A stretch of DNA of 64,000 nt, from the sequence record PZ445511.1; one strand, written 5' to 3'. The notes beneath the pieces were generated by a model. It worked only from the letters and a program-made list of their open reading frames with translations, was not told the DNA's origin and searched no databases. Source of the DNA: a phage. Positions within the stretch are counted from its first letter, which is position 1. Each line of letters starts with the position of its first letter. The position numbers were made by a program, and so were the translations under genes. Positions 1-64,000 of this stretch are shown here, one piece after another.

Positions 1-313
1 CAGTAGCATCCCACGTCCAGACTTTAACTTCATCAGTAAAAGGAACTGGAACCTTCAATTCACCCTTACCCCCACATAACAGATAGGAACAGAGAATAAA
101 TGGTAATCATACCGATTAGGTTGACAAACCGTACTAGACCTTTCCAGATACCCTTAAAAATCTTCTTCACCATATTCTCCCTCCTTAATAAGGAACTCTT
201 TCCATTCTGCTGTATCCTCATAGATAACGCAGAAATCATCACTCTTCCATGAGAAGTCATCAGTAGCAAATTCAAAACGGTAGCACCAACTACCGTCTGG
301 CCATACTAAAAGA

Positions 314-1165
314 TCACACATGCTTTTCTGGGACATAAATATTTCCCTCCATAAAAGCTTCAACTTGATCAATAAAGTGTTTATTACCAAAAACTTCGGC
401 AGCTCCAGCACGCCATACAGTAACACCACGTTTCTCATATTCAAGCTGTTCATCATAGCGAACTTGAGGGTTAACAACCATCATCTTAGTTCCACGACAT
501 ACAGCAGGGAATAGTTCCCAGTTGAAGTCAATCACTTGGTTGCTACAACCTACTACAATAACCATATCATTGCTAGTAAGTGTATCAAACAGGTTAATCT
601 GACCCATATACCACGGAGCCGTCTCACCAAAGAATGTTACGTTTGGTTTTACCCATTCGTAATCTTCAGGAACAATTGCAGTGTATCCAACATCTTCGAT
701 GATTTGATTGCGACCCCGACGATAGATCACCTCTTTCAAGTACCCGTGAGCGTGAATGATTTCATCACGAGGGATACCAGCACGTTCCAGAAGGTCATCA
801 ACGTTAGTAGTGAAGTTCTTCACGCTATCCGCACCATAACGCTGGAACCATTCTGCAATTCGCAGATGGGCAATGTTAGGCTCAACAGTCTGTAATTCCT
901 GACGACGCATGTTGTAGAACTCATGAGTCTTGAGATACAGATCGTTACCCTCTTCATCAATGCCAGGGAAACGAGCACTGAAGTAGTTAGGATCATCTTC
1001 ACCACAGAAGCGACGGAAGCCAGCTTCAAAGTTAGGCAAGCTACATACTTCCTCTAGATCGTACTCATCCCACAAAGATTTTCCACTAGCAGTATCAGTA
1101 CGGAAAGCACGAACACCACTATCAACACTTAAACCAGCACCACTAACAATGATTAGTCTACGCAT
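314..1165 (-). CDS. Sir2-family NAD-dependent protein (sirtuin-like)
   Basis: 283 aa ORF; sirtuin motifs GAGLSVDSGVRAFR, TTNVDDLLERAG, HAHG, FFGE, VVGCS. Confidence 0.6.
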   Translation of the reverse strand: MRRLIIVSGAGLSVDSGVRAFRTDTASGKSLWDEYDLEEVCSLPNFEAGFRRFCGEDDPNYFSARFPGIDEEGNDLYLKTHEFYNMRRQELQTVEPNIAHLRIAEWFQRYGADSVKNFTTNVDDLLERAGIPRDEIIHAHGYLKEVIYRRGRNQIIEDVGYTAIVPEDYEWVKPNVTFFGETAPWYMGQINLFDTLTSNDMVIVVGCSNQVIDFNWELFPAVCRGTKMMVVNPQVRYDEQLEYEKRGVTVWRAGAAEVFGNKHFIDQVEAFMEGNIYVPEKHV

Positions 1166-1359
1166 TATACGATTCCTTGCTTGAATCCTTCGATGATATT
1201 TTGGAGCAGAATTGCTTCTTCTGGGCGAACCTTCTCTTGCTTAATAAGCATATCCAAACCAGCAATACAGGTAGCTACTCCAGCATTATACCCAGCATTC
1301 CACTGCTCCATGAGCATATTTTCTAAATTACTTTTTAGATTCTGATTCAAGAAGTCCAT
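1165..1359 (-). CDS. hypothetical protein (64 aa; start chosen at ATG with GGAGGA RBS)
   Basis: ORF track 1165..1443; internal ATG at 1357-1359 preceded by RBS; start/stop overlap with neighbours. Confidence 0.35.
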   Translation of the reverse strand: MDFLNQNLKSNLENMLMEQWNAGYNAGVATCIAGLDMLIKQEKVRPEEAILLQNIIEGFKQGIV

Positions 1360-1531
1360 AAAGTTTTTCCTCCAATTCCATAATACGATTTTCGTAAGAA
1401 GCACGCAGCTTCTCGATGGACAAAGCACGAACTGTAACTTCATCTGAATTGATCGCTAGCTGAGCTAGATCTTCTGTTTCCATACGTCCGTTGTAAATTA
1501 AGCGATATTTAAGATGTTTTACGTTTTTCAT
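1328..1531 (-). CDS. hypothetical protein
   Basis: 67 aa ORF in minus-strand gene string. Confidence 0.4.
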   Translation of the reverse strand: MKNVKHLKYRLIYNGRMETEDLAQLAINSDEVTVRALSIEKLRASYENRIMELEEKLYGLLESESKK

Positions 1532-1540
1532 TCTTGTTCC

Positions 1541-1822
1541 TTAGTTCTGTACTGTAAATTCATTCTTATCACAGTGAGCATAATAATACCCATACATACG
1601 ATAAATTTTCACAGCCTTAGTAGACCCCTTCGATTCTTCATAATCAATCCAGAGCCACTTGTCTTTACCTACATAATGTACCCGAAACTTCTTAACTTTC
1701 TTATCATTCCATGTTGCAACAACACGACGATAATCAAATCCGCCCAACCAATCTAGAGCCTTACGTTCTTCACTAGGCTCTCCAAGATGGGAAACATCTA
1801 CTTTCGGAAGCAATTCGCTCAT
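1541..1822 (-). CDS. hypothetical protein
   Basis: 93 aa ORF. Confidence 0.5.
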   Translation of the reverse strand: MSELLPKVDVSHLGEPSEERKALDWLGGFDYRRVVATWNDKKVKKFRVHYVGKDKWLWIDYEESKGSTKAVKIYRMYGYYYAHCDKNEFTVQN

Positions 1823-1920
1823 AGCTTTCTCCTCTCAAATTTATAAATCAATTATACATAAGTTTTAGCTCGAAAGCAAATAAAATAAAAGCCAGGTCGA
1901 CTAGCAACCTGGCTGATTCA

Positions 1921-3795
1921 TTATTTAGCGCGAATGTCTTGATGTTTCACTCGACCCATAACCTCATGTTGTTTACCTGGGTTAAACGGACGAGCACCTG
2001 GATTTCCAAGATATCCACAAACTCGACGAGTTACCTCAAGAGTCTCAGGATCATGATTGCCACAAATTGGGCATTTGAAACCATCCTCAGAAGCTATAGT
2101 TTCACCCAAGAACCCACATTCCCCACAAGAGTCTACTGGAGTATTAATACCGAAGTAATGAACTTTACTTGCAGCATAGTTAATAACCCATTCCAGTGCA
2201 TCAGGGAATCGTTTCATATCAGGCAATTCCACATAGGAAATGCACCCACCAGAAGCAATTGGGGTAAAGTTAGACTCATAATCGAACTTCACGTTCGGAG
2301 CAACCTTACGCTCCACATCAAGGTGATGAGAGTTAGTGTAATATCCTTTAACCAGAATATCTTCATGCTCTGGGAAATACTCACGATCTAGACGACAGAA
2401 GCGATCACATAGAGATTCAGATGGTGTAGCATACAGACTATACCCTAATTGAGTCTCTTCCTTCTTCTGATCAGCACGATCACGCATGTATTGTAGCACA
2501 CGTTGAACGAACTTGATACAGGATTCAGACATTGTATCTACATCTTTACCAAACATGAACTGTAACATTTCGTGGCAGCCAATATATCCTAGAGATACAG
2601 AAGCACGCTTGTAGAAATGATCAAATACATATTCATCTGGCCCCAGACGTAATCCAAAGGCTCCTGACATATAGAGGATGGGCGCAGCTTTAGCTTGAAT
2701 GTACTTTAAGCGATCAACCCTCCACTCCAATGCTTTTAACGCGGTATCCACACGCAGCTCAAGCAGATCGAAGAATAGATCAATATTACCTTCCGCTTCG
2801 ATAGCAATTCGAGGTAGGTTTACAGAAACAACGCCTAAGTTGTTACGACCAGAAGTTTCACCATCTTCCGCAGCAGCCAGGAATGAACGACAGCCCATAG
2901 AGACTTTGTAGTCTCCCGTAACTTCTACAACCTTATCATAACTGATGTAGTCAGGATACATACGTTCAGCAGTACATTTCATAGCTAACTTCTTGATATC
3001 ATAGTTAACATCACCAGGTTTCATGTTTACGCCATCACGCAAAACAAATACCAGTTTAGGGAAGATAGCTGTACGTTTATTGATACCCAAACCATCCATA
3101 CGCACTTCTAGGATTGCTTTCTGTACAAGACGTGCTTCCCAAGAAGTTCCTAGACCAAACCCAAAGGTAATAAACGGACTTTGACCATTAGAGTTGAACA
3201 TCGTATTGATTTCATACTCCAGGCCCTGACAGGCATCGTAAACTTCTTTCTCAGTCATTTCCGTAGCCATTACAGATGCTTTAGCTTCATCCTTAGTCCA
3301 ACGCTTTGCAAACGCATGATTCTTATCATAAGACTTACGAACATAAGGAGCCAATACTTCATCTAATCGGTCTACAGAAGTACCCCCATATTGATGTGAA
3401 CTAACCTGAGTGATAATCTGAGCTGTGATAGCAGCCGCAGTAGTAATAGAGTTTGGTGTACTGATTTCAGCATTACCAACCTTCATACCATTCTTCAACA
3501 TATCTTCCAAAGCAACCAGGCAACAGTTAGTCATACCTAACGCAGCGTAATCAGCATCATGGAAGTGAATATCACCAATCATGTGAGCATTTCGAATCTG
3601 GATTGGCATTTCTTCCAGAATCAGATGTTTACTCAATTCCCCTGCAAGCATGTCCCTTTGTGTAGGGAAACGTTCGCTTGGTTTGTTCGCATTATTAAAG
3701 AGTAGCTCTTCATCTGCTGATCCTTCGATAATTTCTTTGCAGTTTCGAATTAAGGACTGCACTCCTTTATACTTTAGTTCTTCATTGAGATTCAT
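1921..3795 (-). CDS. nrdD: anaerobic ribonucleoside-triphosphate reductase
   Basis: 624 aa; C-terminal glycyl-radical motif RVCGY plus Cys4 cluster CGECG..CPICG; GGAGG RBS; consensus promoter upstream. Confidence 0.85.
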   Translation of the reverse strand: MNLNEELKYKGVQSLIRNCKEIIEGSADEELLFNNANKPSERFPTQRDMLAGELSKHLILEEMPIQIRNAHMIGDIHFHDADYAALGMTNCCLVALEDMLKNGMKVGNAEISTPNSITTAAAITAQIITQVSSHQYGGTSVDRLDEVLAPYVRKSYDKNHAFAKRWTKDEAKASVMATEMTEKEVYDACQGLEYEINTMFNSNGQSPFITFGFGLGTSWEARLVQKAILEVRMDGLGINKRTAIFPKLVFVLRDGVNMKPGDVNYDIKKLAMKCTAERMYPDYISYDKVVEVTGDYKVSMGCRSFLAAAEDGETSGRNNLGVVSVNLPRIAIEAEGNIDLFFDLLELRVDTALKALEWRVDRLKYIQAKAAPILYMSGAFGLRLGPDEYVFDHFYKRASVSLGYIGCHEMLQFMFGKDVDTMSESCIKFVQRVLQYMRDRADQKKEETQLGYSLYATPSESLCDRFCRLDREYFPEHEDILVKGYYTNSHHLDVERKVAPNVKFDYESNFTPIASGGCISYVELPDMKRFPDALEWVINYAASKVHYFGINTPVDSCGECGFLGETIASEDGFKCPICGNHDPETLEVTRRVCGYLGNPGARPFNPGKQHEVMGRVKHQDIRAK

Positions 3796-3824
3796 TACAC
3801 CCTCCTTCTCTAATTAAGACTACT

Positions 3825-3853
3825 ATTATAACTCATTCGAAGGCGGATGTCAA
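3825..3853 (-). promoter_or_regulatory. sigma70 promoter for nrdD (TTGACA-17-TATAAT)
   Basis: perfect consensus hexamers on minus strand, 17-bp spacer, about 30 nt upstream of nrdD start. Confidence 0.7.
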
Positions 3854-3904
3854 CAATATTTTACCATAAAGTTCTGTAACATGATCTGAGTCAAAAAATT
3901 TTAT

Positions 3905-3933
3905 TTGCCAACCTCTATTAAAAATAGTATAAT
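3905..3933 (+). promoter_or_regulatory. sigma70 promoter (TTGCCA-17-TATAAT)
   Basis: hexamers with 17-bp spacer in divergent nrdD/phoH intergenic region. Confidence 0.5.
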
Positions 3934-4045
3934 CACACGCCCGTGTACGCGATATAAAATGATTATCTAGTACCATACATCTCCCAATAAAAGCAAGTAA
4001 ATTTTTTATTTAAAAGCAATATCATGGGTTTATTTAAAATTATAC

Positions 4046-4074
4046 TTGCTTTTTGCTGTAAACCTTGTTATAAT
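4046..4074 (+). promoter_or_regulatory. early promoter (TTGCTT-17-TATAAT)
   Basis: member of repeated promoter family; upstream of phoH. Confidence 0.7.
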
Positions 4075-4150
4075 ATATTTGTAAGTTGATAAACAAGATC
4101 TCTTTGTTGATCCTCTGTTAGAAGCGAAGTACACTATAGGAGTGTTATTT

Positions 4151-4903
4151 ATGGGAAAAGCACGTCAAAAAAGAGAGAACCGCAATGGTTCAAGAAAGCG
4201 TGGCAACAAGTATGAGAGTAACGTAATTCAAGCAGATTTCTCTGGTGATTACGCCAATCCAGTTGCTAAATCCCTAGTTGGTAAAAACCGTGAGCAAAAA
4301 TCATATATCAATATGATCAAGAACAACACAGTGACTGTGGGTATTGGTGAACCAGGTACTGGTAAAACCTTTATTCCGTCCGTTCTTGCAGCTCAGGAAC
4401 TCGTAGACATTCACTCAGATATTGAGCAAGTGATCCTCGTGCGTCCGAACGAACCTCTAGGTAAATCTCTTGGTATGCTCCCAGGTGATCTGGCAGAAAA
4501 GCTAGAGCCTTGGTTGGAACCAATAGCCGATGGCATGAAATGGGCAATCGGTGATCACGCCTACAAAGGATATGTCGAACGTCAGAAAATTAAATTCCTG
4601 GCTATCGAACATGCCCGTGGCCGAACTTTCAACAACTCCTATGTAATTGTCGATGAAGCTCAGAATATCTCCGTTGAAGCAATGATCTGTCTCCTGACTC
4701 GTGTAGGACAAGATTGTCGTTTAATTATCTGTGGGGATATAGCGCAGAAAGACATCAAGGGTGATTCAGGTCTAGCACTTCTTATGGAAGTCTATGAGAA
4801 GTATGAAAACTCTCCTTTCTCTATGATCGAACTGATCGACAACGTTCGCTCACCAGAGTCTAAAGCATTCTACGATATCTTTAAGGATATGGGGAAGGTG
4901 TAA
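4151..4903 (+). CDS. phoH: PhoH-like ATPase
   Basis: Walker A GEPGTGKT; ORF track starts at GTG 4142, ATG 4151 has TAGGAG RBS. Confidence 0.8.
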   Translation: MGKARQKRENRNGSRKRGNKYESNVIQADFSGDYANPVAKSLVGKNREQKSYINMIKNNTVTVGIGEPGTGKTFIPSVLAAQELVDIHSDIEQVILVRPNEPLGKSLGMLPGDLAEKLEPWLEPIADGMKWAIGDHAYKGYVERQKIKFLAIEHARGRTFNNSYVIVDEAQNISVEAMICLLTRVGQDCRLIICGDIAQKDIKGDSGLALLMEVYEKYENSPFSMIELIDNVRSPESKAFYDIFKDMGKV

Positions 4904-4904
4904 T

Positions 4905-5147
4905 ATGGGAAACGTCGTACATCTGCACCGCAAAACTAAGATTCACCGTACTTCACTGAGTGCTGCTAATATGATTACACGTAAGGAAGGGGAAGAAAGT
5001 CCTAAGACTACCCTAGCGTGGAAAATTGTAGCCTCTAATCCAAATCGGCCTTTTAATTATAACGAATTGAGTACTTCTATAGACATTCTTATGGCTAAGG
5101 AAATACGACAGAAACTAACTGATATGACCGATAAACTTAAATGGTAA
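4905..5147 (+). CDS. hypothetical protein
   Basis: 80 aa ORF immediately after phoH. Confidence 0.45.
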   Translation: MGNVVHLHRKTKIHRTSLSAANMITRKEGEESPKTTLAWKIVASNPNRPFNYNELSTSIDILMAKEIRQKLTDMTDKLKW

Positions 5148-5155
5148 GACAGACG

Positions 5156-5188
5156 AGCCTGGGTATGAAAATATCCGGGCTCTTTTTA
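5156..5188 (+). terminator. rho-independent terminator
   Basis: 8-bp GC stem (gagcctgg/ccgggctc) followed by TTTTT. Confidence 0.55.
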
Positions 5189-5270
5189 TCTGTAAAATTG
5201 TACTTGCAAAATGACCCAAAACAAAGTAGAATATTTCCTAAATCCTGATAACTACAAAAAGGAAAGCCAA

Positions 5271-7601
5271 ATGAGCCATCGCATCGAAAAAGTAATTAAA
5301 CGTGACGGTACTGTTCAGGACTTTGCTCCTGAAAAACTCAATGATTGGGCTGCATGGGCATGTAAAGATACTGACGTAAGTTGGTCTGCCGTAGTTATGG
5401 CTGCCCTGAAAAATCTACCCAAAGGTGTTGTAGACTCCGATACACTCCAAGATGTGTTAATTAAAGCCGCTGAAGGTCTTATCAAAGACAACCCAGCATA
5501 TGATACTGTAGCAAAGGAATTACGTCTTGCGCAGATGCGTAAACGCCTATATGATTCCTTTGAACCTCCTTCTCTGCGTTTCTTCCACGATCATATGATT
5601 CGTGTTGGCGCCTGGGAAGACATGAGTGCATGGATTAGCGATGATCAGTTTGATGCTCTGAATCAAGTTATTGATCATGATCGCGATCGTTTATTCACCA
5701 GTGGTGGACTGAAACAGTTCTTCGACAAGTATTCCCGTCGTAATATTGCAACTGGTGAAATTTATGAAACCCCGCAGTTTGCCTACATGGGTATGGCAAT
5801 GGCGATGTTATCTCAACCTAACTGGACAATTCTCGATGCAATCGACCTCTACAACGCAATGTCACTCCATAAAATCAACGTGCCGACTCCACCTCTCGTG
5901 GGTCTTAGGAGCAGCGACCGCGGTTTTGCTTCTTGTTGTCTTGTTGATAGTACTGATACCCTCGATTCAATCGACACAGCCGAGCACATCGTCTTCAAAA
6001 TGGTCGCAGCCAGAGCGGGAATCGGGTATCATCTTGAAAGCCGATCAATTGCTGATCCGGTGCGAAATGGGGCATTCCCGCATTCCGGAAAACTGCCATA
6101 TTATCGACACATTGACCGATCAGTAAAAGCTAACACTCAGCAAACCCGTGGTGGTTCTGCTACTGTGTCTTACCCATACTTCGATCCTGAAATCATTCAG
6201 TTGATGCAGGTTAAGCAGCAACGTGCTACAGACGAGAATAAAATCGATAAGATGGATTACTCTCTGAGCTTTAACAACCTTCTGTTAAAACGTTACCTGA
6301 AAAATGAAGATATTACGCTAATGTCCTACTTCTACGCACCAGAAGTTCATGAAGCGTTTTATGGCGAAGATGAGGCTAAGTTTGAAGAAATCTACGTGGC
6401 AGCGGAGAAACGTGTGGCATCTCTTACAAAGATCGACCACGAAGGAAAAACAATTCCAGCAGCTCCTAGAATCTCTGCAAAAGAAATCCTAGATACTTGG
6501 TTACGTATCCGTATGGAAACAGGGCGTATGTATGCTCATCACATTGGTGAATCTAACCGTCATGGTAACTTCCTTGACCCGATTCGTATGACCAACCTTT
6601 GTGTTGAAATTACTCAGCCAACCCGTCCATTCCATCACATTACGGAGCTGTATAAGACCCAAGATCAGTTAGACGATATGCGTCCAGAAGATATTGGTGA
6701 AGTATCTCTGTGTAACTTAGGTGGTGTTGTACTAGGTCGTATGGAATCTCTGGCTGAATGGGAGAAAACTTGCTACATTCTTCTGAAATTCGTTGATACA
6801 ATCATCGAGATTCAGGATTACCCATTCCCAACTATGGAGTACACGGCTAAGAAACGTCGTAACGTTGGTATTGGTCTGATGAACGCAGCAGGTGCAATGG
6901 CAGCCGAAGGTTTGGCTTACGAAGGTGTTGAAGCCCGTAACTGGATTCACCGTGAAGCTGAAAAGCTGTCCTACTTCCTACATAAAGCCTCTGTACGTCT
7001 GGCTAAAGAACAAGGTGCATGTGACTGGTTTAATCGTACTAAACCATCCAAAGGAACTCTGGTAATCGACACGTACAAGAAAACTGTTGATGAACTGGTA
7101 ACTGTAGGTCTAGAAATGGATTGGGAATCTCTGCGTGCAGATATTCTGAAATATGGTATGCGCAACTCTGTTCTGACTGCTCAGATGCCGGGTGAAAGTT
7201 CCTCTGTACTGCTAGGTGTTACTAACTCTATCGAGCCGCCTCGTAAGATTGTATCTATCAAGGGTAGTGCAGTTAATAAAGTAATTGCAATTGCTCCAGG
7301 TGCAACCGATTGGGATACATTAATGAGTTATAAACTGGCTTATGATGTAGATCGTATCGAGTGGATCAAATGGGTAGCAACCATGCAGAAATTCTTCAGT
7401 CAGTCTATCAGTACGAATATGTACTATGACTACACCAAGTTTGAGAATGAAATCATTCCTGGTCCAGTAGTAGTTCGTGATTTCATGACTGCTGTTAAGT
7501 ACGGCTGGAAAACTTGGTACTACGCTAACTTCAACACTGAAAATGGTGGTGGAGCTGGTGAAGAAGCAGCAGGTTGTGCATCAGGTGGTTGTAACCTATA
7601 A
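5271..7601 (+). CDS. nrdA: ribonucleotide reductase class Ia large subunit
   Basis: ORF 5211..7601 (796 aa); ATP-cone-like N-terminus, C-terminal Cys pair; ATG 5271 has AAGGA RBS, 5211 has none. Confidence 0.85.
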   Translation: MSHRIEKVIKRDGTVQDFAPEKLNDWAAWACKDTDVSWSAVVMAALKNLPKGVVDSDTLQDVLIKAAEGLIKDNPAYDTVAKELRLAQMRKRLYDSFEPPSLRFFHDHMIRVGAWEDMSAWISDDQFDALNQVIDHDRDRLFTSGGLKQFFDKYSRRNIATGEIYETPQFAYMGMAMAMLSQPNWTILDAIDLYNAMSLHKINVPTPPLVGLRSSDRGFASCCLVDSTDTLDSIDTAEHIVFKMVAARAGIGYHLESRSIADPVRNGAFPHSGKLPYYRHIDRSVKANTQQTRGGSATVSYPYFDPEIIQLMQVKQQRATDENKIDKMDYSLSFNNLLLKRYLKNEDITLMSYFYAPEVHEAFYGEDEAKFEEIYVAAEKRVASLTKIDHEGKTIPAAPRISAKEILDTWLRIRMETGRMYAHHIGESNRHGNFLDPIRMTNLCVEITQPTRPFHHITELYKTQDQLDDMRPEDIGEVSLCNLGGVVLGRMESLAEWEKTCYILLKFVDTIIEIQDYPFPTMEYTAKKRRNVGIGLMNAAGAMAAEGLAYEGVEARNWIHREAEKLSYFLHKASVRLAKEQGACDWFNRTKPSKGTLVIDTYKKTVDELVTVGLEMDWESLRADILKYGMRNSVLTAQMPGESSSVLLGVTNSIEPPRKIVSIKGSAVNKVIAIAPGATDWDTLMSYKLAYDVDRIEWIKWVATMQKFFSQSISTNMYYDYTKFENEIIPGPVVVRDFMTAVKYGWKTWYYANFNTENGGGAGEEAAGCASGGCNL

Positions 7602-7609
7602 TAAAAACA

Positions 7610-7636
7610 AGGAGATCTTCGGGTCTCCTTTTTTCT
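7610..7636 (+). terminator. rho-independent terminator (UUCG tetraloop)
   Basis: stem aggagatc/ggtctcct, loop ttcg, followed by TTTTTT. Confidence 0.65.
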
Positions 7637-7648
7637 TTGAAATTTTAC

Positions 7649-7677
7649 TTGCTAATCGCTACCAGATTTGCTATAAT
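7649..7677 (+). promoter_or_regulatory. early promoter (TTGCTA-17-TATAAT)
   Basis: promoter family member upstream of nrdB. Confidence 0.7.
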
Positions 7678-7708
7678 ATTCCTGAAATAGTGAGAAAGAG
7701 GAAAATCA

Positions 7709-8854
7709 ATGACTACTTTACTAAACCTGAATTGGGATCATACTAACGCTGACCTTTTCCTGGGCGATTCTCTTGGTATCGCAGATTACGTTCGTGTAGC
7801 ACATCCTGAACTTGAGCGTCTAGCACTTCTGCAACGTTCTCAATTTTGGACTGAAACTGAAATCAGTCTGGAAGCTGATAAGAAACAATGGCCAAACCTC
7901 CCGCGTGATATCCAGGAAATTACTCTCCTGAACTTAGCATGGCAAACTCAAACAGATTCTTTCATTAGTCGTGCTCCTGAGGCAGCTATTATGCCACTTG
8001 TAAGCCGTCCTGAATTGGAAGGTATGCTCAAGCAGTGGAGCTACTTCGAAGATCTACATAGCCGTGCGTATAGTAACATTATTCGTAACGTTCTGACTGA
8101 CCCAGCAGAATTTATTGATTCTGTAACTAAAAACCAAGAAGCATTTGCACGTATCGCAGATTCTGTTGAACTGTTTGATGAATTGTATCTGTTAGGTCAG
8201 TATTTCCTTGCAGTACGTGATCATCAGGGTGATAATACTTATCCAGAAACTGAGTTCCCTGAAGTTAAACGTGAAACTCAGGCTAAACTGTTAGACGCTT
8301 ACTTTGCAATCTACGGTCTGGAAGCAATGCAGTTCTACGCATCCTTTGCATGTACCTTTGCTCTAGCAGAGAACGATATTCTGCAAGGTATTGCTAAGAA
8401 CCTGCAATTAATCGCTAAAGATGAAGCTCTACATACTCAAATGTCTAAAGCTATCATCCAGATTATGTTCCAGCAGTTTGATAAAGATCTGGTAGATGAA
8501 GCATTAGCTAAAGCACCAGCACAACTCCTAAAAACTCTGAAAACTGAGATTGAATGGGGCCACTTTATCTTTAAAGGCCGCAGTCTGATTGGTTTGAACG
8601 CAGAATTGCTTGAAGAATACCTTTACTTTGTAGGACGTAACGCATTTATGCACATTGGTGTAGAATGGCCAAGCCACTTACCTGTAATTACTAAGAACCC
8701 TATTCCGTGGATTATGAACTGGTTGGATACTACATCTTTACAACCTGCTCCACAAGAGATTCAGATTGGTGCAGCGTACCGTGTAGGTCAAGTAACTGAA
8801 ACCTCTGCTGATACTCTGAAAGATCTTGGCAACGAATTTGAGGATATGTTCTAA
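7709..8854 (+). CDS. nrdB: ribonucleotide reductase class Ia small subunit
   Basis: 381 aa; ferritin-like di-iron protein pattern; adjacent to nrdA. Confidence 0.8.
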   Translation: MTTLLNLNWDHTNADLFLGDSLGIADYVRVAHPELERLALLQRSQFWTETEISLEADKKQWPNLPRDIQEITLLNLAWQTQTDSFISRAPEAAIMPLVSRPELEGMLKQWSYFEDLHSRAYSNIIRNVLTDPAEFIDSVTKNQEAFARIADSVELFDELYLLGQYFLAVRDHQGDNTYPETEFPEVKRETQAKLLDAYFAIYGLEAMQFYASFACTFALAENDILQGIAKNLQLIAKDEALHTQMSKAIIQIMFQQFDKDLVDEALAKAPAQLLKTLKTEIEWGHFIFKGRSLIGLNAELLEEYLYFVGRNAFMHIGVEWPSHLPVITKNPIPWIMNWLDTTSLQPAPQEIQIGAAYRVGQVTETSADTLKDLGNEFEDMF

Positions 8855-9384
8855 TGATAGCAGCAATCTATGCAACTGGGCCGAATGGGGAGTTCGGCCT
8901 CAATGGTAAGCTCCCCTGGGGTTCTTTCAAAGAAGAACTAGATATCTTCTATGCTACATTGGATTCTCTGGCACCTGACAATATTATTGTAGGAGCAGGA
9001 ACTTGGTTAGCATTCCCTGAGACTCTGCAAAAAAGAATACTAGGAGATTCTGACCTATTTATTTATGCAAATAGACCACTACCGAACTCTATAAGATCAG
9101 CTACACGCATAAGCAACATTGGATACCGTCTGCCTGATTTTCTCAAGGAAGAGGTAACTGTAGTATTAGGGGGAGCAACTCTGCTTCTTGAAATGTATGT
9201 CAAAAATCATCTAGATATGGCGTATATCTCTACTGTTACTTCAGCCACACCATTATCTGCTGATGTACATCTGCATCATCATATTACTTTAACTAATTCA
9301 ATGGCAACTAGAATGGACTATGTGGCAGGACAGAATGCAGATAAAACGCTTTCATTCTTACAAGAATTGGTGATATTTAAATGA
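8854..9384 (+). CDS. frd: dihydrofolate reductase-like protein
   Basis: 176 aa; N-terminal IAAI..G..G.LPW motif typical of DHFR; sits between nrdB and thyA. Confidence 0.55.
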
Positions 9385-10235
9385 AGCAATATATTGAAAC
9401 TGGAAAACGTATTCTTGAAGAGGGTGTATGGGTAACGAATCCTAGAACAGGGGTTCGTTGCCTAACCATTATTGATGCAGACTTTACCTTTAACGTAGGA
9501 GCAGGAGAACTGCCGCTAGTAACTACTCGTAAAGCATTTGCTAAACAAGCAATAATGGAAATGATCGGATATCTACGTGGGTACGACTCAGCAGCACAAT
9601 TCCGCACTATTGGTGTTAATACATGGAATGCTAATGCAAATGAAAATATTGCCTGGCTAGGTAATCCATTCCGTAAAGGCGAGGATGATATGGGACGAGT
9701 CTATGGTGTTCAAGGACGTCATTGGACTAATTCTGATGGTATGGTATTTGATCAGTTAGCCAAAGTCTACCATAATTTGAAAAGAGGGATTGACGATCGT
9801 GGAGAAATTTTAACTTTTTGGAACCCTGGGGAATTTCGTAAAGGATGCCTACGTCCGTGTATGCATACCCATCAATTCTCTATTTTAGGTGATACACTAT
9901 ACCTAAACTCTTTCCAGAGGTCTAATGATTTCTTGCTGGGCCAAGTATTTAATATGGTGCAATGCTATGCACTTCTAGCTATTATGGCACAGATTACAGG
10001 TCTTAAGCCAGGTATTGCTCGTCAAAAGATTATTAATCTTCATATCTATGAAGATCAGTATAATGTTCTGATGGAGCACAAGCAATTCGATCGTGAACCT
10101 TTTGCACCTCCTACTTTAGAAATCAATCCAAATATTAGAACTTTGGATGATGTATTAACGTGGGTAAGTAAGGATGATTTTACTGTTCGTGGCTATGAAC
10201 ACCATCCTGCTATTGCATATCCATTTACGGTGTAA
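9381..10235 (+). CDS. thyA: thymidylate synthase
   Basis: 284 aa; N-terminus MKQY..G; catalytic region [11 protein letters not shown] resembles ThyA active-site Cys motif. Confidence 0.85.
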
Positions 10236-10238
10236 CAT

Positions 10239-10592
10239 ATGTTAATTATACTATTATTTGTCATATTCTTTCTAAAACATTTTATGGCCGATTATCCACT
10301 CCAAACACCATATATGCTAAGAAAGACGCATAAAATAGGGTGGAAACTTCCATTATTAACCCATTCGCTAGTACATGCTGGATTAACATTTGCAATTCTA
10401 ATCCTATTCACATCACCAGGAATGTCTATAGCTTTAGCTATTATGGAATTAATTCTACACTTTATTATAGATTATTGGAAAGCACAACGCTGTAAATACG
10501 CTATAAGCGATGCTAAGTTTTGGATAGCTTTAGGATTTGATCAGTTACTGCATTATCTGACATACGCCCTAATAATCTTGATTATAATCTAA
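10239..10592 (+). CDS. hypothetical membrane protein
   Basis: 117 aa, multiple hydrophobic segments. Confidence 0.5.
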   Translation: MLIILLFVIFFLKHFMADYPLQTPYMLRKTHKIGWKLPLLTHSLVHAGLTFAILILFTSPGMSIALAIMELILHFIIDYWKAQRCKYAISDAKFWIALGFDQLLHYLTYALIILIII

Positions 10593-10597
10593 TTCAA

Positions 10598-10622
10598 ATA
10601 GCCCTTCGGGGCTATTATATTT
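10598..10622 (+). terminator. hairpin terminator (UUCG loop)
   Basis: tagccc-ttcg-gggcta followed by T-rich tract. Confidence 0.5.
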
Positions 10623-10631
10623 AAATTTCAT

Positions 10632-10660
10632 TTGCTTACTGAGTGAAATTCAAATATAAT
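10632..10660 (+). promoter_or_regulatory. early promoter (TTGCTT-17-TATAAT)
   Basis: promoter family member. Confidence 0.7.
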
Positions 10661-10684
10661 ATATTTTATAAATTGGAGACACTT

Positions 10685-10939
10685 ATGGGACTCTTTAAAA
10701 AGAAAGTTTATTTAACACAAAGTCAAGAACGCAGGTTCTTAGCTCTGTCTCAGTATTACCATTTACCTTTCGATCATTTCATAGAACGGGCGTTAGAACA
10801 ATTCCTAGAAAAGGAATTAAGGGCAATTAGACCTGAACCGCCAAGAGCACCAAATGATGCACAGAGAGGTCATCCACATATCCCACCTATGCCGCCAGTT
10901 CCACCAGCGACTAGGGTCATTATAGAAGGTGAAAAATAA
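10685..10939 (+). CDS. hypothetical protein (Pro-rich C-terminus)
   Basis: ORF 10643..10939; ATG 10685 lies downstream of the promoter with GGAGAC RBS. Confidence 0.5.
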   Translation: MGLFKKKVYLTQSQERRFLALSQYYHLPFDHFIERALEQFLEKELRAIRPEPPRAPNDAQRGHPHIPPMPPVPPATRVIIEGEK

Positions 10940-11208
10940 TGTCTATTCTTTTATCTGCTTTAGAAGCAAAACAAAATACTATTGCTAGTATTAAAAAGGA
11001 AGTAATTGACTTAGAGTCACTTATTGCCGTAGAGATTGACAAAGCCATCAAAGATAAAGAATTTAACTGTCACATCCAGGGATTGACTGAATATTCAGAA
11101 AATGCTAGAAATAGCGTCATGCAAAAACTTAGCAAACTAGGTTATGTTGTGGAAGCTAAGTATGAGCAACGTGAAGGTTTTTGGCTTGAAATTGATTGGA
11201 GCAAATAA
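10939..11208 (+). CDS. hypothetical protein
   Basis: 89 aa ORF. Confidence 0.5.
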   Translation: MSILLSALEAKQNTIASIKKEVIDLESLIAVEIDKAIKDKEFNCHIQGLTEYSENARNSVMQKLSKLGYVVEAKYEQREGFWLEIDWSK

Positions 11209-11684
11209 TGTCGGTTTTCCACATATATACAGATGGTGCATGTAAGGGCAATCCTGGTTTAGGTGCGTGGGGATTCGTTGTCTATAATGATAATGATGAT
11301 CGTATTGGCTCTAAATCTGGCTTCAGCCATAAAACTACTAATAACGAAATGGAACTTACTGCAATTGTTGAAGTTCTTCGTTGGTCTACTAAGAAAGATA
11401 ATCGTCCAGTAATTATCTACACTGATTCTGCTTACTGCAAAAATGGTATGGAGAGTTGGGTATTTGCCTGGCAAAAGAAAGGATGGAAAAAAGCAGATGG
11501 TGAGGCCCCTCTTAATCTAGAACTATGGAAAGAGGCATTTTCTTTACTACAGAAATATATAAACTTCCATGACACTACGCCTACTTTTATAAAAGTCAAA
11601 GGTCACTCAGGGGACCCTAGAAATGATGAAGTAGATGCTCTATGTAACACAGTTATAACAGAGCAAGAATTAGCTGATATATAA
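11208..11684 (+). CDS. rnhA: ribonuclease H
   Basis: motifs IYTDGAC.GNPG, TNN.MEL, YTDS.Y, KGH.G; start placed at ATG overlapping upstream stop (TAATG). Confidence 0.8.
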   Translation: MSVFHIYTDGACKGNPGLGAWGFVVYNDNDDRIGSKSGFSHKTTNNEMELTAIVEVLRWSTKKDNRPVIIYTDSAYCKNGMESWVFAWQKKGWKKADGEAPLNLELWKEAFSLLQKYINFHDTTPTFIKVKGHSGDPRNDEVDALCNTVITEQELADI

Positions 11685-11686
11685 TT

Positions 11687-12199
11687 ATGCTAACACAAGA
11701 AATTCTCAAGCAATTGCTAGATTATGATCCACTATCCGGTATTTTTACATGGAAAACTAGAGATCCCGATAAGGGAGGATTTAATAAGCAATTTGCAGGT
11801 AAAGTAGCTGGAACCAAAAAATCTGGATATATCAGAATACAGATTAACGGAAAACCATACGATGCCCATAGACTAGCCTTCTTATTTATGGAGGGCTATA
11901 TACCAGAGCTGATAGACCATAAAGACAGAGTGGGAACAAACAACGCTTGGGACAATCTTAGAAAAGCTACTGATAGTCAAAATGCTGCAAACCAATCCGT
12001 CCGATCTACTAATATTTCTGGATATAAAAATGTATCCTGGGATAAGGCTAGAAATAAATGGTTAGTTAATATCATGAAGGATGGTAAAACTATATATGGT
12101 GGTAGATTCTCTGAATTAGAGGATGCAGTAAATGCTGCCAATACTCTACGTTTGTCTTTATTTGGTAGCTTTGCTCTTTACGAAGAATTTATAAAATAA
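11687..12199 (+). CDS. HNH homing endonuclease (HNH plus AP2-like domain)
   Basis: 170 aa; ..DHKD..N..N motif and GYKNVSW AP2-type motif. Confidence 0.75.
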   Translation: MLTQEILKQLLDYDPLSGIFTWKTRDPDKGGFNKQFAGKVAGTKKSGYIRIQINGKPYDAHRLAFLFMEGYIPELIDHKDRVGTNNAWDNLRKATDSQNAANQSVRSTNISGYKNVSWDKARNKWLVNIMKDGKTIYGGRFSELEDAVNAANTLRLSLFGSFALYEEFIK

Positions 12200-12212
12200 A
12201 TTAAAAATTCAC

Positions 12213-12241
12213 TTGCTTAAAGCCCTCGAATTTAGTATAAT
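12213..12241 (+). promoter_or_regulatory. early promoter (TTGCTT-17-TATAAT)
   Basis: promoter family member. Confidence 0.7.
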
Positions 12242-12268
12242 ATTCGTATTGAAAGTGAGGAGGGCTTT

Positions 12269-12547
12269 ATGCGAATTTACAACTCAAATTCATTAGGATT
12301 TAAACCTTTGAGAAAACGCGCACAATCTCCGCGTCAGATCAGAAAGGCAAATATTGGTGAGCCAGAAACTAGGCTTCCACCACCTCCGGAGCAACGTCTA
12401 GTTTACTTAGACGAAGAATTAGCCGAAAGGGAACGTAAAGCTCAAGAAGAAATTGAGCGCAAGAAACTGTGTACTGCTCCTGCATATAACAAGGGTGGTT
12501 ATCAGTACGTTTCCAGTGAGGAACAAGCTAAGATGATCGGCAGATAA
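12269..12547 (+). CDS. hypothetical protein
   Basis: 92 aa ORF with GAGGAGGG RBS. Confidence 0.55.
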   Translation: MRIYNSNSLGFKPLRKRAQSPRQIRKANIGEPETRLPPPPEQRLVYLDEELAERERKAQEEIERKKLCTAPAYNKGGYQYVSSEEQAKMIGR

Positions 12548-12563
12548 TTTTTAAAAAATTCAT

Positions 12564-12592
12564 TTGCTAAACGCTTCAAAATTTCGTATAAT
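12564..12592 (+). promoter_or_regulatory. early promoter (TTGCTA-17-TATAAT)
   Basis: promoter family member. Confidence 0.7.
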
Positions 12593-12630
12593 ATATCTCA
12601 TAAATTGATCAACAAAAAGGAAAACAAATA

Positions 12631-13146
12631 ATGGCTAAGCAGAAAAACGCAAAAACTCAGGCAGCTCCGGCAGTTAAAACTTTCGCTCAGACCGAAGCCA
12701 ATCGTAAGGCTCGTCTGGAACGTCATCTGCGTGAGCATCCTACTGATGCTCAGGCTCAGACTGCCCTGAAGTCTGCGGCTCCGGTTCGCCAGAAGCCGAA
12801 GGCCAAGAACTCTACTCGCGCAACTGCTAAGCAGGTTGTGTTCATCAAGGGTGAAGGTCATAAGTCTGTACCTGTAACTCTGAGCTTTAATGGCGGTGCT
12901 GAGATGTTCGCCCGCAACGGTATGGCTCTGAAAGACTACGAAAAAGCAGTCAATCAGAAGCGTAAGCCAATGGCTGACGTAATGCGTGAATCCCGTGGAC
13001 AGTTTGGCTCCGTTAAACCGAATATTTTCGGTGTAGAGTATAGCCGTGACAACGTTCGCGCTCTGTGCTACGGTATAGGTATTAAGTTTACTGGTGCTTC
13101 TGATCGTAAATCCGCTAAACCTACTCGTAAGCGTAAAGCGAAGTAA
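12631..13146 (+). CDS. basic Lys/Ala-rich protein, possible DNA-binding
   Basis: 171 aa; CGT/CTG-rich codon usage unlike neighbours; RBS AAAGGAAA. Confidence 0.6.
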   Translation: MAKQKNAKTQAAPAVKTFAQTEANRKARLERHLREHPTDAQAQTALKSAAPVRQKPKAKNSTRATAKQVVFIKGEGHKSVPVTLSFNGGAEMFARNGMALKDYEKAVNQKRKPMADVMRESRGQFGSVKPNIFGVEYSRDNVRALCYGIGIKFTGASDRKSAKPTRKRKAK

Positions 13147-13207
13147 TGATTGATGGGGCGAAAGCCCCATATACTAACTCTTTCTCTGACTAATCAAGGA
13201 TATTTTT

Positions 13208-13423
13208 ATGTTCTCTAAGAAACCACGTTCCGTTACTGAAATCGTTGCTTCCTTTACCACTATTACTGATGAACTTCAAGCTCGTATTGAAGCTGACCAG
13301 AAAACTGCTGCTGATATTCAGAAACAGCAGGAAGAACTCGCTCTGAAACTGGCTGAAACCAATAAGAGTGAAAAATCTGCTCAAACTATTAAGGAAAATA
13401 TCCTTAAACTGCTGGGCAAGTAA
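13208..13423 (+). CDS. hypothetical coiled-coil protein
   Basis: 71 aa; same optimised codon usage; followed by GNRA-loop hairpin. Confidence 0.5.
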   Translation: MFSKKPRSVTEIVASFTTITDELQARIEADQKTAADIQKQQEELALKLAETNKSEKSAQTIKENILKLLGK

Positions 13424-13464
13424 TTTAAATCAGGGGGCGAAAGCCCCTCTTATTTGGAGAAACT

Positions 13465-13677
13465 ATGCGTAACTTCGTTGCAAAGAATGATTTTAACCGT
13501 GCTAGCACTCACAAGTCTGCTAGAGACTACACTCGTCTTTCTAAACATGAGCTTCTAGAAGAAATCATGGAAGAAAACTGGGATGTTAGTGAAAATGGAA
13601 CAGACCTGTTTGAAGAAGAGGAACTTCCTCTGAAAGACCCCAAACAGTGGGAGTCTATTAAAGAGACAGCTCTTTAA
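13465..13677 (+). CDS. hypothetical acidic protein
   Basis: 70 aa ORF. Confidence 0.5.
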   Translation: MRNFVAKNDFNRASTHKSARDYTRLSKHELLEEIMEENWDVSENGTDLFEEEELPLKDPKQWESIKETAL

Positions 13678-13707
13678 TAGTTTTCTACAACAATAAAGGA
13701 CATAATT

Positions 13708-14409
13708 ATGAAATTCAAGCCCTTTGGTATGCTGGACATTGAATCTCTAGGTACTCCAGGAAATTGCGGTACTACTCATATTGCAATGCCTTCTTTCGCT
13801 TTTGTAGCGATGCACGGAATTGATAAAGATCCTGATCTGGTATTCGTTACTCTAGACGTTCAAGATCAGCTTAATGCGGGTGCTAAGGTAACTGCCTCTA
13901 CTATTGCATTCTGGATGGATCAAGCTAAAAACAGTCCATCTGCGCTCCATATTATGGAGGCTCTAAATGGTCGTAATCCTAAACTGATTGCCTTCCGTGA
14001 TGGTAAGCATCACTGCACTAATGACGTAGGCTCTAATTATGCTGCCTTCTCTATGGCTCAGAACATTATGGAATTGTCTCTAGGAGATAATGCTCTGTAT
14101 TATGGCAATGGCCCAGAGTTTGATATGACAATCTACTCTGCAAATACGTTCCATGCCGGAACCCATGAAGAAATAGTTCCGTGGAAATTCTGGAACTTAG
14201 GTAACGTTCGATCTTTCCGTAATCAGTGGATGCAAGCTGGTTATAGCTATAAAGATCTAGAAGCCGAAGGTGCTAGCTGGGCAAAAGCTAAAATGGAAAA
14301 GATGGACACCATTCGTTATGGAATCTATCCTGTGAAGCATGATCCAGCATTCGATGCTTTAGTTGAAAGTTATTGTGTAGCCGTCATGATCGAAAAAATC
14401 AAAATTTGA
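13708..14409 (+). CDS. DEDDh-type 3'-5' exonuclease-like protein
   Basis: 233 aa; N-terminal LDIESLG (Exo I-like D.E) and C-terminal H....D (HDPAFDAL) motifs. Confidence 0.45.
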   Translation: MKFKPFGMLDIESLGTPGNCGTTHIAMPSFAFVAMHGIDKDPDLVFVTLDVQDQLNAGAKVTASTIAFWMDQAKNSPSALHIMEALNGRNPKLIAFRDGKHHCTNDVGSNYAAFSMAQNIMELSLGDNALYYGNGPEFDMTIYSANTFHAGTHEEIVPWKFWNLGNVRSFRNQWMQAGYSYKDLEAEGASWAKAKMEKMDTIRYGIYPVKHDPAFDALVESYCVAVMIEKIKI

Positions 14410-14410
14410 T

Positions 14411-14439
14411 TTGCTTTCAGCTCCAAAATTCTGTATAAT
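14411..14439 (+). promoter_or_regulatory. early promoter (TTGCTT-17-TATAAT)
   Basis: promoter family member. Confidence 0.7.
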
Positions 14440-14479
14440 ATATTCATAAATTTGAGAGAACAACAAAAGGAAAATAATT

Positions 14480-14662
14480 ATGCCAGTATCTAAAAACGTC
14501 CGTAAAAATGGTAAAGTAGCAAAACGTAACCTGGGTCTGCGTCGTATGGCTGAGCGTCAGTCCGGCATCCAGAAAATCTTTAATGTGCTGAATCGCGCCA
14601 ACCCGAATATTGATAACAGTTCTGATACTGTTCTGCGCACTCTGCTAGCAATCGGTCTGTAA
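14480..14662 (+). CDS. hypothetical small basic protein
   Basis: 60 aa ORF with AAAGGAAAA RBS. Confidence 0.45.
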   Translation: MPVSKNVRKNGKVAKRNLGLRRMAERQSGIQKIFNVLNRANPNIDNSSDTVLRTLLAIGL

Positions 14663-14715
14663 TAGACCATTTTTAAAACAAATTCAAATCTCAAACTTCA
14701 TATAAGGAAGAAATA

Positions 14716-15354
14716 ATGACTACTCGTATCTCTAAAACTCGTGCTCTGGCAACTATCAAGTCTCTAGAAGCTAAAATCCGTAAAGCTACTGAACAACAGC
14801 TTTTGATTGCTGTTGGTGAAGGTAAGGATAAGAACCAAGTTGTAGTTGGCGCTGCAATCGAAGTAGATGCTCTGTCTACTCGTATTAAGACTGATTTCCA
14901 GTCTCTGTTGGATATGATGTCCCAGCGTGATCATCTGAAAGCAGCGCTGATCAAGAGCAATGCTGAAACTGTTGTAGAGATCGGTTCCCGATCTATGACT
15001 GTTGCGGAAGCAATCGAAGCTAAGCGTTCTATGGAACTCAAAGCTCAGTTGCTGGCTAACATGCGTAAGCAGTTCCATGCTGCTACTGTTAAGTTTAACA
15101 CTCAGAAGGCTCAGTTTGATAACAAGTATGAGCGTTTGCAGGATACCATGGCTACCCGCGACAAGAAGACTTCTGAGGATGAAGTTAAGATGCAGCTTAA
15201 CCTGCTGGAACTCAAGAACACTCCGTTCCTGATCGATCCGCTGGAGCTGGAAAAGCTGATCAAGCAACACGACGAAGAATACCAGGATTTTGCAACCAAC
15301 GTTGACTTTGTTCTGTCTGAGTCCAACGCCTCTACTTTTATCGAAGTAGAGTAA
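14716..15354 (+). CDS. hypothetical protein
   Basis: 212 aa; optimised codon usage. Confidence 0.6.
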   Translation: MTTRISKTRALATIKSLEAKIRKATEQQLLIAVGEGKDKNQVVVGAAIEVDALSTRIKTDFQSLLDMMSQRDHLKAALIKSNAETVVEIGSRSMTVAEAIEAKRSMELKAQLLANMRKQFHAATVKFNTQKAQFDNKYERLQDTMATRDKKTSEDEVKMQLNLLELKNTPFLIDPLELEKLIKQHDEEYQDFATNVDFVLSESNASTFIEVE

Positions 15355-15744
15355 TGATTTAAAAGACTAGTAAATCGGTAGACGAAAGCCCAAGCATCTT
15401 ACCTCGCAGCAGCGGTTGAAATACGAGGTTAAATAAGACCGCTGACCATACTATAAAGTATAATCTATTGGAGATTATCTTAATTTATTTTTCGGCAGAT
15501 GTTGCATCTGTCAAAATAAAACAAGACGTCGTTGGTAGTACCAACACAACTTCAAAGATCAACGCTCAAGTATGAAAGCTGAAAAGTTAAAAGCACTCAA
15601 ACTTCTAACCTTCTAAAGCTAAAAGATGCAAAGTATTCGTTGATGATTCAAACCCTAGATCAAAGGTACATGGCTCATAAGATATGGCCTGTGGCGCCTC
15701 TAGGCTGTTTATCGGTTTACTAGTTTCACAATTTAAAAATGTAT

Positions 15745-15773
15745 TTGCTAATTAGTTTAGTTTTCTGTATAAT
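15745..15773 (+). promoter_or_regulatory. early promoter (TTGCTA-17-TATAAT)
   Basis: promoter family member. Confidence 0.7.
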
Positions 15774-15803
15774 ATATTTTTAAATTGATGAGACGAGGCT
15801 ATT

Positions 15804-16067
15804 ATGATTTTTCATATTCTTATTGATGATGTGCGTAACCTTCATGGAATGGACATTATAATTCGAACCCCCGAAGCCGCTGTTGAGTTTCTGAATAAAA
15901 CCGATACCACAGGTCATTTCGTTTATATGGATAACGATCTGGCTGTAGATGATATGGAAGGTTATCAAATTCTTCGTTTACTCCTAGAATTTGGTCAGAG
16001 ACCCAAGAAAGTGGTACTAGTAACCTCGAACCCTTCGTCTAAGAGACCATGCGTAATGATCTCTTAG
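15804..16067 (+). CDS. hypothetical protein
   Basis: 87 aa ORF. Confidence 0.5.
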   Translation: MIFHILIDDVRNLHGMDIIIRTPEAAVEFLNKTDTTGHFVYMDNDLAVDDMEGYQILRLLLEFGQRPKKVVLVTSNPSSKRPCVMIS

Positions 16068-16125
16068 ACGAAGGGTATCAAGAAAGCCCTAATCGTATTG
16101 AGTACGATTGGCCGGAGTAAATAAA

Positions 16126-16575
16126 ATGAAGGCAGCTTTGCTTTTAATAGCTGCCCTAACCTATAGCTTCAATAGTCATGCTACCTACGACGCTAAACAG
16201 ATTGATTGCATTGCAAAAAATGTCTATTTTGAGAGCCGAGGTGAGGGCACGAAGGGAATGGTTGCAGTTGCACAGGTCACCAAAAACCGTGTTAACTCTG
16301 GTACATTCCCGGATTCTTACTGTAAAGTAGTATATCAGTCTAACCAGTTCTCTTGGGTATCTAAGAGACCAAAAGTTGATAAAACCGATGCGGCTTGGCA
16401 AACTGCTAAGAATGTAGCTAGAGTGATATACTACGTTGATTTACCCCATGATCCAACATATGGAGCGTTATACTTCCATAGTGGTAAAGAAAAGCCGTAC
16501 TGGACGAAAACGTTCAAGAAAACAACTAAAATTCAAGGCCACACGTTCTATAAGCCTGTGACTAAGAAAATTTAA
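16126..16575 (+). CDS. secreted cell-wall hydrolase (SleB/CwlJ-like)
   Basis: signal peptide; motifs NVYFESRGEG, VAQVTKNRV, QFSW; ORF track start 16108 is TTG. Confidence 0.6.
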   Translation: MKAALLLIAALTYSFNSHATYDAKQIDCIAKNVYFESRGEGTKGMVAVAQVTKNRVNSGTFPDSYCKVVYQSNQFSWVSKRPKVDKTDAAWQTAKNVARVIYYVDLPHDPTYGALYFHSGKEKPYWTKTFKKTTKIQGHTFYKPVTKKI

Positions 16576-16583
16576 AAATTCAA

Positions 16584-16612
16584 TTGCTTTAAGCCTTAAA
16601 ATTCTGTATAAT
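16584..16612 (+). promoter_or_regulatory. early promoter (TTGCTT-17-TATAAT)
   Basis: promoter family member. Confidence 0.7.
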
Positions 16613-16644
16613 AACTGTATAAATTGATGAGAGGAAAGCGAACA

Positions 16645-16815
16645 ATGAAAACCTTAGTAATTATTGGTGTTAATACTCATGGTATTCGTACTACGAAAAC
16701 AGTTAAAACTACTAACATTGCTGAAATTACTACAAATCCTAAGAAGTTTGATTTCGCCAAAGTCTCAGCAGTTATGACAGAACAATCTTTTAACCAAGCA
16801 CTGGGAATTAAATAA
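16645..16815 (+). CDS. hypothetical small protein
   Basis: ATG with GAGGAAA RBS inside ORF 16624..16815. Confidence 0.45.
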   Translation: MKTLVIIGVNTHGIRTTKTVKTTNIAEITTNPKKFDFAKVSAVMTEQSFNQALGIK

Positions 16816-17258
16816 TGGAAGAGAATATTCTAGATGTTTTGCGTAGGGCTTTGCAGGAATCCAAGTTTGATGGTTCTGATAAAGAAGTAGCTAAAAGCTA
16901 CCAGACCATAATCGGAGATCTTCAGCGTGTTGATAAAGACTTCATTACTTCTGAACAGTTTATATCTTATCTAAAAGCTCAACTGAAAAGCATTAATCAG
17001 ACGAAAGCTAAACTTCACAGTCAAGATCTTGATAATTATAGCTTGCAGTCTGCTCAGTATGAATATATACTGAACAAATGGTTACAGCAGTATTTGCCTC
17101 CTCAGCTATCTGATTCTGAGATTCGCAAATACTTCGCAGAATTAGTTAAGCTGAATCCTGGGATTACAAAGGGTATGCTGATGAAAGCGATTAAGGAAGA
17201 GTTTCCTGGTCGTTACGACGGTGGCATTGCTGCTCAGGTTGCTGGCGAATTTAATTAA
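16815..17258 (+). CDS. GatB/YqeY-domain-like protein
   Basis: 147 aa; C-terminal GMLMKAIKEEFPGRYDGG resembles YqeY domain. Confidence 0.45.
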   Translation: MEENILDVLRRALQESKFDGSDKEVAKSYQTIIGDLQRVDKDFITSEQFISYLKAQLKSINQTKAKLHSQDLDNYSLQSAQYEYILNKWLQQYLPPQLSDSEIRKYFAELVKLNPGITKGMLMKAIKEEFPGRYDGGIAAQVAGEFN

Positions 17259-17266
17259 AAATTAAT

Positions 17267-17295
17267 TTGCTAAACGCTTCAAAATTCTGTATAAT
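17267..17295 (+). promoter_or_regulatory. early promoter (TTGCTA-17-TATAAT)
   Basis: promoter family member; -10 ends 6 nt before ATG 17302. Confidence 0.7.
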
Positions 17296-17301
17296 ATATT
17301 C

Positions 17302-17784
17302 ATGAAAAGGAAAGAATACCCTACTAAAGAAATACTTGAAAAATATTTTGTAGCTGATCCTGATAATGGGATACTATATAGGAAAACAAAGAAAGGTTTG
17401 AAAGAGTGTTGTGCCAATAATAAGAAATCACATCCAGATGTGGGATTTCAGGGCGACACCTATCAACTGCATGTCTTATTATTTATTATGTACTATGGAT
17501 ATAGGCCTGAAGAAGTAGATCATAAGGATACTAATCCTAGAAATAATAGGAAAAATAATCTAAGGGACGCCTCTAGATCGCAAAATAATGCGAATAGAAA
17601 CCAACAATGCAATAATACTTCTGGGTACAAAGGAGTAAGTTGGGAAGGCTCTTCCTGGAGATACCAAGTAAGACATGAAGGAAAAAATTACAGTAAAAGA
17701 GGGTTTAAAACTGCGGAAGAGGCTTTCGAGGCCTCTAAGATATTAAGAGAATCCTTACATAAAGAATTTACTAACTTTGGTTAG
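17302..17784 (+). CDS. HNH homing endonuclease (HNH plus AP2)
   Basis: 160 aa; YGYRPEEVDHKD..N..N and GYKGVSW motifs. Confidence 0.7.
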   Translation: MKRKEYPTKEILEKYFVADPDNGILYRKTKKGLKECCANNKKSHPDVGFQGDTYQLHVLLFIMYYGYRPEEVDHKDTNPRNNRKNNLRDASRSQNNANRNQQCNNTSGYKGVSWEGSSWRYQVRHEGKNYSKRGFKTAEEAFEASKILRESLHKEFTNFG

Positions 17785-18414
17785 TAATAGTGGGGTGCCG
17801 AAACCACTTATGTAACAACACTGCCGTCCTAGTATAATAGGTATTATTAGGGCTTCACCGCCTGAAGATGTGGGTTCGAGTCCCACGGTCGGAAAGAGTT
17901 GGATAACTGGTGCTTCTAATGGCGAAGCAATCGCAGGCAGTTGCGCACTGCCAAAACCACGCGGTAGTTGGTTCCAGGCTAACCAACCACTCTTGAAAAG
18001 TATATACTACGGTTTTGCTTGTTCAGGAAGCTTCGCATCGAAAATCGGAGGTGCGATTTTATCAGACCGCGTGGAGGACGTCTCTCCGTTAAGTGACGAA
18101 AAGTGGGACGATTCAGGTAGAGCTGGATATGGAACACCTATACATATGCGGAGTGCGCACAAAGCATATTGCGGTGGTACTAAACGAAATTAGGAGTCAT
18201 GACCTGCACAAGTTTAGTATGTCATAACCGATGTACATTCAGTACAAAAACCACTGAAGCTAAGATAGATAGTCACCTTGACTTAAACTGGAAGATATTG
18301 TCTGACGGAAGGGCTGCAGAGCTTAATCTGAGGGGGCTGACCCTACCTACCGTCGGGTATCTTTAAGAGTTCTTACGAGAACTCTTAAAGATACCTAAAC
18401 ATTAAGGAATACTG
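17785..18414 (+). ncRNA. structured non-coding region (T-arm-like element and 17-bp perfect hairpin); identity unresolved
   Basis: 630 bp without convincing ORF or promoter; gtgggttcgagtcccac at 17870-17886; hairpin 18357-18394. Confidence 0.3.
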
Positions 18415-18924
18415 ATGAATCTAGGAACTACTTGTATATTTGATCACAGAGAAATGTGTTGCCCACATATTCTGTATGTAGTTCACTTTGCAGAACGTCT
18501 TACTCTGGATGAAGCTCGTGAGAAAATGGGTGGAATTACTGGATATGATTTCCGTGAAGGTGAATACTTTAGCATTGCTCTTGATTACATTGACAATACC
18601 CGTCTCTATCATCTAGTGCAGCTAGGGGAAGAAACTGATGAAGTGAAAATGGCGAAAGATACTCTACGTCGTTATCGTCCTCAGATTCTAGAACGTACAC
18701 TTCGTGGAGAACGTAGTGACCCATTGTTCTTGAAGTGCTATGACGCAGATGTTAATGAGTATCTAGGACAGCAACGGTTTTACACTGAAATCAAAGAGTT
18801 TGTTCGTGAAAAATACGACGCTCTACTAATTGATTCCAGAGCACGACGTGCAGCTAAAAATGCTGAGAAATCTGCTAAAGCAGCACTAGAAAGCCAAACC
18901 AAACTGAACGAAATCGTTAAGTGA
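18415..18924 (+). CDS. hypothetical protein
   Basis: 169 aa ORF with AAGGAA RBS. Confidence 0.6.
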   Translation: MNLGTTCIFDHREMCCPHILYVVHFAERLTLDEAREKMGGITGYDFREGEYFSIALDYIDNTRLYHLVQLGEETDEVKMAKDTLRRYRPQILERTLRGERSDPLFLKCYDADVNEYLGQQRFYTEIKEFVREKYDALLIDSRARRAAKNAEKSAKAALESQTKLNEIVK

Positions 18925-18932
18925 TCTAATTT

Positions 18933-19004
18933 CGGGGTGTAGTCTAAGGGATAGGCAGGAGTCTTCTAAATTCCTTTATGCAGGTTCGAATCCTGTCACC
19001 TCGG
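18933..19004 (+). tRNA. tRNA-Arg(UCU)
   Basis: hand-folded cloverleaf: acceptor cggggtg/cacctcg, anticodon loop cttctaa, T-loop ttcgaat, CCA encoded. Confidence 0.7.
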
Positions 19005-19033
19005 CCAATCTTATTACCTGTTAGGAAAATAAA

Positions 19034-19234
19034 ATGAAAACACGATATATAGTAAAAGTAGTAGGTGAACATTCGCAAGTAAATACCACGGATGTTACAG
19101 CACTAGCATTTGAGGTAGTCTCCGGTATAGTCATATTTCATAATGGGGATATCAAAGCTCCTGAATTTGCTGTGGATGCTGGCCTGTTTATTTCTGCAAC
19201 TAAAGTAACTGTAGTAGCTAACTCTTCTAAATAA
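19034..19234 (+). CDS. hypothetical protein
   Basis: 66 aa ORF. Confidence 0.4.
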   Translation: MKTRYIVKVVGEHSQVNTTDVTALAFEVVSGIVIFHNGDIKAPEFAVDAGLFISATKVTVVANSSK

Positions 19235-19245
19235 TAAGGAAATAT

Positions 19246-20190
19246 ATGTTTACTAAAAACACTAAAGAACTGACTTCTGAGCAAAAAGTAATTCGTACTA
19301 TTAAACGTTGGGGTGTTGGTGCTGCTATTAGTCTTGGTGCTCTTATTCTGGCTCTCAATTCCTATACAGTTGTTCAGGATGGTACTGTTAAGACCCAAAC
19401 CTTCCTGGGTAAAGTTAGCCCTAATCCTGTATTGCCAGGCTTCCATATTGTTAACCCATTTGCTTCTTTTGATACTTTTAGTACGAAAGATATTTCCATG
19501 AAACTGGATAAACTTCAGGTTCCTAGCCAGGATAAGTTTAAGTCCACTGTTGACATTACCGTTATGTTGCAGTTTGATGGTGCTAAAGCTCCTATGAACC
19601 GTGTTAACGCAGGTACTCAGGATCAAGCTCTGAACAAGTACGTTGAAGAGAAGATGCTGTCTACGATTCGTGAGTTTGGTAAGTCTGTACCAAAAGCACA
19701 AGATCTGTTCGACGCTAAGATTCAGGCTCAACTGCAAACCGCTATTCAGCAAGAAGTAGAAGAGTATGCGCGTCCTTATGGTTACACCGTTAAGCAAGTA
19801 TTCCTTCAGGATATTACTCTGCCACCGGTAATCATGGAACAGGTACAGAACACCAAAGTTCGTGAAGAACAAGTTAACGCTGCAAAAGCTGAACTGGCTC
19901 GTGTTGAACAAGAAGCACAGCAGAAAGTTAAGCAAGCTGAGGCGGATCGTTCCGCTCGTGAAAACATGGCAGTAGCTAACGAACGTGACGCAGATGCTAA
20001 ACTGTACGCAGCTAAGAAAGAAGCTGAAGCTAACGCCGCTCTGCAACGTACCATTACTCCTGAAATGATTCGTTGGAAGCAGCTGGAAGTTGAAATGCTT
20101 CGTGCTGAAAAATACCAAGGTGGTGTACCACAGACTGTTGTCGGTACTGGCTACGATGGTCAAATGATCATGGATATGCGTAACAAGTAA
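19246..20190 (+). CDS. SPFH/band-7 (prohibitin/HflC-like) membrane protein
   Basis: 314 aa; N-terminal TM; PGFHIVNPF motif; long Ala/Glu/Lys-rich coiled coil. Confidence 0.65.
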   Translation: MFTKNTKELTSEQKVIRTIKRWGVGAAISLGALILALNSYTVVQDGTVKTQTFLGKVSPNPVLPGFHIVNPFASFDTFSTKDISMKLDKLQVPSQDKFKSTVDITVMLQFDGAKAPMNRVNAGTQDQALNKYVEEKMLSTIREFGKSVPKAQDLFDAKIQAQLQTAIQQEVEEYARPYGYTVKQVFLQDITLPPVIMEQVQNTKVREEQVNAAKAELARVEQEAQQKVKQAEADRSARENMAVANERDADAKLYAAKKEAEANAALQRTITPEMIRWKQLEVEMLRAEKYQGGVPQTVVGTGYDGQMIMDMRNK

Positions 20191-20214
20191 TAGTTACACG
20201 TAATCTTCGAACCA

Positions 20215-20247
20215 AGCCCGCGTTTCCTTCGAGAGCGCGGGCTTTTC
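20215..20247 (+). terminator. rho-independent terminator
   Basis: agcccgcg...cgcgggct stem followed by TTTT. Confidence 0.6.
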
Positions 20248-20394
20248 TATATTTAAGGCAAAAGAAAAAGCCCATAAGTTATTCAACTAAGGTCTTTAGT
20301 ATTTAATTCTTTAGAATCATATACTATTATTGCAGCAACAACGTGCTAACCTTAAGTGCCCTGCGATTTTCCTCTAAAAAGTTAAAAAATTCGA

Positions 20395-20423
20395 TTGCTT
20401 GAATGCTAAATTCTCTGTATAAT
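20395..20423 (+). promoter_or_regulatory. early promoter (TTGCTT-17-TATAAT)
   Basis: promoter family member; 42-nt promoter-RBS cassette identical to 22256-22297. Confidence 0.7.
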
Positions 20424-20453
20424 ATATTTATAAATTTGAGAGAGGAATCAAAT

Positions 20454-21509
20454 ATGATTAAGACTGGTCTAGTAATTGGTAAGTTCGCACCATTAACGCG
20501 TGGTCATATTAACCTAATAAACACAGCAGCAACTATGTGTGAACGAGTTATTGTTGTAGTTAGTCATGATAATCGTTGGCTGGATAAGCAGAACACACGT
20601 GATAAGGAAGTATTACAGTTAAAGAATCGACTTCGTTGGTTAGAACAAACTTACGCGGATATTGAGCACATTTCGGTAGAGTACATTATTGAAGATGATA
20701 TTCCTGAATATCCGAATGGTTGGCCGGAATATGCTAGAATCCTTAATGAAAATTACGGACATTTGCCTGAGATCACCGTTTTCTCTAGCGAACTAGACTA
20801 TGATGCAGAATATAAGAAATATCTGCCGAAGTTTGGTCATTATATTGTAGATTCTGATCGGACTCGTGTTCCAATCTCAGCTACAATGATTCGTAATGAT
20901 CTTATGAAGTATTGGGAGTTTCTTCCTAGCGTAGTTCGTAAAGATTACGTGCGTAAGGTTGTAATCATTGGGACTGAAAGCTCGGGAAAGACTACTTTAA
21001 CAAAATACCTTGCGAAGCTATACAACACTTCGTGGGTAGAAGAATATGGTCGAACGTATTGTGAAGTTGATCTAGTTGGTAACGAAAATCTGCTTACCAG
21101 CGAAGATTATAGTAAAATTGCGTTCAGACACAAAGAGCTAGAGTTTGAAGCAGAACGTACTGCAAATAAGATCATGTTTGTGGATACAAATGCTTTTATT
21201 ACTGAGTTCTACCACAGACTTTATGAACATAGTAAGAATCCTGTGGTTACAGCAATTGCAAAAGAAGAACATTATGATTTAGTAATTGTTCTAGCGCCTA
21301 CTGTCAAGTGGGTAGATGATGGTTTACGTATTAACTCCGATCGTTCAATTACTTCTGAACTATTCGAGCAGATGAAGAAAGAATTTCCAAATCAGTTCCC
21401 TGAAGGGCGTACTGTTTACATCGACTCTCCGGACTACAAAGTTCGTATGGACGAAGCAGTAAACGCAGTAGACTGGCTGATTCATCACTTTAACGTTGGA
21501 GAGTTTTAA
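20454..21509 (+). CDS. nadR: bifunctional NMN adenylyltransferase / ribosylnicotinamide kinase (NadR-like)
   Basis: nucleotidyltransferase motif GKFAPLTRGH; P-loop GTESSGKTT in C-terminal half. Confidence 0.7.
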   Translation: MIKTGLVIGKFAPLTRGHINLINTAATMCERVIVVVSHDNRWLDKQNTRDKEVLQLKNRLRWLEQTYADIEHISVEYIIEDDIPEYPNGWPEYARILNENYGHLPEITVFSSELDYDAEYKKYLPKFGHYIVDSDRTRVPISATMIRNDLMKYWEFLPSVVRKDYVRKVVIIGTESSGKTTLTKYLAKLYNTSWVEEYGRTYCEVDLVGNENLLTSEDYSKIAFRHKELEFEAERTANKIMFVDTNAFITEFYHRLYEHSKNPVVTAIAKEEHYDLVIVLAPTVKWVDDGLRINSDRSITSELFEQMKKEFPNQFPEGRTVYIDSPDYKVRMDEAVNAVDWLIHHFNVGEF

Positions 21510-21510
21510 T

Positions 21511-22188
21511 ATGACTAACTATCTCGTAAATGACTTTAAAAACTGGAAACCTCTGGAATATCTGTGGCTGTTCATAGCGGTTGTCTTCATTAGTTTAGCA
21601 AACTATAATGGTACAGCTCTAGATTGGGCTACTGCAATAACCAATGTGGTTTGTGTTATTCTGGTTGCAAAAGGACGTATTTCCAACTATATTTGGGGCT
21701 TAGTGGGTGTTCTTACATATGGTATTACAGCTTTAAACGCAGATCTTTATGGTAACGCTGCACTAAACCTGCTATACTACGTTCCTATGCAGTTTTATGG
21801 AATGTACTTATGGCATAAAAATAAGCCAAGTAATCTGCCAGATGTTCCAACTAAGGTTCTGACTAAAGCCCAAGCTCTGCTGACTCTAGGGATTCTAGCA
21901 GTAGCCACGTTAGGGTATGGTAGTTTCTTAGCTACTACGGCTGATCCATTTCCAATGTTGGATGCATTTACTGCTGTAGGTAGTGTGATCGCTATGTGGC
22001 TTATGGTTAAGCAATATGCCGAGCAGTGGCTGATCTGGATTGCTATTAACATTGGTACTGTGTACATTTGGCTTGTAACTGCTCAATCTACAGGTGCATC
22101 TTATGCAATCCTAGCAATGTGGCTAGTATTCTTAGGTAACTCTATTATAGGAGCCTATAAAGGATACTTTGTACGCGTTAACAAATAA
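21511..22188 (+). CDS. pnuC: nicotinamide riboside transporter PnuC-like
   Basis: about 226 aa polytopic membrane protein directly downstream of nadR; GGAGAG RBS. Confidence 0.6.
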   Translation: MTNYLVNDFKNWKPLEYLWLFIAVVFISLANYNGTALDWATAITNVVCVILVAKGRISNYIWGLVGVLTYGITALNADLYGNAALNLLYYVPMQFYGMYLWHKNKPSNLPDVPTKVLTKAQALLTLGILAVATLGYGSFLATTADPFPMLDAFTAVGSVIAMWLMVKQYAEQWLIWIAINIGTVYIWLVTAQSTGASYAILAMWLVFLGNSIIGAYKGYFVRVNK

Positions 22189-22195
22189 AGTAGTT

Positions 22196-22218
22196 ATAGC
22201 CCTCGCTTAGAGGGCTAT
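22196..22218 (+). terminator. hairpin terminator
   Basis: atagccctc-gctta-gagggctat; weak T tract. Confidence 0.45.
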
Positions 22219-22235
22219 TATACAGAAATTTTCAC

Positions 22236-22264
22236 TTGCTTAATATAGAAAATTTCTGTATAAT
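22236..22264 (+). promoter_or_regulatory. early promoter (TTGCTT-17-TATAAT)
   Basis: promoter family member. Confidence 0.7.
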
Positions 22265-22294
22265 ATATTTATAAATTTGAGAGAGGAATCAAAT

Positions 22295-22591
22295 ATGAAA
22301 CGCATTGTACTTGCATTGACTCTAGTATCTACTTCTGTATTTGCTGCTCCACAACAGGAACTTTGTCAAGTTCAAGTTTGTAATAAGCTAGAACGATTTA
22401 CTCTAGACATTTGGTCCCACATTAAAGATAATATGGGTGAACAGTGTTTTGATATTGTTCTGCCAAAAGAACAAGCTGTTCCTGGGGCTGTTCTCAGCTC
22501 AGAATCACGTTGGTGGCAAGGTTCTTCTATCAACCCAACTAAGAAGTCAGTGACACGTATCAAACAAGTATATCAGTGCAACGTTCAGTAA
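22295..22591 (+). CDS. secreted small protein
   Basis: 98 aa with signal peptide MKRIVLALTLVSTSVFA. Confidence 0.55.
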   Translation: MKRIVLALTLVSTSVFAAPQQELCQVQVCNKLERFTLDIWSHIKDNMGEQCFDIVLPKEQAVPGAVLSSESRWWQGSSINPTKKSVTRIKQVYQCNVQ

Positions 22592-22599
22592 AATTTCAC

Positions 22600-22628
22600 T
22601 TGCTTAATGCCGAAATTTTCTGTATAAT
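22600..22628 (+). promoter_or_regulatory. early promoter (TTGCTT-17-TATAAT)
   Basis: promoter family member. Confidence 0.7.
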
Positions 22629-22661
22629 ATATTCATAAATTTGGAAGATTAGGAACTATTT

Positions 22662-23171
22662 ATGTTAGACTATGAGTCTATACTTTATAGATTCCGTTTA
22701 GAAGATGGTGTACTGGTGTGGAATCCGCTCTCCGGAAACTCCAGAGAGGAGAAGATATTTAATACTAAGTTTGCCAATAAACCTGCGGGATCTTTGCACA
22801 AAAGCTCTGGGTATATCAGAGTTAACGTTGATCACCAAGATTACTTAGCTCATATCATAGTATTTATACTATGATATGGGTATAGGCCGGAAATGGTTGA
22901 TCATAAAGACTGCAATAAGTTAAATATACATCCTTTAAATTTAAGAGCAGCGGATAGTACCACTAATACTCATAATGCTAGTAAATCTTCTAGGAATACT
23001 AGCGGATTTAAGGGAGTATCCTACCACAAAGCATCTGGTCAGTGGCAGGGTAGAATAATGTTTAAAGGTAAGTCATACTCCGCAGGGCTGCACAGTACTC
23101 CTGAAGCAGCAAATGAAGCTCTAATTCAACTGAGAGAGAAACTTCATGGGGAATATGCCCGAAATAATTAA
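22662..23171 (+). pseudogene. HNH endonuclease interrupted by in-frame TGA (22872-22874)
   Basis: ORFs 22662..22874 and 22893..23171 are in the same frame and together align with intact HNH genes at 11687 and 17302. Confidence 0.6.
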
Positions 23172-23257
23172 GGAAGAATAGCATAACGGTATTGCAGCAG
23201 ATTGCTAATCTGTCGGTTTGAAACATAGCCTTGTGGGTTCGATTCCCACTTCTTCCG
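23172..23257 (+). tRNA. tRNA-Ser(GCU)
   Basis: type II fold with long variable arm, discriminator G, anticodon loop ttgctaa, CCA encoded; starts 1 nt after HNH stop. Confidence 0.7.
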
Positions 23258-23265
23258 CCAAATTT

Positions 23266-23340
23266 GGTTCTCAAGCTCATTTGGTATGAGCCGTCGCCTC
23301 ATAAGCGAAAGGTAGGTAGGTTCGAATCCTCCGGGAGCCA
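23266..23340 (+). tRNA. tRNA-Met/Ile(CAU)
   Basis: acceptor ggttctc/gggagcc, anticodon loop ctcataa, T-loop ttcgaat; one T-stem mismatch. Confidence 0.5.
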
Positions 23341-23360
23341 CCAGATAACTAGGAGACTTT

Positions 23361-23435
23361 ATGTCACGCTTTCACGAAATTAAGCAAGAACTAGAAGAAT
23401 GTATGTGTACTGAATGTTGGGGTTCTGGCACTTAA
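23361..23435 (+). CDS. possible Cys-rich micro-protein (24 aa)
   Basis: AGGAGA RBS 5 nt upstream of ATG; CMCTECWG motif. Confidence 0.25.
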   Translation: MSRFHEIKQELEECMCTECWGSGT

Positions 23436-23492
23436 TGTTCCAGTGACTGGATTCCCTGATTGGCTGCAAGGTTACGAACTCTAACAAAATTT

Positions 23493-23575
23493 GGATCTGT
23501 GGTGGAATTGGCAATACACACCATGCTTAAAACGTGGCGCTTAAATGATTGAGGGTTCGAGCCCCTCCAGATCCA
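23493..23575 (+). tRNA. tRNA-Leu(UAA)
   Basis: acceptor ggatctg/cagatcc, anticodon loop cttaaaa, long variable arm, discriminator A, CCA encoded. Confidence 0.7.
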
Positions 23576-23594
23576 CCAAATTAAGGAAGTAAAA

Positions 23595-23717
23595 ATGAAA
23601 TCTATTAAGAAAGCTATTCGTGAACTTATCCGTTGTCGCTTCCATAACATCAAGGCTTCAACTAATGGTACTACTTACGATCGCTATGATCCTAAGTTTG
23701 GCTTACATTCTAAATAA
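23595..23717 (+). CDS. hypothetical small basic protein (40 aa)
   Basis: AAGGAAG RBS; separate frame from ORF track 23620..23937. Confidence 0.35.
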   Translation: MKSIKKAIRELIRCRFHNIKASTNGTTYDRYDPKFGLHSK

Positions 23718-23730
23718 CTGGAGAAAACAA

Positions 23731-23937
23731 ATGGCTAATCCTGAAATTACGGCACAACGTTTTATGCTGAAAGGAATTATTGCTGAAGCAGGCGTGACAC
23801 AAGAAGTGGAAGATTTCCATAAGCAGTTCCTAAATATTCTCACTCAAGCCAAAGAGCTAGGAGAGAAAGAACATGGCGCGGCTATTATGGCAATCACATT
23901 GGTTGGGCTTGATCTGGCAGAAGAATCAGGAGTTTAA
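23731..23937 (+). CDS. hypothetical protein (68 aa)
   Basis: in-frame ATG with GGAG RBS inside ORF 23620..23937. Confidence 0.5.
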   Translation: MANPEITAQRFMLKGIIAEAGVTQEVEDFHKQFLNILTQAKELGEKEHGAAIMAITLVGLDLAEESGV

Positions 23938-23967
23938 CTTCTCCAAGCAGAAATTTTAAAAATGTAC

Positions 23968-23997
23968 TTGCTTTTTACTTAAGATTTCTGCTATAAT
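23968..23997 (+). promoter_or_regulatory. early promoter (TTGCTT-18-TATAAT)
   Basis: promoter family member. Confidence 0.65.
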
Positions 23998-24026
23998 AGT
24001 TATATAAGTTGATGAGAGGAATCAGA

Positions 24027-24302
24027 ATGTTAAAACGTTTTGCAGCAACTGGTATTGAAAGCTCAGTATGTAAATCCTGGGGTGGTTGGGAAGGTGAGAT
24101 CGAGTGGCTTTATTTCTACAATGTAGAACTTCTTCCAGAGATCAAAGCTCAATGTATTGAGGCTGGTATGGCTCCTGATGCTACGGCTGATGTTGAAATC
24201 AGCATGAATAAGCTAGAGGGTCGAGTAGTCACTGTTACTGATGAAGGTGAAGAGGTATTCGAACTTCCATTCACTTTGAAAGTCACTCCTTCATTTGATT
24301 AA
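24027..24302 (+). CDS. hypothetical protein
   Basis: ORF 24009..24302 (TTG); ATG 24027 with GAGAGGAA RBS. Confidence 0.5.
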   Translation: MLKRFAATGIESSVCKSWGGWEGEIEWLYFYNVELLPEIKAQCIEAGMAPDATADVEISMNKLEGRVVTVTDEGEEVFELPFTLKVTPSFD

Positions 24303-24310
24303 CTGATACA

Positions 24311-24351
24311 GCACTTGAGCAAGTTCTTTAAAATTTGACTTGCTCAAGTGC
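24311..24351. repeat. 14-bp perfect inverted repeat overlapping promoter -35
   Basis: gcacttgagcaagt / acttgctcaagtgc separated by 13 bp. Confidence 0.8.
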
Positions 24352-24369
24352 CTTAAAACTTGATATAAT
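24340..24369 (+). promoter_or_regulatory. promoter (TTGCTC-18-TATAAT) ahead of a tRNA block
   Basis: hexamers with 18-bp spacer; no large ORF before tRNA-Tyr. Confidence 0.6.
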
Positions 24370-24493
24370 AGTTACCTAATTTGGAAACATATCTGAATGA
24401 GAAGTAATTAAGCGAGTTGCTTTGAGGGATAAAGTCAGGATAGCCGGAAATATTCCACCTTGAGTTTAACCGACTTACTTTTCATTCAAATAT

Positions 24494-24571
24494 GGGGGAT
24501 TGGCTCAGTGGCGACGGCGCCTGGCTGTAGACCGGGTATATCACGCGGAGGTTCGAGTCCTCCATCCCCCA
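24494..24571 (+). tRNA. tRNA-Tyr(GUA)
   Basis: acceptor gggggat/atccccc, anticodon loop ctgtaga, 10-nt variable region, discriminator A, CCA. Confidence 0.6.
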
Positions 24572-24582
24572 CCAAAATTAAT

Positions 24583-24654
24583 GCACCTATCGTCTAATGG
24601 TTAGGACATCAGGATTTCAATCTGAGAATTGAACTCCGATTCTCCGTGGGTGTG
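24583..24654 (+). tRNA. tRNA-like, probable tRNA-Glu(UUC) with degenerate T-arm
   Basis: acceptor gcaccta/tgggtgt with G-U pairs, good D and anticodon stems, loop atttcaa, CCA encoded. Confidence 0.4.
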
Positions 24655-24666
24655 CCAATTAATAAT

Positions 24667-24734
24667 TGGGGTACACATAGGTTGCTAGTGGGCCTCCAAA
24701 ACCCATGAAAAGGTTTCGAATACCTTTACCCCTG
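24667..24734 (+). tRNA. tRNA-Trp(CCA)-like with shortened D-arm
   Basis: 68 nt; anticodon loop ctccaaa, T-loop ttcgaat, 1-72 U-U mismatch; CCA encoded. Confidence 0.4.
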
Positions 24735-24743
24735 CCAATATTT

Positions 24744-24815
24744 GCACCTTTAGCTGAGATGGATTAGCGCTTGCCTGAAGAGCTTGAGAGGTTCGTTCAA
24801 TTCGAACAGGGTGCA
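24744..24815 (+). tRNA. tRNA-Phe(GAA)-like
   Basis: acceptor gcacctt/agggtgc, anticodon loop ctgaaga, two U-U mismatches in anticodon stem, CCA encoded. Confidence 0.5.
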
Positions 24816-24835
24816 CCAATTTGAAGGAGATGCTG

Positions 24836-25108
24836 ATGCATCCTGAAAACTTCTTTATATACTGTACTAGTCCTTTGCTTAAACGCCGGATTAATAAAGT
24901 ATATCACTACAGAGCTAGTCAACAGCCTTATGTTTATGATTCTAGTGGAGATCATATTCCACTTGAGCAACTAGGGACTGATTATATGGTTTTGAAGCAC
25001 TTTAATGAGGCGAAGATCTCTAGCGTTCATAACCGACAAAACTCTAAAACGTGGTGGCATAAGAAGCGTAAGAAAGGCATCAAATTTCTTAAAAATGTAG
25101 TTGCTTAA
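24836..25108 (+). CDS. hypothetical basic protein
   Basis: ORF 24821..25108 (TTG); ATG 24836 with AGGAG RBS. Confidence 0.5.
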   Translation: MHPENFFIYCTSPLLKRRINKVYHYRASQQPYVYDSSGDHIPLEQLGTDYMVLKHFNEAKISSVHNRQNSKTWWHKKRKKGIKFLKNVVA

Positions 25109-25129
25109 ATCCTTAAAGTTCTGTATAAT
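25101..25129 (+). promoter_or_regulatory. early promoter (TTGCTT-17-TATAAT)
   Basis: promoter family member, overlaps 3' end of upstream ORF. Confidence 0.7.
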
Positions 25130-25157
25130 TATTACATAAATTGAACTGGAGAACTAG

Positions 25158-25346
25158 ATGAAAGCACCTAAACCGAAATTAGTTAAGTTCGACTGCTGTG
25201 ATACTGAAATCTTATTTACTAAGTTTGGTGAATTTAAGATGTGTGAATGTGGAACATGTGGTTACGATCATGGTGATGGATATTATTGCAGAACCCTAGG
25301 GCCTTCTGAACTAATCCACTTCTCATGGCCGGAAAGTAAAGAATAA
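25158..25346 (+). CDS. Cys-rich small protein (putative zinc ribbon)
   Basis: 62 aa; CC..C.C..C..C pattern. Confidence 0.5.
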   Translation: MKAPKPKLVKFDCCDTEILFTKFGEFKMCECGTCGYDHGDGYYCRTLGPSELIHFSWPESKE

Positions 25347-25348
25347 TA

Positions 25349-25421
25349 CGACCGTTGGCTGAATGGCTTAGGCGGAGGCCTGCAAAACCTCCTTATGTGA
25401 GTTCGAATCTCATGCGGTCGT
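25349..25421 (+). tRNA. tRNA-Cys(GCA)
   Basis: acceptor cgaccgt/gcggtcg, anticodon loop ctgcaaa, T-loop ttcgaat, CCA encoded. Confidence 0.6.
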
Positions 25422-25426
25422 CCAAT

Positions 25427-25567
25427 TTGCTGAAAGAATTGTTAAATCAATTCAGGCACGCGTAGGAACACTGCCTCAGTAATTGAAAGATGAGGCACGG
25501 TTTGGAGAGGTATGCCGCTACACGCTACGGTGCTAACTCCGTCTAGGTGAAAATCCTAGTCAGCAAT
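25427..25567 (+). ncRNA. 141-nt tRNA-like RNA (acceptor-like stem plus T-arm-like hairpin around a long insert)
   Basis: ttgctga...tcagcaa terminal pairing; ctagg-tgaaaat-cctag hairpin; internal hairpins; not a canonical tRNA. Confidence 0.3.
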
Positions 25568-25576
25568 ATAAATTTA

Positions 25577-25656
25577 GGGTCGTTAGCCAAGCGGTTTGGC
25601 GGTGGACTGTTAATCCATGTCGAAAGACAACGTAGGTTCGAATCCTACACGGCCCG
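25577..25656 (+). tRNA. tRNA with GUU (Asn) anticodon on a type-II-like body
   Basis: acceptor gggtcgt/acggccc, 3-bp D stem, anticodon stem gtgga/tccat, loop ctgttaa, 13-nt variable arm, discriminator G, CCA. Confidence 0.5.
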
Positions 25657-25762
25657 CCATATTCTATGTAGGATTAAGTAAACCGGTAGCCAACCAGCTA
25701 TCATTACTGATATCGAATTCAGTCACAGATACCATTTTTCACTAACAACTGAGGAAATAGAT

Positions 25763-25948
25763 ATGACAACTCGTGCAATTGCTCGACTAGAAGCTGATCG
25801 TGATAATCTGATTAATAATATTAAGGTTCGTGGTAATATTATTAAGGCTCTGAAAGCTGAACTTCTTGAAGAACTTCAAGGTCAAGTAGAGCGTCGTGAA
25901 GCTCTAAAAGAGGTTGAGGAAGCTATCGAAAAACTCAAGGCTGAATAA
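25763..25948 (+). CDS. hypothetical coiled-coil protein
   Basis: 61 aa with GAGGAAA RBS. Confidence 0.45.
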   Translation: MTTRAIARLEADRDNLINNIKVRGNIIKALKAELLEELQGQVERREALKEVEEAIEKLKAE

Positions 25949-25951
25949 ATT

Positions 25952-26533
25952 ATGCACGGAATATCCTTACCCATTCCAGGGTTTGAGGAGTACTTAGTAA
26001 GTTTGGATGGGTTAGTATTTAGTATCAAATCAAACAAAATACTAACCCCAATAACCAGTAATTATGGATACTTATCTATACGTCTCCATAAAAATGGTCA
26101 ACAGAGAAATACCGGTGTACATAGGATTTTAGCATGTGCATTTAAGAAATTACCAAGTCTAGACTCTGAACTAGAAGTTGACCATATTAACACAGACATT
26201 ACTTATTGGGGTCTTAATAACTTACAAGTGCTCACAAAAGAGCAGCATCTAGAAAAGACTTTAAAAGATAAAGGATTTAGTAAACTAAATCATGATAATT
26301 GTTGTAAGGATTGTGGTAAAGCTATTTCTTTAAAAGCTGAAAAATGTCAGGAGTGCTCTTCACATAAACCAAAAGATATCTCTATAACTAAAGAAATAAT
26401 CGAGGTTACAGTAAGAGAGCTAGGCTGGTCAGGTGCAGGGAGAAAGTTAAATTATTCAGATAATGGGTTGCGTAAAAGATACACTTCTTTAGGAGGCAAT
26501 CCTAAAGAACTTAAAAAGTTAAAGGTACTATAG
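25952..26533 (+). CDS. HNH homing endonuclease with C-terminal Cys4 zinc ribbon
   Basis: 193 aa; EVDHIN..N motif; CKDCG...CQEC; 3' end overlaps tRNA-Asp by 10 nt. Confidence 0.7.
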   Translation: MHGISLPIPGFEEYLVSLDGLVFSIKSNKILTPITSNYGYLSIRLHKNGQQRNTGVHRILACAFKKLPSLDSELEVDHINTDITYWGLNNLQVLTKEQHLEKTLKDKGFSKLNHDNCCKDCGKAISLKAEKCQECSSHKPKDISITKEIIEVTVRELGWSGAGRKLNYSDNGLRKRYTSLGGNPKELKKLKVL

Positions 26534-26595
26534 TCTAACGGTTAGGATACTCCCCTGTCACGGGAGAGGTAGGGTTTCGATTACCCTTAGTACCG
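26524..26595 (+). tRNA. tRNA-Asp(GUC)
   Basis: acceptor ggtacta/tagtacc, anticodon stem ctccc/gggag, loop ctgtcac, T-loop ttcgatt, CCA. Confidence 0.75.
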
Positions 26596-26604
26596 CCAAA
26601 TTAT

Positions 26605-26678
26605 ACATCCATAGCTCAACTGGTCAGAGCTACCGCCTCTTAAGCGGAGGGTTGAAGGTTCAAGTCCTTCTGGGAGTA
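26605..26678 (+). tRNA. tRNA-Lys(CUU)
   Basis: D-stem gctc/gagc, anticodon loop ctcttaa, T-arm gaagg-ttcaagt-ccttc, CCA; one acceptor mismatch. Confidence 0.5.
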
Positions 26679-26686
26679 CCAAACAA

Positions 26687-26880
26687 ATAGAGTAAAGGCT
26701 ACAGTAGGTGCACCCTTACGGACTGCTACACCGGACTCTATTCATTAACAAACATTCTAGCGTGGTGGAGAGGGGACACCAGCTGTGCGAGGGTAGAAGC
26801 TTGTTCGATTCAAGTGAAAGAATGGTTCTCGTAAATCCGCAGCAGTGATAGTAGGTTCAAGTCCTACCTAGATTGACTTA
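26687..26880 (+). ncRNA. unresolved tRNA-like RNAs (two T-arm-like hairpins, one 66-nt acceptor-paired element)
   Basis: atagagt...actctat pairing; T-arm-like gcttg-ttcgatt-caagt and gtagg-ttcaagt-cctac without matching acceptors. Confidence 0.3.
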
Positions 26881-26884
26881 TTAT

Positions 26885-26955
26885 GCGTTCGTAGTTAAAA
26901 GGTATAATTTTTGGTTGCCAACCAGAAGTTGAGGGTTCGATTCCCTCCGACCGCA
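26885..26955 (+). tRNA. tRNA-Gly(GCC)
   Basis: anticodon stem tttgg/ccaga, loop ttgccaa, T-arm gaggg-ttcgatt-ccctc, CCA. Confidence 0.6.
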
Positions 26956-26959
26956 CCAA

Positions 26960-27180
26960 ATTTAGGGTTCTGCTTCCTAGAGAACGGACTCCTAGATAAA
27001 CAAGGCGATGAGTTTCCGGCCGGTTCTAGTCGCTGAAAATCCTCCCGACCAGGTAGGTGTAGGTAAACGAAAGTTTACTTATTGAGTAGGTTCCGATAGA
27101 TCGGCGGATCTATTCTGGCATTTAAGAGAAGTCTCGCAAACTTCTTTGTCAGCAGAGCGTTTGAAGCGTGAGGTGGCCTA
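26960..27180 (+). ncRNA. non-coding tRNA-cluster spacer with hairpins, candidate small RNA
   Basis: 220 nt, no ORF or canonical tRNA; gtcgctgaaaatcctcccgacc element resembles the T-arm-like hairpin of the 25427 element. Confidence 0.25.
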
Positions 27181-27209
27181 CACAATAAGTAAATTTATTA
27201 AAAACTCAT

Positions 27210-27238
27210 TTGCTATTTCACTTAATTCTCTTTATAAT
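27210..27238 (+). promoter_or_regulatory. early promoter (TTGCTA-17-TATAAT) for a tRNA block
   Basis: promoter family member directly upstream of tRNA-Pro. Confidence 0.7.
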
Positions 27239-27270
27239 ATATCTTATAAAGTGAGTTAACAAAGAATATT

Positions 27271-27345
27271 CTCCGTGTAGCTCAGTTTGGCCAGAGCGTT
27301 CCGTTTGGGGCGGTAGGGTCGGGGGTTCAAATCCTCCCACGGAGA
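27271..27345 (+). tRNA. tRNA-Pro(UGG)
   Basis: acceptor ctccgtg/cacggag perfect, anticodon loop tttgggg, T-loop ttcaaat, CCA. Confidence 0.65.
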
Positions 27346-27354
27346 CCAAACAAT

Positions 27355-27429
27355 TGCGGGTTAGATCTCTGGTAGAGATCGCTAGTCTCATAAGCTAGAA
27401 AGAGGTAGGTTCGATTCCTACACCCGCTT
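27355..27429 (+). tRNA. tRNA-Met/Ile(CAU), 1-72 unpaired
   Basis: anticodon stem ctagt/gctag, loop ctcataa, T-arm gtagg-ttcgatt-cctac, CCA; position 1-72 U-U. Confidence 0.5.
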
Positions 27430-27451
27430 CCAATTTAATAGAGGATACGAA

Positions 27452-27616
27452 ATGAAATTATTTCGATTGGTAGTAAGTGATAGACGGTCTAGCAAAGATC
27501 GTTCGAAGTATACCTTAGCCCATTATGGGAAAGATGAAAATGAAGTAATGGCTGAATTTGGTATTAATCATCGCTACTTAGAAGTTTACTCTATTAAGGA
27601 AGTTTATCCGTATTAA
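27452..27616 (+). CDS. hypothetical small protein (54 aa)
   Basis: GAGGA RBS 6 nt before ATG; stop abuts tRNA-Lys. Confidence 0.4.
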   Translation: MKLFRLVVSDRRSSKDRSKYTLAHYGKDENEVMAEFGINHRYLEVYSIKEVYPY

Positions 27617-27691
27617 GGGTCGTTAGCTCAATTGGTTAGTAGCACTTGCCTTTTAAGCAATAGGTTGAAGGTTCGAGTCCTTCACGACCCA
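27617..27691 (+). tRNA. tRNA-Lys(UUU)
   Basis: acceptor gggtcgt/acgaccc perfect, anticodon loop cttttaa, T-arm gaagg-ttcgagt-ccttc, CCA. Confidence 0.7.
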
Positions 27692-27703
27692 CCAAATTAC
27701 TTT

Positions 27704-27774
27704 GCTCGGTTAGTTTAATGGGAGAACCCCGTCTTTACACGGCGGTTGCGATAGTTCGATTCTATCACCGAGTA
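27704..27774 (+). tRNA. tRNA-Val(UAC)
   Basis: anticodon stem ccgtc/ggcgg, loop tttacac, T-arm gatag-ttcgatt-ctatc, CCA. Confidence 0.7.
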
Positions 27775-27802
27775 CCAATTAACTCAAAATAAGGAATTGC
27801 AA

Positions 27803-28156
27803 ATGCAATTATCAAGCAAGATTCAAGGCTATTTTGGTCATGTAACAATGGAGTTCGCTATCTCTAAAGGTTGGGATTTCGAGCAAGATCTAGCTGAGTT
27901 CTACAAAGATATTGATCTGAACGTACCATACATGGGACTCTCCACTGGTCAAGAGATCACAGAAGGCGATGTGTTCAAGGCAAGTCAAGGTGAGGTAACA
28001 CCTAATTTTGCCAAGTTCTGGTTAGGACTTACTTTGAAGGAAGATGCACCAGAGGATGGTGTGGTTATGCAGAGTATGCACTCTGGAAGCTCTGATTACC
28101 TTTTCGTTAGCGACGTTAAGGAACTACAAGAAATCGCTAAAAATGTACTTGCTTGA
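27803..28156 (+). CDS. hypothetical protein
   Basis: ORF 27797..28156; ATG 27803 with AAGGA RBS; stop overlaps next promoter -35. Confidence 0.55.
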   Translation: MQLSSKIQGYFGHVTMEFAISKGWDFEQDLAEFYKDIDLNVPYMGLSTGQEITEGDVFKASQGEVTPNFAKFWLGLTLKEDAPEDGVVMQSMHSGSSDYLFVSDVKELQEIAKNVLA

Positions 28157-28177
28157 TGCTTAATTTCTTGTTATAAT
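28149..28177 (+). promoter_or_regulatory. early promoter (TTGCTT-17-TATAAT) for a tRNA block
   Basis: promoter family member. Confidence 0.7.
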
Positions 28178-28179
28178 AT

Positions 28180-28439
28180 TTATATAAATTGATGAGGAGA
28201 AATCCTCATCAAAGTTCACTAAGGTATTAGCTCGACCTAGGGCTGGCTGCCAAAAAGCACAATTGCAATTAGACCCCTAATGGCGGGGGATACTTTGCAA
28301 TAAGTTCTAGATTAGTCCACTAGATTCAGTGGCAACTGAATAGTGTATCGGGTTTGTGAAGAGCGGTTATCCTCTACTGGCTAATGTCTGAGGGTAATAC
28401 GCACACCGAGCTAATAGCCTTAGTAAACTTAAAGATTTT
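28180..28439 (+). ncRNA. 260-nt structured leader or small RNA ahead of the tRNA-Ala pair
   Basis: hairpins gatgagga-gaaa-tcctcatc (28191-28210) and ccact-agattc-agtgg; no ORF. Confidence 0.3.
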
Positions 28440-28515
28440 GGGGAATGGGTCTGCTTGGAGTGGACACCTCGCTTGCACCGAGGATATCAGAAGAGTTCGA
28501 ATCTCTTATTCTCCA
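28440..28515 (+). tRNA. tRNA-Ala(UGC)-like
   Basis: G3-U70 pair, anticodon stem cctcg/cgagg, loop cttgcac, T-arm aagag-ttcgaat-ctctt, CCA; atypical D and variable lengths. Confidence 0.5.
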
Positions 28516-28523
28516 CCAAATTC

Positions 28524-28596
28524 GGGGTCATAGGTTATTTGGTTAAACTTACTGCCTTGCAAGCAGTGGAACTCAGTTCAATTCTGAGTGACTCCA
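28524..28596 (+). tRNA. tRNA-Ala(UGC)
   Basis: G3-U70 pair, anticodon stem actgc/gcagt, loop cttgcaa, T-arm ctcag-ttcaatt-ctgag, CCA. Confidence 0.65.
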
Positions 28597-28618
28597 CCAA
28601 ACAAATTAAGGAAATAAT

Positions 28619-28837
28619 ATGGTATTCTTAGCAGCCTCTGTAGTTCTTGCAGCTTTAGCACTAGCTATCTATTTTAGAACTATTAAAGATTTAGCTAAAG
28701 AAAAGAAAACTTTCTTTACTGATTATTCTTGGGGCGCTCCATATAACGTCCGCTTTATCAGCTTAGAAGCTATGCTGATAATGGTATTCAGTGGCATAGG
28801 TTCCATTGTTGCAGGGTTACTATTTATTTCTAACTAA
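28619..28837 (+). CDS. small membrane protein
   Basis: 72 aa with two hydrophobic helices. Confidence 0.5.
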   Translation: MVFLAASVVLAALALAIYFRTIKDLAKEKKTFFTDYSWGAPYNVRFISLEAMLIMVFSGIGSIVAGLLFISN

Positions 28838-28844
28838 ATAAAAT

Positions 28845-28922
28845 GGGGATGTGGCGAAATTGGCAGACGCGCTAGATTTAGGTTCTAGTCTTCGGGTGTG
28901 GGTTCGAGTCCCTCCATCCCTA
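28845..28922 (+). tRNA. tRNA-Leu(UAG)
   Basis: anticodon stem ctaga/tctag perfect, loop tttaggt, 9-nt variable region, discriminator A, CCA. Confidence 0.6.
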
Positions 28923-29099
28923 CCAAACATTGGATTAACTCATGATGAAAACTCCTATAACTGATATCTGGTTAGCTGTTAATACATCAACTAAAGAGTA
29001 TGTGTTTATAGAGTATGGTCAGAGGTATGACCAAAAGATGTATAATCTCATACTTCCAGTATCTGCTAATGAAGTTTATGATTTAATCCTGAGATCTAC

Positions 29100-29189
29100 G
29101 GAAGAGCAAATCGATTAGGTGACGAAAACCGCTTGGAAAGTGGCTGACTTGTTAAAGCAGGCTTGAGAGTTCGAATCTCTCTTCTTCCG
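29100..29189 (+). tRNA. tRNA-Ser(GGA)
   Basis: 90 nt, acceptor ggaagag/ttcttcc, anticodon loop ttggaaa, long variable arm, discriminator G, CCA. Confidence 0.55.
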
Positions 29190-29213
29190 CCAAACAACTA
29201 ATAGGGAATATAA

Positions 29214-29456
29214 ATGAAAGTCAAGATTATGATGTTGGATTTAGCTAATGATAAGTTTTTCTTGCGTCATACATTCCCTAGTAAGCAAGCTTTAGAGTTT
29301 CATATCAAGTACGCAATGGGCATGAAACTTCCTGAGCGAGAAATATTTGATAAAGCATGTGATACTGGAGTTATTTATGTATGGCAAACAACCTATCATG
29401 ATAATCCAGAAGATCTTCGAAAAGAAGTAGAACAAATACTAGAAGATAGTACGTAG
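29214..29456 (+). CDS. hypothetical protein
   Basis: 80 aa; 3' end overlaps tRNA-Ser(UGA) by 16 nt. Confidence 0.5.
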   Translation: MKVKIMMLDLANDKFFLRHTFPSKQALEFHIKYAMGMKLPEREIFDKACDTGVIYVWQTTYHDNPEDLRKEVEQILEDST

Positions 29457-29527
29457 TGGTATGTAACCGGTCTTGAAAACCGGCCCGCTGTAGTGATACG
29501 GTGATGGTTCGACTCCATTATCTTCTG
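29441..29527 (+). tRNA. tRNA-Ser(UGA)
   Basis: acceptor agaagat/atcttct perfect, anticodon stem ccggt/accgg, loop cttgaaa, long variable arm, discriminator G, CCA. Confidence 0.7.
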
Positions 29528-29530
29528 CCA

Positions 29531-29667
29531 AATCTTGAAGTATGCCGGAATCGGTAGACGGGGCTTCCTAAAGGGCGTAAGGGGAACATCCACTCCTCAT
29601 AAGATACCCGAAAACGAGGCTGAGATAACTGGTCTATCTCGTGAAGGTTCGAGTCCTTCTGCTTCTT
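29531..29667 (+). ncRNA. tRNA-like RNA with canonical T-arm but no clean cloverleaf
   Basis: T-arm gaagg-ttcgagt-ccttc at 29643-29659 preceded by hairpin gagata-actggtc-tatctc; best acceptor partner aggggaa at 29580 has a mismatch; no CCA. Confidence 0.3.
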
Positions 29668-29669
29668 GA

Positions 29670-29855
29670 TATTCATCAATGGCTCAAAGTGTAACGGTGC
29701 TATTTGATGCTCTTAGTAAGACTTTCCCGACATGCGTTCGGGAGTAAGCTGCTAAGGCTAGAGTAGAAGAGTTTCGGAGAGCCGCCACAATTGAAGTCTT
29801 TAGAATGGGTATCGCCCTTTAGCCCCTCCGAAAGGGATAACTAGAGATTTCAATT
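29670..29855 (+). ncRNA. structured non-coding segment bounded by 11-bp inverted repeat
   Basis: ccacaattgaa (29776-29786) and ttcaattgtgg (29849-29859) flank a GC hairpin ccctttagcccctccgaaaggg. Confidence 0.25.
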
Positions 29856-29929
29856 GTGGCTATATCATAATTGGTTAATGATCCTGATTGTGAATCAGGC
29901 CTATGTGGATTCGAATTCCACTAGCCACC
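29856..29929 (+). tRNA. tRNA-His(GUG)
   Basis: acceptor gtggcta/tagccac perfect, anticodon stem cctga/tcagg, loop ttgtgaa, T-arm gtgga-ttcgaat-tccac, CCA. Confidence 0.7.
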
Positions 29930-29938
29930 CCAAATATT

Positions 29939-30010
29939 GCGTCCTTATTTCAACGGAAAGAATGTAAAGCTACGAACTTTACGATCGGGGTTCGATTCCC
30001 TGAGGATGCA
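29939..30010 (+). tRNA. tRNA-Arg(ACG)
   Basis: anticodon stem taaag/cttta, loop ctacgaa, T-arm cgggg-ttcgatt-ccctg, CCA. Confidence 0.7.
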
Positions 30011-30037
30011 CCAATTAACTTAAACAGGAAATAAAAT

Positions 30038-30238
30038 ATGGCTGATTTCTGCAAAGAATGCTCTATTGATATGTGGGGCAGAGATACTGGTGATCTTTCT
30101 GGTCTGATTACAGAAGCCGAAGTTAAAGAAGGCTATGGTGCTGTTGTAATCTGTGAAGGTTGTGGCATTATCCGTGTTGATCATAATGGTAAACGTCTAG
30201 AAGAACCTGATCCAATCGCCACGGTTCCTGTAGAATAA
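30038..30238 (+). CDS. Cys-rich small protein (CxxC...CxxC)
   Basis: 66 aa; CKEC...CEGCG. Confidence 0.5.
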   Translation: MADFCKECSIDMWGRDTGDLSGLITEAEVKEGYGAVVICEGCGIIRVDHNGKRLEEPDPIATVPVE

Positions 30239-30245
30239 AAATTAT

Positions 30246-30318
30246 TGGGATGTAGATCAATTGGTAGATCGTCGGCCTCTGACTCCGAAGGTTCCACGTT
30301 CGATCCGTGGCATCCCAG
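30246..30318 (+). tRNA. tRNA-Gln(CUG)
   Basis: U1-A72, anticodon loop ctctgac, T-arm ccacg-ttcgatc-cgtgg, CCA. Confidence 0.65.
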
Positions 30319-30327
30319 CCAAACAAT

Positions 30328-30400
30328 TGGAGAGTAGTGTAACGGTTAGCACAACGGCCTTTGACTCCGTTAATGGTAGGTTCGATTCCTCCTTCTCCAG
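30328..30400 (+). tRNA. tRNA-Gln(UUG)
   Basis: paralog of previous; anticodon loop ctttgac; U1-A72; CCA. Confidence 0.65.
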
Positions 30401-30409
30401 CCAATTTAT

Positions 30410-30481
30410 GCGTGATTAGTTCAGTGGCTAGAATAACTGGCTTCCAACCAGTAGACACGAGTTCGACTCTCGTATCCCGCA
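30410..30481 (+). tRNA. tRNA-Gly(UCC)
   Basis: anticodon stem actgg/ccagt, loop cttccaa, T-arm acgag-ttcgact-ctcgt, CCA. Confidence 0.7.
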
Positions 30482-30500
30482 CCAAATATAAGGAAACGTT

Positions 30501-30722
30501 ATGGACGTTTTTGAGTTTCGTAATAAAAATCCTAATAGACGAGTTTTAATTATTGGTGAAACATACCGAGCTTATGAACAGGAAGACGGTTCGGTTTTAT
30601 TAAATGATGAAAAGCAAGGCTATAGCTTTCATCCAGAAGAAACATATGAAGAATTTCGTACTAAGTTTCTTTTACCAGACTGGCTAGCAATAGCTGAGCA
30701 AAGAGAACCCGAAGAGGGCTGA
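30501..30722 (+). CDS. hypothetical acidic protein
   Basis: 73 aa with AAGGAAA RBS. Confidence 0.5.
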   Translation: MDVFEFRNKNPNRRVLIIGETYRAYEQEDGSVLLNDEKQGYSFHPEETYEEFRTKFLLPDWLAIAEQREPEEG

Positions 30723-30750
30723 TAATCTAAAGCTAAAGGTTGATAAGCAA

Positions 30751-30879
30751 ATGAAGTGTGTTGAGGTTGAGTTGGGTGAAGAACGTTTAAAACTCTCATT
30801 CGAATTTCTACAGCAGTTGGCTATGACAGTAATGTCTGATAAGTCCCTTATATTTGAAAAAGAAATCCCGTTGAAATAA
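30751..30879 (+). CDS. possible small protein (42 aa)
   Basis: ATG with AAAGG upstream; below ORF-track length cutoff. Confidence 0.25.
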   Translation: MKCVEVELGEERLKLSFEFLQQLAMTVMSDKSLIFEKEIPLK

Positions 30880-30889
30880 TGGGTTTATT

Positions 30890-30961
30890 GCTCCTAAAGC
30901 ATTGCTGGCGATGCAGTTGCCTTGTAAGCATCTGAACCGGGTTCGATTCCAGGTGGGAGCA
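30890..30961 (+). tRNA. tRNA-Thr(UGU)
   Basis: acceptor gctccta/tgggagc, anticodon loop cttgtaa, T-loop ttcgatt, CCA; single mismatches in stems. Confidence 0.55.
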
Positions 30962-30980
30962 CCAAATTTAAAAAATTCAT

Positions 30981-31009
30981 TTGCCTTCTCTCTTATTTCT
31001 TGTTATAAT
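30981..31009 (+). promoter_or_regulatory. early promoter (TTGCCT-17-TATAAT)
   Basis: promoter family member. Confidence 0.65.
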
Positions 31010-31039
31010 ATTTATATAAATTAATTAGAGGGAAACCAA

Positions 31040-31333
31040 ATGAAACGTTATCTTTCTGTCGTGTTCCAAACTGGTGGTCAACGCTACACTTATGAATTTC
31101 CTGAGTCCTGGAAAATTAAAGAAGGTGATCAAGTTGTTGTATTAACACCTCGTGAAGGCTTCAAAGTAGTAACGGTTAAACAAGTATTTCCAAAAGATCA
31201 CGAACCATCTAAGTCTATTCAGTACAAGATGATTCACGGTCTGGTACGAAAAGTACCTAGAACAGAAGTCGAAGTAGATAAAACTGGGGGAGTTAAGTAT
31301 CAATATACATCCTACTTAGACGAGATGATGTAA
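31040..31333 (+). CDS. hypothetical protein
   Basis: 97 aa ORF. Confidence 0.55.
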   Translation: MKRYLSVVFQTGGQRYTYEFPESWKIKEGDQVVVLTPREGFKVVTVKQVFPKDHEPSKSIQYKMIHGLVRKVPRTEVEVDKTGGVKYQYTSYLDEMM

Positions 31334-31533
31334 TGAGAATTACTTTCACAGAAAAGATTATGTGTAATGGTGTTATGATCATTACAGCGTGGGACGGTAA
31401 ATTGTGGTGTAACGTATCTGGTCTAAAGCCAGAAGATCAAACACCTGAAAACATCCGCAAAGTAAAGCGAAAAATGGCGGAACGTGCCCAACTTCCAGGT
31501 GCTCCAAGAAATGGAGGCTATTTTTCAACCTAA
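31333..31533 (+). CDS. hypothetical protein
   Basis: 66 aa ORF, start overlaps upstream stop. Confidence 0.5.
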   Translation: MRITFTEKIMCNGVMIITAWDGKLWCNVSGLKPEDQTPENIRKVKRKMAERAQLPGAPRNGGYFST

Positions 31534-31534
31534 T

Positions 31535-31607
31535 GCTCCGATAGTTCAACAGGTTAGAACAGGCGACCGATAATCGTCAAATCTTGGTTCGATCCCAAGT
31601 CGGAGTA
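31535..31607 (+). tRNA. tRNA-Ile(GAU)
   Basis: D-stem gttc/gaac, anticodon stem ggcga/tcgtc, loop ccgataa, T-arm cttgg-ttcgatc-ccaag, CCA. Confidence 0.6.
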
Positions 31608-31616
31608 CCAAATTAT

Positions 31617-31689
31617 AGTTAGTTGGCAGAACGGTTATGCACCTCCTTCATACGGAGCGACTACAGTGGTTCAACTCCACTACTAACTA
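31617..31689 (+). tRNA. tRNA-Met/Ile(CAU)
   Basis: acceptor agttagt/actaact perfect, anticodon loop ttcatac, T-arm agtgg-ttcaact-ccact, CCA. Confidence 0.55.
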
Positions 31690-31875
31690 CCAAAGATAAG
31701 ATCAGGCCTTTGTGCCAGATCTCTGTGTTTATTAAACTGAATGGGACTATCAATCCACAAGCCGGACTACGAGCGATTATCGGGTATTCACTTAATAAAC
31801 AGCCTGCCTCCCAGTTTTTATCTTGCTTCTGGGTTAACAAAAAGCTGAGCCAAATTCTAACATCAGGGAGATCTA

Positions 31876-32244
31876 ATGAAAGCATATCAAAGTCTTAAGT
31901 CTGGCGTAATTAACATTGTTCATAACAATCAGATCATTCAACTATATTCTAAAGATGGTAAACTTAAACAGAAAGTTCTAGTCGAAGATCTAGAAGGTAT
32001 CACACCTCACTTTGACCCTGAGGCCTTTCGCATTGTAGATGTGGAAGTGGTTCCTCAAGTCGAGGGTGGTCAGCACCTAAATGTCAATGTGTTAAGCCGT
32101 GATCAGCTTTTGGATGCACAGAAACATCCTGAAAAATATCCTCAGTTGACCATCCGTGTCTCTGGCTATGCTGTTCGATTTAACGCATTGACGCGTGAAC
32201 AACAGAACGACGTTATTAGTCGTACATTTACTCAGGCGATATAA
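31876..32244 (+). CDS. grcA: autonomous glycyl-radical cofactor (GrcA/YfiD-like)
   Basis: 122 aa; C-terminal block GGQHLNVNV...[20 protein letters not shown] matches my recollection of E. coli GrcA including the RVSGY radical motif. Confidence 0.75.
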
Positions 32245-32325
32245 TGGGGTTTGGATACGATTTCTCCCAGCTACGCAAGGTAGTCGAGCAAACTCCATTT
32301 ATCTCCCAAGTTTTAGGAGAAATGT

Positions 32326-32625
32326 GTGGATCGAGCATTAAGACGCCATCACCGGCAACGTGTGAAAAACAATCGCAAAAAGTATTGGACAGTCTTCCCA
32401 CATGAAGAAAGTCCTAAGCGGTTAGGCATTATCACTACCACTCCTTGCATCTGTTCTTGTTGGATGTGTGGGAATCCTCGCAAATACTATAAGAATAGTA
32501 AAGCAGGTATGAAAATCTCGGAGATTAAAAAGATGGGTGCAATGATTATGGGCATCACCTTTACAGGCGGTATCTCTGATGAATTCGACGGTTTTGTAAC
32601 TCAGGATATTGTCGAAATTATCTAA
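32326..32625 (+). CDS. hypothetical basic, Cys-containing protein (GTG start)
   Basis: 99 aa; AGGAGA RBS 6 nt upstream of GTG; CICSCWMC cluster. Confidence 0.4.
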   Translation: MDRALRRHHRQRVKNNRKKYWTVFPHEESPKRLGIITTTPCICSCWMCGNPRKYYKNSKAGMKISEIKKMGAMIMGITFTGGISDEFDGFVTQDIVEII

Positions 32626-32689
32626 TTAATAATAAACCCCAGCTATTGAATAGGTAGTCTGGGGTTTTCTTGTATGTAGGATTTTCGAA

Positions 32690-32875
32690 ATGAAAATTTT
32701 TAAAGTGAACTATAGCGGCCTGTGGTTAGGTGGTAAAGCTATTGTCGTTGCAGAAACTGCAGAAGAAGCAATCGAACTGGCTAGAAACCATAGAAGTTCT
32801 ATAGAATTCGAGGATGTGACAGTAGAAGAACTCCCGAGCAGTGGGGTAGTATACAACGACAACGGAGATTACTGA
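32690..32875 (+). CDS. hypothetical protein
   Basis: 61 aa ORF. Confidence 0.45.
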   Translation: MKIFKVNYSGLWLGGKAIVVAETAEEAIELARNHRSSIEFEDVTVEELPSSGVVYNDNGDY

Positions 32876-32933
32876 TGTTATATTTTGAAGTTCGCCCACA
32901 TTAAGTTAATTTAAAAGACTTAATGGAGGTAAT

Positions 32934-33329
32934 ATGAGCCGTACATATCGTAAACAATCTGGTGATCGTCACTGGCGTGATGCACATCGTTCTACTTATA
33001 ATTTTCATAGCACTAATATCCGTATTCCGTATATCTACACGGATAGGGATGGTAAGCAGTGGAAGTATTATCAAGTTCGATCCAATGAAGCATGGGCTAA
33101 AACTTGGGATGAAATTGAGAAGGAGATTCAGGAAAATATCATCCGTAACGAGAAGAAAGATGGGCACTGGTGGGATTCTGTTAGTAGGAATGTTAAGTGG
33201 CATTCTAACAAAATGGTTCGTCATGGAAACCGTCGTGAACTTCACCGTGTGATGAAAGATCCAGAAAATTACGACTATAATCGTGATCATGACCTGCGTA
33301 AGCGTGGGTTATGGTGGGTTTACGACTAA
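32934..33329 (+). CDS. hypothetical basic protein
   Basis: 131 aa with GGAGG RBS. Confidence 0.55.
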   Translation: MSRTYRKQSGDRHWRDAHRSTYNFHSTNIRIPYIYTDRDGKQWKYYQVRSNEAWAKTWDEIEKEIQENIIRNEKKDGHWWDSVSRNVKWHSNKMVRHGNRRELHRVMKDPENYDYNRDHDLRKRGLWWVYD

Positions 33330-33346
33330 TTTCATAAATAATTCAT

Positions 33347-33375
33347 TTGCTAAAACCCTCTCCTTTTGATATAAT
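33347..33375 (+). promoter_or_regulatory. early promoter (TTGCTA-17-TATAAT)
   Basis: promoter family member. Confidence 0.7.
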
Positions 33376-33405
33376 ATTTATATAAATTGATGAGAGGGCT
33401 TTGAA

Positions 33406-33678
33406 ATGAAAGAAGCAGAAATTAATGAAATGGCTAGAATATTCATCGTTTCCTATATGCAAGGCAGTTGCAATAGTTTATTCGAGTCTGCTATAGTATT
33501 TCAGGAAATGTTAGCCGAGAAAGGCGTACATATGGAAGATACTGAAATTGAAGATCTTCTAATGGAAACTTGTAGTAGTGCTGAAGTCTTCCAGTGTGGT
33601 AACTGTAATTGGTGGTGTCCAGAGCATGATCGTTCTGAAGAAGGTTCCTACTGTTCCGATTGTGAAGGAGAAGAATAA
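33406..33678 (+). CDS. hypothetical protein with C-terminal Cys cluster
   Basis: 90 aa; CGNCNWWC...CSDC. Confidence 0.5.
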   Translation: MKEAEINEMARIFIVSYMQGSCNSLFESAIVFQEMLAEKGVHMEDTEIEDLLMETCSSAEVFQCGNCNWWCPEHDRSEEGSYCSDCEGEE

Positions 33679-33977
33679 TGAATAAGTTTATTATTGCTCT
33701 AGTAATTTCAGCAGTTAGTTTCGGTTCTCTGGCATCTACCAAAGTTTCTATGAAAAATGGTAATGTTAAAGTTCAGCAGAATGGCATTACCACCGAATAT
33801 GGTAAAGTACGTGATGTAAAAGAACGTAATGGCAAAGTAGAAATATATACTAATAAAAACTTCTCTACTCCGGCTGTTACTGTTAGTAAACGTGGTGAAA
33901 TCACTACTCAACGTACTAATAGTTCTGATTCTTTTACTTGCCGTTATGACTGCGGCTTTGAAGGTGAAGATGAGTAA
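33678..33977 (+). CDS. secreted small protein
   Basis: 99 aa with signal peptide. Confidence 0.5.
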   Translation: MNKFIIALVISAVSFGSLASTKVSMKNGNVKVQQNGITTEYGKVRDVKERNGKVEIYTNKNFSTPAVTVSKRGEITTQRTNSSDSFTCRYDCGFEGEDE

Positions 33978-34389
33978 TTTAGACCCTAGAATTAAACATG
34001 CAGTTGAAGAAATCCAAGATCAAATCGATGAGGATTTCACTGTTTGGTCAAGATTTGGTAATGGTGAAGGTTGTCAGCTTTATAACATGAAAATGGGTAT
34101 CTCGATTGAACTTAGTATCAATCCCGAGGGTAACGTAGAAGCCCAACCCATGTTCAGTGTTCCAGGCTTCTCTGGATTTGTTATGGGCATGAAACTATGT
34201 CTACCAAATAAACATCTTTACCGTGTTATCTGTCAGCTAGAAACAATTAAACATTTCTTGCCAGAAGATAACATTAATGACTACTATCATGAAGTTGTAG
34301 CAGCTTACATGATGAAAGAACGCAAACGTCGGAGAGCAGAACGTGAAAGAGCTAAATCTCAACAGTCTAGTACAGATTCCAGCAACTGA
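33970..34389 (+). CDS. hypothetical protein
   Basis: ATG 33970 in frame within ORF 33892..34389, overlapping upstream stop by 8 nt. Confidence 0.45.
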   Translation: MSNLDPRIKHAVEEIQDQIDEDFTVWSRFGNGEGCQLYNMKMGISIELSINPEGNVEAQPMFSVPGFSGFVMGMKLCLPNKHLYRVICQLETIKHFLPEDNINDYYHEVVAAYMMKERKRRRAERERAKSQQSSTDSSN

Positions 34390-34639
34390 TGCTGTACTAG
34401 ACTTCCCCAAGCAGGAACATATTAAGTTCTGGACTAACTATGCAGAACAGTACGAAGAAACTTCTAGTGCAATAACATTCGCGGATAAACGAATAGCTGA
34501 GTATACAGATCCTAGAGTTAAAAATGGTATGATTACCTTACCACTTTGGGATGTAATGGAAAAGTTTGGTAAAGATTTGTGCCCAGGTTGTATACCATTG
34601 TTTGTTACTATTCTAATTGACGAAAAGGATCTTAAATGA
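34343..34639 (+). CDS. hypothetical protein
   Basis: 98 aa; 47-nt overlap with upstream gene makes the start uncertain. Confidence 0.4.
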   Translation: MKELNLNSLVQIPATDAVLDFPKQEHIKFWTNYAEQYEETSSAITFADKRIAEYTDPRVKNGMITLPLWDVMEKFGKDLCPGCIPLFVTILIDEKDLK

Positions 34640-34920
34640 TTATCTCTCCATTTGCTTTGTGGTTTGTTATTGGTGCAGTTGTCGCGATTTACAGTCTGAT
34701 TGATGATCTGTATATCTCTAAAAATAAAGATGTTATTCTTTATGTTATAAACAAATATCGTCCGCCAGAATTAACAGAATTTGACGATGAAAAGATGTTC
34801 AAATTCATTATGTCAGGTATGCTTATTATGGACACCTTGTTCGGGCCAGTAGCTACTTATTTCTTCTTACGTAAAACTCGTAAGATGAAAAAGTTCCGTG
34901 CTGAAATGCAGAGCAAGTAA
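34636..34920 (+). CDS. small membrane protein
   Basis: 94 aa, two hydrophobic segments. Confidence 0.5.
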   Translation: MIISPFALWFVIGAVVAIYSLIDDLYISKNKDVILYVINKYRPPELTEFDDEKMFKFIMSGMLIMDTLFGPVATYFFLRKTRKMKKFRAEMQSK

Positions 34921-35036
34921 AGAACTCGCGTAGGACCGAGTTGCGTCACCTGCAACTGTTACGGATAAGGGAGTCGTGCCCCTTAGTGCGGTAAGTGGTG
35001 AGTTGGTCGCTGACCTCAACTTTAACTGGAGATATC

Positions 35037-35384
35037 ATGAGCTTTATTTTATTCATTGTAGCAGCATGGTTTATTATTGGTTTAGGCTATGCTATTGCAG
35101 TTATTCGTCATCTGGATGAATATTCTGCTGAATGGTTTATTAAGTACCTACGTTTAGACGATCAAGAACACGAGTTCGACAGTGCTGAGGAAAGACAGGC
35201 TGTCCAGTCAATGACTCCCAAAGAATGCTTGCTTTACATGCGTGTAATTGGTTTCTTTGGACTGTTGGTAGCGGGGCCGTTAGGTCTTACTATTGCTCCC
35301 TACAAAGAAGTTGTTGACGACATTAAACTATGGAGAACCGCTGGATCGCTACGTCGTGCTAGAGAATTAAGTAAACAAGAGTGA
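35037..35384 (+). CDS. small membrane protein
   Basis: ATG 35037 with GGAG RBS inside ORF 34995..35384. Confidence 0.5.
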   Translation: MSFILFIVAAWFIIGLGYAIAVIRHLDEYSAEWFIKYLRLDDQEHEFDSAEERQAVQSMTPKECLLYMRVIGFFGLLVAGPLGLTIAPYKEVVDDIKLWRTAGSLRRARELSKQE

Positions 35385-35419
35385 TGATAATCACCTCCTA
35401 GCAAGAATAATAATGACAA

Positions 35420-35455
35420 AGCCCAGCCTGCAATTTTGCGACTGGGCTATTTTTG
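35420..35455 (+). terminator. rho-independent terminator
   Basis: agcccag...ctgggct stem followed by TTTTT. Confidence 0.6.
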
Positions 35456-35469
35456 TAATAAAATTTCAG

Positions 35470-35498
35470 TTGCTCAGATGCCACAAGTATTGTATAAT
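35470..35498 (+). promoter_or_regulatory. early promoter (TTGCTC-17-TATAAT)
   Basis: promoter family member. Confidence 0.65.
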
Positions 35499-35529
35499 AT
35501 GTTTATAGATTGAGGCAAAAGGATAATTT

Positions 35530-36228
35530 ATGAGAATCATTTCAAAGTTCAATGATGTATACGATTTGCAGAATAGTTTATTTGATCCAGATCGTGTCTG
35601 GGAGCGTAAAACTGAAGAGCTGCTAGTAAAAGTAACTGACGATGTAGAAAAGAATATCGTTCATAATCGTCAGGTGTTTCGTGAGGGTTCCTTATCCTTC
35701 CGTGGTGACTTCGAATACTCAGTAAATCCACTGTTTATTGCAGGTGAAGTTTACTGGTTACATGAACTGTCCTGCTGGCATCCAGCATTCAGTTTCAAAA
35801 CGTTCAACATCGATGCTGTGTTCGATAAAATGGAAGAAATGGGATTACATGCCCGTTCTTACTTACTAGATAAGAATCGTGGTGATGTTCGTGAAACCAT
35901 GCGAGATATGTTGGTTGAAGCAAAACCTAAAGCAGAACGTATCTTATCTGAACTGCGCGTACCAATTGCATATGTGAAAGGTATTAAGAAGAACGATAAC
36001 GATGATGTTCGTAACTTCGTAATTCAGACAAACATTCGTTTCCATCAGTCAGGTATTCCGTGGCAGGAAATTGAAAGTAACTTATACCGTTTACACCAAG
36101 TTCTCGAACAGTATATTTTCGGTGTACTAGGAACTGGTGAGCCTGATATGATTACCGTATCAGATAAAGACAGGTTAGCAGCACATGGATTTGATACAAA
36201 AACTTCTTTCAGGAATATGGCAAGGTAA
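35530..36228 (+). CDS. hypothetical protein
   Basis: 232 aa ORF. Confidence 0.6.
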   Translation: MRIISKFNDVYDLQNSLFDPDRVWERKTEELLVKVTDDVEKNIVHNRQVFREGSLSFRGDFEYSVNPLFIAGEVYWLHELSCWHPAFSFKTFNIDAVFDKMEEMGLHARSYLLDKNRGDVRETMRDMLVEAKPKAERILSELRVPIAYVKGIKKNDNDDVRNFVIQTNIRFHQSGIPWQEIESNLYRLHQVLEQYIFGVLGTGEPDMITVSDKDRLAAHGFDTKTSFRNMAR

Positions 36229-36634
36229 GTGGTATATCCTGGGAGCTGGTCTTGCGATAGGTATCGGATTCGGTGCTTATCACTTAGTAAATAAGGTTGA
36301 AACTCTAGCTGGGGATCTTGCAGTTGCGGCTAAAAAGATCTCCACTCTAGAGACTTCCCTTAATAAGGTGAAAACTGAAAGTGAACTTCGGGAGACTCGA
36401 ATGAACCAGTATTTCACAATGAATAATATTTCGCAAGCAGATCTAGACAAAAAGATTAAGCAGTTAGATAAAGCTCTTAATCGTCAAGATGTTATCGCTG
36501 CAAAGCCTGGATTGGTAACATTAATTGCTAAAAAGCAGAATAAAGAGTTCGAGGAAAGATTAGCGTGTTTAACTGGAAACTTGGAGTACTGCTCGCAGCC
36601 GCAATCACAATCACAGGCTGTGCAGAAGAAATAA
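36185..36634 (+). CDS. membrane-anchored coiled-coil protein (i-spanin-like)
   Basis: N-terminal TM WYILGAGLAIGIGFGAY followed by coiled coil; overlaps next gene by 70 nt. Confidence 0.4.
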   Translation: MDLIQKLLSGIWQGKWYILGAGLAIGIGFGAYHLVNKVETLAGDLAVAAKKISTLETSLNKVKTESELRETRMNQYFTMNNISQADLDKKIKQLDKALNRQDVIAAKPGLVTLIAKKQNKEFEERLACLTGNLEYCSQPQSQSQAVQKK

Positions 36635-36918
36635 AACCAGAGCCATCCCATGAGTTAAAGCAAGCTCATATCGATTGGCCTAAAGGACTTCAGCCTTGTA
36701 GTTTTGATTTCAAATTCGAAAAGAAATTAGCTACAAATGGTGAAGATGGCGTAGTAGTTGTTGTACCTTACAAAGATTGGAATGCAAAAGCAAAATGCGA
36801 GGAAGCAGTTTACTCTTACATTTCACGACTGACCGGTATGGTTTGCTTCTATCGTCAGGATTTACAAGAAAAACGTTGCTTAGTTTATTATCCACCCATT
36901 ACAAATAGGAAAGATTAA
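36565..36918 (+). CDS. lipoprotein (o-spanin-like)
   Basis: signal peptide with lipobox ITGC; gene embedded in 3' end of preceding ORF. Confidence 0.45.
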   Translation: MFNWKLGVLLAAAITITGCAEEIKPEPSHELKQAHIDWPKGLQPCSFDFKFEKKLATNGEDGVVVVVPYKDWNAKAKCEEAVYSYISRLTGMVCFYRQDLQEKRCLVYYPPITNRKD

Positions 36919-37670
36919 TGTCAGTATTAGTCGGTTTACATGGTGAGGCTGGTGCGGGAAAAGATACTGTTGCAAAATTAATGATTGACTGGTGTAATGA
37001 CACGTTCCCAACGTGTTTATCCCGTCGTTATAGTTTTGCTAAACCCGTTTACGAACTTGCATCCGTAATCCTCGGGGTAACTCCAGAGTTTCTGGGAGAG
37101 CGCAGGGGAAAAGAGATTGACCAATGGTTTACGATCACACAATCTCAATTGGAGCGAGCTAGAGACGTATGGTTTAAGTATGGTATCGATAAGTTTGAGG
37201 ACTTCTCGTACGTTTGGCCGATTTTTGAAGGAAAATACCTTGATCCTCAGCAGTTAATTGGGCAAGCTGATGATGCGCTGTATAGCGTGTTTATCTCCCC
37301 AAGAAAAATGCTACAGCTTGTAGGTACTGAGTTAGGAAGGCAGCTGGTGCATGAACGCATTTGGCTCATAATTCTGGAGCAATCCATCGATAAAGACGAC
37401 CCAGACGTCGCAATCGTTACCGATGTGCGTTTCCCCAATGAGGGAGAGCTAATCATGGAAACCAATACTCTAGATATGGATTCCATGCTTATTAAGGTTG
37501 AATCTGGTATTACTAATAAGTATCGCATCGAGACAGATCATCCGTCTGAAAGCGGTATTCCTGAAAAATACATTTCTCATAAATTTGAGAATACCTTCAA
37601 CGGACTTGATGCACTTCGTACCGATGTGTACCACTTCTGTGACTTAGAGCTAGAACCACTAGTTGGATAA
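36918..37670 (+). CDS. dnk: deoxynucleoside monophosphate kinase
   Basis: 250 aa; P-loop GEAGAGKDT at N-terminus. Confidence 0.65.
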   Translation: MSVLVGLHGEAGAGKDTVAKLMIDWCNDTFPTCLSRRYSFAKPVYELASVILGVTPEFLGERRGKEIDQWFTITQSQLERARDVWFKYGIDKFEDFSYVWPIFEGKYLDPQQLIGQADDALYSVFISPRKMLQLVGTELGRQLVHERIWLIILEQSIDKDDPDVAIVTDVRFPNEGELIMETNTLDMDSMLIKVESGITNKYRIETDHPSESGIPEKYISHKFENTFNGLDALRTDVYHFCDLELEPLVG

Positions 37671-37682
37671 TTAAGGATCACT

Positions 37683-38282
37683 ATGACTAATAAGAAAGAA
37701 GAAAAGACTAACTTGTTTCACACTGTTCGCCAATCTAACGAATATACCTTTTTCTTTGATGAAGAATTAGGCTCACCGGATGAGTATCGTGACCTATCCA
37801 TGATACTTATGCAGGCTGGTGAAGAAGATGAAATTAATCTGATGATTAATGGGCCTGGTGGTTACGTTGATACTGCTGCACAACTATCTAACCTAATCGC
37901 TAACTGTCGTGGAACGGTTATTGGACACCTGCTCGGTCCTAGTGCTTCTGCTTACTGTACAATCTTCCTGTCTTGCCACGGTTGGGTTGTACATCCACAT
38001 GCTACGCTTATGGGACATACGTTCTCTGGCGGATTCTGCGAGAAAGGTCAAGAAATCAAGAAAGCCTATGAATCCTACAACCAGTTTGTAGAAGATATGA
38101 TGCTAGATATTTACTTTCCGTTCTTCTCTGTCGACGAAATCGAGGATATGGTAAAAGAGAATAAGAATATCTATCTCAACAGCAAAGAAATCAATAAGCG
38201 TATTGAAATTTTGGCGAATTATCGTAAAGAGCAGTGTAGTAAAGCTCAAGCCCCGCATCCAGAAGAACATGGAGAAGTGTAA
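37683..38282 (+). CDS. ClpP-like serine protease
   Basis: 199 aa; INGPGGYV and GPSASAY motifs. Confidence 0.5.
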   Translation: MTNKKEEKTNLFHTVRQSNEYTFFFDEELGSPDEYRDLSMILMQAGEEDEINLMINGPGGYVDTAAQLSNLIANCRGTVIGHLLGPSASAYCTIFLSCHGWVVHPHATLMGHTFSGGFCEKGQEIKKAYESYNQFVEDMMLDIYFPFFSVDEIEDMVKENKNIYLNSKEINKRIEILANYRKEQCSKAQAPHPEEHGEV

Positions 38283-38291
38283 GTAGTTTTA

Positions 38292-38320
38292 AGCCAGAGT
38301 TTAACGACTCTGGCTTTTCT
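38292..38320 (+). terminator. rho-independent terminator
   Basis: agccagagt-ttaacg-actctggct followed by TTTT. Confidence 0.65.
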
Positions 38321-38385
38321 TTTGCCTAAAATTCTTCTTGACAACGACAAAAAATTGTGCTCCAGAAGTGATCTTAAAAAACACA

Positions 38386-38414
38386 TTGTAATTTTACTCT
38401 AGAATTAGTATAAT
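38386..38414 (+). promoter_or_regulatory. promoter (TTGTAA-17-TATAAT) for lysis genes
   Basis: hexamers with 17-bp spacer upstream of holin; TTGACA hexamer at 38338 has no matching -10. Confidence 0.5.
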
Positions 38415-38438
38415 GGTAGTGGTTAGAGGAGGTTACAA

Positions 38439-39095
38439 GTGGAAAAGTTTATACAACTATTAACGATACTGCTACAAGAAGCGAAAGATCCAGCTTCGCT
38501 ACTAAAACGTCTGCTAACTATCTTAGTTGCTGTCATTATTTTCTTGTTTATAAGTAACACTAGCGAGGTGATGTCATTTTTAAAGACTTTCTCCACGTCT
38601 TCGGTTTTACAGGATGTTCAAACCCAAAGGATAGATAACTTTCCTAATGTAGCACGAGAAAAGAGTATGGTTCTTTTCTCCCAGACTGGTGCGGATGCCG
38701 TTTTTGTAGTAAAGTATAAACCAGATGCTATAAATGATTATTCAAACATTATTGCATGGGAAAGCAATGCGCAATTGGATAGGGCTGACTTGGCCGATAA
38801 AGCAGTAAACAAGACGTCTGAACTTTATAGACGTCACCTGGAAGGCTTTAACTATGCTGCGGATTTAAGTGTAAAAGTAAATAAATATACGGGGTCAAAT
38901 ATACCAGCGTTTAAGAACATTACTTTTAATTACGTCTACACTTGTCCATATTTCAACCTAAATAATATCTATGCTGGATACATAGGTATTGCATGGAAGG
39001 ATAAACCCGTAGATACAGCTGATTCGGAACAATTTAATGAGTACTTAGCAAAGCTCTGTTCCCCACAACGGAGATCATTAGGTAGATCTATATGA
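38439..39095 (+). CDS. holin-like membrane protein
   Basis: 218 aa, GTG start with GAGGAGG RBS, N-terminal TM, directly upstream of and overlapping endolysin. Confidence 0.55.
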   Translation: MEKFIQLLTILLQEAKDPASLLKRLLTILVAVIIFLFISNTSEVMSFLKTFSTSSVLQDVQTQRIDNFPNVAREKSMVLFSQTGADAVFVVKYKPDAINDYSNIIAWESNAQLDRADLADKAVNKTSELYRRHLEGFNYAADLSVKVNKYTGSNIPAFKNITFNYVYTCPYFNLNNIYAGYIGIAWKDKPVDTADSEQFNEYLAKLCSPQRRSLGRSI

Positions 39096-39505
39096 GTTTT
39101 AAATTTGGTAAAAATAGCGAAAAACAATTAGCAACTGTTAAGCCCGAGCTACAGAAGGTAGCTCGTAGGGCTTTAGAATTATCTCCATATGATTTCACAA
39201 TCGTACAGGGTATTCGTACAGTAGCACAAAGTGCCCAAAACATTGCTAATGGTACTTCATTTTTGAAAGACCCTAGCAAAAGTAAGCATGTAACTGGAGA
39301 CGCTATCGATTTTGCACCATATATTAATGGTAAGATTGATTGGAAAGATCTGGAAGCATTTTGGGCTGTTAAGAAGGCTTTTGAACAAGCTGGTAAGGAA
39401 CTTGGTGTCAAACTTCGTTTTGGTGCCGACTGGAATAGTTCTGGTGATTATCATGATGAGATCGATCGTGGTACTTACGACGGTGGTCACGTAGAATTAG
39501 TCTGA
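39092..39505 (+). CDS. endolysin, L-alanyl-D-glutamate peptidase type
   Basis: 137 aa; size and sequence fit my recollection of T5-type Zn peptidase endolysin. Confidence 0.7.
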   Translation: MSFKFGKNSEKQLATVKPELQKVARRALELSPYDFTIVQGIRTVAQSAQNIANGTSFLKDPSKSKHVTGDAIDFAPYINGKIDWKDLEAFWAVKKAFEQAGKELGVKLRFGADWNSSGDYHDEIDRGTYDGGHVELV

Positions 39506-39516
39506 TAATAAATCAA

Positions 39517-39539
39517 GGCGGGGTAATTCCCGCCTTTTA
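39517..39539 (+). terminator. rho-independent terminator
   Basis: aggcggg-gtaatt-cccgcct followed by TTTT. Confidence 0.6.
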
Positions 39540-39580
39540 AAGCAAAGGGGGCTTTAAAAACTTAATGATAGGAGAAAGCC

Positions 39581-39997
39581 ATGTTTGCAGAACTATTCAC
39601 CATGATATTACTAGGAATATGGAAAATAAGCCTAGTAGTTTTCATCTTAATGATAATTCTCACTGTTGTCGCACTAGTTACCCAAAATGATACATTAAAG
39701 AAAGTCGTTCATGGGCTAGAGTATATAATTATGGGCACATTCGGCGTTTGCAAATGCAACTGCCAGAGGAATACGAAATATTGTTGGCTTTGGATGGAGT
39801 TAGAGAACTGCATCACAGTAGCCTTGGCTGTCTCATTCGGTATGATTCTTATGGCCCTTACTCTAGCATTGATACCACTAATGTTAGCTGGGGGAGTCAC
39901 GGCTTATTTCACCCTTTTCTCCCCTATACTTATGTATTCAATATACCCAATAACTATGTACTTAGTTAGGAAGAGATTCCCACATCAAGCACACTAA
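39581..39997 (+). CDS. polytopic membrane protein
   Basis: 138 aa, several hydrophobic helices. Confidence 0.5.
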   Translation: MFAELFTMILLGIWKISLVVFILMIILTVVALVTQNDTLKKVVHGLEYIIMGTFGVCKCNCQRNTKYCWLWMELENCITVALAVSFGMILMALTLALIPLMLAGGVTAYFTLFSPILMYSIYPITMYLVRKRFPHQAH

Positions 39998-40010
39998 TAT
40001 AAAAAAGTAG

Positions 40011-40039
40011 TTGACTTTCCGCTGAAATTTTTATATAAT
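40011..40039 (+). promoter_or_regulatory. early promoter (TTGACT-17-TATAAT)
   Basis: 17-bp spacer. Confidence 0.7.
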
Positions 40040-40072
40040 ATTTGTATAAATTGAATCAGAGGAGTTTCACAA

Positions 40073-40483
40073 ATGTCAGATCGTTACTATACTCAGATGG
40101 CTAACCATTACAATATGGCTCCGTATGAATTGAACATCGCATTACGTGACCTCGATTCACCAGAGCGTGCAAAACTTGAGAAAAAGGCGGGAATTCGTAT
40201 GTCTAGCAAGGGCAAGAAACTTACTCGTATTGACTTAAATACCATGCTAATGGAAGAGCTTGGCGTGAATATTGAAGGTCAGAAGTTGCCTCTCAATGTT
40301 CTTGAAACGATGCTGGATAAAGTCAAGAAGAAAACCTATAAGAAAGTACAAGTACCGGAAGGCAGGCTAAAAGCCCCTTATCAAGCTGCTGTATCCGAGT
40401 GCTTAGGTGCTACCTTAGATCTTAGCACTGCAACTGTCAAGGTAATGAAAGGCTTTTTGGAGGCCATTAATAAACATGAGTAA
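40073..40483 (+). CDS. hypothetical protein
   Basis: 136 aa with GAGGAG RBS. Confidence 0.55.
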   Translation: MSDRYYTQMANHYNMAPYELNIALRDLDSPERAKLEKKAGIRMSSKGKKLTRIDLNTMLMEELGVNIEGQKLPLNVLETMLDKVKKKTYKKVQVPEGRLKAPYQAAVSECLGATLDLSTATVKVMKGFLEAINKHE

Positions 40484-40766
40484 ATTAATATATCTATTAA
40501 AAGGTTCCACTTGCAACCCATGTAAACTTTTCGAGCCTGTATTCGATAAAGTAGTACAGGGCTACAGTCTAGAAGTTCATAAAGAGACTGATAATACAGA
40601 ACTTATGCAGAAGTTCGGTGTTAGACAAGTTCCTGTAGTAGTTCTAGCAGATCGTCTACCGAATGGTCGTGTGGAAGCCAACCACATTCTGATTGGTCGT
40701 CAGCTTCGTAAGGAAACTATGCACGATGCAATCAAAAACTTCCTGGAAGATAATCCAGAAGATTAA
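40476..40766 (+). CDS. thioredoxin/glutaredoxin-like redoxin (CNPC active site)
   Basis: 96 aa; CxxC near N-terminus in thioredoxin-fold context; likely RNR reductant. Confidence 0.55.
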   Translation: MSKLIYLLKGSTCNPCKLFEPVFDKVVQGYSLEVHKETDNTELMQKFGVRQVPVVVLADRLPNGRVEANHILIGRQLRKETMHDAIKNFLEDNPED

Positions 40767-40773
40767 TAAATCC

Positions 40774-40805
40774 AACCCAGATCTTAGCTGATCTGGGTTT
40801 TTCTT
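40774..40805 (+). terminator. rho-independent terminator
   Basis: aacccagatc-ttagct-gatctgggtt followed by TTTTTC. Confidence 0.65.
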
Positions 40806-40808
40806 TAT

Positions 40809-40837
40809 TTGCTAAACGCTTAAAATTTTGATATAAT
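40809..40837 (+). promoter_or_regulatory. early promoter (TTGCTA-17-TATAAT)
   Basis: promoter family member. Confidence 0.7.
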
Positions 40838-40868
40838 ATACCTATAAACTTGAGAAAGGAACCAGATA

Positions 40869-41732
40869 ATGAAAAAAGAATTTAACCTGCATGAAATGTT
40901 AGTAGTACCAGACGATGTTAACCTGTTCTTCGTAGGAGATATTCACGGCTGTAATGATATGCTGGAAGATGCTCTTAAACTAGCAGGATATAAAGAGAAG
41001 CGTGACTATGTTGTCTGTGTTGGCGACTTAATTGACCGTGGCCCGCAGAACTTACAGGTTCTAGCCAAATTCTTATATAACCCACGCTTCCGCAGCGTTC
41101 GTGGCAACCATGATCAGTTTATGATTGCTGGTGACTACGCCAACTGGATGTATAATGGTGGAATGTGGGCAATGAATGATCTGGATACCGATACAATTAA
41201 AGGTATCGCAGAAGATATGGCAGTTAAAATGCCAGTATTCATGACTGTACTCCATCGTGGCAAGAAATACGGTGTTGTTCATGGTGGAATACCATTCCAA
41301 TATAAAGATGCGGGATTCGATGTACATACACCTAATTGGGACGATATTATTGATCATATCGCTGCAAGTGAAAATGATCCTAATGACCATCCTAGTTATT
41401 ATATTGAACCATATTTGTGGGATCGTGATGTAATTCAGGAAATTGGTTTTCATCTATCTAAGCAAGGTGCAGAACATCCTTATTTCCAGCGTTATACAGG
41501 CTTTAAAGATGAATTGACGGTGGAAGTACCAGAAGTTGAAAGTGTGGATTTCGTATTCCACGGCCACACTGGTGTTCCTTACCCGATTCTATATAAGAAC
41601 CGTGTTTATCTTGATACTGGCGGTGTTTTCAACGGGCAGTTGACGGTTGCGCAAGTTAATGATGAAGCCGGTAAAATCATGACATTTACCACAGATAAAA
41701 ATGATAGCTGTGGTGTACAGAGGATTCTATAA
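40869..41732 (+). CDS. Ser/Thr protein phosphatase (calcineurin-like metallophosphoesterase)
   Basis: motifs GDIHG, GDLIDRG, GNHD. Confidence 0.75.
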   Translation: MKKEFNLHEMLVVPDDVNLFFVGDIHGCNDMLEDALKLAGYKEKRDYVVCVGDLIDRGPQNLQVLAKFLYNPRFRSVRGNHDQFMIAGDYANWMYNGGMWAMNDLDTDTIKGIAEDMAVKMPVFMTVLHRGKKYGVVHGGIPFQYKDAGFDVHTPNWDDIIDHIAASENDPNDHPSYYIEPYLWDRDVIQEIGFHLSKQGAEHPYFQRYTGFKDELTVEVPEVESVDFVFHGHTGVPYPILYKNRVYLDTGGVFNGQLTVAQVNDEAGKIMTFTTDKNDSCGVQRIL

Positions 41733-42100
41733 TGGAACGTGAAGAACGTTATGTAGTAATAAAGTTGTCTGATATTGAGAAAGCCCTAGAATTAGGGCAT
41801 ATCACTCAAAGCAACTTTACCACTTTGGAACATATCTTATCCAAACTGTGGTATAGTCGAGCACAACGTGGAAAAGAGGATCTCAAAACCGTTGTGGTAG
41901 AGCATGACTGGCCAGAGTATGAAGAAGTCTGGAAAATGCTAGAGAATCGTGTTGATTTTGAGCAAGCACGACAAGAAGAACTTGACAAAGGATATCAAGA
42001 AGCAAAAGAACATCATGAGATTCATGATGAAATATTCAAACTTCGTGGTATTAGTAGTTATTGTCAGGGTTGGAATAAATATGCGGAGGAAGTTCTGTAA
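41732..42100 (+). CDS. hypothetical protein
   Basis: 122 aa. Confidence 0.5.
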   Translation: MEREERYVVIKLSDIEKALELGHITQSNFTTLEHILSKLWYSRAQRGKEDLKTVVVEHDWPEYEEVWKMLENRVDFEQARQEELDKGYQEAKEHHEIHDEIFKLRGISSYCQGWNKYAEEVL

Positions 42101-42618
42101 TGAAAGTTTATTTTTGGAGCGACCTACACTTAGGGCATGTTAATATCCCTAAGTTTCGAACTATGTTCTCTAGTATGGAAGAGCACGACGAATTTATCAT
42201 GGATACTATTACGTCTATGAAGGATAAACGTACTGTATTTTTCATTTTAGGGGACGCATTTGTATCTAGAAAGGGTCTGGAGAAGTTTGAAAAACTATTT
42301 AGCAATGTTAGGACTACTTTAGTTCTGGGGAACCACGATTTGGAACGAGAAGGCTTATCTTTTACAGACTTAGTAGGTGTAGTAGATAATGTGCAGTCTT
42401 TAGTTAAATATAAGAACTTCTGGCTTTCTCATGCCCCCGTGCACCCAGGAGAGTTAAGGGGTAAAAAGAATTTACATGGGCATACTCACTTTGAATTAAT
42501 GGGAGATCCACGTTACATTAACGTTTGTGTTGAGTATGCAAAGTCGCCTGTACGATTAGAAGATATTATGAGTGGTAAGTATACTTCTCATGATAAAACT
42601 AGCTGGATGTTGGAATGA
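42100..42618 (+). CDS. metallophosphoesterase
   Basis: motifs SDLHLGH, GD, GNHD. Confidence 0.6.
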   Translation: MKVYFWSDLHLGHVNIPKFRTMFSSMEEHDEFIMDTITSMKDKRTVFFILGDAFVSRKGLEKFEKLFSNVRTTLVLGNHDLEREGLSFTDLVGVVDNVQSLVKYKNFWLSHAPVHPGELRGKKNLHGHTHFELMGDPRYINVCVEYAKSPVRLEDIMSGKYTSHDKTSWMLE

Positions 42619-43082
42619 TATGGATACAAATTACAGAATATCCTAACTATGCTGTATCAGAAGATGGTGAAGTTAAGAATATATCACGAGGTAGACTTTT
42701 AACTCCCCATATAGATAGAGATGGATATGTTATTTATACACTATATAACAAGGGTAAACCTAAAAAGTTAAAAGCCCATAGATTAGTCGCGCAATACCAT
42801 CTAGATTTACCAGATAACTGGGAAAACCTACCTGTTAATCACAAGGATGGGGATAAGCAGAATAACCATAAATCTAATGTAGAATGGTCTACTATACTGG
42901 AAAATAATAGACATGCTAGAATTAATGGGTTAACTACAGATGCGCTTACAGTAGAACAAGTATGGGAAATTAGAAGTCTGCTTATACAAGGCAGATCTAA
43001 TACCGAAATTGCCAAAATCTATAAAGTAGATCAGTCTACTATCAGTAATATAAAGACAGGAAGAACGTGGAATTATGTTTGA
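42615..43082 (+). CDS. HNH homing endonuclease with C-terminal HTH
   Basis: 155 aa; VNHKDGDKQNNHKSN motif. Confidence 0.7.
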   Translation: MIWIQITEYPNYAVSEDGEVKNISRGRLLTPHIDRDGYVIYTLYNKGKPKKLKAHRLVAQYHLDLPDNWENLPVNHKDGDKQNNHKSNVEWSTILENNRHARINGLTTDALTVEQVWEIRSLLIQGRSNTEIAKIYKVDQSTISNIKTGRTWNYV

Positions 43083-43148
43083 TTTTGATGGCATGGCTCG
43101 TGAGATATTTATAGCAATAGGGATAGTAGTTCTTATCTCTTTCTTTAC

Positions 43149-43170
43149 GGGCCTAGGCTTAGGCCTTTTA
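43149..43170 (+). terminator. rho-independent terminator
   Basis: ggcct-aggctt-aggcc followed by TTTT. Confidence 0.55.
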
Positions 43171-43184
43171 TTTTAAAACTTCAT

Positions 43185-43213
43185 TTGCTAAAATGCTTAG
43201 TTTTCTGTATAAT
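43185..43213 (+). promoter_or_regulatory. early promoter (TTGCTA-17-TATAAT)
   Basis: promoter family member. Confidence 0.7.
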
Positions 43214-43244
43214 TACTTTATAAATTGATGAGAAGGAATCAAAA

Positions 43245-43676
43245 ATGCAAAAGATTGATAAAGCACTTTTAATCGCAACAGCAGATAAGTTTGAGCAAGT
43301 TAAAACTACTTTTAAGGCAGTCTTTCAGTCCTATGTTCAAGACAAATCGAACCCGATTTCTGAGCGTTTGATGATGTGGGAATGTTTTACTTGCAATGCT
43401 CTGCTAATTTCCGATTATAGGGGAGAAGTATCTGAGGAATTGCAGGAGATCTTTATTAATGAAGATACTCCACGCTATCAGTTAGTGAACTTCCAGGATC
43501 TAGCCGAGCAAGTTATTCCAGATGATCTTTGGGACAAGTATTACGGTGATCCTGAAGAAGATGGTATGGAACCTGAGAAGTGCATCGAACTGATCTGTAA
43601 GGATTATCCTGAAATTGCTGAGAAATTTGAGTTAGTATTTGCTTCGGAGTTCTCAGGTTTCGTTAACGATTGGTAA
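43245..43676 (+). CDS. hypothetical protein
   Basis: 143 aa. Confidence 0.55.
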   Translation: MQKIDKALLIATADKFEQVKTTFKAVFQSYVQDKSNPISERLMMWECFTCNALLISDYRGEVSEELQEIFINEDTPRYQLVNFQDLAEQVIPDDLWDKYYGDPEEDGMEPEKCIELICKDYPEIAEKFELVFASEFSGFVNDW

Positions 43677-43689
43677 ATAAATAATTTAC

Positions 43690-43718
43690 TTGCTAAATGT
43701 CCAGAAATCTTATATAAT
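43690..43718 (+). promoter_or_regulatory. early promoter (TTGCTA-17-TATAAT)
   Basis: promoter family member; last in window. Confidence 0.7.
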
Positions 43719-43750
43719 ATATTTATAAATTAATGAGAGAGGAAGTTCAA

Positions 43751-44011
43751 ATGGAAAACATGACTAAAACTGAAATGGCAAACGTATTGGCTATCCTGCT
43801 GGACATGCAAGGGTTTGAAGGTCAGCTCATGAAGATGTCTATTCCGGCAATGAAAAAGATGTATGATTCTCTGAACAAGAATGCTATGGCATTCAACCTA
43901 GCAAAACAGGAAGCACGTTTTGCGAAAGAGCATCAGGCAACTGCCGAACGTCGTGCAGCATCTTTTGAGCGTGAAGTTAAGCAACTGAAAGGTAAGAAAA
44001 ATGGAAGCTAA
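43751..44011 (+). CDS. hypothetical protein
   Basis: ATG 43751 with GAGAGAGGAAG RBS inside ORF 43733..44011. Confidence 0.5.
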   Translation: MENMTKTEMANVLAILLDMQGFEGQLMKMSIPAMKKMYDSLNKNAMAFNLAKQEARFAKEHQATAERRAASFEREVKQLKGKKNGS

Positions 44012-44143
44012 ACTAGCTATATTAGTAGTATTAGCTTTCCAAGCAATGGTATTAGGATTTATTCATGGTAAAGTGTCCCATTTAGAGAATTCAGTGAAGG
44101 AATTAAAAGTAGAAATGTGCAAAAATATCCCAGATAATGAAAA

Positions 44144-44440
44144 ATGCAGGAGCACTTAATGATTACAGAAATTTTAATTGGATTGCTGGTTCTTACTACT
44201 TTAGCAGCAATTGGAGGAATCATTGGCATTCTTAATGCTAGTAAAAATATGGAAGCAATGAAGGCTACCAACAATGCGCTTTGGGAAAAATATATAGCTG
44301 CGGAAAAAGATATCGAGGACACACAAAGACGTTCAGATCTTCTTAAAGAAAAGCTAAAGAATGTTGAAACTCTTGTTGGTAACACTAAACTTCCTATTAA
44401 AGTCCTGCGCGCTCAGGTAATCACGGAGATTAAGAAATGA
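44144..44440 (+). CDS. membrane-anchored coiled-coil protein
   Basis: 98 aa. Confidence 0.5.
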   Translation: MQEHLMITEILIGLLVLTTLAAIGGIIGILNASKNMEAMKATNNALWEKYIAAEKDIEDTQRRSDLLKEKLKNVETLVGNTKLPIKVLRAQVITEIKK

Positions 44441-44682
44441 TGTTAATTATCTTAGCTTTTTATCTGGTTATTGTTGGTGTTCTGGTTACTAAGTATCACA
44501 CCTGGACTCCGAAGAACGTTGGTAAAGTAGCACTGTTTGTTCTGCCAGTTCCTATCATCATCGTTGCAATGCTGTTCACGATGTTGGCCGGTAAAGTGAC
44601 AAAAACTGACGTTAAACGCATTGTAGACGAACTACAGCAATCTTCTGACATGATCGAGGATATTCTGAAAGATGAAGCTTAA
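44437..44682 (+). CDS. small membrane protein
   Basis: 81 aa. Confidence 0.5.
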   Translation: MMLIILAFYLVIVGVLVTKYHTWTPKNVGKVALFVLPVPIIIVAMLFTMLAGKVTKTDVKRIVDELQQSSDMIEDILKDEA

Positions 44683-45004
44683 TTTTAGTGAATTAACCCT
44701 GCTGGACGAGTTTCTAGGTTTTGTTACTGAACGTGGGTTTATTAACGTAGACCACCAGACACTAGAAGTCCTTCAATCTATCCAGAATAAAACTAAAACA
44801 GATCTGGAAGACTTATGGCGACCGCTTTCTGAGTTAACTCCTCTTAATATGAAAGTGATTGTTAAAAATATTGAAACTGGTGAAGAACGTGAGATGGTTC
44901 GTAAAGAACTGGCTAATAGTTATTCTCCAGAGTCCCTAGTGATGCATCATGACGATGAACCAGAAACACTTTGGACAGCCCATTATATTTGGCGTCTGCC
45001 TTGA
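44672..45004 (+). CDS. hypothetical protein
   Basis: 110 aa. Confidence 0.5.
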   Translation: MKLNFSELTLLDEFLGFVTERGFINVDHQTLEVLQSIQNKTKTDLEDLWRPLSELTPLNMKVIVKNIETGEEREMVRKELANSYSPESLVMHHDDEPETLWTAHYIWRLP

Positions 45005-45103
45005 TTGATTTAACAACTGTTACGGCAATCTTAATCTTCGGTTTAGTGGTTGCAGTTTTCATAATCGTTGAGCAGGCCAAAGTAATACGGAGACTTAAAA
45101 ACA

Positions 45104-45304
45104 ATGCTAAGACTTCTTAGTTCCAAGCTCTCCCAATCCATTTGGGAGTATTTTATAATTCTACCAGCTTTTATGTTAAGTTGTGCAATCATTAACATTA
45201 TGTATCAAGAAGCTGGTTGGACAGTCCAAGATTTCCACATTTCACAAGTTCTTCCCTTCATGTATGAAGGCGTTATCGCAGCAATAAATGGAGTTCGTAA
45301 ATGA
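45104..45304 (+). CDS. small membrane protein
   Basis: 66 aa. Confidence 0.4.
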   Translation: MLRLLSSKLSQSIWEYFIILPAFMLSCAIINIMYQEAGWTVQDFHISQVLPFMYEGVIAAINGVRK

Positions 45305-45768
45305 CAGCACTGCAAAGATTACAAAATTACTGGTTTGATGGCCAATTTAATGATTTATTCATCCAGTTGTTTGTCGAAACGAATGGACGCTTTAACTACC
45401 GCTTCTTTAATACCTTCCATGAAACGAAGTTCTCACATACAGAGATTAATGCGGCGATTCAAGATCTCACCGGTTCTAAGGTAGTTCCTTATCGTGATGT
45501 AGATTTTGCACCTGACTGTTTTGGTTTTGAACTGTTCAAGAAAGCATATAAGTTCGGTAAGTTTGAAAATGCACGACATTGGGTTCATGACTTCTGGTAT
45601 AATACCGATATCGTTCCTAGCCGTGTACTGATCCTCAACTGGATTGCTAAACAACATCCGCCGAAAGCACAATCGGCATTCCTTCCAACTGATACAGGAA
45701 ACCTTTACCATGACACAAAAGAAAAATCCAGTGCTAGAGCAGATGAAGCAGTTGGAGAAGCAGATTGA
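45301..45768 (+). CDS. hypothetical protein
   Basis: 155 aa. Confidence 0.55.
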   Translation: MTALQRLQNYWFDGQFNDLFIQLFVETNGRFNYRFFNTFHETKFSHTEINAAIQDLTGSKVVPYRDVDFAPDCFGFELFKKAYKFGKFENARHWVHDFWYNTDIVPSRVLILNWIAKQHPPKAQSAFLPTDTGNLYHDTKEKSSARADEAVGEAD

Positions 45769-46093
45769 GGAAGGAAGCGTTGATGGGCAGTCAATTGTCA
45801 ATCATGCTTTCGATCTTACAGTAGGATGTGCTAATCCGCTGGTGGCAGGTGAAACAACAGATATTCTTGGGCTTTTAATGGCTGTTGGCCAGTTAATTGA
45901 GATTACCAAAGAAGAGTTAGACAAGGATGAAGAAGTAACTGTTCATGATGTTCTTGGTGCTCTAGATCTGATTGTTAATGCTTATGCCTATAAACGCCGC
46001 CACTCAATTGATGAATATCTAGTTTCTCGAGAGATTACCGAATCTCTTCTGGAAACTGCTGATATGGCCTTAAACGGCAAGCAACTTCACTAA
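45710..46093 (+). CDS. hypothetical protein
   Basis: ATG 45710 in frame within ORF 45644..46093; start uncertain. Confidence 0.4.
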   Translation: MTQKKNPVLEQMKQLEKQIEEGSVDGQSIVNHAFDLTVGCANPLVAGETTDILGLLMAVGQLIEITKEELDKDEEVTVHDVLGALDLIVNAYAYKRRHSIDEYLVSREITESLLETADMALNGKQLH

Positions 46094-46147
46094 TCCTAGA
46101 GGCCAGGACTTAATTGTTCTGGCCTTTCGTGTATACAGGAATATAAC

Positions 46148-46345
46148 ATGAAATCACTAGATAATTACTTAAAGGCTAAATACAGTCCTATAGAAGATCA
46201 ATCTGCTGTAACTTGTGAAATAAGTCGAAATAATACATTACGATTAGCTCAAAAAGGTGGAGGAGCATCCGCCAGCATTATTTGGCTATCCGAAGAACAA
46301 GCAAAAGACTTGTACCATAAGCTAGACAAGTTATTTAATAAGTAA
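46148..46345 (+). CDS. hypothetical protein
   Basis: 65 aa. Confidence 0.45.
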   Translation: MKSLDNYLKAKYSPIEDQSAVTCEISRNNTLRLAQKGGGASASIIWLSEEQAKDLYHKLDKLFNK

Positions 46346-46346
46346 T

Positions 46347-46865
46347 ATGAGAGATAAAATAAACGAATTACTTTATGAGGAAGCACTACAATTCCCCATA
46401 AATAGATTCACTAAATCAGATGGATCTATTAATAGAACTAAACTCAAACAACTTCATCCAGACTTCCAGCAAGATGCACTTAATCTAATCTTTATTAGAA
46501 GATCTGTAGAAGCACATGGCAAGTTCTTTGGGTATGAAAGAGTTAAGTATAGAACTATGCAACAGCAGGTTGAGATCTATTGTCCAGATCATGACGGTTA
46601 CTTCCTGCAAACTGCACGATCTCACTTAGAAGGACATGGTTGCCGATTATGTGCTCATAAAGTTGTGACACGCTTAACAGAATATGGAGTGTACACCGTA
46701 CCAGCACCTTTCCACAAATTTGTAGTTGACGGTGAGCATATAATTTGGTATAATAAAGATCAAAAGTTAAAACAGGAGTTAAAGAAAGATGGAGTACGTA
46801 GTCTGGTCAAACCCATTAGCTCTACTCTCCCACAAACTGTTCAAGACGACGTGGGGAAGGCATGA
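46347..46865 (+). CDS. hypothetical protein
   Basis: 172 aa. Confidence 0.55.
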   Translation: MRDKINELLYEEALQFPINRFTKSDGSINRTKLKQLHPDFQQDALNLIFIRRSVEAHGKFFGYERVKYRTMQQQVEIYCPDHDGYFLQTARSHLEGHGCRLCAHKVVTRLTEYGVYTVPAPFHKFVVDGEHIIWYNKDQKLKQELKKDGVRSLVKPISSTLPQTVQDDVGKA

Positions 46866-47073
46866 AGTCTTTATAGATACAAATCCTTATCCAAATAGCC
46901 CTCCATTAGTTCCTACATTATTTAAGGTAAAAATTGATGGTAAAGAATATTTACTAGATTCTTTTGGGCATGAGTTTGTAATAGAAGCTGTAGAAAATAA
47001 TAGTATCTCTATGCGTGAAGTAATTAATAGAGCAGCCACCTTTGATAAGAGTTGGATGTTAATCTGGGGTTAA
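46789..47073 (+). CDS. hypothetical protein (start uncertain)
   Basis: 94 aa ORF overlapping upstream gene by 77 nt. Confidence 0.3.
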   Translation: MEYVVWSNPLALLSHKLFKTTWGRHEVFIDTNPYPNSPPLVPTLFKVKIDGKEYLLDSFGHEFVIEAVENNSISMREVINRAATFDKSWMLIWG

Positions 47074-47074
47074 T

Positions 47075-47308
47075 ATGGAAATTATAGTAAGTGTCTTAGT
47101 AGTTATGTTATTCATCGTAATACTCGTATCTTTCGCTATTATGCGTAGAGCTAGAGAACTAGCAGCAGATCTAACAAAGTTACGTGGCGAAGTAGCTGGT
47201 TTTAAACTACAACGTGAAGCTCTCAAGTTATTCGTGGCTCAAGGTAGCCTAGAACATAAAGCGGAAGACTTTATCGTATATCTTAAACATTACATGGGAA
47301 TCAAATAA
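47075..47308 (+). CDS. small membrane protein
   Basis: 77 aa. Confidence 0.45.
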   Translation: MEIIVSVLVVMLFIVILVSFAIMRRARELAADLTKLRGEVAGFKLQREALKLFVAQGSLEHKAEDFIVYLKHYMGIK

Positions 47309-47493
47309 TGGAAACATTACTTCTTGTATTACTAGGCGGCTCACTCTTAACCATCCTAGGCTTGATAATTGTGTGCAGTCGCCTCAATACTAAGAATCTA
47401 GAGTTAATCTGTGAGAATGAAATTCTCAATAATGAACTCTTTCAATATAACATCGCAGCTCATAAACTGTTAGACAAACTGGAGAATATATAA
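47308..47493 (+). CDS. small membrane protein
   Basis: 61 aa. Confidence 0.45.
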   Translation: METLLLVLLGGSLLTILGLIIVCSRLNTKNLELICENEILNNELFQYNIAAHKLLDKLENI

Positions 47494-48098
47494 TGTTTAC
47501 ACAACAACCTATTCAAGTAGTACCGGATCATGAACTGAACACATGGGATTATAGCTTTAAAGATTTAACTGCTACTGTACAATTCAAATCTATGAAGCTA
47601 ACATTTGCACACAATGACCTTAGAGCATGTAAAGATCTTGAGGGTAAGCTCGAAGATGCTCGCAAGATTTTTGGTAAGGCTCGCATCCCGGCGGATAATC
47701 TGATTAATGCACTGATCGATGCAGGATACAAACTCGTGAAGACTGAGGTGAACCGCCCGAGTACTACAACTATTCCTCGTAATGACCCTTGGCATATTAC
47801 TGCACTGACTAATTCTGATAAAAGATTAATGTCGGATATGCACAATGTTCCTTGTGGTGGCGTGGTAAGCAATACGCAATCATATAAGTTTGGGGAGGAT
47901 TGCAGTCCTTCTGTACAATTGAAACATACTCAAGAAGCTCTTGAATCTGATATGCGAAGCGTAGCACCAGCGGATACTGGAGTTTCTAGGAACTCATACA
48001 CCATTCATCTGAGTACACCATCTAGTAGAAATGAGAGCTTTGCTGATGCAGTTATGGAAGCTCTTGTTGATCTGACTAATAGTAAGGGTTTTAATTAA
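47493..48098 (+). CDS. hypothetical protein
   Basis: 201 aa. Confidence 0.55.
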   Translation: MFTQQPIQVVPDHELNTWDYSFKDLTATVQFKSMKLTFAHNDLRACKDLEGKLEDARKIFGKARIPADNLINALIDAGYKLVKTEVNRPSTTTIPRNDPWHITALTNSDKRLMSDMHNVPCGGVVSNTQSYKFGEDCSPSVQLKHTQEALESDMRSVAPADTGVSRNSYTIHLSTPSSRNESFADAVMEALVDLTNSKGFN

Positions 48099-48448
48099 TG
48101 GAACTAGTTACTGAATTTACTATAGGCCACTGCAAGGTGGCTTTTCTTAATGAAAAGTCTTTTAATAACGAAGAAACTATTGGGATCTTTGAAATTAAGG
48201 AGGATGAATATGAACGTGTGGAAAGGCTAGCGTATTTATTCTTTGCTGATGGTCATTTAATGAATGATCTCAAAGAGCTAGTATTTAGGCTGCCAAAAGA
48301 TATACCTTTCACAGCTAGAAACATGTCTCATATTGTTGCTCAACTAAATCTAATATGGATTAAATTAGATCCCGCTATAGATAGAGTCATAACATTAAAA
48401 GAAAGACCAGTTAAAAAATTTACAGGTGATCAAGCCTGTGATATCTAG
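48098..48448 (+). CDS. hypothetical protein
   Basis: 116 aa. Confidence 0.5.
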   Translation: MELVTEFTIGHCKVAFLNEKSFNNEETIGIFEIKEDEYERVERLAYLFFADGHLMNDLKELVFRLPKDIPFTARNMSHIVAQLNLIWIKLDPAIDRVITLKERPVKKFTGDQACDI

Positions 48449-48524
48449 TAATAAAGCATGAGCCTCTACGGAGGCTCTAAAATAAAAAGAAGGTCACAAT
48501 GACCTTAAAAACGAGATATAACTA

Positions 48525-49406
48525 ATGTATAACTTTAAAGATAAACTAAGACAAAATGCTGGTAAAGGAAAAGCTAAAGAGAACAATAATATTCCTAGTG
48601 CTAAAATATTATCTTTTCCTGAACTAACACAGGAAGAAAAAGATAAACTAGCATTTATGTTCGATGCACTTATAGGATTAAGTGGACGCCTATATTCCAC
48701 TCTTAGTATTAATGAGAAACGTCTAGTAGAGATGTTCTGCAAACGTTATCAAGTTACTTCAAAAGGTAACTCTTATAAAGAAGGTGAAAAAGCATTCACA
48801 GTCTTAAAAATCAGTGCGTATGCACATCGTTTCTTAGTTTATGGATTACAGATGGAATACTTCACCCTCCCACCATTTAAATCATTCCATATCTTTGAAG
48901 ATGAACGAATGAATATTGATGATCTTTATGGAGATACGTACAAATATTCAGGAAGCCCATTCCATGATGCATTAAGAAGCTACCCTACTAGTTACCTACC
49001 AGTTAGAGCATCACAAGGCAAAGCTAGCATCTTTGCTGTATACTCAGGATCTAAAGCATCTGATCTAGAAACTTATATATTTAAAGAGCGTAAATCTGCA
49101 ATTCCAGATGAAGCATTATATAATAATCCACTTCTTCCAGAAGAACCGGAGAAAATTGATGTAACTCCCCCAATCCCATCCGAATCTCAATATTTAGTCT
49201 ATGAAAAACAAGTTAAGTTGTCTCTAGACATTGGGTTGGTTACACCGCTTGCTGCAGCATTCATAAATAAGTATCTAGAAATTCCTGACGAGTTCCATGC
49301 ACGTTATAACACGAATATTCAGATCACAGATGAACTAGTTGCATTAGCAAAAGATACACCTACTGACACTGAGGCGTATCAAAAAGCATACCAAGAGTTA
49401 CTGTAA
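48525..49406 (+). CDS. hypothetical protein
   Basis: 293 aa; last gene before the repeat region. Confidence 0.6.
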   Translation: MYNFKDKLRQNAGKGKAKENNNIPSAKILSFPELTQEEKDKLAFMFDALIGLSGRLYSTLSINEKRLVEMFCKRYQVTSKGNSYKEGEKAFTVLKISAYAHRFLVYGLQMEYFTLPPFKSFHIFEDERMNIDDLYGDTYKYSGSPFHDALRSYPTSYLPVRASQGKASIFAVYSGSKASDLETYIFKERKSAIPDEALYNNPLLPEEPEKIDVTPPIPSESQYLVYEKQVKLSLDIGLVTPLAAAFINKYLEIPDEFHARYNTNIQITDELVALAKDTPTDTEAYQKAYQELL

Positions 49407-49789
49407 GATCCTGCAAGTCTCGGTGCACAATACCTGTACCGAGACTCAAATACAAACTCTCGTTGACAGATAACTAAATGTATGTTATCATAACTCTATG
49501 AGTTAATAAAATTAACCATTTAGAGTTGCCACACAGAAGGTGTGGTGGTTCAGGAATCTTAAATTACTGACTTGTAGCGTAGGTTACGGAGCGACAGGAC
49601 AAGTCAACAGGTAATTTAATAAAGATTACTAGAAACATCACGAGACCTTCTGGCGGGGGCAAAGCTCTATATGAGAACCCTGGGGGGATCTTATACTTAT
49701 ATAAAAACTAATACTGTTGAATAGATAAATTAACGTTCAAGATGATACACTCGGTTGCCGCTCATCTGCTAGGATGGCACAACACTTTC

Positions 49790-50110
49790 TTCTAGACTCC
49801 TAAGTTTCTAGGAAAACTCTCGTCAACTCAGGCGGTTTTCATTGTTCCTAGAAACTCTAGCAATAGGCGGTTAATACAGGGCGGTTATAGGGAGGGCGGT
49901 TATTTCTAGGAGTCATTTTTTGAAAACACATTTCTGGAGATTGCTATCGGATTTGCACATTATGTTTCTAGAAATTTATGGTCGGATTTGCACAATTGCC
50001 TAAGTTTTTAGGAACATATAATCTCCCGAAAATAGCAGCATTATTTCGGGCCGAAGGCCCATGATTGCCTGAGTTTTTAGAGCCACAGGAATTTTCACTT
50101 GTCAAGCTAT
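49790..50110 (+). repeat. short direct repeats (GGCGGTT x4; CT[AG]AGTTT[CT]TAG[AG] x5)
   Basis: seen directly in gene-free region upstream of the iteron array. Confidence 0.6.
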
Positions 50111-50546
50111 TTTGCCCCATTTTGCTAATAAAATTTCGCTTTATCTCCCCCAATCTCAATTCTAGCCAAAACATCCCGCATTATCCCCAAAAACGCAGCA
50201 AACCGGTGCTAAAGCACCATCACCGCTGCTCCTTCCGTAGTTACTCCCAAAATCTCATCGGATTCGCACTTCTCCCCAAACTCACACAATCACACACCCT
50301 CCAATCGAAGTCACAAAAATCTTGTCGGATTCGCACACCTTAACACTTGTCGGTTTTGCACATATTCTAGTAAATCCAGCTGGATTGCATCGCAGTTGCG
50401 GATTGCTGGAGTTTTTAGGAAAATTCATTGTCGGATTCGCACACTATAAAAATATTTGCCATCGGATTTGCACACTACCAAAAATTGTCGGATTCGCACA
50501 TGCACGCTGGCACGTAATCCGTGGGGGCAAATGTCGGATTTGCACA
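49947..50546 (+). repeat. iteron-like array: 9 direct copies of 13-bp TCGG(A/T)TT(T/C)GCACA
   Basis: copies start at 49947, 49982, 50258, 50325, 50350, 50431, 50462, 50488, 50534; irregular spacing; no ORF. Confidence 0.85.
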
Positions 50547-50569
50547 AAAGCGCAGGGCAATTTGCCCTG

Positions 50570-50720
50570 CCTGCCGAAATGCGAATGATAATGAGAATGA
50601 TTCTCTTTTGGGAAGTTGAATGATAATGATTCGCATTTGAGAAGTTGAATGCGAATGAGAACAGTTATCATTTGACTACCGGAATACGAATGAGTCGCAT
50701 AATGAGAATGATTTGCATTT
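50570..50720. repeat. AT-rich GAATGA(G/T)AATGA repeat block with partial palindromes
   Basis: gcgaatgataatgagaatgattc, gaatgataatgattcgcattt, cgaatgagtcgcataatgagaatgatttgcattt. Confidence 0.7.
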
Positions 50721-50752
50721 AGAAAGCGAAGTGAGAAACACTGTTATTTAAG

Positions 50753-50761
50753 TTATCCACA
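50753..50761 (+). promoter_or_regulatory. DnaA box (TTATCCACA, perfect)
   Basis: exact 9-mer; two TTATCAACA variants at 50815-50834. Confidence 0.6.
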
Positions 50762-50844
50762 GGTTTATTAACAGCACGATCTGACTTGACAAAATCCTAG
50801 TGATTTTGAGGCGTTATCAACAGACTTATCAACAGGTTATTCTA

Positions 50845-50860
50845 CTGTATATTTATACAG
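50845..50860. repeat. 16-bp palindrome CTGTATATTTATACAG (copy 1)
   Basis: identical copy at 54516-54531. Confidence 0.8.
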
Positions 50861-50893
50861 TATTACTGCGTAGTGAATAACTCTAATATAGCC

Positions 50894-50922
50894 CTAAAAC
50901 GCTCTGTAACTCATTCTAAGCG
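50894..50922 (+). repeat. 29-bp direct repeat CTAAAACGCTCTGTAAC..TTCTAAGCG (copy 1)
   Basis: 27/29 identical to 54943-54971. Confidence 0.8.
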
Positions 50923-51232
50923 ATTTAATTTTGGAGGAGGTATTTTAATAAGGGGAAATTTGAGGAAGGCCAGAAAAAGCGGGGCGCAACTATCGGCCCC
51001 GTTATTATTAGTCTGGTAGTCGATGTGTGATCTTTTCGCTTTCGCCGTAGGAGTCTACCAAATGTTGATAGTAACCATCGTTATCATAAATCACTTTATC
51101 ATAACGCCATCGCTCCTAGAATGAGAATGATTATCAATATCATTGTAAAGCCATTACCAAATCGTAAACGCTGGGAATGTTTCCCAGCGGTATTATTAGA
51201 TTTATGGCTTTGTGTTTTTCGCCACCAGCTAT

Positions 51233-51445
51233 TCACGGTTTTAAATTCTCTATAGTTAATTTTGCGCGAATAGTGATTCCATATAATTCGCCTCCCTTGT
51301 TTCTTACATCAGGTAGCCAGTCCCACAATTCAGGGTATCCGCTTAAAATTCCTAGCGATGCAAGATTAGCAATAAAACCGGCTATAGTAACCGCTTCCAG
51401 TGAAATAGTTACACGATTATTAATAACTAAAGTAAACTTTTTCAT
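51233..51445 (-). CDS. hypothetical protein (cassette gene 8)
   Basis: 70 aa; start overlaps upstream stop (ATGA). Confidence 0.4.
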   Translation of the reverse strand: MKKFTLVINNRVTISLEAVTIAGFIANLASLGILSGYPELWDWLPDVRNKGGELYGITIRAKLTIENLKP

Positions 51446-51786
51446 TGCGACACCTTTCGAAACGCTGTTTCGATACTTTCAGCGGTTGATTGAATATACG
51501 CGCCTTTCATAATCAGGCGCTCTGTACACACTTTGCGGAAAATGTCAATAAATTCATTTTCATTTTCCGCTATTAACGCTTCCCCCATAACCTGAACATC
51601 ACAAGACCCAAAAGTTAAAAATTGAAATGCTAGTTCACGGGCGACAACGGCAGAAATTTTATAATGTGCTTTGCCCTCATAGATATTAACCACGCCTTTA
51701 TAAACTGGTGAAAGCTGATTTAAATAGTTTGCTAATAATGCCGGACGGCAATTAGTTACAAATCGGTTGCCCTCGTAAATTACCAT
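51442..51786 (-). CDS. hypothetical protein (cassette gene 7)
   Basis: 114 aa. Confidence 0.5.
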   Translation of the reverse strand: MVIYEGNRFVTNCRPALLANYLNQLSPVYKGVVNIYEGKAHYKISAVVARELAFQFLTFGSCDVQVMGEALIAENENEFIDIFRKVCTERLIMKGAYIQSTAESIETAFRKVSQ

Positions 51787-51913
51787 CTGCCAACCTCCCT
51801 AGCAAATAGCCAAAACAAATCGAATAAACGCCTAACAGTGCAGGATCACTTTTAAAGTAGGTAGCAATAAAGCCACCAGCAGCACCGAGCAAAATAGAAA
51901 ATAAAGTTTTCAT
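51752..51913 (-). CDS. small membrane protein, 53 aa (cassette gene 6)
   Basis: hand-translated MKTLFSILLGAAGGFIATYF...; below ORF-track cutoff. Confidence 0.35.
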   Translation of the reverse strand: MKTLFSILLGAAGGFIATYFKSDPALLGVYSICFGYLLGRLADGNLRGQPICN

Positions 51914-52122
51914 AATACCCCACGAAACGCAGCGTAAAAGGTGGCAAAGTGTTTAACCGTTTCGGCTACCAAATTGCCGCGCTTGTCAAATTTCTTATCT
52001 GTAACACGGAAAGCGTTTTTGTTGCGTGCTACATATTCGATTTTACAATCTGGACGCTCGAACGTGTTAACATCCACCAGCTTAAAACCTTTGGAACGGG
52101 CAAGGGAAACATTCTTTAACAT
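51910..52122 (-). CDS. hypothetical basic protein (cassette gene 5)
   Basis: 70 aa. Confidence 0.45.
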   Translation of the reverse strand: MLKNVSLARSKGFKLVDVNTFERPDCKIEYVARNKNAFRVTDKKFDKRGNLVAETVKHFATFYAAFRGVL

Positions 52123-52124
52123 TT

Positions 52125-52274
52125 TTATTCCCCTTTACCAGTCATACAGCCTAACAAGTAAGAAAACCCCGCGATACCTGCTCCGATAATAACCACGTGA
52201 ACGCCGAAAGCTATTACAAACAGCGATAAAATAGCGCCCAAGATACTAGCCAGAATAGATCGAAAAATAACCAT
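52125..52274 (-). CDS. small membrane protein, 49 aa (cassette gene 4)
   Basis: hand-translated MVIFRSILASILGAILSLFVIAFGVHVVIIGAGIAGF...; TAGGAGG RBS. Confidence 0.4.
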   Translation of the reverse strand: MVIFRSILASILGAILSLFVIAFGVHVVIIGAGIAGFSYLLGCMTGKGE

Positions 52275-52381
52275 TTTAACGCCTCCTAGAAATTAGGGAA
52301 AATTTTCAGTCCACCGTTTCGGTGTAAAGGCATTATAACAAAAAAGGCCGCCGATTAGGGCGACCTTTACAAAACTTTACA

Positions 52382-52876
52382 TTAGACTATTTCTAATGCT
52401 TCCACACCGAAACAGCGTTTTAGTTCTTTCTGTAAAACGGCATATTCATCCCAACGGGAATTATCAGGAATATAAACAAGCTGTTTTAATCGATTTGCAT
52501 ATAATAACGCCTTGTTACCAATTATTTCCGCGCCACCGTGTTTAATAATTAATTTCATAACGGTATTAATAGGATCGCCGCCATTTACATAAATACCGGA
52601 TTTACTCAATTGATAATGATAAATACTCGCATAAACATTATCATTTTCAATCCATTCCCCTGTTTCTTCATCTTCTTCCCCATCACTACCGAAACGAGAA
52701 GCATTATCATATGCGTGTTCGTTTGCGAAAGCGTCCAGATCACAGCCAGCGGGAACAAAATGTTCCTCCGTCCAGCCTTCCCCACAATAGCCAGTGTGAC
52801 AATCAACTAAAACGATCATATCGTGTTTAGCTTCATTCACACTTTCTAGAGAAAAGCCATATTTTTCTTCTGACAT
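52382..52876 (-). CDS. hypothetical acidic protein (cassette gene 3)
   Basis: 164 aa, Asp/Glu-rich central segment. Confidence 0.55.
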   Translation of the reverse strand: MSEEKYGFSLESVNEAKHDMIVLVDCHTGYCGEGWTEEHFVPAGCDLDAFANEHAYDNASRFGSDGEEDEETGEWIENDNVYASIYHYQLSKSGIYVNGGDPINTVMKLIIKHGGAEIIGNKALLYANRLKQLVYIPDNSRWDEYAVLQKELKRCFGVEALEIV

Positions 52877-52889
52877 AACTAGACTCCTA

Positions 52890-53198
52890 TTAATTAGCAG
52901 GGAAATAAAGAGAATTTGCTACACTGTAAAATACTTTATTTAAGAAAATTACGTCATCACGGACTATTTCATCCATTCCATAATCCAGCAAAGTTTCGTC
53001 TACAAAAATACATAGCCAGCCATAACCACGATCAAAGAAAGCATGATAATTATTAGCGCTTTCTACATGTTCCCATAAAAAGGGACGGCCTTGTTTTTCC
53101 CATATAGGAATATTGCTTTGATCGTCCGAATAATTAACATGGGGGCTATTCGGCATTTTTTCGGCTAATTGCGTCAACATGATTTGATTCAGTTGCAT
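52890..53198 (-). CDS. hypothetical protein (cassette gene 2)
   Basis: 102 aa. Confidence 0.5.
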   Translation of the reverse strand: MQLNQIMLTQLAEKMPNSPHVNYSDDQSNIPIWEKQGRPFLWEHVESANNYHAFFDRGYGWLCIFVDETLLDYGMDEIVRDDVIFLNKVFYSVANSLYFPAN

Positions 53199-53264
53199 AA
53201 TAAGTAGTCTCCTAACAATTAACAGGGAAATAGTAAAGCGGGAAATAATCCCCGCTAGTAATTA

Positions 53265-54266
53265 TTACTCTGTTTCGGCGCTTTGGGTAAAGGTAGAAAT
53301 GTCAATGCCTTTTACCATTTCATCGATCATTTCAGCAATATTGAAACTCTGTACCATTTCCAGCATTGCCGCTTCCATTGCCGCGCCTGCTACCGCTTTC
53401 GCTTTCTGATTAGTCGGGGCGTACTGGTCAACCGCTACGCTTAACAGGTTAGCGATCACTACGCGACCAATCGGAGTATCAATATAACCTTTAATCATAA
53501 ACGGCGCTTTTTTCGCCGCTACTTTTGTGATTTGAGTCAGTGCAATTTTACCCGCTTCCAGTTTTGCAGCATTTACAACAGCGGATTTATTAGCAGCAAC
53601 GATAGAAGATACTTTAGTCATGATATTTCCTTTATTTTCAGTAGTTTGCGCATTTGCGCTTGAAGTTTGAGAGTTTACAGCCTGTTTTGTTACGTTGTCA
53701 ACTGGTTTTAGTGTAAATCCAGCATTTGCAACGTTTGATTCATTCCCATAACATAAATAATCGTCAGGGATCAACATGTTACCGCTAGCGCGTTCAAAAC
53801 ATAATACGCCAGTTGTTTCGATTGCGTCACTATCCGCACCTTTATAGCTTGACGATAATTCCCGCCAGATACTATTTAATAACGATCCGACACTATCCAG
53901 TCTGATATTATTTATTTTTGTTGCTGTTACCTGCTCTTTTTCTTGCACGTTATATAATCGCGCAATGTAACCACTATGAGACTCACTATAACCAACAATG
54001 ATAAAATCAATATCAGTTCCCCGACTATTACGGAAAATGTGATAATCACGGTTGAAAATTACTAGCGCCCTTGTCTGGTCTAGTAATAGCGTGAAATCAT
54101 CGACTGAATAATGAGTATCATTATTATCTAAAATTTCATCGTGAATCTTTTCAACCATTGCCGCCGTATGTTGTACGCTTGCCGCACTACTACCATCTAG
54201 CAGGTTGCGCAAACTACCCTTAATAATAGTGGCGTTTGCTGGTACTGCAATTCTTACAGTAGACAT
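53265..54266 (-). CDS. hypothetical protein (cassette gene 1)
   Basis: 333 aa; Ala/Lys-rich C-terminal third; no recognisable motif. Confidence 0.6.
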   Translation of the reverse strand: MSTVRIAVPANATIIKGSLRNLLDGSSAASVQHTAAMVEKIHDEILDNNDTHYSVDDFTLLLDQTRALVIFNRDYHIFRNSRGTDIDFIIVGYSESHSGYIARLYNVQEKEQVTATKINNIRLDSVGSLLNSIWRELSSSYKGADSDAIETTGVLCFERASGNMLIPDDYLCYGNESNVANAGFTLKPVDNVTKQAVNSQTSSANAQTTENKGNIMTKVSSIVAANKSAVVNAAKLEAGKIALTQITKVAAKKAPFMIKGYIDTPIGRVVIANLLSVAVDQYAPTNQKAKAVAGAAMEAAMLEMVQSFNIAEMIDEMVKGIDISTFTQSAETE

Positions 54267-54454
54267 TTCTTTGTCTCCCTCGTTAATCAGTGAGTGAATG
54301 ATATAGATAATTGTTCGCTAGGGGCAAGAAAAAAGAAAAGGTTTTTTATTCCTTGCCTACTGCCCGTTTTTATGATAATCGCGCGTTTTCTATTTCTAGC
54401 TCTCTGTAAGCGTACACAAGGCTTTATTATAATAAGGGTCACACTGAGAAAACC

Positions 54455-54474
54455 GTCTAGAATCGATTCTAGAC
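54455..54474. promoter_or_regulatory. 20-bp perfect palindrome GTCTAGAATCGATTCTAGAC (operator-like)
   Basis: exact inverted repeat in divergent control region. Confidence 0.7.
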
Positions 54475-54515
54475 GCCTTAAAATCGACATCCTTATAATA
54501 TGCTACCAGTTTACC

Positions 54516-54531
54516 CTGTATATTTATACAG
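54516..54531. repeat. 16-bp palindrome CTGTATATTTATACAG (copy 2)
   Basis: identical to 50845-50860. Confidence 0.8.
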
Positions 54532-54553
54532 TAGGATAACCTGTATATAAGTC

Positions 54554-54611
54554 TGTGGATAAGTCCTCATATAGTCGCCTATTACGTCAAGTTATTTTGT
54601 GCTGTGGATAA
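54554..54611 (-). promoter_or_regulatory. two perfect DnaA boxes (TGTGGATAA at 54554-54562 and 54603-54611)
   Basis: exact reverse-complement 9-mers 41 bp apart; third 8/9 box at 54888-54896. Confidence 0.6.
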
Positions 54612-54942
54612 CTTTGGGGATAAGTTAAATGATAGTGGTTCTCACTTAGCCCGATAGTTTCTCATAGTTATTATTTCCCATTAATTTATGTGTATATTAT
54701 ATATTATGAAATAGTTAGTTGGCTAATAGGATTTTCCGTGATTAATAGTCTGCTAATGATAACGCATGTTTCAATCCACCAGCGTGATTATCATCCTAGC
54801 AACTATTAGAGTGCTAATGACCTGATACACGTCCAGACTTATTTGTCAATGAAAAATAACAGCAGAAAATACTTTTTTGAAAAATCAAGTGGATAACTCA
54901 TTAAATTTCATTTTTGCTTTTTGTATAAGTTATTAACAGGGT

Positions 54943-54971
54943 CTAAAACGCTCTGTAACGCGTTCTAAGCG
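54943..54971 (+). repeat. 29-bp direct repeat (copy 2)
   Basis: 27/29 identical to 50894-50922. Confidence 0.8.
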
Positions 54972-55374
54972 CCTTTGATGAAAAGCTATCCCATCATAAG
55001 GGGAGGTGTCCGAAAACCTCACCACGAGGATTTTAGATTTTGTCAAGTAGGCAAGAGCAGAAATAAATGAAAAAATTACTTGCTAAACTGCTTATTTGTG
55101 TGTTATTCGTGCGCCCGTTTCATTAAATTTAGTGCGCCGCTGGACGTGGTGCGGTGGCGTTTGTCTTTACGTTTCTTTACAAAAATAAGGTTGCGCCCTT
55201 CTCGGTATTCTCCTATTATTTATCACGTAGGGCGGCAATGACGAACTACACGGCGGGGATAACAGCGATTGACAGTCTGTTTGACCTTTCAAAACCCTGC
55301 CATGCTCTTTAAAAATTAGGGAACATCTTAAAGCCTATCGGCGGTAAACTTAGATATTATAAGGAATCGACGAT

Positions 55375-55584
55375 ATGAAACAAACGCTTTTGATCACTGG
55401 CAAGCCTATCAAGTCACTTGATAGCAGAACAAAAAATTTGTTGACAGTAGCGCAACGATCTGTAAAATACAGATTCAAGCAATACAAGAAAGGCAAGCAA
55501 CAAGGGCTGGAAATGGTGTGGCGTAATATAATGATTGATTTATATAACTCATATCAAATAGAAAAAAGTTTAAAAAACGCTTGA
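55375..55584 (+). CDS. hypothetical small basic protein (may be spurious)
   Basis: 69 aa; contains internal TTGACA-16-TAAAAT promoter-like motif. Confidence 0.3.
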   Translation: MKQTLLITGKPIKSLDSRTKNLLTVAQRSVKYRFKQYKKGKQQGLEMVWRNIMIDLYNSYQIEKSLKNA

Positions 55585-55609
55585 CACGCTAGCCGATAGG
55601 TTTTAAGAT
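55581..55609 (+). promoter_or_regulatory. putative promoter (TTGACA-17-TAAGAT)
   Basis: consensus -35 with weaker -10. Confidence 0.35.
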
Positions 55610-55815
55610 GTTCCCTAGTTTTTAAAGAGTGATAACTTGATAAAATTTGACGGTCGGCACTTACCATAATGTGCCCCGCCCCCTAACTGGGATATAGCGG
55701 CCCGCGTGGAGTTCTTTAAATTTATTATATTGGCTAGCGGATTATAATCTAATAGCGTTTCAAAGTATCGAGGCGCTATTGTGGAATAATCCCCCAATAA
55801 ACCGGAGTATTAAAA

Positions 55816-56067
55816 ATGCAAAACGTTATCACCGCACCGAAAGTAGGTCAATCCGTTTTTATTCCTTTCGTTACTAAAACGGATGAATTAACTGGAAAAG
55901 CTGAACGTATTAAAGGTGCGGCGCTTGATCCCTTTGATAAAATTGAAGCGGTATACGCGGAAACGGAACGCAGTAACAACGGCAAGCCAATTTATAACGT
56001 TCGCGTTAAATCTGGCGACGTTGTAAAAATCATTCAGAAAGATGATAAATGGCAAGCTATTAGCTAA
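55816..56067 (+). CDS. hypothetical protein
   Basis: 83 aa. Confidence 0.5.
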   Translation: MQNVITAPKVGQSVFIPFVTKTDELTGKAERIKGAALDPFDKIEAVYAETERSNNGKPIYNVRVKSGDVVKIIQKDDKWQAIS

Positions 56068-56166
56068 TTAGTGTTACTTTTATATTCCCCTGAAATATGG
56101 GGAATATATGGATTAACATTAGTTAATCATAATCCCTTAATTAATAATTGAATGGAGTATTAAATT

Positions 56167-56583
56167 ATGTCTAACGTTAAAACCGAAAAAACCGCAAAAT
56201 TCTCTTGGAACGAAGAAAACACCGAAAAGGCTGTTTCTATGTATTCTGAAATGGTCGCTAAAAGCGGAATTGAATTTGCTAACAGTGACGGCTTGAAAGA
56301 AATCGCCGCCGCCGTTGGTGCTGCTAGTCCGGTGTCTGTACGTTCTAAATTGACCAGTGCAAAAGCCTACCAGAAAAGCGACAAGCCGCGTAAAGTTGGC
56401 GGCGGTAGCTCTGTCCGTAAAGCTCACTATGTGCGCGTCATTGCTAAACATGCCATTGATAGCGGCATTGTAAAAGACGCTGACGATCTGGCAAGTCTGG
56501 AAAGTGCTAAACTGGAAACACTGGACGCCGTAGCGCAATTATTAGGCGTAGCGGAGGAAGTAAAACAGGCCGCAGGTGAATAA
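56167..56583 (+). CDS. A2: pre-early A2-like protein
   Basis: 138 aa immediately upstream of A1-like gene; assignment by size and position only. Confidence 0.4.
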   Translation: MSNVKTEKTAKFSWNEENTEKAVSMYSEMVAKSGIEFANSDGLKEIAAAVGAASPVSVRSKLTSAKAYQKSDKPRKVGGGSSVRKAHYVRVIAKHAIDSGIVKDADDLASLESAKLETLDAVAQLLGVAEEVKQAAGE

Positions 56584-56633
56584 ATTTTAATTAGCGGGGA
56601 ATATTCCCCGCTAACCCTTAAAGGAGAATAATC

Positions 56634-56861
56634 TTGATCTTTTATCCTAGCGAAGCGTTTATTTTAGGTTTATTTATTATTGCCGCTATATTTATATTTA
56701 ATTACGGCAAATATATAATTTCTATTATCGGCATTAATTCAGCTTATGCCGCTGATATGTTTAAACGTCAAGCTAATAAACAAAAATATCTGGCGATTAT
56801 ATTTTTAACGCTGGCTATTAGTTGCGGTTTTAGTTCTAGTCTTATGCCAATTCTAGAATAA
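56634..56861 (+). CDS. small membrane protein
   Basis: 75 aa. Confidence 0.4.
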   Translation: MIFYPSEAFILGLFIIAAIFIFNYGKYIISIIGINSAYAADMFKRQANKQKYLAIIFLTLAISCGFSSSLMPILE

Positions 56862-56969
56862 TATTGCAAATTATAACGCCTTTTAAATTGTCCTCACTTC
56901 AGGCAAGGCGTTATATTTGGCAATATTGCCAGTATTAATATTTATCCCTTTAATGGAGTTAATTAACTT

Positions 56970-58634
56970 ATGAATATTTCCGCAGAAAAACAAGCTCAAA
57001 TTTTGAAAATGGCCGCAGATTTTAACTTCTACGGTAAGCGTTTACGCGCTACTAAATTGGAAGTTTGCGACGATATTTCAAAAGCTGTTTATGATACGCC
57101 GAAACATTCAACCGCAATTTGTGATTGGCTGGAAGCAAACAAGCCAGCGAAACCGAAAGCGGCAAAAGCTGAAAAGGCGATTAAAAATGATGATCGCCCC
57201 GAAGCGGCGGGAATTGTTTCTAGTACCGTTGAACAATGGGAAGTTAAATCCGGTCGCCGTTTTATTCTAACGTCGATTCAAAATAATACTTTCCCTCATA
57301 AAAACTTTTTAGCAAGTCTAGAAAAATTCGCTGAATATTGCGGCGCTGAATTGCTGATTAGTAAATTCATTTATAATAAAAATGGATTCCAGAACGGGGA
57401 AGGGGCAAACGGTATTAAATACGATCCCGCATTTGATAAATATGTTTGTGATAAAAACGTATTTTTAAATAACCGCCGCTTTGCTTTCATGGCTGAAATT
57501 AACGTTTTGCCAACGGCAGATTATCCGCTTTCAGGATTCGCAGAAACTGCCACCGCTTTAAATATTGAAGGTCTGGCAATTGGTCACGCAAAAATTACCG
57601 CCGAAAGCGTGCCAGCTTTAAAAGGTGAAGTAGTGCGCCGTATGTATTCAACCGGAACGGCTACACTTAAAAACTATATTCAGCAGAAAGCAGGTCAAAA
57701 AGCTGAGGCTTTACATAATTACGGCGCTTTGCTGGTAGAATTTGACGACGACGGCGAATTTTTCGTGCGCCAGCTTGAAACAATGGACGAAAGCGGAATG
57801 TTCTATGATCTGAATATTTGCGCCACTCCTAGCGGTTGCAAAGAAATTACCGGACACATTTTAGGCTTACAATATGGCGATATTCACGCCGAAAAATTAG
57901 ATGATGAATGCGCCGTCGCTTCATGGGCTAGTGAAAATTCATTGCTTGATATTCTTAAACCGAAATATCAGTTTATTCATGATGTGCATGATTTTACATC
58001 GCGTAACCATCACAACCGCGCTAGTGGTGTATTCCTTGCTAAACAGTACGCCGCAGGACGTGATAAAGTTATTGATGATCTCATTGATACCGGTCGCGTG
58101 TTGGAATCTATGGAACGTGAATTTAGTCAAACAATCATTGTGGAATCCAACCATGATTTAGCTCTTTCACGCTGGCTTGATGATCGTAACGCAAACATTA
58201 AGGACGATCCCGCAAACGCCGAGCTATACCACAGCCTAAACGCTGCGATTTACGCCGCAATTGCAAAACAAGATGATACCTTTAACGTATTGGATTACGC
58301 GCTTAGAAACGTTGCAGGTTGCGAATTTAACGCTATTTTCCTGACTACTGACCAGTCATTTAAAATCGCTGGCATTGAATGTGGCGTACATGGTCACAAC
58401 GGCATTAATGGCAGTCGGGGCAATCCTAAACAGTTTAAAAAGTTGGGACGCCTTAACACTGGTCACACTCACACGGCTAGCATATACGGCGGCGTTTATA
58501 CCGCTGGCGTTGCTGGTAGTCTCGATATGGGTTACAACGTGGGCGCGTCAAGCTGGACGCAAACGCATTTAATTACCTATGCAAACGGGCAACGTACTTT
58601 GATTGATTTCAAAAACGGTAAATTCTTTGCATAA
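56970..58634 (+). CDS. A1: pre-early A1-like metallophosphoesterase
   Basis: 554 aa; phosphoesterase motifs GDIHAE, HDVHD, HTHT; size fits my recollection of T5 A1. Confidence 0.6.
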   Translation: MNISAEKQAQILKMAADFNFYGKRLRATKLEVCDDISKAVYDTPKHSTAICDWLEANKPAKPKAAKAEKAIKNDDRPEAAGIVSSTVEQWEVKSGRRFILTSIQNNTFPHKNFLASLEKFAEYCGAELLISKFIYNKNGFQNGEGANGIKYDPAFDKYVCDKNVFLNNRRFAFMAEINVLPTADYPLSGFAETATALNIEGLAIGHAKITAESVPALKGEVVRRMYSTGTATLKNYIQQKAGQKAEALHNYGALLVEFDDDGEFFVRQLETMDESGMFYDLNICATPSGCKEITGHILGLQYGDIHAEKLDDECAVASWASENSLLDILKPKYQFIHDVHDFTSRNHHNRASGVFLAKQYAAGRDKVIDDLIDTGRVLESMEREFSQTIIVESNHDLALSRWLDDRNANIKDDPANAELYHSLNAAIYAAIAKQDDTFNVLDYALRNVAGCEFNAIFLTTDQSFKIAGIECGVHGHNGINGSRGNPKQFKKLGRLNTGHTHTASIYGGVYTAGVAGSLDMGYNVGASSWTQTHLITYANGQRTLIDFKNGKFFA

Positions 58635-58686
58635 TTAAATTTAATCGGCGGTTGAAATATACCGCCATTAATAAAAGGTTTATTAA

Positions 58687-58965
58687 ATGGCTAGTAAAAT
58701 TAATATATCTATCCCTGATAGCAATTGTTTAGAAGATATTGCATGGTCTGAAATGTCTTTTGATAGTTGCGTTTATTTAGTTACCCGTGGAATGTACGCG
58801 GGAATGTACGCCGTATGGGATAGTAATATTGGCGAAAATATGATCTTTTTCGGAAAAGATTCTATTCAGGTAATGACAGGCGATTACCTTAATCAAGAAA
58901 GGAAAGACGGCGACGAAACATATTTTCGTAAAACTGATTTATCTTTAAATGTATTTTTTCAATAA
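58687..58965 (+). CDS. hypothetical protein
   Basis: 92 aa. Confidence 0.5.
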   Translation: MASKINISIPDSNCLEDIAWSEMSFDSCVYLVTRGMYAGMYAVWDSNIGENMIFFGKDSIQVMTGDYLNQERKDGDETYFRKTDLSLNVFFQ

Positions 58966-58997
58966 ATCCCGTAATTAAATAATCTGGAGTCATAAAC

Positions 58998-59390
58998 ATG
59001 AAAAACCAAAACATTCCTTTTGATCGTGCTACTTCTTCCATCGTTCTAGTTTATTCTAATGGCGAACGTTATCACGTCGAAGCGGGGCAAGTTAATTTCG
59101 ATTTGCTGAATTATAACGACGCTTTGCAGGTTACTACCTTTGCTTATGATACCGGCAAAGTGGCAAGCCATACGAAAGCAAAAGGCGTTTACGCTGATAC
59201 TTTGACAGTGCAAACAATCATTATTGATGCGCTTAAATCCGGTCTAGCGTTTGCGGTTGTTAAGCCGTGTCCGGTCTGCAATCCCGAAGCTAGCGCAATG
59301 GTTTATACTTGCGCGGGTATCCGTTCTAGCGTACATGGTGAAGATCTTTCCTTTATCGGTGACGCGCTAGCGTATGGCCTCACTAACTAA
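58998..59390 (+). CDS. hypothetical protein
   Basis: 130 aa. Confidence 0.5.
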   Translation: MKNQNIPFDRATSSIVLVYSNGERYHVEAGQVNFDLLNYNDALQVTTFAYDTGKVASHTKAKGVYADTLTVQTIIIDALKSGLAFAVVKPCPVCNPEASAMVYTCAGIRSSVHGEDLSFIGDALAYGLTN

Positions 59391-59477
59391 TAGTTAATTG
59401 AACATTGCCAGCTAATCTAATATAATTAGCTGGCAAGATTGAATTAACCTAAATCCCTTAAATGGAGAATGTAACAA

Positions 59478-60212
59478 ATGAATCAAGTCAACATGAATAT
59501 TACCCGCACTTTCCCGCATATTTCCCGCGTTATGATTTGGGATTTAGACGGGACAATCATTAATTCATTCCATCGTGTAGCGCCTTGCTTTGATGATAAC
59601 GGGAATTTAGATTTAAATAAGTATTCCCGCGAAGCCTGCAAACATGAATTAATTATGCAGGATTCCTTATTACCATTGGTTGAATATATGCGCCAATGTA
59701 TGAATGATCCCAATACCTTAAACCTTATTTGTACCGCTCGCTTAATGGGTAAATCTGATTATTATTTCTTGCGTAAACAAAGTCTAAGAGGGCGCGGAAA
59801 TAGTAATATTCGCGTATTTTCCCGCGATACATTACATAAATACTTTGATGCAAATAAGGTTAGTGAAATATATCACAGCAAAGACGCAGTATATAAAAGC
59901 TATTACTTTGAACTGTTTAAACAGCTATATCCTAACGCTGATTTTACGATGATTGATGATCATAAAGGCGTATTATCAGCAGCAGCAAACGCAGGATTTA
60001 AAACGCTGGACGCTCAAGCTGTTAACGATATCCTATCAATTGGGGTAACATTGATTGGTGAAACCTTTATTGATGAATCGCTTGATGATGATAACGATTA
60101 TCAATTCCTAGCCGAACGTTTAAAAATGTGTTGGGAAGGTATGACCGAGGAAGAACGCGCAGAATATAGTACCACTCCGCAACAGTTCATCGACAAATTA
60201 AAAGTTGCCTAA
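59478..60212 (+). CDS. dmp: HAD-superfamily phosphatase, 5'-deoxyribonucleotidase-like
   Basis: 244 aa; HAD motif IWDLDGTI; size fits T5 Dmp. Confidence 0.6.
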   Translation: MNQVNMNITRTFPHISRVMIWDLDGTIINSFHRVAPCFDDNGNLDLNKYSREACKHELIMQDSLLPLVEYMRQCMNDPNTLNLICTARLMGKSDYYFLRKQSLRGRGNSNIRVFSRDTLHKYFDANKVSEIYHSKDAVYKSYYFELFKQLYPNADFTMIDDHKGVLSAAANAGFKTLDAQAVNDILSIGVTLIGETFIDESLDDDNDYQFLAERLKMCWEGMTEEERAEYSTTPQQFIDKLKVA

Positions 60213-60375
60213 CAATTAAAAATAAAATAGTCACACTGTGTAATGATAACATGGTGTGACTATTAGCTTGCTAAGTACCGGGGCGGTAATGAGACTCATT
60301 CTCATCTGTGGAACCTCTGGGCACACCTTCATGTGTAATCTTATGAAATTTCGAGAATTGGTAATTAGCGCTAAC

Positions 60376-60621
60376 TTAGGAAGAACACCGGTCTACTGGC
60401 TTGTCTCCTGATTCTGACATACGAAATCTCCTCCGCGACGCCCGAGATCCATCCGACCACTCTCGCTCAAACTCCGCACGTTTCTCCGCAAACTTCCGCT
60501 CCCTTTCCGAAAGCTCCCGCGATACTCCCGCAATATATTCACGATGCTTATTAATCGCCCCGAGTGTTCCGAAGATTCCCGCAAGTACCCCGATAATGAA
60601 GATAGCTACAAAGCTAAACAT
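60376..60621 (-). CDS. small membrane protein
   Basis: 81 aa with N-terminal TM. Confidence 0.45.
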   Translation of the reverse strand: MFSFVAIFIIGVLAGIFGTLGAINKHREYIAGVSRELSERERKFAEKRAEFEREWSDGSRASRRRFRMSESGDKPVDRCSS

Positions 60622-60808
60622 CTAATTCCCTCTCAAGTTGGTGAATACGTGCCCGATCATTACGTTGGGAGTCCAGTAACTTATCCATATTAATGTTTAG
60701 TTGGGTGACTTTATCCTCTAGCCGCTGTATACGATTACGATGTGACGTCATATATCCAACAATCCAGACAAGCCATACTACAAGTGTAATAAGTCCTAGC
60801 CAATCCAT
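60614..60808 (-). CDS. small membrane protein
   Basis: 64 aa with N-terminal TM. Confidence 0.45.
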   Translation of the reverse strand: MDWLGLITLVVWLVWIVGYMTSHRNRIQRLEDKVTQLNINMDKLLDSQRNDRARIHQLERELDV

Positions 60809-60912
60809 TATTTATCTCCCCGCAGCTTACGTTCGATATGAGCTAAGTGGTTATCTAAAATGCACTGCCCGATAATTACCACAACTAGTAAAGCAATAAT
60901 TACTACTTCCAT
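60809..60912 (-). CDS. small membrane protein (34 aa)
   Basis: hand-translated MEVVIIALLVVVIIGQ...; abuts downstream gene. Confidence 0.3.
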
Positions 60913-61376
60913 TATAACCACCCCGCCATAGCTGCTAACCAAAAGAGTACAAAGATAAAGAATAACACAGTCCCGAATCCGAAACTATTTATCCAACTTT
61001 CGTACACTTCCCCGCGTCTGTTCTTTCTTCTGTTGTCGCCTGACATCTCTTTGCTTCTCCTGTAAGTCCGGTATTTGGAATACCCTAGCAAATTGCACGA
61101 ACCATTATGACTGTCCCGATAAGATCCATTACTTCGTCGAAGCCGGATTCTTCTAGTAAGAAGGATGTTCCCATCACGTCTTCTATTGTATCTTCTATGA
61201 CGTCTTGAATGATTTCATCAATTGCATCATGTATTGCTTTTTAGTCCTGGGATCTATTTCAAAGTTAACAGGTTCCTGAAAGGACTTTTCTTCATCTTGC
61301 ATTGTGTTTGCTACCTGTACCTCATCCCAGAAATAAAAATTTTTGTTTACTTCGAGATCTTTTTACTTTATACTAA

Positions 61377-61643
61377 TTACAAGTGACCAGATTGTTCTAG
61401 TTTAAATTTGCAATCGCCATATTTGAGATCAAACTGTGACAGATCCCACCACCCAAACTTAGTGCGTAACTGAGTTTTAGGGAATCGATAGCCCACAGTA
61501 CGTGCTTCTCGAATATCTAAAGCATAGTGTTCTTCACCAACATGACCATAAGACTTCACGTATGCCTTACAGAACGGCTTAGGAGCTGGTACACAACCAG
61601 TCAACACTACTGCTGCAACTACGATAGCTAGTAACTTTTTCAT
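61377..61643 (-). CDS. llp: Llp-like lipoprotein (candidate receptor-blocking superinfection-exclusion protein)
   Basis: 88 aa; signal peptide with lipobox LTGC; divergent from and adjacent to RBP gene. Confidence 0.55.
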   Translation of the reverse strand: MKKLLAIVVAAVVLTGCVPAPKPFCKAYVKSYGHVGEEHYALDIREARTVGYRFPKTQLRTKFGWWDLSQFDLKYGDCKFKLEQSGHL

Positions 61644-61726
61644 AATCGTTCCTCTGTTTAATTTATAAATATATTATAGCAAAATAGAGGGATCTAAGCA
61701 AATACATTTTTAAAGAAGGAGATTGT

Positions 61727-63508
61727 ATGAGTTTTTTCGCAGGAAAATTTAGTGATGGTAAAACTGTATTATCTCTAAACGCTGCTAATGGTGGTGATAT
61801 AAATCAGCACTACTCTCCAAATACTAATAGTATCTTCCACTCAGATATGCCATTTGTCCTAGTTGATGGGACTTACGAGGCTGCTCTAGGTGATGCAGGT
61901 AATGGGTATTTTGTTACTCAGATGCCTTGGGATATTATAAACATTAAATCCAATGATCCTGGTAGAGTTATATTAACTGCTATTGAGATAAATGGTACTC
62001 ATAGGGGTTTCCTTAATGGTACACAATCTCAGGTTGGCCAGTTCTTATCATTCTTTGAAGACCAACCACGTGCTGGTGCTGAATTATCTGTAACATCTGC
62101 TTTTGCTATCGGTGATAGTTTAGCTCATGGTACCTATATCTATAATGGTGGTCTTGGCCATGAGGAATCTATTGCTCGGCAAGGTTCTGGAGGCAGTTTA
62201 CTACAGTCCTCTGGTTTCCAGATCTTTAGACCTGGTGGTGTTTCTGCTGGTGAAGCCATTGCCAGAGCCTGGAGTCTTATGGGTTTTCCAACTGGTGTCT
62301 CTACTGTTCCTTTAGATGGTGGTAACGCAGATTATTGGGATCCTAACTGGCAGGCGCCTATTGGTTCTGCTGGTAGAGGCCATGATTGGTTTTATGTTTG
62401 TAGTTCTAATATTCGTGGCTTCGCAGGTAAAAAAGGCGTACTACCAGATAACGTAAACATTAACTACCAATCCCCCTCCTTTCCTACTAAAGTATACGTT
62501 TGTAGGGGTTCTACAACTAATATGGCTGCGCAAGCCACTAGAAAGGTGTATGTACAGGACTGGTACAACGTTACGCCAACTAAGGTTATTTGGTATGTAC
62601 TAAATCTGCGCTATTCTAATGGTAGTATGGGAGTTTCTGGTAATCCATTTACCGGTTCAGATATCCTAATATCTCCATCTAACTTTACTATTAAAGGTGT
62701 TAGCCTACCAAATACAGGCTATAAATTTATCAACCAGAATGCTTTCGGAAACTTAGGCTATCGCCCTGATATGGAGTATGTTGGTAATAACGCTGCGTAT
62801 ACCGGAGTTTTTGGTGATAATACTGCACGATGTGAATTTATCGGCTCTAGTAATGGTGGGTTGTGGTCGCCCGTTAACTATGGGGGTGCAGCTTCCCAAA
62901 TTAGCCTATATAAATTTGGTGTAGGTAAACAATGGTATGTAGATACTAATACCAACTCCATCGGTAATGAACATGGACCTGTGTGGAGTCCTAGTACTGT
63001 ACCCCTCAGGTTATTTCCAGGCAACGTTGCAAGTACTTATGTTGGTGATGATATAACTCCTTCCTACCCTGGTGCTGGTGACTTCTATACACCTTTGGCC
63101 ACTGTTTGGTTAGGATTACCTAATGCTCACTCTACCGTTATATTAACTACTGAAGTTATTATGGGTAATCTTAATACTGCTGGAATGCCTGTGCGTACTT
63201 ACGGCGGTAGCGCTTGGCAGGTACAAGGTAGACGTCAACAAAGTTATACAGCTGGTGATGGTGTATTCCATCAGATTCTTACTCTGCCACCTGGATATCT
63301 AGTACCTTATCACAGTACAACTTCCTATAGTTATACACAAACTTGGGCTAGTAGGCCAGATGAGTTTGCTTTCCGTAGGAACGGATATATTTATACTATT
63401 AAAAACCTTGGTAATGGCAACGTTGAATTGGGTGTTATCATTCACGCTGCGGAAGCGGCGGCTGTTTTCTTGCCAAGACTACGTGTAACAGTTCAACGCC
63501 TAACCTAA
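61727..63508 (+). CDS. oad: receptor-binding tail protein, pb5-like
   Basis: 593 aa; N-terminus MSFFAGK and C-terminus QRLT match my recollection of T5 pb5; Gly/Asn-rich. Confidence 0.6.
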
Positions 63509-63518
63509 AGGAGGATAT

Positions 63519-64000
63519 ATGGCAAATGATGTATTAGTTCCCGATCTCATGTCTCCTGAGGGCATGGATGTTATTGAAGCCTATTTACAGTGCGGTAGTG
63601 ATGTTCCTGCCGCCGCTCGTAGTCTTGGAATGTCCGAGATTGCATTTCGTGATATAATGAATCGTGGGGAAGTTAAAAACTATCTCAACGATATCTTTAT
63701 GGAAAGCGGCTTCCGTAATCGTGACCGCTTATTCGGAGTTCTTGACGAAGTTATCAAGCGTAAGCTGGAAGAACTTGAAGAAACTGGCATGGGTTCTGAC
63801 CAGGATATCATGGATATTCTCTGGAAGGCGCACAAGATGAAAATGGAAGAAATGAAAATGATGGTAGAACTGGAGAAAGTGAAGGCAGCAGCCCGTACTC
63901 CGGCTAACCAGACTAACATTCAGAATAATATTATTGCTGGAAGTGGTGACGAAAACTATATGAATCTTATTACCGCTCTAGCAGGAGGAGGTAAGAGATA
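63519..64000 (+). CDS. HTH-containing protein, 3'-truncated by window end
   Basis: ATG 63519 with AGGAGGA RBS; open to window edge; N-terminal helix-turn-helix-like segment. Confidence 0.5.

What the first reader, a model, noticed from the sequence alone, without database searches (positions are those of the whole stretch)
49947..50546. Array of nine 13-bp iterons in a 1.8-kb gene-free region
TCGG(A/T)TT(T/C)GCACA recurs nine times with irregular spacing of 25 to 276 bp, preceded by other short repeat families. There are no ORFs, promoters or tRNAs here. The layout resembles what I recall of the T5 injection-stop region (repeats, palindromes, DnaA boxes); it could bind a host or phage protein or act as an origin.
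Basis: partly seen in the sequence, partly recalled or inferred. Interest (0 to 1): 0.55.

Follow-up and report, generated by a model that had tools for sequence, protein, structure and literature searches.

The report
Known T5 injection-stop region repeats
This is the already-described set of nine short direct repeats ("DRD") in the non-coding injection-stop / terminal-repeat-end region of a T5-like Salmonella phage: the repeats are real and strongly conserved, but they are not new, and what they do is still unproven.

Summary
TCGGWTTYGCACA occurs 8 times exactly and once with one mismatch, all on the + strand, at 49947-50546 (0.01 expected by chance). The window is a T5-like Salmonella phage (Epseptimavirus, 99% to phage S147), in reverse orientation to the T5 map. 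The gene-free stretch is homologous (87%) to T5 9157-10936. In T5 that stretch holds the annotated injection stop signal, the end of the left terminal repeat (TR) and the 7.9% nick. T5 carries the same 13-mer nine times there; these are the "nine DRD repeats" of Repeat Region 3 (Wang 2005; Davison 2020). The finding is therefore already known, though no function has been assigned.

New detail found here:
- The motif is R-TCGGATTYGCAC-W, always in one orientation.
- It is kept in phages of Escherichia, Salmonella, Klebsiella, Erwinia, Pectobacterium and Vibrio.
- It always forms two clusters that bracket the TR boundary (window 50079|50080).
- The TR-side cluster ends 3 nt before the conserved nick motif.

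My best guess (0.38) is that these are polar protein-binding sites marking the TR end for concatemer cutting and the start of packaging. The main rival (0.30) is a role in the injection stop or restart. A replication-origin role is not supported.

The parts
49947..49959 (+). DRD copy 1 (TCGGATTTGCACA), on the unique-DNA side of the terminal-repeat boundary
49982..49994 (+). DRD copy 2 (TCGGATTTGCACA), unique-DNA side
50258..50270 (+). DRD copy 3, degenerate (TCGGATTCGCACT), inside the terminal repeat. It is absent or not recognisable in T5 and BF23.
50325..50337 (+). DRD copy 4 (TCGGATTCGCACA), TR side
50350..50362 (+). DRD copy 5 (TCGGTTTTGCACA). Its last 9 nt, TTTTGCACA, match the relaxed DnaA-box consensus TTWTNCACA exactly.
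50431..50443 (+). DRD copy 6 (TCGGATTCGCACA)
50462..50474 (+). DRD copy 7 (TCGGATTTGCACA)
50488..50500 (+). DRD copy 8 (TCGGATTCGCACA)
50534..50546 (+). DRD copy 9 (TCGGATTTGCACA), the last copy. It is followed by AAA^GCGCAGGG.
47832..47844 (+). Remote tenth copy with one mismatch (TCGGATATGCACA), same orientation, inside the T5.019-homologue gene. An exact copy sits at the equivalent T5 position 12153-12165, and many T5-like contigs have a copy 1.7-2.6 kb upstream of the array.
50048..50060 (.). GC-rich palindrome GGGCCGAAGGCCC, 20 bp outside the TR boundary. It lies in the block 50040-50059, invariant across the 8-phage alignment.
50064..50080 (+). ATTGCCTGAGTTTTTAG (probably Wang/Davison 'DRA'), abutting the TR boundary. 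Related copies lie at 49995-50011 and 50402-50418 (+) and at 49848-49864 (-).
50079..50080 (.). Right boundary of the terminal repeat, by homology. T5 LTR end 10219 maps to window 50080, BF23 TR end 9743 to 50080, and vB_SenS-3 9455 to 50076. The TR then runs rightwards to the left genome terminus at about 60322. The most conserved block of the whole region is 50040-50140.
50100..50320 (+). C-rich stretch with repeated CCCCAAA-like words between the boundary and the TR-side DRD cluster. GC skew reaches -0.43.
50549..50550 (+). Position homologous to the T5 7.9% single-strand interruption (T5 9748/9749, minus strand). The sequence is ACAAAA^GCGCAGGG.
50552..50570 (-). Palindrome GCAGGGCAAATTGCCCTGC followed by a T-run on the minus strand. 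It looks like a terminator for pre-early transcription that reads towards the array.
50578..50729 (+). AATGMGAATGA / AATGAGAATGATT repeat family, matching the DRE/DRC-type repeats of T5 Repeat Region 3
50729..50859 (.). Equivalent of T5 IRD'-spacer-IRC', Davison's iss candidate. It contains two pairs of DnaA boxes, each pair separated by 3 bp: TTATCCACA 50753-50761 with TTATTAACA 50765-50773, and TTATCAACA 50814-50822 with 50826-50834. Its inverted partner lies at 54516-54569.
   Evidence: Davison 2020
49463..49491 (+). Promoter-like site TTGACA-17-TATCAT (11/12, TG-extended -10), pointing towards the array. It is conserved in T5 and in Klebsiella T5-like phages.

Best explanation
What it is (near certain): this is the 'DRD' direct-repeat array of the T5-type non-coding control region. 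Wang 2005 and Davison call that region Repeat Region 3, and it is annotated in T5 as the injection stop signal. Here it sits in an Epseptimavirus genome shown in reverse orientation to the T5 map.

How it most likely works (inference): each 13-mer, R-TCGGATTYGCAC-W, is an independent, orientation-specific binding site for one sequence-specific DNA-binding protein. That protein is probably phage-encoded and conserved across most Demerecviridae.

The sites form two clusters that bracket the right-hand boundary of the terminal repeat. In replicated concatemers this boundary is where the first cut must be made. The reasoning is that the left end is injected first, so it is presumably packaged last, which means packaging should start at the right end. 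On this reading the array marks and orients that cut and packaging-start site, in the way that repeated elements flank the cut in P1 pac, SPP1 pac or lambda cos.

The conserved nick motif next to the last copy is a separate signal that happens to abut the array.
For: Identity:
- The region is 87% identical to T5 9100-10940.
- T5 has nine copies of the same motif at 9752-10489 on the corresponding strand.
- The outermost T5 copy ends at 10489, which equals Davison's Repeat Region 3 end (10409 in AY587007) plus the 80-bp offset between the two T5 records. He lists exactly 'nine DRD repeats' there.

Selection on the motif:
- In an 8-phage alignment the DRD columns are 98% conserved and 89% invariant, against 87% and 60% for the rest of 49900-50600.
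- In the Klebsiella, Erwinia, Pectobacterium (My1) and Vibrio (Thalassa) phages, the DRDs (and in several of them a short stretch at the TR boundary) stay recognisable while most of the surrounding DNA has diverged.
- Across 70 sites from 9 phages, found by searching only for TTYGCAC, the unsearched left half is T 70/70, C 68, G 68, G 65, A 60.

Polarity: in 48 IMG/VR loci there is no copy on the opposite strand.

Bracketing of the TR boundary:
- The T5 and BF23 TR ends both map to window 50080.
- In at least 8 complete genomes that carry both TRs, the contig end lies 245-247 nt before the first exact TR-side copy.
- Copies either side of the boundary: window 2|7, T5 3|6, My1 3|4, Thalassa 2|5 with one copy 10 bp from the boundary. 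Klebsiella (4|4) and Erwinia (3|5) show the same split around a 266-315-nt gap; their boundary is inferred by homology, not annotated.
- The boundary core 50040-50140 is the best-conserved block. It is the only piece that aligns by BLAST with Erwinia phage KEY.
- The left terminus is not conserved between T5 and this phage.

Other points:
- Spacing within clusters is not conserved between lineages (15 to about 110 bp), which fits independent sites.
- Paired DRDs are absent from 185,579 bacterial and archaeal species genomes, apart from two short MAG contigs. This argues against a host regulon built on tandem sites.
- A 2026 review states that how T5/T7-type terminally repeated genomes start and end packaging is poorly understood (PMC13595956), so no known T5 pac site competes with this reading.
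Against: - There are no binding, cleavage or genetic data for DRDs, either here or in the literature I could read.
- The packaging direction is inferred from the last-in-first-out rule and the left-end-first injection of T5 (my own knowledge). It has not been shown.
- The TR-side copies lie 180-470 bp from the boundary, further than in most characterised pac/cos sites.
- Proteus phage RP7 (Novosibvirus) has A1, A2 and terminase genes but no DRD array. The array is therefore not universal among T5 relatives that must also package DNA.
- The same stretch is the classical candidate region for the injection stop. The estimated shear point (about T5 9618-9700, window about 50600) lies just beside the TR-side cluster.
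- Some TR ends in database records are software predictions and disagree: Seafire maps to 50551 and chee130_1 to 50289.
Confidence: 0.38

Rival explanations
1. The DRDs are part of the injection stop or restart signal itself. One version is that a protein bound to the polar sites (packaged with the DNA, or waiting at the envelope) halts DNA transfer after about 8% of the genome. Another is that the sites are where the pre-early A2 or A1-A2 proteins act to restart transfer. Davison predicted a specific A1/A2 target to the right of the stop and inside the TR.
For: - The stretch is annotated as iss in T5.
- It is the literature's candidate region.
- The shear-point estimate maps to about window 50600, immediately beside the TR-side cluster. 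During the pause the DRDs would therefore lie in or near the tail and envelope.
- Polarity without fixed spacing suits a signal met by DNA moving in one direction.
- A2 is a DNA-binding protein essential for second-step transfer.
Against: - An iss-only role does not explain why 2-4 copies always lie outside the TR, nor why the TR boundary is kept between the two clusters in three subfamilies.
- Davison places iss at the DnaA-box inverted repeat and the DRE repeats, and gives the DRDs no role.
- Proteus phage RP7 keeps A1 and A2 (A2 44% identical, with the same conserved SVR-KL segment) but has no DRDs.
- If the stop is to the left of the DRDs, cytoplasmic A2 could not reach them during the pause.
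Confidence: 0.3
2. The DRDs are low-affinity DnaA boxes. They would extend the DnaA-binding platform of the neighbouring DnaA-box pairs, as in Davison's model in which membrane-bound DnaA holds the incoming DNA.
For: - The last 9 nt of the motif, ATTTGCACA, match TTWTNCACA at 8 of 9 positions.
- Copy 5 (TTTTGCACA) matches 9 of 9.
- True DnaA boxes lie 200-300 bp away.
- The same motif persists in phages of hosts from Escherichia to Vibrio. That would be easy to explain if the binder is a highly conserved host protein.
- In Thalassa the DnaA-like half is the better conserved half.
Against: - The non-DnaA half, TCGG(A), is as conserved as the DnaA-like half across 70 sites. A 9-bp DnaA site does not account for this.
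- Position 1 of the box is A, not T, in most copies, and the TTC variants have two mismatches.
- Spacings of 15-110 bp are not those of cooperative DnaA arrays.
- TTWTNCACA is not enriched in the window as a whole: 9 found against 7.5 expected.
- RP7 keeps four TTATCCACA boxes but has no DRDs, so the two elements can be separated.
Confidence: 0.12
3. The repeats act at the level of RNA or transcription. Either they are repeated motifs in a transcript started at the 49463 promoter, or they are protein roadblocks that stop early transcription from running antisense into the pre-early genes.
For: - A near-consensus promoter points into the array and is conserved in T5 and in Klebsiella phages.
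- All copies are on the strand that would be transcribed.
- Each copy could form a short hairpin presenting GGA, read directly from the sequence.
Against: - No transcript data are available.
- The GGA is replaced by GAA, GGT or GTA in several otherwise conserved copies.
- The promoter block is present in only about 140 of about 520 related records, whereas the DRDs are in nearly all.
- No Rfam family matches.
Confidence: 0.05
4. The repeats are replication-origin iterons bound by an initiator.
For: There are multiple direct repeats next to DnaA boxes in a non-coding region.
Against: - Spacing is irregular and not conserved, with no helical phasing.
- There is no AT-rich unwinding element; GC is 0.44-0.46 and higher than the flanks.
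- There is no adjacent initiator gene.
- T5 origins are reported near the centre of the genome, and the replication genes are not expressed from first-step DNA (Davison 2020).
Confidence: 0.03

Closest known systems
DRD direct repeats of bacteriophage T5 'Repeat Region 3' / injection stop signal (iss) region (Heusterspreute 1987; Wang 2005; Davison 2015 and 2020, bioRxiv 10.1101/866236)
   Same: - The same 13-mer, with nine copies on the same strand relative to the flanking genes.
- The same neighbours: the T5.018 homologue on one side and pre-early genes on the other.
- The same adjacent DnaA-box inverted repeat, TR boundary and nick motif.
- 87% DNA identity over the whole region.
   Different: - The host phage is an Epseptimavirus of Salmonella, not T5.
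- The split around the TR boundary is 2 outside and 7 inside, against 3 and 6 in T5.
- One window copy (50258) is degenerate.
- T5 has a 46-nt insertion that carries its third outside copy.
Repeated recognition elements flanking the cut site of phage packaging signals: P1 pac hexamers, SPP1 pacL/pacR, lambda cosB R sites, and the SRL/SRR short-repeat arrays beside the T7 terminal repeat (from my own knowledge, not checked here)
   Same: Short repeats lie on both sides of the position where the mature DNA end is made. The core at the cut is conserved. Orientation is needed to set the direction of packaging.
   Different: - No terminase binding or cleavage has been shown for the DRDs.
- The array spans about 600 bp, with copies up to 470 bp from the boundary.
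- T5-type genomes have 10-kb terminal repeats, and how they are generated is not understood.
DnaA boxes / oriC-type DnaA arrays
   Same: The 3' nine bases of the DRD match TTWTNCACA at 7-9 positions. Copies are oriented in one direction. Genuine DnaA boxes are nearby.
   Different: - The conserved TCGG extension is not part of a DnaA box.
- The spacing is not that of oriC arrays.
- There is no unwinding element.
Plasmid and phage replication iterons (RepA-type, lambda O sites)
   Same: Multiple direct repeats lie in a non-coding region.
   Different: - The repeats are 13 bp rather than 17-22 bp.
- Spacing is irregular.
- There is no initiator gene and no AT-rich region.
- The location is a genome end, not a mapped origin.
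Polar DNA signals read by moving machines (Chi, KOPS, Ter sites; from my own knowledge)
   Same: Non-palindromic motifs in strictly one orientation, redundant, with free spacing.
   Different: There is no sequence similarity to any of them, and no reader protein is known.

Membership tests
T5 Repeat Region 3 / iss-region DRD array | Lies in the large non-coding region between the last pre-early genes of the terminal repeat and the first early gene (T5.018) | tested here: met
   The T5.018 homologue (90% identical) ends at 49406. Minus-strand pre-early genes begin at about 51233. The layout matches the T5 and vB_SenS-3 annotation.
T5 Repeat Region 3 / iss-region DRD array | Repeat unit identical to the T5 unit, about nine copies, single orientation | tested here: met
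   T5 has nine copies of TCGGATTYGCACA at 9752-10489 on the corresponding strand. The window has 8 exact copies plus 1 near copy.
T5 Repeat Region 3 / iss-region DRD array | The array overruns the end of the left terminal repeat into unique DNA | tested here: met
   The T5 and BF23 TR ends map to window 50080, with two copies outside and seven inside. [quoted passage not shown]
T5 Repeat Region 3 / iss-region DRD array | Accompanied by the IRD'-spacer-IRC' inverted repeat, with DnaA boxes in pairs 3 bp apart and a partner repeat about 3-4 kb inside the TR | tested here: met
   Box pairs lie at 50753/50765 and at 50814/50826. The inverted partner is at 54516-54569, 85% complementary over 54 nt.
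T5 Repeat Region 3 / iss-region DRD array | Cis-acting arrest of DNA transfer after about 8% of the genome | not testable with these tools
   This needs infection experiments (blender shearing or sequencing of first-step DNA).
Replication-origin iterons | Regularly phased repeats next to an AT-rich unwinding element and an initiator gene | tested here: not met
   Spacings are 25-276 bp and are not conserved between lineages. GC is 0.44-0.46, above the flanks. There is no initiator gene nearby.
Replication-origin iterons | Origin activity mapped at the site | not testable with these tools
   Davison 2020 cites T5 origins near the centre of the genome.
DnaA-box cluster | 9-mers matching TTWTNCACA | tested here: inconclusive
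   One DRD matches 9/9 (50354-50362). TTT-type copies match 8/9 and TTC-type copies 7/9. The conserved TCGG half lies outside any DnaA box.
DnaA-box cluster | Binding by DnaA | not testable with these tools
   This needs EMSA, footprinting or ChIP.
pac/cos-type packaging recognition site | Located at the position where the mature genome end is cut | tested here: met
   The clusters bracket the TR boundary in T5, BF23, at least 8 further complete genomes, My1 and Thalassa.
pac/cos-type packaging recognition site | Bound by small terminase, or required for terminase cleavage and the start of packaging | not testable with these tools
   No T5 pac site is described in the papers I could read. A review says the mechanism is poorly understood.

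The most novel reading that the evidence does not exclude
The DRD array, together with the conserved core at 50040-50140, is the so-far unidentified cis signal that defines the right end of the 10-kb terminal repeat in T5-like phages. It would be a polar, multi-site 'pac'-type signal read by a conserved phage protein. It has been kept almost letter for letter from Escherichia phages to Vibrio phages, and it physically overlaps the region that also sets the two-step injection.
Probability: 0.3. Interest if true: 0.55.

Novelty: already known. Interest (0 to 1): 0.22.

Why it matters
The repeats themselves are textbook-level T5 anatomy, so finding them again in a T5-like Salmonella phage is not news.

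What remains open after about 40 years is what stops and restarts T5 DNA injection, and how the 10-kb terminal repeats get their exact ends. The comparative picture assembled here gives specialists a concrete, mutable target:
- an invariant 13-mer;
- strict polarity;
- two clusters that always bracket the repeat boundary in three subfamilies;
- separability from both the nick signal and the DnaA boxes.

T5 genome engineering now exists (PMC8108384; bioRxiv 10.64898/2026.04.02.716235), so the target can be tested.

Tried and rejected
- **Rfam:** a scan of 49200-51300 at E<=1 gave only a chance-level hit.
- **Pfam:** nothing found for A2, A1 or the T5.018 and T5.019 homologues.
- **DRDs as the determinant of the adjacent nick:** rejected. 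The other three annotated T5 nick sites share a different extended motif (CGTAAT..N26..^GCGCAGGG) and have no DRD.
- **A host regulon using the same tandem sites:** rejected. Paired DRDs occur in only two short MAG contigs among 185,579 species genomes.
- **A CsrA-type GGA sponge RNA:** rejected, because GGA is not kept in otherwise conserved copies.
- **Coding region in homologues:** rejected. The 'hypothetical proteins' annotated over the stretch differ between records, and open frames are not conserved.
- **A2 as the binder, tested by comparing phages with and without DRDs:** uninformative. A2 of the DRD-less phage RP7 is as similar (44%) as A2 of the DRD-bearing Thalassa (41%).
- **A structured RNA downstream of the 49463 promoter:** the single-sequence fold is unusually stable (z = -4.84). 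The 5-sequence consensus fold, however, gave a positive (unfavourable) covariation term, so this is left as a lead.
- **Literature:** Davison 2015 and the primary papers of 1987 and 2005 are not in the held library. The DRD sequence is not printed in any held paper. The identification DRD = this 13-mer therefore rests on copy number and on coordinates matching exactly.
Full report
**1. The observation**

The degenerate pattern TCGGWTTYGCACA has eight exact matches in the 64-kb window, all on the + strand between 49947 and 50546. Shuffled sequence gives 0.01. With one mismatch allowed, a ninth copy appears at 50258-50270 (TCGGATTCGCACT). Start-to-start spacings are 35, 276, 67, 25, 81, 31, 26 and 46 bp.

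The surrounding gene-free stretch runs from 49407 to about 51232. On the left it follows the stop of a 293-aa gene that is 90% identical to T5.018. On the right it ends at the first minus-strand gene. No tRNA lies there.

The one inaccurate statement is 'no promoters'. A sigma-70-type match of 11/12 with a TG-extended -10 lies at 49463-49491 and points towards the array.

**2. What the sequence is**

The 1.65-kb stretch matches 522 phage records. The best matches are Salmonella phages of the genus Epseptimavirus, at 99%.

The window runs in reverse orientation to the T5 map: early genes, then the non-coding region, then the terminal repeat (TR) with A2 (56167-56583), A1 (56970-58634) and dmp (59478-60212). 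The stretch aligns with T5 (NC_005859) 9100-10940 at 87% identity.

The T5 record annotates three features there. Mapped through the alignment, they fall as follows:

| T5 feature | T5 coordinate | Window position |
|---|---|---|
| 'injection stop signal (iss)' | 9140-10149 | about 51130 (extrapolated; 9140 lies outside the aligned part) to 50150 |
| End of the left terminal repeat | 10219 | 50080 |
| 'major DNA single-chain interruption' | 9748/9749 | between 50549 and 50550 on the + strand |

The nick therefore falls three bases after the last repeat copy, in ACAAAA^GCGCAGGG.

T5 itself carries the same 13-mer nine times at 9752-10489 on the corresponding strand, plus one more copy at 12153 inside T5.019.

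**3. Prior description**

Davison's preprint (10.1101/866236) describes T5 'Repeat Region 3', 9194-10409 in AY587007 coordinates. [quoted passage not shown] He says these were characterised previously by Wang et al. and by himself.

The LTR ends of the two T5 records (10139 against 10219) differ by 80 bp; Davison notes that the AY587007 sequence lacks 75 bp. With that 80-bp offset, the end of his region (10409+80 = 10489) is exactly the last base of the outermost copy found, and the copy number is the same.

The paper proposes that the neighbouring DnaA-box inverted repeat plus the DRE repeats are the stop signal. It says explicitly that its model 'assigns no role' to the many other repeats. 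[quoted passage not shown] The element is therefore known; its function is not.

**4. Evidence that the motif is under selection**

- In an alignment of eight Tequintavirus and Epseptimavirus phages, the DRD columns are 98% conserved and 89% invariant. The rest of 49900-50600 is 87% conserved and 60% invariant.
- Beyond these two genera little else stays recognisable besides the motif and, in several phages, a short stretch at the TR boundary:
  - Klebsiella phage vB_Kpn13-P3 has 8 copies.
  - Erwinia phage KEY has 8.
  - Pectobacterium phage My1 has 7.
  - Vibrio phage Thalassa has 7 copies of a TCGGATTTGCACC-type unit, although its A1 protein is only 31% identical.
- I collected 70 sites from nine phages by searching only for TTYGCAC. 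The unsearched left half was T 70/70, C 68/70, G 68/70, G 65/70 and A 60/70. The unit is therefore R-TCGGATTYGCAC-W.
- In 48 IMG/VR loci every copy is on one strand.
- Spacing inside the clusters changes between lineages, from five tandem copies with a 15-bp period in two metagenomic contigs to gaps of about 110 bp.
- Paired copies are essentially absent from one genome each of 185,579 bacterial and archaeal species. The only two hits are 2.6-kb and 3.0-kb MAG contigs.
- Proteus phage RP7 (Novosibvirus) has A1, A2 and DnaA boxes but no DRD array.

**5. Anatomy that bears on function**

The array is always two clusters separated by a long gap, and the TR boundary falls in that gap.

- The T5 end (10219) and the BF23 end (9743, PhageTerm) both map to window 50080. 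The vB_SenS-3 end maps to 50076.
- In at least eight complete IMG/VR genomes that contain both repeats, the contig end lies 245-247 nt before the first exact TR-side copy. That is the same point.
- In My1 the order is three copies, boundary, four or more copies.
- In Thalassa it is two copies, boundary (10 bp after a copy), five copies.
- The block around the boundary (50040-50140) contains a GC palindrome and the word ATTGCCTGAGTTTTTAG that abuts the boundary. It is the most conserved part of the whole region (94-100%) and the only part that still aligns with Erwinia phage KEY.
- The start of the TR (GAATTTTCACTTGTCAAGCTATTTTGCCCC) is recognisably similar in My1.
- By contrast, the first 115 bp at the left terminus of T5 have no counterpart in this phage.

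The last DRD copy is followed in Markadamsvirinae by (A/T)AAGCGCAGG.

**6. The nick**

The four nick sites annotated in T5 share ^GCGCAGGG (GCGCGGG at the 64.8% site) and, about 30 nt upstream, CGTAAT(C)C-like bases. Only the 7.9% site contains a DRD. The DRDs are therefore not the nick determinant. The last copy simply sits between the two halves of that nick site.

One database TR end, Seafire (PhageTerm), maps to window 50551. That is the nick rather than the boundary, which suggests a software artefact. It also gives indirect support for a nick at this position in an Epseptimavirus.

**7. Mechanism**

What is shown:
- a 13-bp, non-palindromic, strictly oriented, redundant motif;
- conservation across phages of six host genera;
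- two clusters bracketing the TR end.

What is inferred: each copy is an independent site for one sequence-specific protein.

Because the boundary is kept between the clusters in three subfamilies, I favour a role in defining and processing the TR end. T5 injects its left end first. By the last-in-first-out rule (my own knowledge) packaging should then begin at the right boundary of a TR in the concatemer. The TR-side copies would lie on the DNA that enters the capsid first, as lambda cosB does. The outside copies would lie on the other flank, as in P1 pac or SPP1 pacL/pacR. How T5-type genomes begin and end packaging is acknowledged to be poorly understood. I put this reading at 0.38.

The main rival, at 0.30, is that the DRDs belong to the injection stop or restart signal. 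The region is the classical iss candidate, and the shear-point estimate maps to about window 50600 beside the TR-side cluster. A2 is an essential DNA-binding protein for second-step transfer. That reading does not explain the outside copies or the position of the boundary.

A DnaA reading, at 0.12, rests on the 7-9/9 match of the 3' half to TTWTNCACA. It does not explain the equally conserved TCGG half.

Transcription- or RNA-level roles get 0.05. The origin reading gets 0.03. It is disfavoured for four reasons:
- spacing is irregular;
- there is no AT-rich element (GC 0.44-0.46, GC skew -0.43 at 50050-50350);
- there is no initiator gene;
- T5 origins are reported in the middle of the genome.

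**8. Verdict**

The element has been described and named before, so novelty is 'already known' and interest is low.

The added value here is the comparative anatomy:
- an exact motif;
- strict polarity;
- bracketing of the TR end in three subfamilies;
- separation from the nick signal and from the DnaA boxes.

This turns an unexplained repeat into a testable candidate for the terminal-repeat end signal or the injection stop.

Noticed in passing
window 49463-49720 (+): A near-consensus sigma-70 promoter (TTGACA-17-TATCAT, TG-extended) is followed by about 220 nt with no ORF. That stretch folds unusually stably as RNA (-67 kcal/mol, z = -4.84). The promoter and downstream block are 90-99% conserved in about 140 T5-like records including T5, and the promoter is also kept in Klebsiella phages. 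It may encode a small non-coding RNA. Covariation in a 5-sequence alignment was inconclusive, and no Rfam family matches.
   Followed up: partly
L001 9709-9788, L016 1298-1377, L017 1708-1787, L018 1535-1614 (T5); window 50505-50560: The four major nick sites annotated in T5 share more than the published NPu^GCGCN. They share ^GCGCAGGG downstream and a CGTAAT(C)C-like element about 30 nt upstream. This suggests a bipartite recognition site of about 45 bp for the nicking enzyme. The window has the same arrangement (CGTAATCC ... ACAAAA^GCGCAGGG).
   Followed up: partly
L005 2120 (Salmonella phage Seafire, MK050846.2 position 9592); L004 1857 (chee130_1, MF431736.1 position 8717): Terminal-repeat ends annotated in these records disagree with T5 and BF23. 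The PhageTerm end for Seafire coincides with the conserved nick (window-equivalent 50551) rather than the repeat boundary (50080). The chee130_1 end maps to 50289. These are probably annotation artefacts caused by the nick or by coverage-based estimates.
   Followed up: partly
window 47832-47844; T5 L001 12153-12165: A tenth DRD copy in the same orientation lies about 2 kb outside the array, inside the T5.019-homologue coding sequence. It is exact in T5 and has one mismatch here. Many T5-like contigs have a copy 1.7-2.6 kb upstream of the array.
   Followed up: partly
window about 60322: The left genome terminus, by homology to the start of the vB_SenS-3 record, falls at about 60322, yet the window continues beyond it. 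The source assembly therefore has the two terminal repeats collapsed into one and the ends joined. In this window the TR is 50080-60322.
   Followed up: partly
L019 (SABI01000336.1, 'Spirochaetia' MAG) and L020 (RZZU01000077.1, 'Clostridia' MAG): These two short MAG contigs are the only 'bacterial' records with paired DRDs. L020 even has the AAAGCGCAGG tail. They look like T5-like phage DNA mis-binned into MAGs.
   Followed up: no
L030 833-950 and L066 3907-4024 (IMG/VR metagenomic contigs, 47 and 86 kb): Here the DRD unit occurs as five head-to-tail copies with a 15-bp period (TCGGTTTTGCACTAG), plus further copies. These contigs have almost no DNA similarity to known phages. They may represent a divergent T5-like lineage with a compacted array.
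   Followed up: partly
window 50100-50320: A C-rich stretch with repeated CCCCAAA-like words lies just inside the terminal-repeat boundary (GC skew -0.43). Similar C-rich words follow the boundary in My1 and Thalassa.
   Followed up: no
window 17822-31692: A block of 28 tRNA genes lies on the + strand, typical of T5-like phages. It includes one called tRNA-SeC (anticodon TCA) by ARAGORN at 17822-17895, possibly a UGA-reading or mis-typed tRNA.
   Followed up: no
window 60301-60322 and 50080-50092: The two ends of the terminal repeat carry short words in inverted relationship: CCACAG within the last 20 nt at the left terminus and GAGCCACAGG at the right boundary. T5 has GTCCACTG and CTGTGGCTC. 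This may be chance and was not tested statistically.
   Followed up: no

What the first reader, a model, noticed from the sequence alone, without database searches (positions are those of the whole stretch)
50753..54971. The cassette is bracketed by near-identical regulatory modules with DnaA boxes
The same elements occur on both sides of the cassette: the 16-bp palindrome CTGTATATTTATACAG (50845 and 54516), a 29-bp direct repeat CTAAAACGCTCTGTAAC..TTCTAAGCG (50894 and 54943, 27/29 identical), TTATTAACAG, and perfect DnaA boxes (50753; 54554 and 54603). Direct repeats flanking a gene block can mark a recombination-delimited module, a duplicated origin/promoter unit, or sites where host DnaA is recruited.
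Basis: seen in the sequence. Interest (0 to 1): 0.6.

Follow-up and report, generated by a model that had tools for sequence, protein, structure and literature searches.

The report
T5 injection-stop repeats with LexA boxes
The two "modules" are the already-described inverted repeats with DnaA boxes in the first-injected DNA of T5-like phages, but their shared palindrome is a near-perfect binding site for the host SOS repressor LexA, which I did not find reported and which gives a new, testable handle on how these phages pause DNA injection.

Summary
Every listed element is present at the stated coordinates. [quoted passage not shown] The two modules (50726-50860 and 54516-54650) are a 135-bp INVERTED repeat, 76-85% identical. 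They are orthologous to T5's IRD'-spacer-IRC' (injection-stop region) and IRC-spacer-IRD, known since 1987; Davison (2020) proposed that DnaA binds them to halt DNA transfer. New points here:

- The 16-mer is the core of a consensus LexA operator (19/20 and 17/20 matches). It outscores the recalled E. coli SOS boxes and is unique in the 64 kb.
- It lies next to DnaA boxes throughout Demerecviridae, down to Vibrio and Proteus phages with 32-43% A1 identity.
- The block between the modules is mosaic (1.6-4.6 kb). It is flipped in Sugarlandvirus, My1 and one other lineage.
- The 29-mer occurs 29/29 in R6K-type conjugative plasmids near their origin, and in unrelated phage contigs. Its binding partner is unknown.

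No mapped or convincing promoter overlaps the boxes, so function remains inferred. Verdict: a known structure with a new LexA reading. Moderate interest.

The parts
50726..50860 (.). Left module. Orthologue of T5 IRD'-spacer-IRC' (Repeat Region 3, injection-stop candidate).
   Evidence: Inverted-repeat arms I1 and I2. 86% identical over 211 nt to T5 9341-9551, annotated 'injection stop signal (iss)' (H58).
50753..50773 (+). Outer DnaA pair: TTATCCACA, then ggt, then TTATTAACA (3-bp gap).
   Evidence: Paired boxes 3 bp apart as Davison describes.
50786..50791 (+). Conserved TTGACA hexamer in the spacer. No -10 partner.
50814..50834 (+). Inner pair of variant DnaA boxes: TTATCAACA, then gac, then TTATCAACA.
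   Evidence: highly conserved columns.
50843..50862 (.). LexA-operator-like box TACTGTATATTTATACAGTA (T5 'palindrome D').
   Evidence: 19/20 to the consensus. 26.0 bits, above all 21 recalled E. coli SOS boxes. Identical core in T5. Conserved across Demerecviridae.
50894..50922 (+). 29-mer, left copy: CTAAAACGCTCTGTAACTCATTCTAAGCG. Three phased sub-repeats of about 10 nt.
   Evidence: D12. Relatives in T5, other phages and plasmids.
50975..51005 (-). Hairpin plus T-run that ends the minus-strand pre-early operon (position of T5 palindrome C / terminator).
   Evidence: Read from the sequence. T5 annotates a terminator at the equivalent site.
51233..54266 (-). The 'cassette': eight pre-early ORFs (equivalents of T5.011-T5.017). 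Includes a DUF7566 protein (53265-54266) and the Ung-dependent nickase homologue (51910-52122).
54298..54327 (-). Promoter-like site (TTGCCC-18-TATCAT) with an A/T-rich upstream tract, at the position of T5's annotated promoter upstream of gene 011.
   Evidence: T5 annotations. Preprint statement.
54454..54475 (.). Palindromic hairpin CGTCTAGAATCGATTCTAGACG, at the position of T5 IRB' (a diverged inverted 29-mer-like element).
54514..54533 (.). LexA-operator-like box CCCTGTATATTTATACAGTA.
   Evidence: 17/20 to the consensus, 22.9 bits. Conserved.
54516..54650 (.). Right module. Orthologue of T5 IRC-spacer-IRD (Repeat Region 2).
   Evidence: I1, I2. T5 repeat annotation 6022-6152.
54542..54562 (-). 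Inner DnaA pair: TTATATACA (variant) and TTATCCACA, 3 bp apart.
54585..54590 (-). TTGACG hexamer in the spacer, counterpart of 50786-50791.
54603..54623 (-). Outer DnaA pair: TTATCCACA and TTATCCCCA, 3 bp apart.
   Evidence: TTATCCCCA is listed as a T5 variant box.
54888..54971 (+). Third, truncated unit (T5 Repeat Region 1 / IRB). Contains a DnaA-like TTATCCACT(-) at 54888-54896, TTATTAACA at 54930-54938, and the right 29-mer copy at 54943-54971.
   Evidence: D12. 88% conserved in Klebsiella phage IME260. 29/29 identical to R6K-type plasmids.

Best explanation
The two modules are the conserved inverted repeats of the T5-family terminal repeat, the first-step-transfer (pre-early) DNA. The left one is IRD'-spacer-IRC', in the injection-stop region. 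The right one is IRC-spacer-IRD, in the divergent promoter region. Each is a composite landing pad for host DNA-binding proteins: two pairs of DnaA boxes, 3 bp apart within each pair, separated by a spacer of about 51 bp, and 8 bp further in a consensus LexA operator. An associated 29-mer lies nearby.

Proposed mechanism: when the first 8% of the genome enters, host DnaA and a LexA dimer load onto these sites. This forms a nucleoprotein complex on the last DNA to enter before the pause. The stop-side module is the universal, functional copy and takes part in holding or timing DNA transfer and/or pre-early silencing. The promoter-side copy is an accessory duplicate. Its homology to the first has allowed the intervening pre-early gene block to invert during evolution.

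Shown: identity with the T5 repeats, motif quality, deep conservation, variable and invertible content. Inferred: actual DnaA and LexA occupancy. Speculative: the link to the injection pause, and the idea that LexA self-cleavage after A1-driven host DNA degradation acts as a timer.
For: Identity with the T5 repeats:
- The window is about 99% identical to Epseptimavirus S147.
- Synteny is early genes, then module, then T5.011-017-like block, then module, then A2-A1-dmp.
- The left module is 86% identical to the region T5 annotates as iss (H58).
- Davison's description matches element for element.

LexA operator:
- These are the only two CTGT-N8-ACAG sites in 64 kb.
- Matrix scores are 26.0 and 22.9 bits, against 11.7-24.4 for 21 E. 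coli SOS boxes. The next window hit is 13.6 and the shuffle maximum is 16.9.

Conservation without selecting on the motif:
- All A2-anchored IMG/VR loci with enough upstream DNA carry the box with at most one core mismatch.
- A1-anchored Erwinia, Proteus and Vibrio phages (A1 32-65% identical) have their top hits, 20-29 bits, in the pre-early non-coding DNA. Most lie within about 30 nt of DnaA boxes; two lie beside a promoter-like hexamer instead.
- In Vibrio D386 the box centre changes (ATATCCAT) while the CTGT/ACAG arms persist, as in real SOS boxes.

A host rather than phage factor is favoured because the motif stays constant while A2 and A1 fall to about 33% identity.

Experimental context:
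- Davison cites a 1979 report of a second FST band near the second module.
- T5 deleted from hegG to 017, which should remove the promoter-side module, is viable with small plaques.
Against: - No binding data exist for DnaA or LexA on this DNA. A 2023 paper states that functional studies are lacking.
- LexA is cytoplasmic, and a protein bound inside the cell has no obvious way to stop DNA entering.
- In the window and in T5 the boxes do not overlap any mapped or convincing promoter, so classical operator function is unsupported.
- Extra palindrome copies in My1, L051 and Vibrio phages have an ATGT half-site that scores at noise level for LexA (13 bits). This hints that the feature under selection may be TGTATA..TATACA rather than the LexA core.
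- From my own recollection, genome-wide host screens with T5 recover fhuA but not recA or lexA, so LexA cleavage is unlikely to be essential.
- The SOS-box matrix was built from sites recalled from memory.
Confidence: 0.55

Rival explanations
1. The palindrome, the 29-mer, or both are binding sites for a phage pre-early protein. The most obvious candidate is the A2 DNA-binding protein, acting with A1. A1 and A2 control both resumption of DNA transfer and shut-off of pre-early transcription. The match to the LexA consensus would then be coincidence or mimicry.
For: - The elements sit at the two places where A1/A2-dependent events occur: the stop region and the pre-early promoter region.
- In My1, L051, Vibrio and Proteus phages a palindrome lies 2-15 nt upstream of a TTGACA hexamer facing A2/A1.
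- The ATGT-half copies are poor LexA sites but keep TGTATA..TATACA.
- A2 has conserved basic residues across the family.
Against: - A 19/20 match to one particular host operator is very unlikely by chance.
- The motif is invariant while A2 drops to 33% identity.
- A2 has no detectable similarity to LexA or to any DNA-binding family.
- The 29-mer occurs in plasmids and unrelated phages that share no protein with this phage. For that element this points to a host factor.
Confidence: 0.25
2. Duplicated regulatory (promoter/operator) unit. Each module would contain a weak promoter controlled by LexA and DnaA. It would drive an unannotated transcript, either outward across the DnaA boxes or inward into the 29-mer region, or modulate the cassette and A2-A1 operons.
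For: - -10-like hexamers lie 15-23 nt inside each box (TAATAT at 50885; TATTAT/TATAAT at 54494-54500).
- Weak promoter-like matches overlap or flank the boxes.
- In Proteus phage 1 a 27-bit box abuts a TTGACA hexamer, and in D386 one lies 9 nt from TTGGCA.
- In L065 the 29-mer follows TAATAT, as in the window.
Against: - Promoter-like matches are only about twice the shuffle expectation, and none near the boxes exceeds 10/12.
- The annotated or characterised T5 promoters lie at least 170 bp away.
- The stop-side box is downstream of the operon terminator, with no gene to regulate.
- No known RNA family matches.
Confidence: 0.2
3. Replication origin or origin-like unit. DnaA-box clusters next to AT-rich DNA and iterons (seven TCGGATTCGCACA repeats at 50258-50546) would act as in iteron plasmids.
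For: - DnaA boxes plus iterons plus AT-rich repeats are present.
- The 29-mer is shared with the origin region of R6K-type plasmids.
Against: - T5 origins were mapped near the genome centre, and replication genes are not on FST DNA (Davison).
- No initiator gene is present in the cassette.
- The promoter-side module appears dispensable in T5.
Confidence: 0.07
4. The repeats exist to recombine: an invertible or exchangeable pre-early cassette, delimited by recombination.
For: - The cassette is in the opposite orientation in Sugarlandvirus, My1 and L051, relative to both flanks.
- This is confirmed at the DNA level for IME260.
- The inner flanks are mosaic between the two sides.
- The content is variable.
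Against: - Orientation is fixed within genera, so inversion is rare.
- No recombinase is encoded in or beside the cassette.
- Indel boundaries lie mostly inside the cassette.
- Some Vibrio phages and Davison's 'Type 4' phages keep only the stop-side module, so the pair is not required.
Confidence: 0.08

Closest known systems
Bacteriophage T5 IRD'-spacer-IRC' / IRC-spacer-IRD inverted repeats (Repeat Regions 3 and 2 of the terminal repeat; candidate injection stop signal). Heusterspreute 1987, Wang 2005, Davison 2015 and 2020.
   Same: Same genomic position, same element order, 86% sequence identity. Same paired DnaA boxes 3 bp apart and a spacer of about 51 bp. Same 'palindrome D'. This is the same feature in a sister genus.
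   Different: Nothing structural. T5 has an HNH endonuclease gene inserted between Repeat Regions 1 and 2, which this phage lacks. The published descriptions I could read do not identify the palindrome as a LexA operator.
E. coli SOS boxes (LexA operators, e.g. umuDC, recA, sulA, colicin promoters)
   Same: CTGT-N8-ACAG with an AT-rich centre and TA flanks. The score equals or exceeds validated sites.
   Different: Not positioned over a -35/-10 of a known promoter in this phage. It sits in a strictly virulent phage and is paired with DnaA boxes.
LexA-controlled mobile elements (CTXphi rstA promoter, coliphage 186 tum, Bacillus phage GIL01, colicin plasmids)
   Same: A mobile element carries host LexA operators and so couples its behaviour to the host SOS state.
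   Different: Those are temperate or plasmid systems in which LexA represses a defined promoter that governs induction. Here there is no lysogeny and no defined target promoter.
DnaA-box clusters outside origins (datA, DARS1/2) and at oriC
   Same: Closely spaced, oriented DnaA boxes with variant low-affinity sites, which suggests cooperative DnaA oligomer binding.
   Different: No evidence of an unwinding element or an effect on the DnaA nucleotide state. The cluster is present on transient phage DNA.
Phage invertible segments (Mu G, P1 C, Salmonella Hin)
   Same: A gene block flanked by inverted repeats, found in both orientations.
   Different: No invertase gene. The repeats are about 135 bp of diverged homology rather than 26-34-bp crossover sites. 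Orientation is fixed per lineage.

Membership tests
T5-family FST inverted repeats (IRC-spacer-IRD / IRD'-spacer-IRC') | Lies in the terminal-repeat pre-early region of a Demerecviridae genome, flanking the T5.011-017-type block, next to A2-A1-dmp. | tested here: met
T5-family FST inverted repeats (IRC-spacer-IRD / IRD'-spacer-IRC') | Pair of inverted repeats of about 131 bp with a spacer of about 51-52 bp between the IRD and IRC parts. | tested here: met
   (I1 and I2, 50726-50860 against 54516-54650). Ungapped 211-nt alignment to T5 9341-9551 implies the same spacer length (H58).
T5-family FST inverted repeats (IRC-spacer-IRD / IRD'-spacer-IRC') | Consensus and variant DnaA boxes in pairs separated by 3 bp, about eight in total. 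| tested here: met
   Four boxes in each module; see the parts list.
T5-family FST inverted repeats (IRC-spacer-IRD / IRD'-spacer-IRC') | Acts in cis as the injection stop signal. | not testable with these tools
   Not demonstrated for T5 either.
LexA operator (SOS box) | 20-bp TACTG(TA)5CAGTA-type sequence with a CTGT-N8-ACAG core. | tested here: met
   19/20 and 17/20 matches.
LexA operator (SOS box) | Score within the range of validated sites and above the genomic background. | tested here: met
   26.0 and 22.9 bits against 11.7-24.4 for the SOS boxes; background is 13.6 or lower. Caveat: the matrix was built from sites recalled from memory.
LexA operator (SOS box) | Overlaps or abuts the promoter of a regulated gene. 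| tested here: inconclusive
   No convincing promoter at the boxes in the window or in T5. A box does abut TTGACA in Proteus phage 1 and lies 9 nt from TTGGCA in Vibrio D386.
LexA operator (SOS box) | Bound by LexA; expression or behaviour changes on SOS induction. | not testable with these tools
   Needs EMSA, ChIP and host mutants.
DnaA-dependent replication origin | DnaA-box cluster with an adjacent unwinding element and, for iteron replicons, an initiator gene. | tested here: inconclusive
   Boxes and iterons are present. No initiator gene is present. T5 origins were mapped elsewhere, according to the literature.
Site-specific invertible segment (Hin/Gin/Cin type) | Adjacent invertase gene and short crossover sites. 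| tested here: not met
   No recombinase among the cassette or flanking proteins.
Recombination-delimited exchangeable cassette | Breaks in homology between relatives coincide with the flanking repeats. | tested here: not met
   Most breakpoints are internal, for example near 51104/51235/51441, 52124/52270 and 53701/54187.

The most novel reading that the evidence does not exclude
A whole family of strictly virulent phages uses the host SOS repressor LexA, together with DnaA, bound to its first-injected DNA as a checkpoint. LexA occupies the stop-side and promoter-side operators on entry. Its RecA-stimulated self-cleavage, triggered by A1-driven host DNA degradation, then helps release the pause in genome transfer or resets pre-early transcription. 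The associated 29-mer, shared with R6K-type plasmid origin regions and with unrelated phages, would be the site of a further, unidentified host factor used by incoming mobile DNA.
Probability: 0.12. Interest if true: 0.8.

Novelty: already known. Interest (0 to 1): 0.42.

Why it matters
How T5 stops after injecting 8% of its genome has been an open question for about sixty years. The only molecular proposal for the stop signal (DnaA boxes) is untested. If the best-conserved palindrome in that signal is a top-grade LexA operator, conserved from E. coli to Vibrio phages, there is a second specific candidate that is easy to test. Purified LexA, lexA(Ind-) and lexA(Def) hosts, and T5 genome editing are all available. 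If LexA binds but has no effect, that in turn narrows the search to phage A1/A2. The cassette inversion and the plasmid-shared 29-mer are smaller leads on how the non-coding DNA of incoming elements evolves.

Tried and rejected
- **Promoter scans:** scans of both intergenic regions gave only weak matches at the boxes, about twice the shuffle level. I judged them unconvincing.
- **Rfam:** an E-value scan of 49400-56200 gave one sub-threshold hit inside the cassette and nothing at the modules or the 29-mers.
- **29-mer as an RNA hairpin:** rejected by inspection. The two differences between the copies are not compensatory.
- **A2 as a LexA-like protein:** no Pfam or PDB similarity. I did not model its structure, because homologues from fetched loci cannot be submitted and a single-sequence model would be weak.
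- **Shared regulator between phage and the 29-mer-bearing plasmids or chromosome:** no significant tblastn hit.
- **29-mer core motif:** CTAAAACGC with one mismatch is not significantly enriched in the window (22 against 15.7 expected).
- **Genome-wide scans for the 29-mer:** 0 and 1 hits in the species-representative genomes, 8 in the viral contigs. Too few to define a context class.
- **Per-column conservation among A2-anchored loci:** uninformative, because the set is dominated by close relatives. I replaced it with distant A1-anchored loci.
- **Literature:** no paper links T5 or T5-like phages to LexA, and no paper contains the sequences verbatim. Davison 2015, Wang 2005 and Heusterspreute 1987 could not be read.
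- **Inversion breakpoints:** placing them from the inner flanks failed, because those flanks are themselves mosaic between the two sides.

Full report
**1. What the window is**

The 5-kb region is 98.9% identical to Salmonella phage S147 (Epseptimavirus, Demerecviridae), and 538 T5-like records match it. Annotation of S147 and of phage bastian, plus tblastn with the window's ORFs, give this order on the + strand:
- early genes (+)
- about 1.6 kb of non-coding DNA
- eight small minus-strand ORFs at 51233-54266, which are T5.011-T5.017 equivalents and include the Ung-dependent nickase homologue
- about 1.1 kb of non-coding DNA
- A2 (56167-56583), A1 (56970-58634) and dmp (+)

**2. Checking the observation**

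All reported elements are present at the stated coordinates.
- The two CTGT-N8-ACAG matches and the three perfect DnaA boxes are the only ones in the 64 kb. On their own these counts are only marginally above shuffles: 18/100 and 6/100 shuffles reach them.
- The 27/29 direct repeat is far beyond chance.
- The important correction is that the main similarity is inverted. Arms 50807-50860 / 54516-54569 are 85% complementary and arms 50726-50795 / 54581-54650 are 76%.
- Each arm holds two pairs of DnaA or variant boxes with 3-bp gaps, a TTGAC(A/G) hexamer in the spacer, and the palindrome 8 bp inside the inner pair.

**3. Identity with known T5 features**

T5's Hangzhou record annotates the following:
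- inverted repeats C and D (6022-6060, 6112-6152)
- D' and C' (9332-9372, 9424-9462)
- palindrome D (9330-9349)
- IRB and IRB'

The Moscow record annotates 9140-10149 as the injection stop signal. The window's left module aligns without net gaps to T5 9341-9551 at 86% (H58). T5 carries the same 16-mer at 6137 and 9332.

Davison's 2020 preprint makes these points:
- These repeats, Repeat Regions 2 and 3, are conserved in 25 T5-like phages.
- They carry about eight DnaA or variant boxes, in pairs 3 bp apart, with a constant 52-bp spacer.
- Membrane-bound DnaA is proposed to hold the DNA there.
- The distance between the repeats varies from 1851 to 4258 bp.
- The ORFs between them are poorly conserved.

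A 2023 paper states that functional tests are lacking. The finding as written is therefore a rediscovery.

**4. The palindrome is a LexA operator by sequence**

TACTGTATATTTATACAGTA (50843-50862) matches the SOS-box consensus TACTG(TA)5CAGTA at 19/20 positions. CCCTGTATATTTATACAGTA (54514-54533) matches at 17/20.

I scored them with a matrix built from 21 classical E. coli sites. The site list is recalled from memory, so small errors are possible. Results:
- the two boxes score 26.0 and 22.9 bits
- the training sites score 11.7-24.4
- the next best position in the window scores 13.6
- the best score in shuffled windows is 16.9

Davison's paper never mentions LexA, SOS or promoters. Four literature searches, including verbatim sequence strings, found nothing. 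The older subscription papers could not be read.

**5. Conservation**

To avoid selecting on the motif, I anchored on proteins.

An A2 alignment retrieved 45 IMG/VR loci.
- Every locus with enough upstream DNA has the box at the inner end of the stop-side module.
- Nearly all also have it at the promoter-side module.
- There is at most one core substitution, TTGT or CTGG, the latter as in the ruvAB box.

A1-anchored distant relatives give top matrix hits of 20-29 bits in the pre-early non-coding DNA. These are Erwinia KEY (65% A1 identity), Proteus phage 1 (43%) and Vibrio phages D386 and Chester (about 32-34%). Most hits lie within about 30 nt of DnaA boxes. One box in Proteus phage 1 and one in D386 instead sit beside a promoter-like TTGACA or TTGGCA hexamer.
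- In D386 the centre differs (ATATCCAT) while the arms persist.
- Vibrio JSF12-type phages have one full module.

A host factor whose specificity is constant across Gammaproteobacteria explains this better than a co-evolving phage protein does. It does not exclude a phage protein.

**6. A complication**

My1, L051 and Vibrio phages carry additional palindromes with an ATGT half-site, which score about 13 bits for LexA, i.e. noise. These are arranged as a 29-mer-like element, then the palindrome, then 2-15 nt, then TTGACA, facing A2/A1. In Proteus phage 1 and D386 the box at that position is a good LexA site.

This keeps two rival readings alive. One is a promoter-associated operator. The other is a phage-protein (A1/A2) site. 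A2 itself resembles nothing known.

**7. Promoters**

In the window, the promoter-like site for the cassette is at 54327-54298. It matches the position of T5's annotated gene-011 promoter. The strong TTGACA promoters are at 55441 and 55581. None overlaps a box. The stop-side box lies beyond the operon's terminator. Classical repression is therefore not supported in this phage.

**8. The block between the modules**

Across 31 distinct configurations the box-to-box distance is 1606-4640 bp. The genes for p333, p164, p102, p49 and p53 come and go. Homology breaks are mostly internal.

In Sugarlandvirus (IME260, Roth39, L048), L051 and My1, the p333 and p164 homologues lie on the same strand as A2/A1 and the early genes, with p333 next to the stop-side module. 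In IME260 the p333 DNA aligns in reverse while both modules align forward. Davison described these phages as having the region "replaced" by ORFs read the other way. The homology shows that at least part of it is an inversion.

The inner flanks are mosaic between the two sides, so breakpoints cannot be placed more precisely than at or near the modules. No recombinase is present.

T5 deleted from hegG to 017 is viable with small plaques. If that deletion is contiguous, it removes the promoter-side module, so this copy is dispensable in the laboratory.

**9. The 29-mer**

It looks like three phased sub-repeats of about 10 nt: CTAAAACGC | TCTGTAACGC | ATTCTAAGCG. In My1 the same element reads CTAAAACGC TCTAAAACGC ATTCTAAGCG.

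Related copies accompany the palindromes in every lineage examined. Unexpectedly, it also occurs elsewhere:
- The right-hand version occurs 29/29 in MOBP/MPF_T conjugative plasmids of about 30-37 kb. It lies inside the non-coding region upstream of the replication initiator gene, about 600 bp from R6K-type 22-bp iterons.
- An 87% match over 46 nt lies in an iteron-bearing non-coding stretch of an integrated element in three E. coli chromosomes.
- It occurs in unrelated viral contigs. One of them (L070) has LexA-like palindromes on both sides of it.

No protein is shared between these contexts and the phage, and no RNA family matches. What binds the element is unknown.

**10. Mechanism and verdict**

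Best supported: the modules are host-factor landing pads (DnaA pairs plus a LexA operator) on FST DNA. The stop-side copy is the conserved, functional one, and the second copy is an accessory inverted duplicate.
- Occupancy by LexA and DnaA is a strong inference from motif quality.
- Involvement in the transfer pause, in pre-early silencing or in SOS-timed release is hypothesis.

The finding itself is already known. The LexA reading, the inversion and the plasmid-shared 29-mer are new observations of moderate interest.

Noticed in passing
window 51233-54266; loci L006, L007, L048, L049, L051, L052/L053: The pre-early gene block between the two modules is inverted, relative to both flanks, in Klebsiella Sugarlandvirus phages, Pectobacterium phage My1 and one further lineage. 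The p333 and p164 homologues lie on the A2/A1 strand, and the IME260 p333 DNA aligns in reverse. The literature described this as replacement by other ORFs.
   Followed up: yes
window 50894-50922 and 54943-54971; L060 2503-2531; L061 3001-3046; L063, L065, L069, L070: The 29-mer is not T5-specific. An exact 29/29 copy lies near the R6K-type iteron origin of conjugative plasmids of about 30 kb. An 87% copy lies in an iteron-bearing region of an integrated E. coli element. Copies also occur in unrelated phage contigs, one of them flanked by LexA-like palindromes. No shared protein was found and the binding partner is unknown.
   Followed up: partly
window 50586-50717 and 51122-51142 (also 60089-60103): The AATGAGAATGATT repeats (T5 'DRC') resemble Fur boxes. 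TGATAATNATTATCA with up to 3 mismatches gives 27 matches against 9 expected (0/100 shuffles reach 27). Seven of them cluster beside the left module, including TGAGAATGATTATCA at 51122 with one mismatch. Another one-mismatch site lies at 60089.
   Followed up: partly
window 50258-50546: Seven copies of a 13-nt iteron, TCGGATT(C/T)GCACA (T5 'DRD'), lie outside the left module. Their ATTTGCACA core is one mismatch from the relaxed DnaA consensus TTWTNCACA.
   Followed up: no
window 50845-50860 compared with the same site in L011-L049: The two central bases of the stop-side palindrome flip between TT and AA among close relatives, while the arms stay identical. The promoter-side copy is almost always TT. 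A two-base change of this kind suggests small hairpin-type inversions or gene conversion rather than point mutation.
   Followed up: no
window 55305-55342 and 55592-55629: A 38-nt inverted repeat, 95% complementary (T5 IRA/IRA'), brackets the first of two strong promoter-like sites (TTGACA-16-TAAAAT at 55441). It overlaps the second (TTGACA-17-TAAGAT at 55581). These are probably the P-H22 and P-D/E20 equivalents, inside or overlapping the 69-aa DUF7416 ORF.
   Followed up: no
L053 7055 and 7259; L051 2009, 7107 and 7311; L054 9184; L057 6914; L058 7939: In distant relatives, extra copies of the palindrome (often with an ATGT half-site) follow a 29-mer-like element. They precede a TTGACA (or TTGGCA) hexamer by 2-15 nt. 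A conserved GTGCGCCCGTT-like motif follows, and it is also present in the window near 55107-55120.
   Followed up: partly
L005 (Yersinia phage phiR201) 7123 and 7224: The stop-side LexA-type box is duplicated 101 bp apart, giving three boxes in total. This is consistent with the reported duplication of IRD' in this phage.
   Followed up: no
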